A DNA stretch of 58,781 bases, filler included, from Dugesia japonica (taxonomy: Eukaryota), in the NCBI GenBank assembly GCA_001938525.1. It is 6 parts of 6 records of this genome, joined end to end, with 100 filler letters (N's around TTAATTAATTAA, not from the genome) between each part and the next. Parts side by side here need not be neighbours in the genome. Positions count along the whole stretch, not along the records: positions 29,594 to 41,015 come from MQRL01613713.1; 5 more parts are not named here. One strand, 5' to 3'. This document shows, piece by piece, positions 1 through 58,781 of the stretch. How positions within the stretch are numbered: the first letter of the stretch is position 1; each line of letters opens with the position of its first letter. A program made the translations under genes and the position numbers. The notes beneath the pieces were generated by a model. It saw only the letters and a program-made list of their open reading frames with translations. It did not search any database and was not told the origin of the DNA.

Positions 1-562
1 GTTCTTTTCAATTTACCTTTTTAATTTTTAAGGTCAAGCATGGATCAGTGAAATATAATAAAAATATAATATTTAAGTTTTAATAAAATAATACAAATGT
101 AGGTAGATAGTGTAAAATGGCACAATTTCTTGGCCTTGAGGTAAAAAATTATTTGCTTCGCTTTTCTAGTAATCTGATTGGTTGAAGCATATTTTTCCGG
201 AGAACTGTGTGCTTAGTTTGGTTGTAACCAATCAGAAATTGATGTATGGGTTTGAAATCGGTATCATTAGAATCGGAATAAAATTTGTCTAACTTTTTTT
301 AAAAATTAAGTTAACTTATATTGAAAATTTTTTCGTTCTTATAGTGCTATACTCTTCCCATCCCCATTCTTGGTGCAGAATTTCGTTGATGAAAATTAAA
401 TTTCTTTTAATTACTTCTCTAACAATTTAAATTTGAATGTTTTTGCGAGCAAATATTGTTATTTGTAATAAATGCATGAAAAATAATTTTTTTATGGGTA
501 ATTTGAATTAATAATTTTTGATTGTATTTTTCAAACATAATTTTAAAATTAATTATTTTAGT

Positions 563-775
563 TTTACAATTACAATTATTGCGAGAATAATTGTTGGATT
601 TAACCATTGATCGTATTTGAGATTTTATTTAATTAAAGGTTTCGATCAAAATATTGTTTCTTTTTTTAGTTCTTGATAGTATTTCGAATTTTCGACTTTC
701 AAGAACTATATAAAATAAATATAAAAAAGAAAAACAATATGTTGATAAAAGCTTTTAATTAAATGAAATCTTAAT
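563..775. repeat. Fold-back copy of the hammerhead-bearing dispersed repeat (centre deleted)
   Basis: Near-identical to 32650-32927 (ATTATTGCGAGAATAATTGTTGG...CCATTGATCGTATTTGAG...TAGTTCTTGATAGTATTTCGAATTTTCGACTTT). It is followed by the inverted arm CAAGAACTA...AAACAATAT. Confidence 0.8.
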
Positions 776-1489
776 TATTTTAATTTTAAATAAGTTTAAG
801 TTGGTTAATTTAATTAAAGTGTGAAAATTTTCAAGTTAATAAATTTTGTTTTGTGAAATTTCTTAAGCATTTAAACTTTTAGATTGTTAATTTTGAGTTC
901 ACAAAATTTTATTTTTTCTATTGAAATTTTATTTTCCATGTTGAAATTTATTTTCACTGTACAATACATAATGAAACTTGGTTATATTTCTGTGAAATTA
1001 TTGTATATATCGTTATGTTTATTATTATTATTCTATTAGAATATGAGGAAATCAGACATCGTTTTGAATGAGAAATCCCCATGTTTTTAATTATCGTGGT
1101 TATATTAGTTTGGAGTGCTCATTAAAGAATTGAATTCACAAGTTGATTCCATAATAGATTTATTCACAATATAAAAACAAAAACTATCATTATTTGTTTA
1201 TTCAAACAAATTAAGACTGTTTTATCTGAAATCTTTCTCTTTATTTAAAATTAAATTTTCCAGCTTAAACATTTTCGACATTTTTTACAAAAAATTTTNA
1301 TTAAAACATTTTGGCCATTTATAATAAATAGTTACTTTATAAGAAGGTCTACAAAAATTTATAAACATTAAAACTAATTCTTAATTTTTGTCTAAAAATT
1401 TAATATTCCTTACTCACATTTTTAATAATTTAATTTCTTAAAATTTAAACTTTTAATTTAAAAAAAACAAATTAAAGAAAAAGATTTTC

Positions 1490-1850
1490 AACCAAATCCA
1501 AAAAATTTCAATACGCTTTTCATACCATACTCACAATCGTGAATAGTACTTTTACAATTTACAGTTCTGTAATTTCTTGAACAGTCAAGTGGGGATTTTT
1601 CACTCTTGCAACATGTTTTCATCAAAAGCCAAAGGTGATCTGGGTGAAGCTTATCTTCCAGACTATAATCCGAACCTTTGAATTTGACAAATCATTTCAA
1701 TACATCCATATTTAAAAAAGCTCGTTGATACTTAAAAAGCGCAATATATTTTTGTGTTTTGATTTAGAAATAGAAAATTTACTTTTATAATAAGTTTTAT
1801 TAATAAAGTAAAGCATGGTTCGAAAAGTTCACAGGACTTTCTGGATGACT
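1490..1850 (-). mobile_element. Degenerate mariner/Tc1 transposase N-terminal remnant
   Basis: Frameshifted minus-strand fragments FKGSDYSLEDK, LAFDENMLQE, KNPHLTVQEITEL and STIHD resemble the mariner HTH region. Confidence 0.45.
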
Positions 1851-2788
1851 AATATTTTGTATGAAAGTGTTATGTTTAGTGTACTTATTTAAAATTTGTA
1901 TTTTTATATCTTCTAATGAAATTAATATATATTTCAATGTATATTAGTGCAATAAGTTATAAAGTTGTTATATGATTTATTAAAGTTTTTATAAAATCGA
2001 TATTACTTTATCATAATTTAAGTATTTTTACATGATTTAATGAAAATAGTATTTGTTAATGAAATCAGTCTTTGTTTATATAAAACTTATATATTTTTGG
2101 AAGAAATTAATATATACTTATATTGCATTTATATTTTGTATGAAATTGTAAAATTTTAAAATAAATGCATATTAATTCCACTAAGCGGAATTTGGATAAA
2201 TTTTTAAACTTTTTTATTTTCACTTTTTTATAAACCACCAAAATATGTATAAAAAATTAGTTAGTACACATTGAGTTGTAAGTTATTTTTTCATGACTCT
2301 ATTTATCACATTGTGGAGGGGAAAAAATTATTCTCGGGTATCAGGACTTTTATAAATATTGAAAATTCTCGAGAGACATCACTGTATAATATATATTAAA
2401 CTTATATTTTTCTATGACCATAATCAATCAAATACAACTCTTAAACCACTCGAAAACCCTTTAGCCATAGTTTACAATAATAGCATTTATTGATAAACAA
2501 ATTTTAGATTTTTGGTTGGTTTTTTTTCCATTCAATTATTAAAGTCAATAACAAAAAAATTCAATACATAATGTTTAAACAAAACGTTTTCGTACAATTA
2601 AAATGAAAAATTAATAATTTATTTCACATTTTTAATAATTTCAAACATCTACGAATGCCAACATTTGAAATCTCATTCGTTATTTAATATATCAATTATA
2701 AATCATATAAAAATTAACCAATAAAATTTTAAATAAAAATGAAAAATTAAATTTATTAAAAATATTATTAATGAAATTAAAGTTTCAC

Positions 2789-3069
2789 CTTGAAAAATTT
2801 TGTAAGTAGTTGAGATAATGCATTCCGCTTTAGATTACATTTTACTGTTCAGGCTCTTGAGTACAAAAGACTCCGACATTGATCCTATCAAATACTAATG
2901 TTCCAGCTCTTACTAATCGTTTAACATCCAACTGAGATTGGAGATATTCGCCAACTATTTTTACTTTGGCAGTTTCAAACTTCAAAGAATCATATACCAA
3001 AATAATTGGTAATGGTTCAAAATCTTAATCATTGGCTTGCATCTCTGCAAGCTTTTGTTGGAACTTCAA
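2789..3069 (-). pseudogene. SENP6/7-like Ulp1 (peptidase C48) exon with in-frame stops
   Basis: Translates to ...PLPIILVYDSLKFETAKVKIVGEYLQSQ...TQEPEQ*NVI*SGMHYLNYLQNF. This matches the Ulp1 pattern ILxxDSL...PQQxNxxDCG with the DC positions destroyed. A GT donor follows. Confidence 0.6.
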
Positions 3070-3070
3070 A

Positions 3071-3160
3071 TACAGTATTATACAGTATAATACAATATTA
3101 TAATATGGTATAACACAGTGTTATATAGTATTATATAGTATTAACCAGTATTATACAGTA
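3071..3160. repeat. ~10-bp minisatellite (TACAGTATTA-like)
   Basis: About nine degenerate tandem copies of TAYAGTATTA. Confidence 0.7.
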
Positions 3161-4220
3161 ATTTATTAGTAACTTACTGGTAAATAATGAATTATATACA
3201 TTTTGACAATAAAATAAGGGAGCGAGTGTTCTGAATAAGCTCTCGCGTACATAAAATGTTCAACCTTTTTTATATTTTGAAATTAATCTAAACGCGCGTC
3301 ATAACTTAAGATATTCATTATCAATTACAAACTTGTAAACAAAATGTCTTCATTTCAACTCTCCTTTTGCATTGTTCTTCTATTAATTCTGTTCGCGAAT
3401 GATAATTTTCTCTAACTTACATAATATAATAGAAATAACATTAAGTGTGTTTATTGTTTCCAAATAATATTCAAAACAAAATTTATATAATTCTCACTGA
3501 TTATTTATCGGTTATGGCAGGTGTCAACTAATTTTTCTATAAGATCTAATTGCCAATCTAAAAATTATCTGCGATCTACTTTTAAAATATTTTCTACTAT
3601 GAAAAAAGATATTTCAAATATTTTTTAACATATCAAAACTTCATTGATTTATTCATTAAACGAGGCAAACATCCATTCCTACAAAATGAATAAGATTTAG
3701 TAGGCAATCTGTTATTTGATAGTTTCATAAGAAATTTTTATTTACCATTATTTATTTTTTATTTAAAAGTAGTCCATATGTTTTTGAAGGAAAAGAAATA
3801 TATGAATTATATATTTATTAATGGCGATCGATATTATTGACACCCCTGAGTTATAGTATAAAAGAAAGTTTTAAATCAAATACAAAAATGTACAAATGCA
3901 ACCTCGAGTAACTCAGAAAAAACAGTATTCAGTATATGATGTAAAATACACAAATGTTTCGTTCATTTTCACATTGCCGTTTCTGTGTACTCTTTTTTTT
4001 CAACCAAATAATGGACCAAGGTAGGCATGGTCGCTTCAATTTTAGCAAATGAGTCGCCTGGCAACTTTTTGATCCTCCGTTTCCATTGAGATCTTTATAT
4101 ATTTCTTTTTTGAAGGCAGGCTATCATTGAATGCCTGTCAGTTTTGACTTTCAATTTGAAAACTATTGATGCAAGTACATCTTAATATTTTTCTTCTAAA
4201 CTTATTAAATATTATTTTTA

Positions 4221-4845
4221 TATTAGGGGTATGCATAAGTTCACATCGTTGATGTATATGTTGAATTTAAGTAACATTAATAATAATATAACATCTAAAA
4301 ATTTGTATTTTGTTTAAGTCAATATTGATTATATTTATAGCATTAATTTGATAATTAATTTAAGCTTACCAAATCATTTGCTGAAATTATAATGGAAGTA
4401 GATAAAATGCATATACGCCACTGCATGTTGTTTCTGTTTAATCAGAGCAAAACATTAGTTGAATCAACTCGGATTATTTGGAATACATATGGCGATGAAG
4501 CAATATCCGAGAGCTCATGTCGTCAATGGTTTCGACTCTTTAAAAGCCGTGATTTTGATTTGAACGATAAAGAACGCACTGGGCGGCCACATGAGATGAG
4601 TTCGGATTTTTTTGAAGCACTTTTGAAAGAAGATTCTACTCAATTGAGTGTAGAATTGGCAAGAAGGATATATGTAAACCAGTGCACCATAATTCGACGG
4701 TTACATCAGTCGGGAAAGATTCAGAATGAAGGAAATGGGTTCCCCATGATTTATCCGAGAACAACATTACCAGCTGACTCACCACTTGTCTTTCGCTTCT
4801 CAATAGACACAAACAAAAGTCTTTCTTGCATCGAATTATGACTTA
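4221..4845 (+). mobile_element. 5' half of a mariner element
   Basis: TIR-like TATTAGGGGTATGCATAAGTT at 4221. ORF 4392-4841 reads HIRHCMLFLF...YGDEAISESSCRQWFRLFKSRDFDLNDKERTGRP (mariner HTH), frameshifts near the WVPHEL-equivalent motif and is truncated before the catalytic domain. Confidence 0.9.
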
Positions 4846-6803
4846 TAAACTTATTAAATATTATTTTTATATAATAAGCAATAGTGTTACCAAATATAAG
4901 TAACGCATAATATTCTGATAAATATAATGAAAATGTACAGAAATATAAAATAAATTCTAATAAAATTGTATATCAGGCTAAATTAGAAATACTATAATAA
5001 ATGAACCATTCGATAATCTATTATAATTTAATATTAATTATTACAAATAATATTATAATGTGTAAATAAGAAAGAATATATTACAATGAAAATTGCAAAT
5101 CAACTTTTACATAATATTCATTAAATAATAAATACGAAATATCATAAATTTTAACGATCATAATATATTTACATTAATGTGCCCACACTCTTGAAATATA
5201 TATTACTATGTTTATTAGCAATTATATCTTATATATTAAATAATATATCGTCCATAATATTTTTCATTATTTATTGTTACATTATTGCTCGAATATTATT
5301 ATTCCTTCTTTCAGACCCCTTTTCGATTATAATACTATTTATTCCTTATGTTTATAATTAATTTTTTTTCCCGATTAATTGGTTTAACAGAAAATTATTT
5401 GTCATTTTGTCTTCAATTTCTGACCCTTTATTTTCTTTTATGTTTCAGGCCAGCAATAATATAGAATGTAAAAATTAACACATTTTTGAAATAACGTAAT
5501 GAAAGTATAGCTTTTTCACAATGAAAATAAAATGAATAAATTTAATAAAATAACCATGTAAAATTTAGAATTAATAAATAAAACAAATTTTCAATTCAAC
5601 AAATAAAATAATTTACAAAATAATTAAATGTATTAGAGATATGTTAAAACAAAGTAATCGATAATGTCGAATAAAATCAATAAAATACGGTTATGGATCA
5701 CAATTGAATCCACGCCATTAAATAAGTATTAATAAATTGTGTTTGAGTAGATTGCAGTTTGAACAATTGAATTGAGTTGAATGAAATTATGCTGTATGTT
5801 TAATATGTTCATAAGCTTGTAATATATTCAATTATAGAATTTACGAATGGATCCAATAAAAAATTACTAACTCTAATTAAAACTACTATAGAGAAAAACC
5901 TTACTATTTTAAACTTGAAAATAATCTTAATAATACAGATCTAATCTAGTTTTTATGGAAATCTTGATTTTCCAAATTAAGTTAAATTTTTAAAAAAAAA
6001 TCTTCAATAAAAAGGAAAATCATTTTTTCTAGATATTTGACAACTCAGTGAAATTATCTTTCAAAGGGTTAATAAAATGTACTTTGATTTAATCCACAGA
6101 AATCTTATTTCATAATGCTGTATTGTAATAGAGCATAAGCTACAGACAAAGAAAATATTTGATCAAATAAGTTAACTCATAAGTGTACATACATATGCAC
6201 TCCTCATTACTAATTAGCTTACAAATAGTTATAAATATTTAGATTTTAGATTTGTTAATTACAAAATGTATAGGATTCGAAATTCTGAAGACATGAATGG
6301 AGCAAAATACGAAGTCCATAGTAAAAAGATATAATTGTCTTGTTGATTTAACTTCGTCTGTTTCTAAATACAAGTCTCTTTCCTCTTTTTCTTCGATTTT
6401 GTTCATCAATGTACATGTTCACTGTTAGTTCTTTCCTTTCCTTTGTTCTTCTACAGTTCAACTTCGTATAAAATTCCTCGGCTCGATGATATCTACTTTA
6501 TTAATGAATCACATTAATTATTAAATTTCTATTTGTTAGATATTTTTTATTTTTTCACTGGTTTTACACATTGACATCCAATCTAGTAGACAAATAACGA
6601 TTCGATCAAATCCAGATTTTCTTTTACTTTTATTACTTTCTCACATTATTTTTGCATTATCCAATTTATTGTCATTTTTTATATCATTATTACAATTAAT
6701 GCAAATTATTATATAAAATTATCAACAAATATATAATGATAATATATAAATTTATTTAACAAATATATAATGATAATATATAAATTTATTAAACAATAGT
6801 TTT

Positions 6804-7809
6804 TCATTTAAATTTTACAGAGCAAAACAATAAACAATTTATATTGATACAATTTGAATTTGTCAAATCAGAATGAGAAATTTTGATTGGATCACTCCAT
6901 TCGGATGAATTTATTTCTAGTTTTTCTATTTTGATTGATTTTGTTACTGTTTTGCAAATATTTAAATTATTCAATGCATAAATATGAATTGTAACATTTG
7001 ATATGGATTTTGTTTGCCATAAAACGGTGAACGAATCATCACTTTGAGCTCGTTTGTTTTAAATATTTGCCACAATCTCTCATTTTCAAATATTTGTCAA
7101 TTTTATTTGATCTTTCAATATCTTCTCTCATTTTCTTTATTTTCTCTTCATAGCAATTTCTTCTCGATTTCATTTTTAAGTCACTTAACATCGATTTCAT
7201 GAAATTTCTACCACAGATCCCGATTACCAATATCCATTAGTTGTAACGAACATTATTCTTTTGCTAAATCATAATAAAAATGTTATTAAATTAATCAGAA
7301 ATTTTATTTACTTTGAAAATTTTTTTATCACTTCTTTAAATGATTCAATTATTTCACTTTTAATACGATCATTATCCTTCAATTTTTCAATCAGATTGTG
7401 AATATTATTTAATTTATCATCATCAATAAAACGACATTTTACAGCTCTTTACAAACATGAATTTAAATGATTTTCAATTTCTATTATTTGACATTCATGT
7501 GAGCACATTTTTTTAGATTATCACACCATTAGTTTCGATATTAGTTAATGCATTCTATGATTTGGCGTATTATTTGATAAACTTTGCAATTCGAACTCTT
7601 CATTGTTGTTAGGACAATTGATGGCACAATTAGCCATATATTGATTGATGAAATCATAACAAAAATTGCATCCACAAATAGCTCCATGGGCATTTATTAA
7701 GATATTTTNNNNNNNNNNNNNNNATCATTAACACACTACTAATTACAAATTTCTGTTGCAAAATAAATTTAAACATTTTGTTTCATTGATCAAAATCTTA
7801 ATTTGTCAT
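6804..7809 (-). pseudogene. TRAF-like pseudogene (RING, TRAF zinc finger, coiled coil, MATH-like C-terminus)
   Basis: Minus strand reads NILINAHGAICGCNFCYDFINQYMANCAINCP (RING-like), then CSHECQIIEIENHLNSCL*RAVKC (TRAF zinc finger), a coiled-coil-like stretch, and the C-terminus SEWSDPIKISHSDLTNSNCININCLLFCSVKFK*. Many stops. Confidence 0.6.
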
Positions 7810-7989
7810 TATATTCTAAATAATAAGAAAGGAACTTTCAATTTTTATATTGAAATTCAAAAATGTTAATATTATTATTATTACTATATTTAGAACCATT
7901 ATAATTATATTATTAATAAATTATTATTTTTAATACATTAGTAATAAAATTTTATTAATATAACTTAAATGAAGTTTAAAATTCTTTAA

Positions 7990-9095
7990 ATTAGTTTTGT
8001 ATTTAACGCATAACCATTCTTGCATGCCCAATGTATTGGTTGATATCCATTCTAAATTATCATTTATTAATAAATTATTTAGGAAATGACAAATAAATTA
8101 CTGTGTCAAATGCATTGATGTTACATTTGTTTTCAATCAATATTTAAACAATATCAATATGACCCTTCTCACATGGCAAATGTATTGGTTGATATTCATT
8201 GAAAATGATCATTTATTCATGAATTACATAGTAAATAACAGATAAATTACATAACCAATTGATTTGAAGTCACATTTGTTTCCTAGCAATATTCTCATAA
8301 TATCAATTTGACACTTTTCACATGCCAAATGTATTGGTTAATATCCTAACAAAAGTTTTCATTTATAAATATATTATTTAGAAAAGGACAAATAAATTAC
8401 TTCGTCAAATGTATTATTATTACATTTGTTTTCTATCAATAATTTTACAATATCAATATAATTATTCTCACATGCCAAATGTATTGGTTGATATCCATTC
8501 TAAATTATCATTTATTAATAAATTATTTATGAAATGACAAATAAATTACTGTGTCAAATGCATTGATATTACATTTGTTTTCAATCAATATTTAAACAAT
8601 ATCAATATGACTATTCTCACATGGCAAATGTATTGGTTGATATCCATTGAAAATGATCATTTATTCATGAATAACTTAGTAAATAACAAATAAATTACAT
8701 AGCTAACTGATTTGAAGTCGATTGTGCTTTCTAGCAATATTCTCATAATATCAATTTGACAATTTTTACATTCCAAATGTATTGGTTAATATCCTAACAA
8801 AAATTTTCATTGATAAATAAATTATTTAGAAAAGGACAAATAAATTTATTTGTCAAATGCTTTGATATTACATTTGTTTTTTTTTAATATTTTAACAATA
8901 TCAATATATCCATTCTCATATGCCAAATGTATTGATTGATTTCTATTGAAAATGATCATTTATTCGTGAATTACATTGTAAATAACATTAATTACATAAC
9001 CAATTTATTTGATGTCACATTTGCTTTCTAGCAATATTTTCATAATATCAATTTTACAATTTTCACATGCCAAATTTATTGGTTGATTTCCTTAA
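7990..9095 (-). pseudogene. Ankyrin-repeat array, 8 units, each a 99-nt exon plus ~50-nt phase-0 intron
   Basis: Period is ~149.5 bp. Units translate as NGYQPIHLACENNYIDIVKLLIENKCNNNTFDE (33 aa) separated by GTAATT...TTTAG. Some units have in-frame TAA or lost AG acceptors. Confidence 0.9.
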
Positions 9096-9119
9096 TAAAT
9101 TATCATTTATAAATAACCT

Positions 9120-9285
9120 AACACACCATTTAGTTAAATATTTGTTTATCACAATACGTTTCGAAAGTGTATCTGTTATCTTTATAGAAACTGTTGAAAT
9201 ATGAATAGAGTATATATACTAAAGTTCTGCAATATGCAATTGATCAATAAAGATTTAGAAACACCAATTTCAGTATTGGGATAGG
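9120..9285 (-). mobile_element. Penelope-like element 3' end / pLTR remnant
   Basis: The reverse complement (…TTTCTAAATCTT…AAAGATAACAGATACACTTTCGAAACGT…AAATGG) aligns with 30220-30395, which lies directly after a GIY-YIG remnant. Confidence 0.5.
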
Positions 9286-10049
9286 TAGATACAAAAATAG
9301 TTGAGAATTAAATTTGGTTTATTACAAAATTAATGCACACATAAATTTTGTGATATTAGACACTATGTATTTACATTCATGACATTTAGCGGTACATAAC
9401 TCAATTGTTGTGTTACATAATAAATATTATCATTATTAATCATATTGCATGATTATTTACAATTTTTAACAATTATCAAATGTATATTACCTTACATAAT
9501 TTAATTGACTTTACAAGATATAGAATTTTATTAATCAAAAATGTCAGACTATTGATACATATAATAAATTAATGAAGCATGAGCGTCACTTCCGGAAATT
9601 CTTATCAAACATTAAATTAATGAAATATGAACACCACAAACTATTTGACTAGACAATGATGAGCCTCATTATAATTATGTTATTAATCAATACTATTAGT
9701 CGATAAGTCACACTTTTTACTGTATAATTATCGTTTTTTTTATTTAATGAAATTATTAAAATTAAACTATAAAAATCTTTAATTATACTTAAAAGAAATA
9801 TAAGATATTTGTTATTAACATTATCATTTATAATTAAATTATTATTATTTTTAATTATTAAAAAAATAAAAATTATCATGTTTAAAATAAACATTTTAAC
9901 TTAACATTAATTTTTTATTTATAAACACATCTTAATATTGTTGTTTATCGTTCACATCATATTTTTTTATCTTTGTCTCCATCTTCTGCATTTGGTTGTN
10001 NNNNNNNNNNNNNNNNNNNNNTTTTTACTTTGTTTAAAATTTAATTCAT

Positions 10050-10140
10050 TTAATATAAAAGCTTAGATCAAAATTTAGGTTTTAATTATTGATATTGGAT
10101 AAAAAATCGATATTTCGACCTTGTCTTTGACAGGAATTTA
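10050..10140 (-). ncRNA. Degenerate minimal type I hammerhead-like motif in a dispersed repeat
   Basis: Minus strand reads aattc-CTGTCAA-a-gac-aag-gtc-GAA-A-TA-T-C-gattt. Confidence 0.5.
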
Positions 10141-10217
10141 TTGTTATTATTTTATTATCCATAACTTTTAGCAACTATTTCTTGTAGTTTCATTATAGTT
10201 GAACGTCCCATCAGAAC

Positions 10218-10317
10218 NNNNNNNNNNNNNNNNNNNNNNNNNNNNNNNNNNNNNNNNNNNNTTAATTAATTAANNNNNNNNNNNNNNNNNNNNNNNNNNN
10301 NNNNNNNNNNNNNNNNN
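10218..10317. other. Artificial contig spacer N44-TTAATTAATTAA-N44
   Basis: Exact 100-nt pattern seen five times; the core has stop codons in all six frames. Confidence 0.97.
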
Positions 10318-10619
10318 TTGCCAAATTAATCATTTTCCCATGATTCACATTTCATTTTAAAAAAGAAATGTGATTACAAAGAAAATTATATAAATAAAGT
10401 CATTAAATAAAGACCGTAAATAAAAACATTAAATAAACACATAAATTATGTCCCTATTTATTTATTATTTTAACATATTAAAAATAATATTATTTCACTA
10501 TATTATTTATCCCATATACAAATATTATAAATTAAAAATTAAAAATAAACATTTCAATAAATATGATGCATAATTAAAACAAATATATTTTAAATTTCTA
10601 ATATATGTATATATATTAT

Positions 10620-10886
10620 TGAGTAAATTAATAACTACATATTTTATTGTGCAGCTTTTTAACTATATATAAATTATTTTGGAACTCAAAAATTACATAT
10701 ATTATTGTGGAGTTTAATAACTACATATTTTATTATGTAGCTCAATAACTACATATATTATTGTTGAACTTATTAACTATATATATTATAGTGGACCTTA
10801 ATAACTACATATTTTATTATGATACTTAATAACTACATATATTATTGTGATACTTATCATTATTATTATTATAATTATTCTTATTG

Positions 10887-10947
<61 letters not shown>

Positions 10948-13900
10948 NNNNNNNNNNNNNNNNNNNNNNNNNNNNNNNNNNNNNNNNNNNNNNNNNNNNN
11001 NNNNNNNNNNNNNNNNNNNNNNNNNNNNNNNNNNNNNNNNNNNNNNNNNNNNNNTTTTATTAGTTTTATTATCAATGTTATATTTTCTTTCTCTACATTT
11101 TCTCATTATTGTTTCATTTTATTCTCTTGTTTCTGATTGACATTATTTTTATTTAGTGTTGAGAAATTAATTGTTAAATTTTTTCTTCATTGTTAACAAT
11201 TTATTTTTACTGTTTAAATTTCACCCACTTCTATGTAATTTTTGTCAAATTTCACCGACTTTTATTATTATTTTTAAAATTTTTTGTGGACTTCTTTGCA
11301 ATTTTCGAAAGTTTTCCTCATTGGTGTACATATGATATTTAAATTTTTTGTTGACTTCTATGTAATTGTTTAAATTAGTTTTCGACTTCTTTGTAATTTT
11401 AAAAGTTCTTGTTCGACTTCTTTGTAATTTTTGAAAGATTTTACATACATCTATGTATTTAATAACTCCATAAAGTTTAGTGTGTATTATTAGGCACTAT
11501 TGGGTAAGTTTGTGCGAATTTGTATGGTTTCATTGTGTTATTTTAGTAAATTATATGACATTATTTGGCGTATTGTATGTATTATATGATATTTATTCTT
11601 GCGTATTGCATATAATATATGAATATAGTTGAATATGAATATATTGTGTTTATTTAAGTGACTTTATTTGGTTTATTATATGACATTACTAGGTATAATT
11701 TATGGCATCAGTTTGTGTATTGCATTCATTATATCATTATATTGAGTTTATTGTGTATATTATTTGAATAAATAGAACATATTTTGTGTATTATATGACT
11801 ATATTATGTTAATTGTGGGTATTACATTACTCTATTAAGTTTGTATAAAATCACATTGTTTTTATTGTGTATAAAGCAAAATTGACTCTTTTTGTCTGTA
11901 CAAGTTCATTTTGGTTTCATATGTATAAGATTCAATTAGTTTACTATGTATGAAGCTCTATCAGGTTTGTTGTATTCGACTCTATTGATATCTATGTTTA
12001 AAAATATTACATAGACATCTGTCATTTTGAAATATTTGATCAATAAACTTGTATAAAATCCTTTAAAAAACATTACAAACTTTATAGATACTCCATAAGA
12101 TCTTATAAAAACCCTATAATTAACTAATAAATCCAATAAAAAAAACCATATATATATCAAATAAAATCACATAAGTACTATATAAGACCATATAAAAACT
12201 AATAAAACCCAATATAAAGCACTATAAGAACATATAAAACAGTATAATTACCTTATAAACCTAATAGAACTTTAAATCCATTAAAGAAATCATATAATTA
12301 CATTAAAAACCCAATAATTATCTTATATGGCCTATAGAAAAAATATTGTAGTTTGTAAATTATTTTTAATCAAATGTATATGTAAATCTCTGAAAATTTG
12401 AATGAGCTTTGCATATTTTATTAATGAAATGATATGTAAATTGTGCAGATTAAGTGTTTTAAAGGGTATATGAATGTATTGAATACATTTAATGTATAGA
12501 TTTCTTTGAAATATTTGCGTTTATGTGATGTAATTATTGGATGTATGCTGTTGATTGTTTCATTGAGTGCATTTGGTTTATTGCATGATTTTAATGAATG
12601 TATTAGATTTCCAAAACTTTAGTAACTTTTCAGGAACATAGAGTAATTATTTAGAAATAATTACATGATATTAGTTAACTTTTTAAAAATATTTTAAGGA
12701 CCTTTTGTAACTTTATACAAAAATTACCGAATCTCTGGTAACTTTTTAAAATATTTTATTGATATCTAGTAAATTTTTCAGTTATTTTACATAGGAACTT
12801 GAAAATATTTGAGATATCTAGTAACTTTTTGAATGAATTACCAGATTTCTGGTAACATTTTAAAATAATTACAGGATATCTGGTATCTTTTTTGAAATAA
12901 TTACCGTATCTCTTGTTAATCTTTTGAAATAATTACATGACATCTAGTAACTTTTCATTAAAATATATGTAATATTAAAACAATTGATTAATAAGCTCAT
13001 AAAAACTCTATATTTACTCTATAAAAATCTTATAATTCTTATAAAATCTATATAAAAAGCAATATAATAACAAATTAAACCATATAAATACCGTATAGAA
13101 ACATATAAAACCCAATTAAAAGATATAAAAACCCATTAATCATATAAATCTATATTATAACCCTATAATTACCTTATAAGACCTTATAATGACTCTAACA
13201 TTACCTTAAAAAACCATATTATAATCATATAAGTCCCATATAAATACCTTATAAAATACCCTATATTACCTTATTAAACCATATAAAACTCTATTAAACC
13301 ATATTAAAACATATCAACCATATAAAACTCTATTTAATTCGTATAATAATTATATAGTTACCATATAAAACCCTACAGTTACCCTGTAAATCTCTAAAAA
13401 ATTACATAACACTTTATTTTTGCTTAGTAATCGACCTTTTCTTTGCAAACCTATAATGTCTTTTTTAATTTGCACAAGTATGACTTATGGTCTTTGTTCT
13501 AGTTGTAATCGTGTTGAAATAAGTTTCTTTGACTTGCATTTGTGTTGTATAGGTATGATTCATGGTTTGTTGTGCGTGAATTGTTCCTTATGCATGTATA
13601 TGTTTCATTTTGTGCGTATATTACTCATTATGCATGTATGTATTAGTTGTTTATTATGTGATTAAAACCTATTATAAAATCGGTAATACTTAATAAGATT
13701 AAATAAAACCTTATTAAACTATATAAAGCCCCTATAAACCATATTGAAACACAATAATATCTTTAAAAACTTACAGAGAAACACTATGAATACAGTATAA
13801 AACCCTATATTAGCTTACAAAATCCTATAAGATCTCATAAAAAAAATCCTCATAAATCTCTATAGAAACCCTATAGACACCCTACAACACCTTGTACAAA

Positions 13901-15943
13901 AAAATATATCTATCAAAATCATATAAATATATAATAAAACAAAACAATAGTCTATTAAACATTATAAAATTATTTAAAACCTAGAAAAAAAGTACCATTG
14001 ATATTAATATTACTCAGCGGGTATTAAAATTAATATTGTCCAGAAGACATAAGCGTTAATAAAACATTTTATAAAACAAAAAAATATATATTTTTTCAAA
14101 AACAAATTTCGAAATAAAATATGTTTTTAAAAACAAAAAGAAATTCAATAAAAAAGTTCAAGAAAAAAAAATTTTTTCAAATAAAAAAAAATTTTTAAAA
14201 AAAAGTTCACAAAAAAATCAAAATAAGAACAAAAAAGTTTTACTATTCTTAGAAAAATCAATCATTTATTAAAACCATAAAAAATTAAAACAAAAATGTA
14301 AATATAACAAAAAAGATGCAACTATAACAAGGAAAATACAACACAAATTCAAATAAACAAAGAACATGAATCATATTTGTGCAATATGAGTGCAATGGAA
14401 ACAATGAAAATGCAAAATAAATCAAAGTTTTAATTAAGTTTCTTAAAAATCTTAAGTTATCTATATAGTATTATAGAAGATTTTAAAATTTTATTTATGT
14501 TTTTTAAGTTCATAAGATTTTAATTAATAAATTTTAAATTAATTTTTGTTTAGTGTATTAAATTAAAAATGACTGATAATTAATTATTATTATAAAGAAA
14601 TTATTTATTTATTTTTTTTTAACTGAGCTAAATAAATAAAATGGTAGATTAACTTGAAAAATCCATTATTCCTCATTATTTTATAATTCAATTACAAAGT
14701 AAGTGACTATTTATTCGTTAATTTATTTTAATGATTTTTTTACAATTTTAGATATAAACAAAATGAATTAAAAGCAAAATATTTCAACAAACATGATGAG
14801 AAGCTTTAACGTGTTAAGTTTAATTAATTAATTGATTGTTATTGATTTATATTTTAGACTGAAAAAAAAATAATGTGTCTAAGGAATTTTTTGACAATAT
14901 GACAAAGGAATTTGTGAAAGAGGTTAAATTTATTAAAATTAAATTTTAGGTTAAGGACTTTCTTTAATTATTACAAGTAAATGATTTTATTTTAATTTGA
15001 TTTTAATTTAATTGCAATTTTTATTGTAATGATTTTATTTACATAGTTAAGTTAATTATCATTATAATTTTTATTATAATGATTTAAAGTTTACATAATA
15101 TTATCAATATTTTTAATGTATAAATAAGTTATTTTCATTGCAATTTTTATTGTAATGATTTTATTTACATTGTTAAGTGAACTATAATTATAATTTTTAT
15201 TATAATGATTTAAACTTTACATAATATTATCAAATTTTAACTTAATAATTTTTACTTAATTTAATGATTTTAATTGAACTCAGTAATTTAACTTAATGAT
15301 ATAACTTAATTATTATGAAAAGAAGCACATTTACATGTAATTTATTTTGTTATTTTAACTAAGTAATATGTATTATTAAAATCTAATTTACAATTAAGAT
15401 CCAGATCTAAATAAATGTACATATTGGCTGTGACTATCTATGTTTTATCAACAATAAATTTTATGTTTTGATTAGTCATTTCATTTGTCTTTTAAATATT
15501 ATTAATATTTTCTAAGAAGCATCTAATCTTAATATTACTCGGTGGAAATTCATTTCAAAATTTGAAAATTTAAACAAAATAGGTTTTACCATCGATTTTC
15601 TGTGAAAAATACATAAAATTCATTAAATCAGTTAATTTAAATAAAAATTTCAAAAATCCGTAAATTTAAACAATAATCGTTAATTTCACTTAATTTAAAA
15701 AACAAATTACCTTGACCTTAAAACCCTATGATGACCTCATCAAAAATCGAGGTCATTTGACCTTAACCTTAAAGATTTTGACCAATCAAAACGCTTAAAA
15801 TCAGTGCCACTGGACTCTAAAATTTCGGCCAATCAAAAACCCTAGAAACGCATGTGTGACCAATAAAAACGCTAAAATTCGAAGCCAGTAAAACTTTTCT
15901 CCCCTGGGGAGGGGGTGGTCTCGTGCGCCACTATCCATCTACT
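10620..15943 (-). mobile_element. Putative Polinton/Maverick-like terminus (at 15943) with a long repeat-rich, strand-skewed subterminal region
   Basis: The minus strand begins AGTAGATGGATAGTGGCGCAC..., homologous to 49129 and 46406; AGTAG/AGTAGT ends are typical of Polintons. Inward lie CCAAT and AGGTCA clusters and minisatellites (28 bp at 10630-10850; ~31 bp at 11225-11455 and 12620-12955; ~11 bp ATAAAACCCT-like tracts). The left extent is uncertain. Confidence 0.5.
10860..10947. repeat. (TAT)n microsatellite running into a gap
   Basis: Seen directly; it explains the poly-I/poly-Y ORFs in the track. Confidence 0.95.
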
Positions 15944-16311
15944 TACATTGCTACAACTGTATAACCTTTATAAGATACAAACAGTTAGTCGTCAACGCCA
16001 ATATTTGGCTATCCTTACTTTTTACAAAAGTTCATAATAATGATCATAATTCGTAATAAGTTACCATATCTCCAATAACTTTAATCATATCATTAAGAAT
16101 TCATAACAATTATCATCTGAAAATCAATTTATTAACTGAAATAAATTATTAATTTTAAAAATTGTTAACTTAAATAAAATCATTACGAAAATTATTACAA
16201 TTTACGAAAGTCATTACCGTTTAATTTAAATAAAAATAAATTCTTACTTATTTTCATAATTTATCAAATTTTATAATACAATTGATCATAATAAATTTTC
16301 ATATATATTTT

Positions 16312-17019
16312 TCAGCAACTTTTTATTATTAATTCCTTTGTTAAAGATTCCTTGTTCCATTTGTAAGATATTATCTTATCTACCATTTCCTCAATCCTTT
16401 TTTTATATATACTGACATGCTCTCCATTTTTTCGGTAACTTAGAGCTTCTTCCATGTCTTTAATCATTGATGATGGCTTTAAGAAAGCTTTTCTCAATCT
16501 TTCTTCATATCCTAGAGCTTTATTTTCGTTTTCATAAATTTCCCGTAGTTCTTTATCAAGAAAAACTACTACAATTTCGCTTCTACAACTTGTCAATATT
16601 CCAATCACATCATAATATTTTGTAATCTTTTTTATAAGCATTTCAACATCGTCACCTTTCCTGAAGATTCCAGGAAATATTGCTTCGTTAAGCAGATCCA
16701 TTGATACTTTGGTCGCCATGTTAGTTTTATTCAAAACTTCGCAAATCTTCATAAATTGTATTTATTATTACAAGTGTATTTGATTAAAATAAAAATTATA
16801 TCAAGAATAATTCATAGTATAAGAATAATTCAATAATAAAAATTTTACTTACATAAAAATTTATAAAATATTTTAAAAATATTAACTTCCATTAAAAAGA
16901 TTTTATGAAATATTTCATTTTACTTATGTTTTAAAAATGAATTTTAATATTATATATAAATTAAAGAAAGATTTCTCAGATATTTAAATCTATGAATAAT
17001 TCTCACATCCCCCTTCTTT
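16312..17019 (-). mobile_element. Ty3/gypsy fragment: PPT, LTR (16719-17007), PBS and gag N-terminus
   Basis: Minus strand reads AAAGAAGGGGGA|TGTGAGAA...AATAAAACTAACA|TGGCGACCA, followed by the gag-like ORF ...FPGIFRKGDDVEMLIKK.... The LTR is homologous to the solo LTR at 56823-57238. Confidence 0.8.
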
Positions 17020-17347
17020 AAAATATTCTCATAGGTTATATATTGCATGCTCATTGTATGTTCATGAAGCATTTATATATAATATTAATAATAACAACAA
17101 TTTGAATAACAATAAAAAACTTTTAATTCTTTTTAAAATAATAAATAAATCATCACATTTGGTGCTAAAGATGACCGGTTTAATCATTCTCAATTGTTAT
17201 TTTTACAAATATTTACATTTTTATTTCTTTCTTTCTAAAATAGAAACAATTAAATATTATTAAGATAAAATAAATAAATGCCCTGATTGTATAACTGATC
17301 TTTATGAGGCTGGGTCAAATGACGGTTTTACGAGAAACAGTATTATT

Positions 17348-19110
17348 ATTTTATTTTAAAGTATATGCATGGTATACTTTCATTTTCCTCTAACTAATAC
17401 ATCTTATCATCGTAATTTGATAGCGCTATTTTCTTTGATTTTACACTAAATAACTGATAATTTTTACTTGTTATCCTAAATTGATTTACAGAGACCGATT
17501 GGTTCTCATTGTAACAGTTAATATATGACTAATAAGAAATGTTTGTGTTTTTTACTGTTATGCTTTAGCTTTCATACATGTCCTTTCGCTAAGTAGGCAA
17601 TAGCACTTTGGTCTCAGAAACACTCATTTTTGATACCTATTCCCTAAACTTCCCGATGACTGAATTAAGCTTTTTCCTATAAAGGAGATGCTCTTTACTA
17701 TAATTTGAGATATTTAATAAATCATCTTTTATCATTAATGATACACGTTTTTCCAATTTTATCCCAGTTATCTCAAGAAAAAAGCTGTCAGTATCGCCAG
17801 CTACAATATTTATTTTACAGTTTTCTTCTTTTCTATAATTCTCGAGCTGATACATCCGTAATTTGCTCAGTCAGGTACAGATTGTCCAATGTAGCTTGGG
17901 TCATCTAAACATACTGAATTCTTATTCATTAATACCGCTATTAAGTCTTCGTCAATCTTGATAGATTTTCAAAAGCTGAGTTTAGATGCATATGTTACCC
18001 GCTTTTAGGTTGTTTTACATAATCATAAATTTATTCTTTTTTTAAGGTTTTCTACCGATTTCCCATACAAACTGTTGTTCAGTAGTTTGTAGTAAAGTTT
18101 CTCAAGCTCTGTATTACATTCTGATTTTAATGCAGTGTTTGTTGCAATGGTATTTTCAAATATTAAAGCTTGAGTAAACCTTACCGCTCTATGTACCTCT
18201 GTATCGTTTACTTCCAACCTTATAAATATTTGTAACAGTTTTCAGTACAATGCATAATTAGTTTTACTTTAATATGTTAAACAAATATTTTGAAAAACAA
18301 ATTTAATGGGTAAAATCTATTTTCAATTGCAAAGATCAAAAACGTTTTTGNNNNNNNNNNNNNNNNNNNNNNNNNNNNNNNNNNNNNNNNNNNNNNNNNN
18401 TTTTACCCATTAAATTTGTTTTTCAAAATATTTGTTTAATTTACAGATCAATGGAAAAGTTAATTTTTAGATAAATAGATTTTTGAATTGAAAATTTTAA
18501 AAATATTTATTTCCGAAATGAAGTTTATTAATGAGTTAACATTAGCTTTTTAACTTTACTACCTGTAGCGTCTTGGTGTTCTGCTGCTATTGGTAGATCA
18601 TTAAGATAATCATGAATTTCTGGTTGGATTATCATGTTTATATCCATGGTGTACCCATATATTAATTCACCAAGATCCAATCTCTTATAATCTTCTAATA
18701 CTGATTCTAAACCAGTATGTACTCATTCAAAGTCTTGAAAGGGGAATTTTTGGCTAAGAGCCTATTAATACAAATTGTTAATATCAATGTATAATAGATT
18801 TGTGTTTTCACTTGTGGTGACATGATATTTGTTAATAAATATCAATCTAGTCCTTATCCCACCTTCATAAAAGGTATACATGTCGTGTACATCAACAGTT
18901 CTACCTATTTCTTCAATGACATCAAAACTGATGCCCAGCTCATACCCGGAATGCCAAAGAAATTCAATGGCTCCAATTTCTTGCGAAATATTGATCTTAA
19001 TCTAAACTGTTGGAAAAGATTCGCCAATAAATACATGTCCAGCTTCAAATAAACCATAATATAGTCCAGAAGGGTCTTAAAATTTGTTATTGGTTGCATA
19101 ATTATATGGA
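17348..19110 (-). pseudogene. Polinton/Maverick protein-primed family B DNA polymerase (disrupted)
   Basis: Ordered motifs: YLKLDMYLLANLFQQFR...GIPGMSW, LLYIDINNLY, HDYLNDLPIAAE, YYKLLNNSLYGKSVENLKKR, VAGDTDSFF, VIGKFRE, KKIALSNYDDK. Contains stops, frameshifts and an insertion at ~18270-18520. Confidence 0.9.
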
Positions 19111-19197
19111 AATTTTATTACTTCTGTTGGGCTGAAACAGGCCTGTTGATAACATAAAATTTAAACAAAAGTAAACTAGGGAAGAGAGAAGACAACG

Positions 19198-19297
19198 NNN
19201 NNNNNNNNNNNNNNNNNNNNNNNNNNNNNNNNNNNNNNNNNTTAATTAATTAANNNNNNNNNNNNNNNNNNNNNNNNNNNNNNNNNNNNNNNNNNNN
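19198..19297. other. Artificial contig spacer
   Basis: N44-TTAATTAATTAA-N44. Confidence 0.97.
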
Positions 19298-22200
19298 ATT
19301 TTATTCATTCCTTAGAGCAAGATGCCCAATATGAATTATTTTCTTTACCAGATTAACAGAATGTTAAGGGTAACTTTACTTTGTTAAGTAATAAATTTGT
19401 AGAATTATACAAAGTTAAAGATTTAAGGATTTCTCGTATTACCAAACTTTTACAAATTAAGCAAAATGACCTCTCTTTAAAAGAATTTATTACAAAATTG
19501 AGAGTTTATTAATTTAAAAGTCAAGCAGAATTGAACAGCCAGGACAGAAAAAAGACGTTAATATTTGCTTTTTTATTTGGATTGAACGATAAAAAAGTGG
19601 CAGCAGCAGTTCAATTTCTTAAGTCAGAATCATAGACGAAGCTTATAACTTTGTAAAAAAAAGAAGTTAAAAATGAAAGTAATGAAAATCTGAGACAAAT
19701 TAAAACACAATATGACTAATCAGATGAAGTTTGTTCACTAAAAAAGAAGGTGACAGAATTGGAACAAGTGATAGCAAGGCTATCCAGAGATATAAAGAAC
19801 GGAAGAAATAGATCTGCAGTTAATAACACAAGGACTAATAATGACAGTCAGGATAGAGATATTTAAATTAAAGATATTAAAGGCTTTAACTGTGACAATT
19901 TTGGCCATTTTGTGAGAGATTTTAAAAAACTAATTATGTGTAAAAAATCCAAAAAGGTTGGCCATTTAGATNGATTTTGCAGAACAAGAAATATGGAAAA
20001 AGTCAGATATTTTAATGAAAATGATAGTGAAAATATGGAATTTGACAAAATCAGATCGATTTCAACGAGATCAGAAATGTCCAGCATGGAGACCAATCAT
20101 GCATTGAACGAAATAATTAAGNNNNNNNNNNNNNNNNNNNNNNNNNNNNNNNNNNNNNNNNNNNNNNNNNNNNNNNNNNNNNNNNNNNNNNNNNNNNNNN
20201 NNNATCAATGGACAAGGAGCCATACCAAAAATTAAAAATAAAGCAAAACACTGATTTCAGAGAATCACTCAGAATTAGCTCAAAATAAGCCTTAGGTCTA
20301 ACCGAGAATAAAACAAAAATGGGTAGCGACCCTAATAGATAGTGGAGCAGAATCAAATGTAATGGATTATAATTTATTGTGTGAATTGAGAAAAAGTAAC
20401 AAACGGATTAAATTTTTCAAAAGAACAGAAAGAATGTACTGTGCAAACGGATCGCTTATGAAAATCGTGGGGGTTGCGAAAGTTGGACTAGTAATTGGAG
20501 AAAAAGAATTTGCACTAGAATTTAAAGTGGTGGAAAACATTTTCCCAAAGATTATCATTGGAATTAAATCGATGAAAACGCATAGAATACAAATTGTGCC
20601 CCATGATGACTGTATATATATCAGGAATCAAGATATGCCATTTGTATCAAAAGTTTGTGATGAAGGAGCGGAAAACTAACAAGCACCAATCTTAAGAGTC
20701 ACGATTCAAGTGCTATAGAAAACGAGGCTCAATATTGCTCTTTACGTATCATTTTGGACAAAACTGTAGTTTTAGAAAAGAATAAAGAATATTTTGTGCG
20801 TGAATCAATTGACCGTGATGAATTCAAAATTAATGAAGGAATCTTTGAAAGTTATAAAGATAAACTAGCAAATTTAGATATCTTGTCAGCTAATTCGATA
20901 GTGTAGGTTGACAAAGACGAAAAGATTCTTATAATACTTTACAATTTATCAGATTCTGAAAGAAAAATTTATAAAGACACAAGAATGGGTAGTTTAGAAA
21001 TCTGGGAAGGAAAAAGCGAGTTCATCAGAAATGTTTATTCAGACAAATTTGAGGTGTCTCATGTGAGTTCTAAAAAATGATTTCACGTCTCAAAGTAAAA
21101 AGGAAATAATGGAATATTATCATAACAATATGGGCCATCTAGGATTTATAAAGACAAAGGAATTAATTCAGAATTATTATGATTGGAAGAATATGAGTAA
21201 AGAGAAAATCTTTTATTGCTAAGTGCATTCCATGTATAAATCGAAAGAATGGAATAATTTCTAACTACATTTCTGAAAAACATTTTGTAGCTAATGAGCC
21301 ATTTGAAAAATTATGCATAGATATCACCGGACCATTACCAGAATGTAAAGTCTATAGATATATTTTAGGTGTGATAGATGTCTTCTCAAGATATACCATA
21401 TTGATACCTCTTAAAGACATCAAATCGATACAAGTAATAAATAAATAGTTTAAAAGATGGGTACCAAAAATTATTCACTCCGATAATGGAAGTCAGTTCA
21501 AAAACAATTTCATGGAAGAATTTTGTAAAGTTCTTAAAATAAATCAAACCTTTGCAAGCCCATACTATCATCAAGGGAACGGCCTGGTAGACAGAATTTT
21601 TAGAACTGCAAAAGATAGACTTTATGCAGCCAGCTTAAAAATTCTCACAATTGTATAGATGCCATTCCATTCGTTGAAATTGGTATGAGAATAACAAAAA
21701 ATGAAAAAACTAATTATTCTCCTTTTGAAATAGCTTTAAGCAAACAATTTCAAGCTTATTTAAATAACAAACAAGTCAACTCAAAAAATCTGGAACAATA
21801 TTTAGAGACTATTAGAGTAATTTTAGAAAGAATAAATCAAAATCTAAAAGCAAAAGAGAATGTAATTATTAATAATAACCACCAAATAAAAATTGGGGAT
21901 ATGGTAATGCTCAAATCAGAAAAGAAATGAATGTTAAAAAAGCGATGTAAAGGACCATGTCAAGTTATGGAAATATTACCATACGATAATATAAGAATGA
22001 GTTACAAAAGGAAATTGCTAATTCGTAATATTAATCAAATGCAAAGATTTACAATAGAAAAGCTAGAAGAGAAAGGAGAAAAGAGTCTTAAAAACACAAC
22101 AATAATAAGCCAATCAAAAAGAAGTTCAATAGTGAAACCAAAACAATTAACAAGCGAGAAACAAGGAAGAAGAAATCCTACAAGAGAAAGATGTAAACCA

Positions 22201-22345
22201 ACAAGATTCCGGGGATTCGAATGATAAAAAGAGGGGTGTGATATAATATAAAAATGAAGTGTTTAAATATTCAGATTTTAGAAGAGGATAATTTGAACTT
22301 GTTTTATTTTGAATAAATATTATTTTAGTAATTTATCTTTAACAT
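19298..22345 (+). mobile_element. Internally deleted Ty3/gypsy element (gag, protease, integrase, PPT, 3' LTR; RT/RNase H missing)
   Basis: Knuckle-like CDNFGHFVRDF and KKVGHLDXFC. Protease ATLIDSGAESNV. Integrase HNNMGHLG...PFEKLCIDITGPLP...IDVFSRY...IHSDNGSQF...PYYHQGNGLVDR, then KGPCQV. PPT AAAAAGAGGGG followed by TGTG at ~22236. Confidence 0.92.
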
Positions 22346-22959
22346 TGACATTAGTAAAATTTTAAATTGAAATATTTTACAAAATACTGACATTTGATAT
22401 TTTCCGTTTTGAATATAAATTTTTAAATTTGTTTGAAAAAGCCAATTTATATTTATAGTTTTCTTTTGTGAATAAATCTTTTTTGGAAATGAGTTTTGAC
22501 ATTAATNNNNNNNNNNNNNNNNNNNNNNNNNNNNNNNNNNNNNNNNNNNNNNNNNNNNNNNNNNNNNNNNNNNNNNNNNNNNNNNNNNNNNNNNNNNNNN
22601 NNNNNNNNNNNNNNNNNNNNNNNNNNNNNNNNNNNNNNNNNNNNNNNNNNNNNNNNNNNNNNNNNNNNNNNNNNNNNNNNNNAGCTTTTTCTGAGTAACC
22701 CATGCATGCTTTGAGAAAAATAAAATTATATTACTAGAGTTTTTAATTCTGAGTTGGATTGTTTAAAAATATTTTAAAAATTATTATTATTTTAATTATA
22801 ATTATAATTTTTAATTAATTATATAATTATATATTATTTTGAGAGCCATGCATATTTGTACAACAAACACTGTGTGAAATATGTTCACATTTTTATTCTG
22901 AGTTCAACGGTACTAAATTTGTTTGATTATCATAAGTATTTCTTGAGTAAATAATTTCT

Positions 22960-23820
22960 TTTATCCAACGTGGGGCATGGTAACTGGTAATTTTTTATCT
23001 TTTGACCCAAGCATATTTATACAGCAAACACTATACAAAACATGTTCAGAATTTTATTCAGAATCGAATAGTACTATTTGTGAAGCGGTACGATAAGGTT
23101 GGACTGAGAAATTCAAGGTCAAGTGATCCAGTGCGCTAGTACCTTTCTCTTGGGAACTAAAAATATTAATAAAGAATTTTAGCAAATACTCTTATCTTCT
23201 GACTGCTACCGACACTCCCGCATCATACAATATCGTTAAATTGGCTTCGTTGACATCCACTATATACCATTCTCGTTAATTTTCCTTCTCAAGCATTTAT
23301 CATGTTTTTTTCATTATTGCAATCTGTTTCACTCCTCTTTATACCAAATCTCTCGCCGAAATGAATGCGATGGAGTCATTCTGGTTTTTATTCATTAAAT
23401 CATGTGCAGCTATATTCCTATCTTCTTTCTGTTCGCTCAATTATTTGTGAATAAACCAAATTTTAGCATTACTCCTGCCTCTCCTCTTAAAGCTCTGGAA
23501 TCCTCTTGTTTCTGTTATCATCTGGGTTTTGTCTTCCATCATCATCATTTTTAGCACTTCTTCCAATGATCTTGACATTGATAAGTTACTCATATGTAGT
23601 CTCAATTCCTTGTTCAACATTATTTTTGTAAAATCTCACCGAGTTTGCATAACTATTCTTTTTTATCATACAAACATCTTCGTAAATTTTCACGAGAGAT
23701 CTCATTTCAGTTATCTTAATATCTGATATCAATTTTTAAAAATTTTATCGATATATGAATTCAACAAATCTTGAACCTTTAAAATTTTGAACATACAAGA
23801 TCAACGCAAAGTTTCTAGCG
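22960..23820 (-). mobile_element. Decayed Ty3/gypsy gag-protease remnant
   Basis: Protease-like VNEANLTILYDAGVSVAV, followed by short QPYRT and KITSYH fragments. Confidence 0.5.
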
Positions 23821-25537
23821 TTGTGGTCAACAGAATACAAATTTAATCAATACTTGCCAATAGCTAAATAAATCATGAAAAGATACCTATACAAAAATAA
23901 ATTCAAATCATTCAGAACATAAACCGGTAAGTATTCAATATTGTTATTCCAGAATAAATTCATTTGTTGTACTCTTATTAATTAAATTAACAGAACCCAA
24001 ATTTGACAGATGCATACTAACTTTTCATTATTGGTCCAATGAAGTTAATAATCAAATCTTAATCGACTAATAGAATAGTAATCTTTGTAGATTAGAACAT
24101 ACAACCATAGTTCAACACAACAAATATTAACTCTTGAATATAACAAAAACTTCGTGAAATTTAAATTTCGTTGGAAATTGAAATATTCTCATCAGAAATT
24201 CAGAAATTTTTGTTCCTAGTTTCCTAATATTATTTCTACTTAATCATACAGCATATTACGTTTTACTGAATTAGTAATTCTGGAATTTTGACTGGAAATT
24301 GAGAATTAATTCCGATATACATTTTAAAAAANNNNNNNNNNNNNNNNNNNNNNAACATTGGAAATTTATATAAATAATTGTCTTTTATACACATAAGTAA
24401 AATAGATGAAGATATTCCTTACAATCATATTTAATTACGCTATTGTGACATGACTATTTGGCGCTATTATTATAAATTAGTGGTGCCCAACCTGTCGATC
24501 TCAAAAGATTTTCTTTTCAATTTCCATAAAATATGATATTCCAATATTAATATTGATTCTACCATGATAAGATGAAATTTTTTAAAGGATACTCATGAGC
24601 AATTTCCGATATTGTCTTCTATCAGTTAAAAAAACATTGCTGTTTCGATTTGTTTCAATTATTAGAACCGGCGTTTTACCATGAGAATTGCGAAAACCAA
24701 GTTTAGAAAACAAATAACCACTGACCACGTGGTTAGAAATTTCAGAATATATTACTGAACCATTACAAAATCAATTTAAAAGAAACCATCTCATAAACAC
24801 TTTTATCGATTCCAATTCTTCGAAATTTATTCTTTATATTCTATTTTTGTACACATCCGTCTAAATATAATCGGTTATCTAATTTATCATTTGTTGGTTA
24901 TGCTTACTTAGTTTTCATCTAGTATATGCACAAAACAGTGTATGCACATACTAAATTTAATTTGTGAATTAAACTAGGTTATTTAATTTAATCATTATTA
25001 AAATTTATGAAAATAAAATTTGCTCAGAAATATAGTAAAAATGTTTATCACCATTGTCATACATTTTTGTTACAAAATAAATTAAATTGAAATGTTATTA
25101 ATTCTGTGAAGTCAATAAATATTTAAATATCAGAAATTATTTTCTTAATTTAAAAAAAANNNNNNNNNNNNNNNNNNNNNNNNNNNNNNNNNNNNNNNNN
25201 NNNNNNNNNNNNNNNNNNNNNNNNNNNNCGTTTAATAGTATGCATGCTGCTCCTCAGAAATTAATGAAGTTTTCCTGTTAGTAAAAAACTAATAATGATC
25301 TACACTAATTTGCTAACAAATTCTTCGCTAAATTATGGATTTTACGAAATAGAACAATTTCAAACTAAAATTGTTACCAAAATAAGAATATGACGATTTC
25401 ATTAAAGCAATATGATTGGTTTAATTTAAATAACTTACTAAATTAGGCAGAGAAGGCAAGAAAATATTTGTGCAACTATGTTTTATAAATGAAATTGTTA
25501 GTAAATTGATTCATTCAATTTCTCTTTAGTATTATAA

Positions 25538-26570
<1,033 letters not shown>

Positions 26571-27099
26571 AGGTTCAAGATAAAAGTTTAATTTTCTAAA
26601 TTTTTATTTTTATATCACTTATAAAAGCAATATGAATTTTGAAAGATTAGTGGCCAATAAGCGTTATTTTAACAGATTTATTTTTAAGTTTTCATAGGCA
26701 TTGTTCTTGTTAATGTTGAATTTTGTTTCATGAGTGCATGTACAAATATATCATTTAATTATTAAATGTTTATTTTTTTTAAAAAAATCATTTGATTACG
26801 AAATAATTTTATTACTTTTTGAATTTATGGAATTGTGTTTTATAAATTTGTTAATAACATTACGAAAATATTATAAATTTAAATATATTGCTTTATGAAA
26901 TTTTAAAACAGTCAGATTATTGGAGAATTCAACTGAAGTCACTAAAATGAATAATCTGATAAATATTAAAATTGTTCCAGATAAACAAGTTTTATAATTT
27001 ACAATTTTGAGATTATCGGTTAAAATTTTGAAGGTCAATTATATAATGATATCTATTCTAACAAAATTATTTAGAATAATGGAAAACTGATAAAAAGTG

Positions 27100-27900
27100 A
27101 TAAAGCAATAAAATCCATTCTTAAATTATATCTAGAAAATAAAAGTACTTTTTGATATCATTTTACAATGAATTACGGAGTAGTTTTAACATACCAAAAA
27201 TCTTTTAAGAGTTTATAATGATTTAAAAAATGAAATATTCGAATATTACGAAAAAATATCATATAATTATCAGCTCATACTAATTGATTTCGTATGTTTT
27301 GATTAAAACAAAGTTAAATCTGTTCTTGATTAATTGAGTAATAAAATTCTTAAAGCATTACAATATGCAAAGTCCTGCCGATTTATTCTTCAGAGTAAAT
27401 ATTCAACTGAGAACGAATAAATTAACGAACCCACTAATCTGGTAGTCAACCATGATGCAATTGAACTACTGATTTATCTATAAAAAAATGGAATTTACAG
27501 TTGAACTTGTAATCTCGAAGCATTTTTGAAATTTAGTGCTACTCCAAAAAAATTTCATTGGTATTATGATTTAATTTATATTATGGGTAAAGACAACTGA
27601 ATTAAATTATCGGTCGAAAAGTAAAAAAATAATGAAAATATGATATTAAAATAATCAACTAAACCAAGCAATCTACCGACTAAATTGAAAGCAAGAGTCA
27701 ATGTAGTCTTGGCTAGTCGGTTCATAACGTTTACCTTATCATAATTTAAAATAATTATGTGAAGATCAGCCATCTTAATGGCGCTGGCGCCATCAGAATT
27801 AAAATCACTAGTTCACACCAATTTGGTTGGTATCTTTTGTTTTGTAGAATCTTTTTGATTCCAAATTTTCTGTGTTTTACTTAAAAGTTTTACAGGGTAT
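27100..27900 (-). mobile_element. Highly degenerate hAT transposase remnant
   Basis: Fragments SDGASAIKM and TLAFNLVG...YFNIIFSLFFYFS resemble the hAT DGA and CxxHxLNL region. Confidence 0.35.
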
Positions 27901-29493
27901 AACAAACTAAGAACAATAAGCGTTCAATTTAAGAAAAATTTGGAAAATAAAAATGTGAATTAAAACGAATTGAATTTTTCTTAAATAGCTGTGTATAATG
28001 TGCTGATTCAACCAAAAATTTATTGTTTTTCAACGATTTCTTATTGCTGTCTAATTCAGTAGAAGATATCCGTTTTTGATAAAATATTTGGTGGGTTCTT
28101 AGACCTTACATAAGTTATGGAGTTAATACAATTTTTATTAATTTCTAGCAAAACTGTTTCATACTTTAACATTCATTTATGTAAATACCAGTAATATTTG
28201 TTTGCTTCATAATAATAGCATCGTAAAATTCCATAAAATTTAATTAAATTTGACTCCGAAATTAGTTATATAAGTAACCCTAGTGACCTATTTCTAACTA
28301 GCATGCGTGTAATAATTTTAATTTGAGTTTATTATCGGGTGATAGAAGCTTTAGATTGAAATTGTATAATATAACAAGAATTATATTTAATTCCACAATG
28401 AATAATATGAAATACGACAATNNNNNNNNNNNNNNNNNNNNNNNNNNNNNNNNNNNNNNNNNNNNNNNNNNNNNNNNNNNNNNNNNNNNNNNNNNNNNNN
28501 NNNNNNNNNNNNNNNNNNNNNNNNNNNNNNNNNNNNNNNNNNNNNNNNNNNNNNNNNNNNNNNNNNNNNNNNNNNNNNNNNNNNNNNNNNNNNNNNNNNN
28601 NNNNNNNNNNNNNNNNNNNNNNNNNNNNNNNNNNNNNNNNNNNNNNNNNNNNNNNNNNNNNNNNNNNNNNNNNNNNNAATTAAATTTCACTTGGGGTACA
28701 ATAACCTAACAATTAGCATAATTAACAAAACTAATGTGACCTGGGTCCCGATTCGAAGCAAGCACAAGAGCATGACATCCATCCCATTCGTATCCAATAG
28801 TGACTCCAGAGGTCCTCCATAATAATAAGTCATAGCAATCCAGTCAGAAACCGTTGTTCGCAATAATCAACGAGAAATTACAGTAGAATCAATTCTTCGC
28901 TTCAATAATAATTTTGATTGTACTCCTGAAATTTTGGTGCTTCCGAATTTATTGTTACTCTTCTTGTAATAAGAAAAATTGGTGCGATCAGATTTTTTAT
29001 GCTCTCCCTTTTAATGAAAATTTCATCGGTAATTATTCCACATTCGTCGACGCCTTCATTCGTTTCATTGGTAGATATAAATTCTCGGTGTTTCCATTGG
29101 CTAGAAAGTCATATGCGTGTTTTTCATTGGTAATTATTTTGGGATTCCAAAATTATTGGTTCATTTTCAAAGCCTTATAACTTCTTTTCTATCCTTGCCA
29201 TGATTTTCTAACTGTGATTTTCGAAATCCGCGATTCTTTCTTGACCAGGATTTTCTAAATTGATAATTTTGGTGCCACTAGAAGTCCGAATTTTCTTAGT
29301 TTTTGGTAGAAAATTAAATTTTCTATTTAAAATAAATAATTTTAATTCTTATGATTTATTTTATTTAAATAAATAAGTTATTTATTTTATTTTCTTTGTG
29401 CATCTTAATGAAGTGTTCATTTCTTTGTTTTGTCTGATTTAATTTTTATTTAATTTCATTGTTTTCTTCTATTAATTAATTCATTTAATTAAT

Positions 29494-29593
29494 NNNNNNN
29501 NNNNNNNNNNNNNNNNNNNNNNNNNNNNNNNNNNNNNTTAATTAATTAANNNNNNNNNNNNNNNNNNNNNNNNNNNNNNNNNNNNNNNNNNNN
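29494..29593. other. Artificial contig spacer
   Basis: N44-TTAATTAATTAA-N44. Confidence 0.97.
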
Positions 29594-29665
29594 AATCCAA
29601 TGAAAATTGATTTTATTCAAAATCTGTCTTCATGTCAAAGTTTGTAATAAGAATTTACTGAACAA

Positions 29666-29802
29666 CAGTTCCTAAAAAAGGCTAGGTCGAAATATTGAAA
29701 ATAAAAAAACAGCAACTTTGATCTTTGCTTGTTAAATAAAATTTGGAAATAAAAAATTATTTGTTGTTTAAAACGAGTTTATTTATTGACAGATCAATGG
29801 TT
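29666..29802 (+). ncRNA. Degenerate hammerhead-like motif with the shared tail
   Basis: Reads gttc-CTAAAAA-a-ggc-tag-gtc-GAA-A-TA-T-T-gaa, then AATAAA and ...CAGATCAATGGTT as in the other copies. Confidence 0.45.
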
Positions 29803-29939
29803 TTTTTAAAAATAATTTTTTAAATTTTAAAAAATTAATTTGTAAACTTTGTTCAGTTTTAAATATTTAAACATTATTCTTTACATATTTTACAAATTTT
29901 AAAATAGAGTAAAATTAATTATACGTTCGGTTATAAGTC

Positions 29940-30420
29940 TAAGACTTCTTATGGATTGGTTTCTAATCTTATTTAGAAATATGAGTGTAATGCTACATAC
30001 ATTGGAGACTTCTCGACATCTCAGTAAATTAGTTGGAAACTTAGTTGGTTAAGTAATGGCAGTAATATTGCAGAACATAATATTCAGTGTAAATCAATTG
30101 TAAATACTAATAATTTAAAAATTGTGTGCAGAAATTCTAAAGATTATTGGGAGAGAGACAGGTGCGAAGCAAGCAGTGATGATTAGATCATATGTTCCAA
30201 AATTAATGTTCAAACGGGTCTTTCTAAATCTTCAATGAATATCTTTATTTAATTTGAATTTTGTTGCAACTATTACATAATTGATTACATAATGCGGTAT
30301 TATAGTATTATAATAATATTCATAGTTTGTCTGAAGATGACAAATAAACTATCGAAACGTGTTTCTATTAATAAATATCGGGTTAAATGGCGTATTTCTG
30401 TGCTTATCAATAAAATGCCA
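29940..30420 (+). mobile_element. Penelope-like element: GIY-YIG endonuclease C-terminus and pLTR with hammerhead-like core
   Basis: VSNLI*KYECNATYIG(E)TSRHL...SNIAEHNIQC...NNLKIV...AVMIRSYVPK, followed by CTGAAGA-TGAC...ATC-GAAACGT at 30331-30360. Confidence 0.75.
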
Positions 30421-30769
30421 TTATTTTTTTTTACAATCTTTGAATATATTCTTAAAGATCAATAATTTCATTTTTTAAAAGTATTAATTTTCATTGGTTG
30501 TCCTTTTCAACAACATTTAATACAATTAAACTTCTTGATAATAAACATTAACGTTAAAGAATTAAATAAAATACGTATTTTTTGTTTTAATAATTCAATA
30601 ATAATTAATAAAACTTGTGTTTTATTTCTATTATTATTGTTTGCTGTNNNNNNNNNNNNNNNNNNNNNNNNNNNNNNNNNNNNNNNNNNNNNNNNNNNNN
30701 NNNNNNNNNNNNNCAACAATTCGAGAAAGTAGTGTGATTTTAAATTAAAGTAAATTATCAAATTCGCAG

Positions 30770-31915
30770 AAGAGAATAGAAACTATCAGCAGAGATATCG
30801 CCAGAAAGTCCATATTGTTAGTTTTTCTTCGTCAAATGTTGATAACGAACAAAAAAATTACAGCATCCCGCCTGTTCGTTATAAAGAGGCTTGGATGTAG
30901 GTTCCGAATATATCATAGTTTAAATTTTTTTACTAAAACTATAAAAAACCGGCAATGTTGAAATTGGTTTGAAAAATTTGCAACGGTGGTTTTATAAAAT
31001 TACAATTATTGCGAGAATAATTGTTGGACGTAACCATTGATCGTTTTTCAGAATACATTAAAATGTAATCTTCAATCACTTTTCTTTTGTTTTTGATAAT
31101 GATTCGAATTTCGACTTAGTTTTCGTCAAGAATTGACTTTTTTCCGGTTGTTTTTCACTGAAAGATTAGAAGCGCTCCAATTGTTCATTATAAGTGAATG
31201 ACAATGAAGGATCGTCGTAACGCAACGCGTTACGTTACAATTAAGTTCAATTTATCACATACTTACATTAAAAACCGTTTAAAGGAGATGGGCTATGTAA
31301 TAAAACTAGATTTACGAACTTAAAAAAATTCATAAAAAACACAATTAATTGATATCTGCAATTTGATTGTCAAATGCAACAAAAATAGTCGATTCTAGAA
31401 ACAATTGACAACATGTGATGAAAAACGAATTGCCTACAACAATTTCCGTCGGAAAATATCATGATGCAAGCAACGGGAAACAACGCAGACATTATACAAG
31501 ACTGATATTCGTCGAAGTTACCAAGATTACCAAGAAATTATATAATTTGATGGTTTATCAAACCGCTAACCTGAACATTATAATTCAANAAAAACGAGAA
31601 AATTTTGCAAATTGTAAATGTATTCTTTTCCACCATTACAATGAAAAATTGCATAAATCTATGGTCACTCGTTACAAATTATTGAGCTTGATTAGAACGT
31701 ATCGCCGCATCCAGACATAGCTCCTTCAAATCACCATTTATTTCGCTCTATGCACAACTTGTTGATTGGTATTACTTTCTTTAATAATTATGATGTCAAA
31801 TCTCACTTGTTGAAGTTTTTGTCCATAAATTAAAGGAGTTTTATGAACGTGGAATTATCATGCTGTCAGGATGATGGCAACAGATTATTGATAACCATAG
31901 AAAATAAATTATTTA
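30770..31915 (+). mobile_element. Degenerate mariner interrupted by the hammerhead repeat (30995-31135)
   Basis: Fragments LTTCDEK, LFHHYN, PDIAPSNHHLFRSMHN and GIIMLSG*WQQIIDN. Confidence 0.7.
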
Positions 31916-32301
31916 ATGTATTTTGTATTAAAATTGTCAACTTAACTTTTTATAATTTTGATCCCAAAACAGCCGATTTTAGATATCAAATATGAGAAGG
32001 AAATTTTTGAAGGGTTACTGAATCAATATCGGCAAAGAAATTAATTTAAACAAGGGAACTAATTTCAAAAAAAGAAATAATCCTAACCATAAATAATTAC
32101 TAATAATATTTTATGGAAAAATTCCTTTGTTTAAATTAATTCTGCATTCCTATCAAATTTGTTAACTTCACTTTTTATCAGTTTTCCACCAAAACGTAAT
32201 CTTTTATAGTTTTTGAATATTTTAGATATCAATTATGATACGGAAATATTTGAATACTTACTAAAAATTATAATATTATAATTGGCTTTTATTTCTTTCA
32301 G

Positions 32302-35300
32302 AAATATCACAATGAACTTGATTTGAATTCATCATTAAATGATTCAGAAAATGGCACTATTCTAGTTTGGAAGCCTGATAAAAAGATGTCTTTTTCTTGT
32401 AAGATATTTTTAGTATATATTTTTGAAATCACACACCATAAAAGAATAAATTCAGTTCTACATTTCTTTTGATATTAACTTAAACAAGGAAACTGAAATT
32501 AAAATATGAAATTTAAACTCAAAATTTAAGTCCTATGGCGATGATAACATATATACTGCAAAATTTTCTTAGTATGATTAATTTATAAAAATAATTTGAC
32601 TTAGTTTTTTTTATTTGAAATTTTTTTTAAATAATTTACCTTTAGATTTACAATTATAAGAATTATTGCGAGAATAATTGTTGGAATTAACCATTGATCG
32701 TATTTGAGATTTTATTAAATTAAAAACTTCGATCAAAATATTGTTTTTCTTTTTTATATTTATTCTAGTTCTTGATCGTATTTATAATTTTCGACTTTGT
32801 CTTCGTCAGGAAAAGTAAATTCCTTAAGAAGACAAAGTCGAATATTCTAAATACTATCAAGAACTAGAAAAAATAAATATAAAAGATAAACAATATTTTA
32901 ATCGAAAATTTTAATTTAATTTAATTTNNNNNNNNNNNNNNNNNNNNNNNNNNNNNNNNNNNNNNNNNNNNNNNNNNTTTTAGTCCATTATCAAAATAGG
33001 CAATAAAATTGATTATAATCGTGAATAAAATTCAAATTATTGATACATTTTTACTTTATCTGCATATCTAATGTGAATTTTAGTTTAAATGAACATTATT
33101 TATTTAAATAATCTCTTTCAGAAAGCGCCCTAAATTATTCATTCAAAAATGTATTTGACATGCGCTGTTTTTATTTGATATGGGCAAATCAGCACCTGAC
33201 GTGCATAAAGTACTTGTGAAAACCTATGGTGTTGAAGCTCCGTCCTCCAACTGTAAATTCTGGTTCAAAAGATTCAAATCAGGAGACTTCGACTTGAATG
33301 ACAAAGAGAAAACTGGTCAGCCTAAAACATTTAAAGATACCGATTAGCAAGATTTACTTTTCTAAGGAACTAAACACCAACAAATCAACACTTTCCAGAC
33401 ATTCTCTAGGAAAAATTCAAAAAGAAGGAAAATGGGCTCCCATAATTTTATTAANNNNNNNNNNNNNNNNNNNNNNNNNNNNNNNNNNNNNNNNNNNNNN
33501 NNNNNNNNNNNNNNNNNNNNNNNNNNNNNNNNNNNNNNNNNNNNNNNNNNNNNNNNNNNNNNNNNNNNNNNNNNNNNNNNNNNNNNNNNGCTTGATCCAG
33601 GACAGGCATCAGCGTCTGTTGCAAAGCGTAATATTTATCAGAAAGTTATGCTTTATATCTGGTGGGATATGTAAGATGTTGTCTATCATGAACTACTGGA
33701 ACCAAAGGAAACAGTTACTGGGGAACGATATCAACAGCAACTGAAAAGATTGAATGATGAATTGATAAAAAAGGCCTGTAATAGCCAGCAATCGACGCAA
33801 ATTCTTTCTCTTTCATGACAATGCTAGATCGCATCTTTCTTTAATTGTCAAGAAAACACTATTAGACTTGCTATGGAAAATCCTCCCGCATCCAGCGTAC
33901 TCTCCAAACATAGCTCCATACGATTTTCATTTATTCAGATCAATGACGCAATCTCTGGCAGATATGCATTTCAATACGTACCAAGATGTTCAAAATTGGG
34001 TATCCGAATAGATTGATTCTAAAGAGAAATCATTTTAATTGTCGCGGAATAGCCACATTGCCAGATTTACGGGAAAAGGTCATACTTAACGACATAAAAT
34101 ATAAATGAACTAAATTCGAGAATCAATAAAGTGTTAGGGAATGGATTTTTGCGTCCTACTTCTCTCTTCATTAGTCCCCAAACATTTTCAATTCAGTTCA
34201 TGTGAGTTTGGTGACCACGGTTTAACGCTTGTTATTTGAAGCTATCCAATTTTTTNNNNNNNNNNNNNNNNNNNNNNNNNNNNNNNNNNNNNNNNNNNNN
34301 NNNNNNNNNNNNNNNNNNNNNNNNNCTTGGCATAGCTTTCTTGAGTATTTCTTGATTCTTGTTAGAGTCAACCGTTTCTCGAATTTTTACCAAAATAGAT
34401 ATTTTATTGGTGCTTATTGCTCCCTATACCATTAACCGCGGGTTGCACTTTGTTTTCTCTTTTCTTGGTCTTGCCTTGGAGAGTAATTCCTTTACGAATC
34501 TTCTTCAAATCTCTCTCTATTGTTTTTTTAGATTGCCCAGGTAATTTCATAAAGATTTTCATAATACTGATCCCTGTGGAAACAAGGCGTTCAAGAGATT
34601 GTTTTGCAGCTTTCATTTGTAAAAATTATTAAACTAAAAGTAGTTATAAAATTTATTGGAGTAATAAATAAATTAATCAATAACTTACTAGCCCATGCAG
34701 TTTTAAATCCTAACAAAATATGCTAAAATAACTTTTAATTAATTTATTTAATTATATTAACCATTTGAAAACTTTCCTCTGCCATTTTTTATAGCAATGG
34801 GTATATTGGAGAAAGGGGCGCATTTTGACCTTGATACGATACTGTTTATAATATAAAAATACTATCTAAAAACCTTTTGATAGTGTAAGAAGAGAATGAG
34901 TACAGAGTTTGACTTAAAATATTAAATATTTTAAAAATAAATTAATTAAATTAAAAACTCAAAAAAGGAGGCAACTCTTTCATAAAAATAAAAAAACTCC
35001 ATTTAACAAAATATATATTGACTGTAATTTATTTTGACTGAATAACCATCATCATCAGGCAATTAATGATTATTAAAACAAACTATTTAAAAAGTTTAAA
35101 TGATTATATAATTTCAATTATGTAATCTCAATAAATCAATAAAATTGTTTTATGAGTGATGCTGAATTCGTCAACTGAACATAAATTTTACGAGTTAATG
35201 ACCTTATCTACAAAGCTTCATACATCATTCCATTCCAATAATTATTAAATCCACTACACAACAACTTAAAAGCAATACTTACAATAGCTAAAATCCACAG

Positions 35301-38300
35301 CTACATCAATGAATTTTTTCACAAACTCTACATCAGAAAACGGTTTCAATTTCTTAGCAATTATTCCAGTTATTATGAAATCTGCCTTTACAGCACTCTC
35401 GACAACTTTATTAACTTTGGTAAAGAACGTCTGTTGACCTGAAGGTGCTATTTGGAGACTTTCAATTTTATCTTTTCTTAAAGGTCCCTGCACTGGATCA
35501 AGCTTTACTTCACGCTGACTCTAATTAATTCCCGAAGAAGACAATTATCAAAAATTCGAATTACTAACAACAAATAAAAACATTTTGATCGAAGCTTTTT
35601 AATTTATTGAAAAAATTCATGGAATAATTTTAAATTATTTTCAATAGTTTCCTTAAAAATTTAATAAAAATAATTTAATTTTTCCTTTAAATAATCGACT
35701 TTAATTGTAGTTAAAGATGATATCATACAGTTAAATAATTCTCTACAAAATTGGATCGCAATTAATCGATTTTCTACTTTTCCAAAAATATCACAACATG
35801 ATTTATGGGAGTTGGAAGTTTTAAAGAAATCTCTAGTTATTTTTATATGTAATTCAACGTTATTAACTGATATACATTCCGTGCAATCTGAAAATTCTCA
35901 AACGACATCTTCGACGATGAAGTATTTTTAAAACTAATTTTTATATTTTTAGAATAAGTTTAGTTTATTTAACTTGGCAAAAAAGTGGGGTTTTGAAGCT
36001 TCTAATGATGAAAAGTTAGTTTCATATTTGCTAGTTATAAAAGTAATAAAAAATTATAAAAAAATTATTTTATTTAGTTTTTGTTAAAAATTTAATGTGA
36101 TTGTAATTATTTATGATTGGAAAAAGACTTCATTAATACATATAGAATTCACCAATATTATTTATAATTCTGTCTCCAAATTATTATCATATTTTTAAAT
36201 TCAACTTTCATTGTTTTACTAACAAATTGATTATTTTGGAAAATTTAATTTTTATTGTTAATAAGTTTCATAAAACTGCCCGAAAAAAATCTGGTTTATC
36301 CGTTTTTTCACCAATCAAAAACCGGTAAAACGGTTTTCACCGGCTTCAGAAAATTAAGATTTTTCACAAGTTTTAAATTTATATATTGAAAAATATTTGT
36401 AAATATAAAATATACTAAGAAAATAATTGCTTATAATTTTAATTTAGTTAGTTTTTATTTTTTGTAATAGAATCAGAAATAGACTTAAATAATCACGAAA
36501 AAAATGTATTGTATTGGGTTATNNNNNNNNNNNNNNNNNNNNNNNNNNNNNNNNNNNNNNNNNNNNNNNNNNTTCACCAATCAAAAACCGGTAAAACGGT
36601 TTTCACCGGCTTCAGAAAATTAAGATTTTTCACAAGTTTTAAATTTTTATATTGAAAAATATTTGTAAATATAAAATATACTAAGAAAATAATTGCTTAT
36701 AATTTTAATTTAGCTAGTTTTTATTTTTTGTAATAGAATCAGAAATAGACTTAAATANTCACGAAAAAAATGTATTGTATTGGGTTATTATATGGAAATT
36801 TTTGTTTAGTTTGATGATTCTTGTTTAAATGAATGAAAATCCATTAATTATTAAATTTTTAAAGGAAATATATTTAAATATATGACAATTTTATTAACCC
36901 CTTGTGGTTTTCTTTATTTAAATAAATTATGTATCTAAAACGATTATATAAAAGAAATTTCATAACAGCAAAATAAAGAAGTGAAGTAANGTGCATTATT
37001 TCATTATTTCATAGATTATTATCACATGTCTAACTCTTGATTGATTCACAAGATGTTTTTTGCTTTATACGAAACGCACTCGTTATTGTTTCACAAAGCT
37101 GATATCCTGACATCTAATTTACGGTGCCGATTCAATGGAATGGATCTATTGTGCATATGGAGGGATTACATGGGAATAATTCATTTAAAAATGTTAAAGA
37201 TAGGTGAGACCATTAATTTCTCAAAGTTGAGCGGCCTGCATTAGTTTNTCGCGGCGTATCAATACGTGTAGTTCCATTAAAACATTTTGTTTACCATAGT
37301 GCTACAGAATAGCTAAATTTGTAGCTGACAAAGAACATATCCAAAACTGTATTCGATATAAATATGATTGTGGTTCTAATGCGACACAAGCTCTCAATGT
37401 CACAAAGATTTGTATAGGTTAAGGAAATGCCATCAGTGACAGGCAGACTAGAAATTTGTTTAAATGGTTCCGGGAAGTTAACAAATCTTGTAAAGATCGC
37501 CAAAGAGACCTGGTTGTGAAATTTCGGTGGACAATGATGCTCTATAGAAGTTGGTTGAAGAAGATCCGAAGGTGACCATTGAAGAAATGACAATCACTTT
37601 TTTAGTCACTTGGTCAACTGTTCTGAAACATCAGCATCTGATTTGTAAAGTCTGGAGAATAGTGACTGGGGATGAGAAATGAGTGTTTTATGAAAACTTA
37701 AATAGAAAAAAATAAATCGTTATCTTCAGTTCAAGTACCAATACCTACCTTCAAACCAGGGTTACACTCGAAAATTGTGCAATATATTGTGCATATGGAG
37801 GGATTACATGGGAATAATTCATTTAAAAATGTTAAAATGGGTGAGACCATTAATTTCTCAAAGTTGAGCGGCCCGCATTAGTCAACAAAGAAATAATGAT
37901 ATTTCACTAAGACAACGCTAAACAATTTGCAGCAAAGAAGACTATGCAAAAGGTACACGACTTTAAATGGAAACTCATGCTATATCCTTCATATTCATCG
38001 ATTGTGTGCCATTTGACTATTATTTGTTTCGATTATTGCCCATTTTTTTGTCCGGAAAATCATTCTCGAAAAAAGATGCTATGAAATTGGAACTTGAACA
38101 GCTATTTACTGAAAAACCTTAATTACTATACAAAGAGCGTATTGAAAATTTGGTAGAAAGATGGCAAATAATTGTTCAATCAGGTGAAAATTACACAATT
38201 GATTTATTTAAATAATATTTTATCTGTAATAAAAATACATTTTCATTTGTTTTATATTTTCCGGAAATTTTCAAATAATAACCCCAATATTTGAGCATGC

Positions 38301-40949
38301 ACAAACATTTGTTTTTTTGTTTAAAAAGTTAATATGCAAAATAAATTAAAATTTCTGAAATAAAATACAATTTTAACAGACAAAAACAAATTTATTGATT
38401 TGAAAAGTACAAATGGATTATTATTTCGTACAAAATTTATTTGTAACACTAAAATCTTTGCAAGGAATTAAATACATTTTTCAATTATTTTTTTCGTTCG
38501 TTCATAGAAATTTAAAATTCATATTTGTTAGTTTTGAGATAAAAATAATTAATTAATAAAACCTTAAACNNNNNNNNNNNNNNNNNNNNNNNNNNNNNNN
38601 NNNNNNNNNNNNNNNNNNNNNNNNNNNNNNNNNNNNNNNNNNNNNNNNNNNNNNNNNNNNNNNNNNNNNNNNNNNNNNNNNNNNGACTCATTATAATGTA
38701 CACAATTATGCTGAAAAATCATTTTTGTTTTAAATTAAATTTTTGAAATAATTTAATAATTTTTAACGAAAGATAATTCGGGAAAAAAATAAAAATATAA
38801 CTAAAATGAAAAAATCGATTTTTTTGAAATAAAAAGCAAAGGATGTCAAGGGTATCATCACTTAGAGATGGCCTGATTTTTGAACAAATTTTTCCAGTTG
38901 AGGAAAACACTCTTTCAGTCTCTACACTAGTTGGCGTAATAGTATTCAAATATATGATTTTTGCAAATTTATTCCCCGACATCCTCCTCCTTCGAAAATA
39001 GCCATACCTTTCACCATCTTTTCACGAATATCTACACTGCATCTTAAAATAATTTTTCGAATTGTATTTGCAGATTTTGTGACGTCAAGTGTTCGAGCCA
39101 GCAACGATTTTCTCAATTCAATAGAAGTAATAAAAATACTAAATGGTAGACCATCAACCGCAGTCATTTTGGATAATATTACACCAAGATCATCATTTTC
39201 ATTGTTAAAGTAGCCCGATATTAATAAATTTAAGCGGTACAGCTCTAGTAGATTTATTACATGAGAATGTTGAAGTTTCGTGATTTTCTGCATCTAATCC
39301 CCCTTTTATTAAACATCTAATTTCATGAGTAGTTTTTAGATGCCCACTAGTTGATCCACCACAGGTTTTTATTTGATAATTTTATTATTGCATTTGATAC
39401 AATTTGCCAAATTTCCTGATTTATCTCTCAGAAAATAATGCCAAACGGAAATTTCGTCTGTAACGCCCTTTTTAACTAGTTCAAATTCCATCTTAAGACT
39501 ATTAAAATAAAATATATATCCCAATAATTAAAAAAATATAAATTTTTTCATTAAAATCTACCTGTAATTTAAATGTATTAAATATAGAATATAATTTAAT
39601 TTTATTAAACAATATCGATAAATATCAAATAATATTTTGCACAATATATATTTATTTAAAAATGCGAACTTTAATTTCGTAGAAACGAAACGGTTAAACT
39701 AGTTAATGTAATATGTATAATTTAATTAATTTCATTAAACACCAAATGGAAATATATGACATTTAATGAAATACTGAATACTGGTATTTATAGGTCATAA
39801 TAACGGTATTTTGGTATTAAAAATAGCTCCGTAATACCGGTATTACAGGCCCTAATTACAATGTTTAATTAATACAACAATTTAATATAACAATACCCTA
39901 CAAAACTATCGATATTCTGCAATTCCATTGATGTAACTCAAATACACTTATTTATTGAAGTTTATGTTACAGCCGTATTTTTAATAACGATTACTTCGAT
40001 TTACCAATAAGATTCTAAATGTCAAACTAGGATCTTTATGTAATTTTTAATTATTATTTTTGGAATATTTGTTGGAAAATAAAAGGTTAATTATCAAAAA
40101 GGTTAGTTACACCGTTTGCATCCTTCCGTGGAAGCCCATGAATTTATTGTATTCATAAAGAAAAAATTCAAGTTTAATAATATTGAGATATAATATGTAA
40201 TTTACAAAGAAGCAAATTGAATAGAATTTTGTCAAGAAAGTTTGACAAATATTAGATTTATTTAAAAAATAATTATTTATCAAAATTTCATTTTTATTTT
40301 GTAGTATTTATATTTCGAAGAAAACATCCAAAGATATATATTTTGTATTCATATTACACTTAATATCAAAATAATTTAAGATTTCTTATTTTTTATTATC
40401 AGTAATGGATTGTATTTCGTATGGACAACTGATATCGCATCAATGAATGATTTAGCAATGACAAATTTAATAGTTCCAAACATTTTAATTTTTCAACCAT
40501 GGAATCATACTATCTATATTCACCCGGATTCTCACAATTATCAAAAAATGAAAACGCTCGATGAAAAATCTATTTTAGACTTTTTAGATGCTTTTCAACG
40601 CGGAAATATCGATGTTATTTCTTGTTAATCTGTAATGTTATTTGCGAATATATTTTAGGGTTATGGTGGCGTTGGATTTAAAGCTAAGATGCAAAGAGCT
40701 GGTTATGATTTTATAACAGGCCTTATCGTTAGTGTTATTTAATGAACAAATAGTGAATAATTTTTAATGTTGTTTTATCTCAGGAATTCGTCAGTACAAC
40801 ACCATTGTTAGCTATGTTCATTATTGGTGTTCCACTCAGTGTTATCAGTTTTCTTTGTTATGCAATATGTTGTATGGATACCAGCGATGCTGATTATCGT
40901 AGAGTTGAAGCCAGGCAGCAAAAAAGGATTAAAAAACCTCTTTATGAAG
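32302..40949 (+). CDS. TMX3: TMX3-like thioredoxin-related transmembrane protein, partial (exons 32302-32398, 35711-35921, 35964-36014, 40403-40613, 40659-40727, 40784-40949)
   Basis: GT-AG exons join in consistent phase: GTILVWKP...SLQNWIAINRFSTFPKI...LYFVWTTD...LIVPNILIF...ILDFLDAFQRGNID|GYGGVGFKAKMQR...TPLLAMFIIGVPLSVISFLCYAICCMD. This parallels TMX3 (LSSWINRERF...VPTVVV...AQGG...PLMGCFLFGLPLGVISIMCYGI). The N-terminal CxxC exons and the last exon are not seen in this contig. Confidence 0.85.
32650..32927. repeat. Palindromic fold-back repeat with two divergent hammerhead-like cores at its centre
   Basis: Arms are inverted about ~32815: TTCGACTTTGTCTTCGTCAGGAA / TTCCTTAAGAAGACAAAGTCGAA. 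The minus-strand core is CTGACGA-a-gac-aaa-gtc-GAAA. Confidence 0.8.
33140..34105 (+). mobile_element. Degenerate mariner in a TMX3 intron
   Basis: WFKRFKSGDFDLNDKE, KVMLYIWWD, FHDNARSH, LPHPAYSPNIAPYDFHLFRSM, WEKVI-like. Confidence 0.9.
34150..34616 (-). mobile_element. Tc1-like transposase N-terminal fragment
   Basis: Basic HTH-like ORF (SKKTIERDLKKIRKG) with a downstream FGD-like remnant at the expected FSDE position. Confidence 0.35.
35170..35510 (-). mobile_element. hAT (GTF2IRD2/SPIN-like) transposase fragment
   Basis: QQTFFTK...IIAKKLKPFSDVEFVKK resembles the KPFxDGEFIKEC motif. Confidence 0.6.
35526..35615 (+). ncRNA. Degenerate hammerhead-like motif with a perfect 6-bp stem I
   Basis: Reads taattc-CCGAAGA-a-gac-aatt-atc-AAA-A-AT-T-C-gaatta, followed by the family tail (AATAAA...TTTTGATCGAAG). 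Confidence 0.5.
36778..38289 (+). mobile_element. Full-length but decayed mariner with both TIRs
   Basis: TATTGGGTTATTATATGGAAATT pairs with AATTTTCAAATAATAACCCCAATA, with TA flanks. Fragments RIVTGDEK, H*DNAK, PFDYYLFR and VERWQII. Confidence 0.85.
38719..39854 (-). mobile_element. Internally deleted hAT element (BED finger plus C-terminal dimerisation domain)
   Basis: TIR TAGGGCCTGTAATACCGG at 39854. SVWHYFLRDKSGNLANCIKC...GSTSGHLKTTH, then MTAVDGLPFSIF, then PTSVETERVFSSTG. Confidence 0.88.
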
Positions 40950-41015
40950 GTAAAATAATTTAATTTTCTGTGATGTTTTATATTAGTGTTTCACAACCCA
41001 AAACACATCGAGGAC

Positions 41016-41115
41016 NNNNNNNNNNNNNNNNNNNNNNNNNNNNNNNNNNNNNNNNNNNNTTAATTAATTAANNNNNNNNNNNNNNNNNNNNNNNNNNNNN
41101 NNNNNNNNNNNNNNN
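41016..41115. other. Artificial contig spacer
   Basis: N44-TTAATTAATTAA-N44. Confidence 0.97.
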
Positions 41116-41254
41116 TTAAATATTGTAACCAAAATAAATATTATCCATTGTTATTATGGCTAAATCAAAATGTCCAGTTAATAATAATGGTATTAGAAGT
41201 AGCGGAGAAATCCACATCCAGATCAAAATACTTTTCAAATGCATCAAATTAGTT

Positions 41255-41522
41255 TGCCCAAGTGGGTGCAGTTTTTGAGTCAAACATCACCTTCCGATTT
41301 AATGTTCCGTATTCACTAGAGCTAAATCCAATTGAAGAATTTTTCTCAANNGTAAAATCAAAATTTTGTACTGTACGGATGTGTGATCCGGAGAAAAGCA
41401 TTGAAGACGGTCTTAATCAAGTTTTAGTGGTAGGGTGTGACTATTCAATACAATGTCATGGGTTTTATAGAAACATGCGGAAATAGCTTGAAATGGCCGA
41501 GAGAGGGGAAGAATTTATTTAA
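41255..41522 (+). mobile_element. IS630/Tc1-superfamily DDE transposase C-terminal fragment
   Basis: FNVPYSLELNPIEEFFSXVKSK matches the PYSPELNPIE motif. Confidence 0.75.
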
Positions 41523-41627
41523 TAAATTTTGTGTATTGTGAATTTTGTTAAACATGCTAAATTTGTGTTAATGCTGTTTTATTTTACTTAAATATATTTT
41601 ATTCAAAGTAAAAATTTTTGGTCAATG

Positions 41628-41734
41628 TTAATATAAAAATAAATAATGATTAATATAAAAATGAATAATGATTAATATAAAAATGAATAATGATTAATAT
41701 AAAAATGAATAATAATTAATATAAAAATGAATAA
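41628..41734. repeat. 22-bp tandem repeat (TTAATATAAAAATGAATAATGA), ~5 copies
   Basis: Seen directly. Confidence 0.85.
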
Positions 41735-42969
41735 CCCTGTAATTTGTTTGATTTAAATAATTTCCAATATATATTTCGTAATTTGGACATATTTAAAAAC
41801 TAAAAGAATTGTACAAATATTTATTATGATCGACAAAGAGTCGACAACTATTTTTTACCCTTGTTTTACGTTCAAGGTTTGTTTGCTTGTAATATTGTAT
41901 TAAAAAAAATTATTTCTAATCTATCATAAATTATATAAATACCCAAAATTGTAAGAAATCAATTAAACAAGTCAATAAATAATAAATCAATTATATTCAA
42001 TTGAATAAATCTCATTTTTAACAGTAAAAAAAATCTAAAATAAATTAAATATATCAAAATATCAATGAAAAATTACTTGTTTATTGATTATATTTGATAT
42101 TGCAGAAATGTTCTTGCTAGTAGGAATCTGAATCACTTGGATTTCTTTATAATTAAATGCCATTTTCTACATCAGTAGAAAATAGATAAAATACAAACAT
42201 AAAATGAAATAATAAAAACCGTCAACTCATAAAGATGTAATCTATTTTGTACATCTAATATAGACAAAATATTTATTGAATGTCTTGCAAATTTTAGAGA
42301 TTCGGAAATTTCCAATTCAAATATTTTCTTTTTTACCTAATATCAAATACATTTTACATCTCACAATAAATTAAATATTAATTATTTGTTTTGCTAAATA
42401 TCTAAAAAATATATTTATTTATTTTTCAAAGCTGTTTTTATTGACCCGTTAAACTCGTTTTGTTCATATCTGTACATCATGGATTTAAACAAATGGAAAA
42501 TGTTTTACATGATGTGATATTTTGTCCAAATATTTCTTAATATTTCCAAAGCAGATTTTTATTTATTTTTGAAAATAAATAAAAAATAATTTTACACTAT
42601 TTCTTCGATTTAAAAAAAAATTTGATGCAAATGGAAATTGTTTTCAAAAAATAATATTTTAATATTATATTCAAAAATTTAGAATGAGCCCTAGATATCC
42701 CCTCCCTNGAAGATAGAAAGTTCTATATTAAGTGATCCAGAATCCTGCAAATTTGTTTGATAGAAATATTTTACCCTCTCTCTGTGTATGTATGTATGTA
42801 TATACGTGTAATAAACAATCGTTGTTTGCTGTCCTTCGTGGTGATTCTTTTCGAACAGAATGAAAAGTAAACTCTGCATCAATTTAATGATAATAACAAT
42901 TGCCAAATGAAATTTTTAAATAAATTCATAAATAAAAATCAATAAATAACAATTGAAAATCATAATAAA

Positions 42970-45347
42970 TCAAACCATTTCATAAATTTTACAAACTCCA
43001 TTTCCGAAATAACAAACAACAATTGATGAGTATGAAGTTAAAATGTCTACACAACCATCTAATTCTGGTACTCTTTTAGAATCTAGATAATGTGTAGTGA
43101 ATACTTGTCCATCCTAAAATCGATAAATTCCAAATATTCCTCATCCTCAATAAATTAATAAAATTAAACCTCTGTTAGAAATAAACTGAAATTAGTTGGT
43201 AAATTTATACAAGCTTTCATTTTAGAATGAAACGAAAACGAATGAACAAATGTTCTATTCATCACATCATATTTCCAAATCTCTCCATTTTCCAAAGAAA
43301 TATTATAAAATGGATAATTCTTGTGTGCCTTACGGAAACTTGAAATAATATTCGAATTGAATTTTTTCACTTCGATTTTTAACTGCATAAATTAATTAAT
43401 TCTCACTAAAAATCGAATAAACTAAACAACATCACTGGATCTAACAAATTCGTTTTCACAAACCAGATAGCGCTCGTTTTCAATGTTCAAGTATTGCAGG
43501 ATATTTTTAGAATTTCCAGTGTAAAATTTTGACCATAAATTTTTCTAGATTAATTATAAATAAGATTAATTATAAATTGATTTTTCTTCAGAATATTTAA
43601 TTTTACAAAATTAACATTACACATCCAGAAAATGGTAGACTTGTCAAAGTATCGATTAACAATTACTGTAAAAAGAAATTCATAATTTCTTTTTTGGAAT
43701 TTATCAATTTTTAATTAAAGTTTGTTGTCAAATAAATAGTTAAGAACAAAAATATTTTCCTGGAAAACCTTAATAAATGGATTTCTCTTGACAATATTAC
43801 ATATTTGTTTAGATTATGCAATCGAACCTCTCTAACCTGACACTTTTCACTTGTACTTTGGGATTGGCGAATTTAATGTGTGTTTACTTATTAATAGCTA
43901 CTCAGAATTGAAGATTTATAAAGAACGCATTTTATTAGAATCAATTTGAAAAGTTATCAACATTAATATAAAAAATCAACATCAGCATAATAAATTAAAT
44001 AACAAAATCTCAAAAATAAATTTCTACCTTCTTATTATATATTAAAAGCACTCCATTCGCACAACAAACGTTAAAGAATTCCTGTATATTATCCATATAT
44101 ACCACGGTTTCTTTTTTTAATTTAAGCATCAATTTCGGTGAATAATTTCTACAGCACACGTGATTAACACAAAATAATTAATCCAATCAGCATTTATACT
44201 TGATAAAATATTCATCTTTAAATATATCAGTTTTACTAAATTTAATAAAAGAATAATATAAATTGAATAATCCAATACTTTTTTGGTATTTTTATATGTA
44301 ATTTAGTCATTAAAATTTTTCTATTCGAGATTTCGGTAATTTGGCATTGATTGAAATTTTCGTTTCTAAACCGTAAAACTAAAATAAACATTATATTTGA
44401 AATTTACTTGATCAGTTGATTGTTGTCATTTTTTGAAGATAATTCAGGATTGGTTTTAATCGGTTCATCATTACAATTGGTCTGCATTTTCAAATCATGT
44501 GGACTTCTATCGTTCATATAACTAAGAAATTGTTTCAAATTATTATTCACTTGCTTCTTATTATCAATTATATTTTGTTCGATTTTTCTATGGTTATCCA
44601 AATCATTTTGATTCGTATTTTTACAATCATCATTTTTCGTATCAATATTTAATAAAGAATTATTAAAAATTAATAATCTTTCATTCGTTGTAGATAATTC
44701 AGGATTGATTTTGATTGGTTCATCATTACAATTGGTCTGCATTTTCAAATCTGTTTGACTTCCATCGTTCAAATAACTAAGAAATTGTTTCAAATTATTA
44801 TTTATAGGGTTATCCATTTTAATTATATTTTGATCATAATAATCAATTTTTCTACATTTATCCAAATAATTTTCTTTTGTATTAGTATAACAATCATTTC
44901 TTGTATCAATATTTACAGATTTAATTTGTACAAAGCTGTCATCTTTGTCTTGATTATCATAAACATTTCTTTCACATCCTTCATCATCACTATTNNNNNN
45001 NNNNNNNNNNNNNNNNNNNNNNNNNNNNNNNNNNNNNNNNNNNNNNNNNNNNNNNNNNNNNNNNNNNNNNNNNNNNNNNNNNNNNNNNNNNNNNNNNNNN
45101 NNNNNNNNNNNNNNNNNNNNNNNNNNNNNNNNNNNNNNNNNNNNNNNNNNNNNNNNNNNNNNNNNNNNNNNNNNNNNNNNNNNNNNNNNNNNNNNNNNNN
45201 NNNNNNNNNNNNNNNNNNNNNNNNNNNNNNNNNNNNNNNNNNNNNNNNTATTTGAAAATTAATTTTGTCTTTAATTTTTGAATTTTTTTCATTTGCTTCT
45301 TTTATTAAATTTAATAATGAGTAAAATTTGACATTTCCAGTTTCCAT
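42970..45347 (-). CDS. Unidentified multi-exon gene: N/D/K-rich N-terminus with an internal repeat and a beta-strand-rich (WD40-like) C-terminus
   Basis: Exons join in frame across 42-60 nt GT-AG introns: METGNVKF...NQLIK|NENFNQCQ...IPK|KTDIFKDEYFI|KNYSPKL...VCCANGVLLIYNKK and KNLWSKF...RSSD|LKIEVKK...SLENGEIWKYDV...LTE|DGQVFT...CYFGNGVCKIYEMV*. One junction (43670-44027) is unresolved. Confidence 0.7.
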
Positions 45348-46009
45348 AATTAATGCTAATATAAATCAATATTTTAACAAATTTAAATCAATTTAATTAC
45401 AAAATTTGAGACAAATTTTAATAAAATATTTAAACTATTACAAATAATTTGAATAGAAAATGAAAAGTATTGGAAAATTAATTCTTCAATAAATATTTTT
45501 GATTTCAAAAATAGGGAACTATACAAAAAGATAAGTTAAATCTTTTGAATGATTTTACAATAAATAAAACATTTTCTATTTATAAATATAATTTAAATTT
45601 AATTATTTTATCACATTTTTTTATTTTAAATCATCAACTGAAATTTTCAAACTAATTATTTTTTAAAGAATTATCGACACTTTATTTTAAAATTTAACAA
45701 AAAGCTATAATTAATATTTTGAATATTAATATTTCAATTTCCAATGAAAACATGATATTCATACAAAATAAATTATTATGGTCATTTTAATAATAATTTT
45801 TGCTTTTGACAATAAGGTTAAATTAAATTTTAATATTAAATTTTGGTTGTATTGTAAAAATTTACAGTTAATAATTTTCAATAAATAATTATTAGTAATT
45901 AGTTATTTTAATTTCAAATTTATAAAACGATTTAAATTGCAAAATGAATTTTAAGTATTAAAAGTTTTAAATTATTTAAATATTTTTAATCCGTTATTAC
46001 ATTATGTTT

Positions 46010-46400
46010 GAAAGAAAGATTACATTGCGCGAATAACAGATCATTGGAGACAATCGGAAAGATTCGTATTTTCAAGGGTGTGTAAGAAAGTAATATTTAT
46101 AATGGTAGAGAAATTAATATCAGATCTAATTGGTAGAGTGGAATTTCAGAATCTTTTTGGGTATTATCTGAAAAAAGTTGCATGGTAGACACCAATAATC
46201 AACGAGAGAAGTTCGTTTCCAATATCGAGGCCAAATTTTTAAGACAGATACGGACGGTCGAACGATTGAAACATGCGATAGAGATTCTAGAAATTAACAA
46301 GGATCATAAATTGACTGCGATTATTCGGAATAACAATATTGTATTCATGGCAGACAAATGGGACATTGTATGCACTCTTTTAACGATGCCTTGAATAATC
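46010..46400 (+). mobile_element. Ty3/gypsy pol fragment (end of protease to start of RT)
   Basis: SDLIGRVEF...NIEAKF...VFMADKWD, the same family as 48380-48620. Confidence 0.7.
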
Positions 46401-46405
46401 ACTAA

Positions 46406-46800
46406 AGTAGAAGGATAGAAGAACTCCTCATCAAAGTGTGTGCGAACCCTCCCCAATCATTTAGTGATGTAACAAAACTTGATTTTAATTCATTTAGTTG
46501 AGAATTTGAAAATTACGTCATAAATAACATCATTAGGTATTATTACTTAATTTGGTGATATTTTTACCTGTGTATTTAGTTGGGAAATTTTTTTTCACAC
46601 AAATTATGTCATTAAATTAATTTAATCGGTGCAATTTTATGTAATAGGATTAACTGGGGGTAATTTTTTCTAAGTATTTAGTTTGGAAATTTTTTTAGGC
46701 TTATTAAGCGGTAATTTAGTCTAATTTTTTCGACTGTATTTAGTGAAGAAATTTTTTATGGGAATAATTATAGGAATCCAGGCAAACCGTTCGTGTTGTT
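46406..46800 (+). mobile_element. Polinton-like terminus, copy 2
   Basis: Starts AGTAGAAGGATAG...CCCTCCCC. Inner blocks (GTGTATTTAG, TGGGAAATTTTT, AGGCTTATTAAGC, GAATCCAGG) are shared with 49129-49870. Confidence 0.5.
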
Positions 46801-46920
46801 TAAATAATATGAATGAGGAAATGATTATTAATTACTAATCTCATCCAATAGAAATTGAGATTATCTGAATATTAATATTGAAATTCTTGTATTTCAATAT
46901 TATTTACCTTATAAAACATG

Positions 46921-49128
46921 TGTTGTAGTAGTAAAATAAATAATATATATAAATATTAATTATGATTTGCAAAATGAATTACCAATTGAAGATTTACCTA
47001 ACATGGTGGCAACGGTAAATACCGATTCTATTGCTAAGAGGTTATCACCAAGATGTTCTGCAGAGGAGATGATATTGAGAAACTCATCAAGTGCAAAGAA
47101 ACTTAGCAGTGCAAAGTGAATTTTGAAGCTAAAACCAGAACCCAGATGAAACAAGAGGAGAGATTATTCTCTTGTTTGCTAGATGAAGATTTGTTGGAAG
47201 AATATGTAAAGAAGTTGAAAAAATTAAAGGTTTTCAGGCTCGTTTTCGTATGGCATTTGAGAAAGAGAAAGATGCTGTCAAAGACTTTCAAATTTTGATT
47301 AACTACAGGCGTGGAAATGAAGAGATTCAAGTTTATTTATAAAATGTAAAAGATTTAGTAAAAAGATTATTTACAAATAAAGGTTTTACTAAGAAAAAAA
47401 TGGTTGCAAAGATGCTAGTATATTGTTCGGATAACAAAAAAGTTGAAGAAGAACTGACGTTGAGGAAACGAGAATGTAGAAGAAATTGAAGAAACGATGA
47501 CGTTAGTAGATCGAGTAGAGAAAAACAGAGATCGAGTTGATGCAGTTAGAAGTTACGCGAGAGTTACCAATCGAAATTATCAGAAACCGGTAAACCATAG
47601 AGTGATTAGACATGTAGAGCAAAGAAAGAAAAAACAAAATATCGAATGATTGTTATGTCATAAGATCGTTCATACTAAAGCAAATTGTTCTATCAAAAAA
47701 GTGGTAGAGTACGGGAGTTGTCATAAAACAGGACATATAAGCCGAGATTGTCCAAATTAAAAACCAACAAAATGTTTTGGTTGTGTAAAAGTTGGTCATA
47801 TTAGAAGGTTATGTCAAGAAGTGAGGTGTAAACGATGTGGTAATGGTGGACATCAAACTGAAGAGTGCTTGAAAATGAAAAAAACAACTGAGAAATTTAT
47901 GACTGCAGAAAGATCAAGAAACTGGTATAATCGAGTACATGCGATTGAAGATGAAGATGTCGGTTTGAGGAAGTATATGAAAGTAATTCCAAAAGCAGTA
48001 CCCAAAAGGCAGGGCTCCACCAGTAGAGGAGTTGGTTGGAGCCATCCATTGTTAAATGAAGTAAGTAATTATCCTCAAGGGACCGAAAAGTAGGATGACA
48101 GCAGAAAAGAAAACAAATATTTTGTACCATAAATTCCAAGGCAGACCAAGTGTTACGGCATCAATTCAAGGAAATAAAGTAAAATGTTTATTAGATCCAG
48201 GGGCTAGAATTATTGTGATGATTTCGAGCTGTTTTAATAAATTACGAGAAGTAAATTTAGAAATGAGTAATGAAAGATTGTGTTGTGCAAATAATAGTAC
48301 ACCTGTAATTGTTACGAAAGTTAGAATCGGAGTGATAATTGATGAAGTTTGCAAAGAGATTTCATTCTTAGTTGCTGATAAAGTAACACCAGATCTGATA
48401 GTAGGAAGATAAATGCAGAAGATTTTTGGATATCAGCAGAAGGTGGATAGCAAAATGGAGGGAAAAGTTTAAAATTACATTGAAGCGAAATTTGGAGACA
48501 AATTGAAAAAGGAGAACGATNNNNNNNNNNNNNNNNNNNNNNNNNNNNNNNNNNNNNNNNNNNNNNNNNNNNNNNNNNNNNNNNNNNNNNNNNNNNTTTA
48601 ATGGCAGATAAATGGGATTTAGGACAAACACATCTGATAAGACACAAAATAATCACAAGTGGTGAACTAATCAATGTAAAAACGTATAGACAACAATTGG
48701 GCTTAGAATATAAAATTGAAGAAGCTATACAAAACCTTTTCGAAAATAAAATTATCCGGAAATGCAACTCACCATGGAATACTCCACTGATTTACGTATG
48801 GAAAAAGGAAAAGAAAGACATAAGAATATGTTTAGATTTCAGACAATTGAATGCAGTAACAAAAAGAAAGGCTTTTTCGATGCCTAATGTCAATGAAATG
48901 CTGGACATTTAGATGGAGCGAAATATTCCAGTTCAATAGATTTGGGAAATGCATATTCTATCGGGTAGAGCTCGAAGAAGAATCTTATGAAAAAACGACG
49001 TTTTCAATGAAACACGGACAATATTGTTTTAGGAGAAAGCCATTGCAGCCGCATCAGATACATTTCAGGAGATGATGACAAAAGTGGTTGGTTGAATCAA
49101 TGGAGCCATGGCTTATCTTGATGAAATT
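46921..49128 (+). mobile_element. Ty3/gypsy element 5' part (short LTR, PBS, gag with four CCHC knuckles, protease, RT up to YLD)
   Basis: ...AACA|TGGTGGCAACGGT (PBS). Knuckles CHKIVHTKANC, CHKTGHISRDC, CFGCVKVGHIRRLC, CKRCGNGGHQTEEC. Protease CLLDPGA. RT SPWNTPL...IRICLDFRQLN...AMAYLDEI. A WTGP integrase tail reappears at ~50100. Confidence 0.93.
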
Positions 49129-49990
49129 AGTAGTAGGAAAGTAGCGCACTGAATCACTCTCCCTCCCGCCGTTGATGTAATTGGATTAATATATAAGTGA
49201 TCTACTATTTTTCTAAAGTAAATAAGCGGTGGCACACATTTGTGTGCATTACGTAATGTAATTAATCTCGTCGCGAGATTATTAAGTAGGTGATCCATAA
49301 TTTTTATGTGTATTTAGGCGAGAGCAAAATTTATGTGTGCAAGATTATTACATAAGTGATCCAATATTTTTTATTTTTAATGTGTTGGGAAAATTTTTAT
49401 AGGCTTTTTAAGCAGCAGAATTTTTCATGAGTATTTTTTTCGGTGAGGTCGAATGTGGTCAATTTTTGGCTGGTTTCGGTGAATTTAATAGGAAGTTTTT
49501 TCGGTTAGGTCGAATATGGTCAATTTTTGGTTGTTCCAGATGAATTCTGTCAAATATTTCCTCGGGATTGCTTAGTTTAGGTATTTTTTTGGGTGATTGG
49601 ATCAAATGTGGTAAAGTTTTCACAGTTTTAGGTGAAATTGGTCTAATTTTTCATCGGGATTGGTTAGTTTAGGTGATTTTTGGGCGTTTTGGTCAATTAT
49701 TTTCTCGAGTTTGATCAATTTGGGTTGAAGTTTTACGGAAATTCATATAAAAAGTCGAATTTGTAAAATTATTTTAAACTTTTATGGTAATGTGGTGAAA
49801 TTAGGTCATTTTTGTCAAAATTTTAAAATTTTTAAATCAAATATTTTTGAGAATCCAGGAAAACATCCGAAATTTTGAAAATTTTTGAAAAAAATTTTAT
49901 TGAGATTTTTTATCAATCGATGGAGAATTCGATGGAGATTATTTTTCACAAATAAAAATTTTTCGAAAAAATTATTTCTCAGCTTTACAT
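49129..49990 (+). mobile_element. Polinton-like terminus, copy 3, abutting the RT active-site motif
   Basis: Starts AGTAGTAGGAAAGTAGCGCACTGAATCACTCTCCCTCCC, which aligns with the reverse complement of 15943-15905. ~60-bp subterminal repeats at 49437-49720. Confidence 0.55.
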
Positions 49991-50144
49991 AAAATAATCA
50001 TATTTATTAGATATGTTGGGCTGGAACACCAGAATTAAGCGAGGTATTACAGAATAGAGAGTGAGGAAACAAAAAAATTGACAAAGAATAGGCCGGATTT
50101 GATGGACTGGACCAGCTATATTATTAAGAGAATAGTTATAATTA

Positions 50145-50244
50145 NNNNNNNNNNNNNNNNNNNNNNNNNNNNNNNNNNNNNNNNNNNNTTAATTAATTAA
50201 NNNNNNNNNNNNNNNNNNNNNNNNNNNNNNNNNNNNNNNNNNNN
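50145..50244. other. Artificial contig spacer
   Basis: N44-TTAATTAATTAA-N44. Confidence 0.97.
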
Positions 50245-50329
50245 TTTTTATTTGAAACAACTATATTTCAATTATCGTAGTATTCTTTTATTTTCTACTC
50301 TTATTACACTTTGAGAAAACATTTAACAG

Positions 50330-50620
50330 TTTAAAATATCATTTACAACCGAATTTTCAAAAGAATTTCAAGGAAGAATGTGCTTATTTCTTGGAACAGT
50401 TTTGAGGTTATCTTCAGCCTTAATACCTTTAGGATGTTTTGTTTCATAAAGCCTATTTAAATTACTGGTTCTAGTTTTTTGTAAATCAAATTTATATATT
50501 TGATTACAAATTTAGCAGATTGCTTTTCCAAGATTAAAATCCTTTTAAAAAACAATTGAACAATTCGGAAGTTAAATGTAATATTGTATCTTGTTCGGTA
50601 ATTTTTTGTTTGTCCATTTT
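50330..50620 (-). mobile_element. hAT BED zinc-finger remnant
   Basis: KAIC*ICNQIYKF...TSNLNRLYETKHP. Confidence 0.6.
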
Positions 50621-51189
50621 GAAAGAAAAAGAAATCAAATTATTCGAAATGAATTATTTATTGAAATATTAAAACAAATTGTTTAATCTTAGAGACAAGT
50701 ATAATTATATACTGAAATATGAATTATACCGCTACTAATCCGAAAATTTGGGTCACAAAATGTTGAAATGGGTTAGGGTTTTAAAGTACGGATTACTATA
50801 GCTTTGGATTGGATTCAAGTTTATCCATAAAAATTTATTAAAATCAAAAAGATAATTAAATAACAACTATCATTTAAACAAATTTACCCTTACTATTTTT
50901 TATCTATTTTTTTTAGTTTTTCTTTTCATTTTTTTAACTTTAAAACCATTTATAAATAATTAGATTAAACAAATTGTAAACATTTATAGCTTTCCTTACA
51001 ATATTAAAATAAAATCTATCAACCGAAGACTAATTTTCGGTTAATTTAACTAGTTTTTAGAGCAAAATATTATTTGTTTTCTAATATTAAGTTAAGTTTT
51101 TTTTAATCTTCAACTTTAAATTAAAAGTTTTCAGCTTAAACAAAATTTTAAAAATCAAAATAAAACCATTACAAGTTTCTCTCAACAAG

Positions 51190-51990
51190 TTACAAGTTTA
51201 TTTATCCCAATAGAATAGAAATGCAAAAAAATCTTCGAAGGCATTAATGACAGCATCTCGGTTTTTGAATGTTTTCACATCCATGCAATTGTCCAAATAT
51301 TTGAAAAAATTGTAATCAGTAGGCGATAGATCTGATGAGTATGCAGTATAAATTGTGAGATGTGTCGACATGGAAAAGTAGTAGCTTCTTTCTGATGTCA
51401 AGGGCCAGATAGCTCGCTTCAATTTCTGGTTCAGTTCATCAATTTGATCACAATACTCTTCTGCCGTAATGATTTTACCGGAATTCAAAAGGCTGTAGAA
51501 GGCTCTCAAATAGTCACCAAAACCTTCCGTTAGCGTTGCTTTCACTTAGGAAAATGTTTAAAGCTTCATTAAGCAGAACGACAACGGTTATCGTACAGTA
51601 TTCACTTCTCATCACACGTCATAATTCGATAACGGTTTTTTGTGGCGCGAAAGAAATGCTGACTATAAAGGACAATATCTTTGAATTTATGTCAATTTTT
51701 GAGGTATCCATTAGTTGAGCTTTTTTGATTTCCAGATTTCTTGCAAATGATTAAAAACGCCTAGTTTCCAAGCAAGTTCCCGAAATTTTGTATGCAAATC
51801 AGTCGTAACTAACTCCTTAAATTGATCATCTTCAAAACCTTCATCTCAAGTCTTAAATATCCGAAACCAACACTCTTTGCTAAATATATGAGTGATATTT
51901 TGAGTACCTTTAAAGGTTTGATTATATTTCTTGCCTCTTATAAACTCAAATTATAATAATCTGTTTATTTTACATTTTTTTTTATAAATG
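51190..51990 (-). mobile_element. Degenerate mariner
   Basis: ITAEEYCDQIDELNQKL, AYSSDLSPTDYNFFKYLDN, RIMTCDEK and WFRIFK. Confidence 0.85.
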
Positions 51991-52499
51991 CTAGAAACGA
52001 TTTTCAATAATTAACTTAAATAAGTTTTTTATTATATTACTTTAATCAAAAAACGCCTTCAAAATTATGACTTTAGAATAAAACAAAATTTTATTTAAAA
52101 AACCATAATGGAAAACAAAAATTTCTTAAACAATCATTTTTTTCTTTACAACATAATATTAACAAAATATTTTTGAATAAATAATATTAAGGACCTTTGT
52201 TTGAAAAGTTTCTCTATTTTTTTTAATTTTAAAATTTTTAAGATAAATCTGAATTCAACTTAACTTAAAAATTATAGCAGGAAAAGGTATATATAATATT
52301 TCTAATGTGTGCGATACTATTAATTTTTACACAACATATCTTCTGCACTCAGTTTTGTGTATAATTTATACCAAATGTAATTTTTAAAGAAATATTTAGC
52401 GAATTGTTAGAAACAATTAATAACTGTTATGAAATTTGTTGTATATTGACTTCACTAGTAAGATTTGATTGGATGGAAGAGTAAGTAATGCGAGTTAAT

Positions 52500-52915
52500 T
52501 TTTTTTATCAGTAATTAATAACGCTTTGNCGTTGTTAATTTAAAAGACCACAATGTGTGGGAGATTTAAAAATTTAGATTTGAAGACGCTTCCAGTACTG
52601 AAAGTTCGTCAGTAAACTGAATGTTTTGCATAGTTATGTCTTATTCTAGTTTTGTTAAGTGTTCATTTTTGGGTTTTTACTTGGTAATTAATCTAATTGG
52701 GGTTTTATTAATCACCTAATAGTAACACCATTAATTTCAGAGTAAACTATTTATTAAAAGCTAACCTTGGTAGTAAGAATGAGTGAGGAAGAAGGTTAAA
52801 GTGTAAATTTAGAAGTGTATGATTTTCTGATATTAATTGTTATTATTGTTGTGGAGCTATTATTATCATTCCCAATACAATTTCTTGCGGTTATTATTAT
52901 TACTATTTCAATTGA
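52500..52915 (-). mobile_element. Possible non-LTR retrotransposon APE endonuclease remnant
   Basis: VLLLGD**NP (GDFN-like) and PHIVVF (SDH-like) occur in the expected order; very degenerate. Confidence 0.3.
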
Positions 52916-55900
52916 ACTGTGAACATTAATTTAAAGTGNNNNNNNNNNNNNNNNTTATTTTTATTATTAAACATAGACATTTATTTCGCTTTGTTTATTG
53001 TAAATATATATAAATAAATATATACATAAATATACGTTTTAACTCTTAAAGTAATAATATTTAAATTATGTTATTATATTATCGTCAAATAAATCATAGT
53101 ATAAATTATATTAGCGTCATGACCACGATCCCGTTATCTAACAAAAATAATAGCCAAATCATACGTTGGCTGAAAGGCCTACANNNNNNNNNNNNNNNNN
53201 NNNNNNNNNNNNNNNNNNNNNNNNNNNNNNNNNNNNNNNNNNNNNNNNNNNNNNNNNNNNNNNNNNNTAAATAAATAAGTTATAAATATTTTAGGTATAT
53301 TAGTGAAAAATTGTAAGTAGTATATATTTTGAAATTTTTTTAAAAGTTACAATTGCTAATGTAAGAAATGTTTAGGAAAATTAAAACAATTTTTAAAATA
53401 TTTGAGTTAAATGAAATGGAATTTTAGCACCGATAGCTTTGACATTTCAAGGCAATCGAAGTACATTATATATTATTAGAAATAGCATTAAAAGTTCAAT
53501 AAGTTTTAATCATAAAAAATAAAATTTTAGAAAACAAAGGAATGGTATAAAGTAAATTATTAAAATTAATGAAGTAAATTAGCAGGATCTTCATTAATAT
53601 CCGACAAATTCATTACATCGATTTATTAGAATTGCAATGTTAAACAATTCCTGCTATTTAATTATTCAACAAAATATATATTTTAAATGTGGTTTAATTA
53701 GTTGATAACAATAAAAATTATCAATCGATTTAATTATAGTAAATCCACAATGCAAATGTTAACACAACTCCAATATGCAAATTTTGTATAAACGAAATTT
53801 CTGATTATTATAATTATAAAAATTTATAATTATAAAATTTTATTTTAGTATTTTAATATAATTGATAAATTTTACGTTATAATGATAATTAGCATTATAA
53901 TTAACANNNNNNNNNNNNNNNNNNNNNNNNTTTTTCCTTGCAATCTATTTTTGCAAATTTGAAATAAATATACTAATGGTAAAATGTTTTTATCAACAGG
54001 AAGAAAATGATGAATTGACGTCTTATCTATTATAAAGATTTCACATCAATATAAATATATAACTATAGAAACTTTGAACGAAAATTTAGTAAAGATTGGC
54101 AAATAAAGATTTCAAATCTTAGTCAATTGATTAATATATACATTTTATATTGATTGAAAATTCAACCGCATTACATTCTGAAATTTATTTAGAAATGCAT
54201 TTCACATATAATTACGAGATGGTTGATTGTCAATGAAAATCGCGGAAATTAATCTAGCATCTAAATGTCATACAACTTAAACAATAATATTTAGTACATA
54301 GTGAAATGAACCCCGCGAAAAGATGTTTTATCAATTTCCACAAACTTATTGCTAATCTACCGAGGAATTTCAAAGTAGATGTTTTAATCGCAATTAACTC
54401 TAATGATACTGATCTCAACGTGATCTTCTTTAACAGTAATATATTAAATTTTCGAAGTTTTTTAATATAGTATAGTACCTATAATATCAATGATATATAA
54501 CCCGAGACCCGTAATTTTTTGTATGCATGGCCCACAACTTTGAGTTAAACTGATGATACCGCCGATCTACAAAAATGGTTGTGCACCACTGGTCTAACGT
54601 CTTGTTAATGAACTTTGTATTATTTCGTATAACAAACGTAATTTCAAAACATCTATCCTCTATATATCACACTTGTTAACTTAACAAAGTAAATAGAAGA
54701 TCATTTATGAACAATATCTCAGCATCTAAGATACTTAAAATTTCAATAATAAATATCAAAAAAGTACAAGTTATTCTTCCTGGAGACAGATAATCGACCT
54801 CGACTGTACTTATTCACCACTAGGAATACCACCTTGAATGACATATGTATTTTGAACATCAAACACTACGATATTGAAACTAGACGAGATTAAGAAAGAA
54901 TCTTAAACACAGATCAGGATTATCCAACTGCAAAAAATGTTTCGAGAGATCTGCAACCNNNNNNNNNNNNNNNNNNNNNNNNNNNNNNNNNNNNNNNNNN
55001 NNNNNNNNNNNNNNNNNNNNNNNNNNNNNNNNNNNNNNNNNNNNNNNNNNNNNNNNNNNNNNNNNNNNNNNNNNNNNNNNNNNNNNNNNNNNNNNNNNNN
55101 NNNNNNNNNNNNNNNNNNNTTTTACAAGTAATTCATCGATTTTTGCACTGTAATTTAGATATTTTATCAGTTTCAATATATTTTGGATGTCAACCTTTTC
55201 CTTTAAGAAAAGTATTATTTATTTTTATAATAATTTTAAAATGCATTGGGATATTTTATTAAAATCCACTACCTTATCCGAAGAGGTTTTTTCGCGATAA
55301 GTAAAACAAAAAATGGAAAAATTTAATGAGTTATATTTACAATAATCATATCAAGGATTCAAAGGTACATTTAAGATATTTCCTAAATTTACTAACAAAT
55401 TAATAATATTAATTATAATAATAATGATAAAAATTAATTAAGGATGAATCATAATAATTAGAGTTTAATGATAAATTACTAAAATTAGATATAAAAATAA
55501 AAATAGTAATTTTAAAATAAAAATAACTAATTATAGTCATTTCAAAATTACCAAATATAGAAAATGACTATTTAAAATTAAATCAAAGCAAGCGCAGATT
55601 CGTAACAAATCTGAACGATTGCTTTAAAATAATTAAAGGTTTCCCATCAATTCATTATTTTATAAAGGCGTTGAGCTAAAACGGTGATAGCCAATGTTTG
55701 TTTATTTTTTTGGCAATTTGTATATTGAAATTTCTTTACCTTATAGTTGTACGCTTGTAAAATTGAATTAAATTTAATTGTAAAGCTTTATGATAATTGA
55801 TAACAAAGTGTTAGAATTAATTGTGTTTGTCTTCAAGTTTTGATATTATTTTATTTTAATAACTAAAATTAGAGTTCATATTTGAACTAAAAAGACACAT

Positions 55901-56822
55901 ATTGAAATAAATATTTTTCTTCCAATCTCTCTTCATTTACCACAACCGTAAATTAACTGATTTTAGACTCAGATTTAAGCTCTCATTATGAGGAATATTA
56001 AAGTTACATTTTAAATAAAAAAATTGCAACCTACATTTATTGAAACTCACATAATTATATTAGTTTATTAATTATATTGATTTTAAAGAACTAAAAATTA
56101 TTGATCAGATAAAACTAGCGAAGTGAACTACTATGCACTTGAAATTATAAATTGATTCCGTCAATATTTATCGCTTATTGAAAAATTATTTTACTGGAAA
56201 AATTGTGGTAATATAGAAACATTTACCTCAATTTCACAAGATGTTATTGATTACAATTATGGTTAACCACGCTTATAAAACGCAAATTCAACTTAACTAA
56301 TAATGAAATGATATAATTGAAAAGATGATATTTATCAACTGGACCATAGGAAAACAAATTGCGGCTCACGAGCCTTATGTGGCTTATTCAAGATTTTTTG
56401 TGGTTCCTTATTCAATATTGTAAAATTAAGTATATCCTTTTATTACTTATTTTATTCTAGTTATTTTAACCACTATGTAATTAATTAAGTTAAAAATCTT
56501 CAAAAATTTTCAGTTAAAAATGGACATCAAATTATTTTGACTAAGTATTTATTGACTAAGGATACATTAATTAAGCTAATTAATATAAATTTTAACAAAA
56601 CCTTTAATTCTATATCCGATGTATTAAAAAATTATGTTTATCCAACATTTTTAGAGACTCTAACTTTTTAAAGAACGTTTAGTCACTAAGAAAATTTCAA
56701 TAAATAAATTATATTGCAGTTTATTTAAATAGATTCCGTTTCAAACTCTATTACAAAATAATAATAAGACAAAGTAGACTGCTTCTTAAAATCTATTTTT
56801 TATAAAATGTAATAAATATTAC

Positions 56823-57238
56823 TATTAGTTAAATTCAAAACTTCACAACTCTCCATAAGTTTTATTTATTATCACAAGTTTTTTTTATTAAAGTAAAAAA
56901 AGATGAAGAATAATCCAGTGTATTCAAACAAATAATCTGAGAAAATTTTAATAAAATATTTTAAAAATATCGATTTTAATTCTACAAAATATTTTTACCT
57001 TCATATATCTTTAATTGTTTTTAAACATAATTTCAAAAAATAATTTTTATACTTTTATAATTTTACCTATAATATATAGAAATTATTTAAGTTTTAAAAA
57101 TATTTTATTATTTTAAAAATCTGTTAAGTACATTTTTTACAATAATATTTTAATTTTTCAAAAAAATAAATTTTAATATAATATTTATAAAAATTAAAAA
57201 ATTTCCCAGATATTTAAAATCTATGAATCATTCTAACA
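56823..57238 (-). mobile_element. Solo LTR with 5-bp TSD ATTAC
   Basis: Both ends match the LTR at 16719-17007 (TGTTAGAATGATTCATAGATTTTAAATATCTG; TTAGTTAAATTCAAAACTTC). ATTAC occurs at 56818-56822 and 57239-57243. Confidence 0.85.
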
Positions 57239-57782
57239 ATTACAAAATGAATGACTCAAAACTACGAGCAGTGAAGAATTTCTTTTGTGTTTAGGATTTA
57301 CCAAGATTTTTCTTTTAAAAATTGATTTCAGTTTAATTTAAGTTTTAAGTTCCTCTTTAAAAGTTATTTATAAAAATAATTAATTCCAAAATGCGTAATA
57401 AAGATATATTTGATTATAAACAAAAAACTTAATTGATAAAATAAATCCGTTAATACAATTAGCATCTGACAAAAACATTAAAAATACTCGACGAAGTTTT
57501 AAACATCTTTTAAATTCCATAAATTTCCGTCGTAATATGCACGTTATTCAAAACTACTGCTTGCAATAACTCTCTAAATTTTTTTAAACATATCGAACAA
57601 GCGTATATTAAGATACAATCATTTTTTTCATATAACACGCACATAAATTATTTATAAATGTAAATAAAAAAAATTTTAATTAATCGAAAACCCTTTTAAT
57701 GAATTATATGTTATAATTTTTTAACCAATGAGAATTGATTTTAATTAAATAAGGTTTTCATGACTAGAATGAATTGTATAAT

Positions 57783-57897
57783 CTTCCTGATTAAGACTAC
57801 ATAAAAATATTGAGCAATCTATGAAAATAAAAAAAACAATTTTGATTTTTGCATTTTGAAAATTTTTATTTGATAAATACAGATCAATGGTTAACAA
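57783..57897 (+). ncRNA. Degenerate hammerhead-like motif with the shared tail
   Basis: Reads ttc-CTGATTA-a-gac-tac-ata-AAA-A-TA-T-T-gag, then AATAAA...AAATACAGATCAATGGTTAA. Confidence 0.45.
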
Positions 57898-58781
57898 ATG
57901 AAATGAAAATGAATGATTGCGACCATAATTATATTATTAATAATTATTGTAATATTATTGATTTTAATATTAATGAATTTAATATTATCATTCAAATTTA
58001 TATAAATTGTAATCGTTAAATTAAAATATTAGCTACAACCAAATAATAATTCCACATTACTATGTAGAATATTAAAATTAATCAAAACGAACCGAAATCT
58101 CGAAAAATGAAAATCTTTTCATTTCTATATCAGATACTTTAATATCAGTTTACCAGAATTGTTAACAGGAAATTAAAAAACAATTCAGTTTTATAATTTT
58201 TCGGAAAATATTTAATATTTAATGCAGGGCTTTGGAGCAGTCCAATTTTTTATGGTGCTACACCTCGTCACTACAACCCGACTACGGCTCCGATCCATGC
58301 TCCAAGGACCATTTATAGAAAGTTATAAATCTACAAACGTTGAAAGAAAAAGAAAAACGATATCAATTTTCGTTATTTATTCTATGAAATAAAACTGCTG
58401 AGAGTAAGTCTTCTTTCATCGATTACCTTAAGTCATTCAATATTAATTTTAGAGCTGAAAATAGTTTCTCGACACTTGCTTGAGTAGTGGGCATACTTTT
58501 ATCCATTTTTTGGGACAAAACCCAACCAAAATCGAAATGAACATCTATTAATAAATTGAAAATGTAGTAAGTGAACCCAAAGGGAAATTAGTATGAATTA
58601 ATAAAAAATGTACATCATTCCCAAATATATGCAATAAATTTAAATTCTCACTAAAATAATATGAAAATTCCACAAAAAACTGGAAATGTAATAAAATAAA
58701 ATAATATTTCAAAAATTATTTCCAAAATATATCAAAATCTAAGGAAAATGTGGGGGAAAGATATTAAAAATCTGGAAAAAA

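Follow-up and report, generated by a model that had tools for sequence, protein, structure and literature searches.

The region at positions 32650 to 32927 of the Dugesia japonica DNA analysed here (the window, 58,781 nt in its full length, filler included) carries two short repeats in head-to-head orientation, each with a hammerhead-like core. This raises the questions of whether the repeats belong to a genuine family, whether that family descends from a ribozyme, and by which route its copies were inserted.

A dispersed family of short repeats

The window is composed of six joined scaffolds with a GC content of approx. 25% and numerous gaps. It contains a C2H2 zinc-finger gene as well as remnants of mariner, hAT and integrase sequences, i.e. 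it represents repeat-rich, animal-like DNA. The initial annotation had listed eight hammerhead cores on three contigs. All of them are present, on the strands given and at coordinates that are exact or differ by a few bases, and they are distributed over seven loci on three of the six scaffolds (1–10217, 29594–41015 and 50245–58781).

The copies form two groups that differ at stem III: the sequence there is AATT in group A (567–770, 30994, 32650–32927 and 35527) and ATAT in group B (10103, 29668 and 57784). Leave-one-locus-out nhmmer searches recovered each of the seven loci with E-values ranging from 7.5e-22 to 0.006, the weakest members being the copies at 29668 and 57784, while the top non-member match had an E-value of at least 0.5. 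The copy at 10103 was recovered in this analysis with E 7.6e-8, and it was also detected as a non-seed match by a profile of group A (E 1.8e-6, 23.4 bits; the best control scores were 9.6 bits in the reversed window and 6.9 bits in 10 local shuffles). A covariance model built from seven copies revealed no further members (best non-seed match, E 0.39). The repeat family is therefore real, and its density is high: the seven loci occupy approx. 1.3 kb of the 56 kb of called bases, which corresponds to about one locus per 8 kb.

Group B copies extend over 10022–10142 (minus strand, interrupted by an assembly gap), 29597–29802 (plus strand, adjoining a Penelope remnant of a different family) and 57715–57892 (plus strand). 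The two latter have approx. 70 nt of upstream sequence in common (1 of 1000 null segments scored as high), which is absent from the copy at 10103. The region upstream of 57784 was also considered as part of a third fold-back. This candidate was rejected on z-scores of 3.1 against one copy, 0.3 against another and −0.9 against its own downstream sequence, and the region appears better explained as shared group B sequence.

The hammerhead motif

The motif was compared with the descriptor given in the supplement of Cervera and De la Pena (2014; PMC4209133), i.e. stem I of 3–7 bp, CUGANGA with an optional additional base, stem II of 3–7 bp, a loop of 3–10 nt, and GAAANNUH. The column majority of all eight copies and that of the five group A copies both pass; stems I and II have 3 bp each, the loop has 3 nt, and A9 is followed by an extra base. 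The small dimeric hammerheads of Penelope-like elements (PLEs) treated by Lunse et al. may already include variants with a 3-bp stem II. The majority of the three group B copies fails, because none of them keeps G8; the type I minimal hammerhead consensus of the initial annotation is supported overall. Of the proposed stem I, 3 bp are firm, the longer form (4–6 bp) being seen only at 31101 and 35526. The majority shows, in addition to the extra base, a G10.1–C11.1 pair and a palindromic tetramer at 15.1–16.1. The tetramer, described earlier as palindromic throughout, is AATT in three copies and ATAT in three, and is broken in two of the eight. The ACGT tetramer read in the Penelope copy at 30355 places G at position 17, whereas a 6-nt reading of this copy gives U17.

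No single copy (0 of 8) passes the published descriptor, in agreement with the earlier remark that each carries a mismatch; in the copies in register, 66 of 77 core bases are kept. The best-kept hammerhead is located at 32780–32814 on the minus strand (core at 32809–32803, an extra A, a stem II of 3 bp closed by a 3-nt loop, GAA from 32792, AATT, and H17 at 32785). It is the only copy with a complete core (11/11), and stem I, whose first pair is mismatched, is the sole point at which it fails the descriptor. Its lowest-energy fold differs from the hammerhead fold.

The comparison with the Rfam Hammerhead_1 model, suggested in the initial annotation, was performed on a 51-nt stretch. RF00163 was the only match among 4227 families, at 12.7 bits (E 0.98), short of the gathering score of 34 bits. 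This model represents the canonical hammerhead form. Scans of the whole window and of a 161-nt segment (32740–32900) revealed no hammerhead and just sub-threshold, miRNA-like hairpins. Rfam and strict descriptors miss such families, as none of the eight copies was detected. A scan with a relaxed descriptor yielded one match at penalty 1 (six shuffles gave none at penalty 2 or lower). The seven matches at penalty 3, compared with 0–4 per shuffle, constitute a modest excess, so single decayed cores are not significant by themselves. The analytic chance of a random 170-nt consensus fitting a similar descriptor of our own is approx. 2e-7.

In stems I and II, 71% of the cells are paired, and 181 of 500 shuffles were as high, the alignment consisting of seven decayed rows, one of them misaligned by a 1-nt deletion. 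The sole compensatory change, AT/TA at stem III, distinguishes group A from group B. Identity to the majority amounts to 86% in the ribozyme columns and 83% in the rest. The weak Rfam score, the covariation level with shuffles, the decayed ribozyme columns and the non-hammerhead fold of the best copy speak against the hammerhead reading. On balance, the ancestor of the family was a minimal hammerhead, and the present copies are probably dead. The AATAAA motif that had been noted downstream of most cores carries little weight, since approx. 0.23 of 60-nt stretches in this DNA are expected to contain it.

Inverted pairs, unit ends and insertion sites

Both inverted arrangements described in the initial annotation, a long hairpin near 32815 and a centre-deleted pair at 700, were found. 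In the first (32650–32927), the long arm (32650–32812, minus strand) comprises the hammerhead, an A-rich spacer, a putative ATG (A at 32694) and a 3′ stem-loop (32661–32679). The short arm (32810–32927, plus strand) comprises a 5′ leader, a decayed hammerhead (9/11 core bases) and the spacer; homology stops at approx. 32920, and an assembly gap (32928–32977) follows directly. The head-to-head arms are 87% identical and are predicted to fold into one hairpin of about −98 kcal/mol. They meet at a junction hairpin (32808–32824) with a 5-bp stem and a 7-nt loop, which, from its sequence and predicted fold, is a putative site of cDNA self-priming. The plus arm retains the leader and the minus arm begins within stem I, as would be expected if the 3′ end of a cDNA had copied itself. 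Being encoded on opposite strands and confined to one hairpin, the two ribozymes of the pair would be unable to form a cleaving dimer. The 13% divergence of the arms, as opposed to the near-identity of duplications found beside gaps, argues that this fold-back is no assembly artefact.

The second fold-back (567–770; arms 567–699, minus strand, and 700–770, plus strand) has its centre, i.e. both 5′ ribozyme halves, deleted. In both pairs a tail is present on one arm only, the long arm exceeding the short one by approx. 54 nt at 567–770 and by approx. 60 nt at 32650–32927, a locus that lies beside a gap. The four arms display 79–89% identity in a star pattern; two variant sites are shared within a locus, none is shared left with left or right with right, and one is homoplastic. 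The flanks of the two loci were compared for homology, and 74 and 431 of 1000 null segments scored as high. A single duplicated insertion was consequently rejected, and the non-homologous flanks indicate separate insertions. The evidence is thin and points to fold-backs formed separately at each locus rather than derived from a master: two variant sites favour per-locus formation and none a shared master, and two duplication-flanked copies are single units. Amplification as a fold-back unit, which had been proposed earlier, is thus disfavoured.

Direct repeats abut both ends of the unit at three of the seven loci (18, 10 and 10 bp, with one mismatch each); among random pairs of sites, repeats of at least 10 bp occurred in 57 of 1500 and of 16 bp in 0 of 1500. 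The 18-bp duplication (549–566 and 771–788) borders the second fold-back. The two others surround single, non-inverted units, namely 30994–31144 (minus strand; duplication 30984–30993/31145–31154) and 35527–35696 (plus strand; its stem I is perfect over 6 bp, whereas its 3′ part has diverged; candidate duplication 35517–35526/35697–35706). Three further loci are interrupted by gaps or by a scaffold end, and at 57784 no convincing duplication was found. These target duplications uphold the earlier claim of mobility. Insertion into other transposons was likewise confirmed, as the unit at 30994–31144 interrupts a mariner remnant: tblastn located mariner sequence at 31678–31803, and the duplication repeats codons that encode G-D-F in another mariner of the window, located at 33132. 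The unit at 35527 adjoins a hAT-like ORF fragment, whose Atlas likeness to FAM200/ZBED5 hAT-derived proteins is a lead only.

A G/A-rich 5′ leader is common to the ends at 31144 and 32810, and the 3′ ends are found 5 nt (at 567) and 8 nt (at 30994) past the same 9-bp AC/AT-rich stem-loop, downstream of the ATG, so that the proposal of fixed ends refers to two copies per end only. The unit end that had been placed at GATCAATGGTT needs revision, because group A continues approx. 35–40 nt beyond it, through this stem-loop. The core precedes the putative ATG by approx. 115 nt, and the stem-loop is situated 15–35 nt into the frame. In three copies the ATG opens a shared frame of 11–14 codons, and the putative N-terminal peptide found no match among 125 PLE proteins. 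A 5′UTR intron enclosing the ribozyme, with its GT in the leader and its AG ahead of the ATG, was considered and rejected, as the AG is present in only two of six copies and in none of group A.

Origin of the family and its relation to known elements

Three Penelope remnants of another family were identified in the window. The first (29866–30420, plus strand) is 5′-truncated and consists of a GIY-YIG end and a pLTR of its own, in which a hammerhead is located at 30331. Its frame at 29908–30186 gave seven matches in phmmer, six to Penelope-type proteins (among them P0001, which contains RT and matches GIY-YIG weakly) and one to an unrelated LysM protein. The second (34960–35285, minus strand; tblastn E 7e-13) carries its own pLTR and a decayed hammerhead, and shows DNA homology to 30100–30420 (0 of 300 null segments as high). 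At the protein level these remnants are placed at 29866–30249 and 35142–35285. The third (9120–9330, minus strand), a pLTR remnant, has DNA homology to 30250–30450 (z 11.7) and no match at the protein level. The pLTRs of the remnants showed no homology to the family. A composite of group B and Penelope remnants was rejected, as 29800–30250 and 9240–9999 are without homology (29 of 300 null segments as high).

Coding sequence for RT/GIY-YIG is attached to the family at none of the seven loci in the window, and the linked ORF for which the initial annotation had suggested a search was not found there; the protein set used consisted of 125 Penelope/Poseidon-type sequences (the best 120 of 1504 matches plus P0002–P0006), which matched only the remnants of the other family. 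When the Penelope remnant served as the query, a word-based search of proteins returned nothing. A frameshift-tolerant scan upstream of 57784 scored 15.0 against a background median of 13. The segment 57400–57740, which by eye resembled a decayed endonuclease end, was rejected, being unsupported by Pfam, tblastn/HMM and a frameshift-tolerant profile based on Penelope/Poseidon-type proteins, and DNA comparison.

It is worth mentioning that each of the three Penelope remnants has a family copy no more than 790 bp away (P approx. 0.0035 under uniform placement, a post hoc value that ignores clustering of transposable elements). This closeness agrees with a report that PLEs tend to integrate into or beside other PLEs (PMC6765202).

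The family behaves as a PLE pLTR and has the structure of one, its anatomy being a head-to-head pair with a hairpin junction, a one-sided tail, a putative ORF start and a 3′ stem-loop, in line with pLTR insertions of PLEs known from rotifers and lizards. We consider it probable that the family represents pLTR-only retro-insertions produced by the RT/GIY-YIG machinery of a PLE, now decaying neutrally. An uncleaved RNA would begin at the G/A-rich leader, approx. 13–15 nt upstream of the hammerhead core, and would include, besides the ribozyme, a short UTR and the initial codons of an ORF. If the lizard PLE PAc is taken as a model, the PLE protein would nick AT-rich DNA, and RT would start at the AC-rich stem-loop just past the ATG, fixing the 3′ end. 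Reverse transcription to the 5′ end of the RNA would generate the observed units of 150–175 bp and target duplications of 10–18 bp. Occasionally, the 3′ end of the cDNA may fold back on the leader hairpin and copy itself, which would yield the head-to-head pairs with arms differing by a 54–60 nt tail. According to the literature, the parental ribozyme would cleave only when assisted by protein or when dimerised through the palindromic tetramer of stem III.

Several observations argue for pLTR-only insertion, namely the majority that passes the descriptor with the hallmarks of minimal hammerheads, the duplications at three loci, the 3′ ends close to a stem-loop as in PAc, the shared 5′ leader, and the head-to-head pairs with a palindromic junction and unequal arms, a structure typical of Penelope. 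Arm variants fitting separate fold-backs, ribozyme columns that are no better conserved than the rest, the single hairpin of about −98 kcal/mol, and true Penelope remnants within the same window are also in its favour. Against it stand the lack of an RT or endonuclease tied to the family, the unmatched N-terminal peptide and unproven ORF start, covariation level with shuffles, two duplications of just 10 bp and a tail longer than reported; moreover, separate fold-backs rest on two sites versus none, and fixed ends on two copies each.

The reading closest to that of the initial annotation, which shares its insertion chemistry with pLTR-only insertion, assumes a dedicated non-autonomous, SINE-like pLTR derivative that lacks a coding parent of matching sequence, is transcribed on its own and depends on a PLE protein, acting in trans, for its mobilisation. 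The absence of an attached ORF at all seven loci, the similar ends of copies and the high density agree with it, as do published non-autonomous PLE derivatives (PMC8557442) and pLTR-related retrozyme monomers (bioRxiv 10.64898/2026.07.22.740005). We nevertheless regard it as a possible but rather doubtful alternative: the group B copies contain approx. 70 nt extra upstream, as in 5′-truncated pLTRs, the ATG and open frame occur where a pLTR bears the start of its ORF, and the absence of a coding parent cannot be shown by one window. Spread of non-LTR retrozyme monomers through ribozyme-cut circular RNA is improbable. A type I hammerhead in a unit of 150–200 nt would suit it, and dispersed monomers have been reported (bioRxiv 10.64898/2026.07.22.740005); however, head-to-tail tandems occur at none of the seven loci, the ribozyme is minimal as opposed to the canonical type I motifs of retrozymes (PMC7229834), and the copies hold both ribozyme halves and end at a stem-loop rather than at the cleavage site.

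Long inverted repeats at two loci recall a DNA transposon of the fold-back or MITE type, in which the likeness of the arms to hammerheads would be due to chance or capture. Terminal inverted repeats with duplications of fixed length were not found at the seven loci inspected; instead, single units have duplications of their own, the lengths vary (10, 10 and 18 bp), the arms are unequal and do not group left with left or right with right, and chance agreement of a 170-nt consensus with the descriptor is minute (approx. 2e-7 analytically), which makes such an origin very unlikely. Least credible of all is an assembly artefact (an inverted duplication beside a gap) or low-complexity, AT-rich similarity. 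The short arm does enter a 50-N gap, and near-identical duplications flank two other 50-N gaps in the window, but the arms are 13% apart, the second fold-back is gap-free with an 18-bp duplication, and all seven loci pass the leave-one-out test.

Returning to pLTR-only insertion, we tentatively suggest a further, less certain possibility, i.e. that the family is an abundant fixed-end element of 150–175 nt with a hammerhead among the smallest in nature, in which RT starts at the first, 5′-proximal initiation stem-loop. If so, solo pLTRs and fold-backs would be "strong-stop-like" insertion products rather than leftovers of recombination, such direct products could become a self-propagating SINE-like family, and the hairpin in the leader would act as a defined switch for self-priming, so that the way in which PLE inversions arise could be tested on a 170-nt RNA. 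Should the fixed ends hold genome-wide, the family would offer a very small natural substrate for studying the origin of the inverted pLTR and one-sided tail, as well as the role of the ribozyme when inserted copies stay uncut.

The closest known systems include the minimal hammerheads of metazoan PLE pLTRs, which Cervera and De la Pena (2014; PMC4209133) describe in thousands, mostly solitary and of low activity even as dimers; in Schistosoma they report pairs on opposite strands besides mostly solitary motifs. The family shares with these CUGANGA followed by an extra base, the G10.1–C11.1 pair, GAAA-NN-UH with a palindromic tetramer, and a short stem I. It differs in a 3-bp stem II with a 3-nt loop, which is the minimum of the descriptor (examples in the supplement have 4–7 bp; PMC4209133), and in that no linked ORF was found in the window. 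With non-LTR retrozymes, linked to pLTRs in a 2026 preprint (bioRxiv 10.64898/2026.07.22.740005), it has in common short non-coding type I hammerhead units, a relationship to pLTRs and dispersed monomers (PMC7229834; bioRxiv 10.64898/2026.07.22.740005). Those elements are defined by head-to-tail tandems and circular RNA (PMC7229834), whereas the family shows tandems at 0 of 7 loci and a minimal ribozyme.

In PAc (Poseidon of Anolis carolinensis), RT is initiated internally at an AC-rich stem-loop in the start of the ORF, uncleaved RNA is the substrate and the ribozyme is protein-assisted (Frangieh et al. 2024; PMC11167929). The family resembles it in inserts ending at an AC-rich stem-loop, here within a putative ORF start, in AT-rich targets and in the uncut inserted ribozyme. 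It differs in the spacing, the putative ATG following the core after approx. 115 nt and the stem-loop lying 15–35 nt into the frame.

For Penelope of Adineta vaga, Arkhipova et al. (2013; PMC3846280) described head-to-head pLTRs with palindromic junctions, which they attributed to self-priming, a tail confined to one arm, duplications of 8–10 bp, pLTRs holding the first 12–22 codons, and solo pLTRs, and Craig et al. (2021; PMC8557442) presented the same general scheme for PLEs together with non-autonomous derivatives. The head-to-head arrangement, palindromic junction, shorter arm, tail at one end, target duplications and solo pLTRs are all found in the family. In contrast to A. vaga, the insert is a pLTR or pLTR pair alone, solo units retain duplications, which are described as lacking from solo pLTRs there (PMC3846280), and the tail measures 54–60 nt compared with a reported 30–40 bp (PMC8557442). 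A literature search covering titles and abstract openings, with Repbase and subscription papers outside its scope, returned no paper on this family, nor any on fold-backs that consist of pLTRs alone and carry target duplications. As the fold-back geometry is that of the published PLE inverted-pLTR junction, it is considerably less surprising than it may seem at first. The arrangement, the mirror-image pair included, has already been described in other animals; the family itself is new, and adds one more to the thousands of minimal hammerheads at the ends of animal PLEs.

Coding frames and tandem repeats in the window

An open frame of 299 aa with three C2H2 fingers was present at 25671-26570 (+); it is putatively EGR-like. 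A second frame (44404-44994, -) is Asn/Asp-rich and contains an internal repeat of approximately 255-264 nt. Decayed LTR-retrotransposon-like coding remnants, with protease-, RT- and integrase-like pieces, were detected at 19867-22224 (+) and 47761-49100 (+). Several short-period minisatellites (units of 28, 31-32 and 10-22 nt) occupy positions 10580-14000 and adjoin an ATT microsatellite.

Gap-flanking duplications and the surroundings of group B copies

Near-identical inverted and direct duplications flank 50-N gaps at 18270-18445 and 36307-36788, and are probably assembly artefacts. Immediately past the first of these, 18440-18455 (+) briefly resembles the group B (ATAT) motif around its ATG; the search for the hammerhead repeat family did not recover this segment as a member. 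Directly 5' of the group B copy with its core at 57784, a frameshifted reading of 57400-57740 (+) was likened by eye to the end of a GIY-YIG domain; neither Pfam, tblastn and HMM searches with 125 Penelope-type proteins, a frameshift-tolerant profile nor DNA comparison supported this candidate.

At 29797-29911 (+), the ATG of another group B copy shares its reading frame with an endonuclease remnant of a separate Penelope family, which it almost adjoins; this junction may reflect nested insertion or template switching.

Remnants of the separate Penelope family

Three remnants of this family, which has its own pseudo-LTR (pLTR) hammerhead, were identified: 29866-30420 (+), 34960-35285 (-) and 9120-9330 (-). 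The last immediately adjoins, at 9120, a tandem array (8010-9120) of at least 8 units of ~149 nt, with a higher-order repeat of three units. The pLTR hammerhead of this family has a U bulge and a longer stem II, and its stem III segment is probably 6 nt long. In the hammerhead at 30331, A9, the bulge and G10.1 spell ATG, a placement resembling that described for PAc, Poseidon of Anolis carolinensis, by Frangieh et al. 2024 (PMC11167929).
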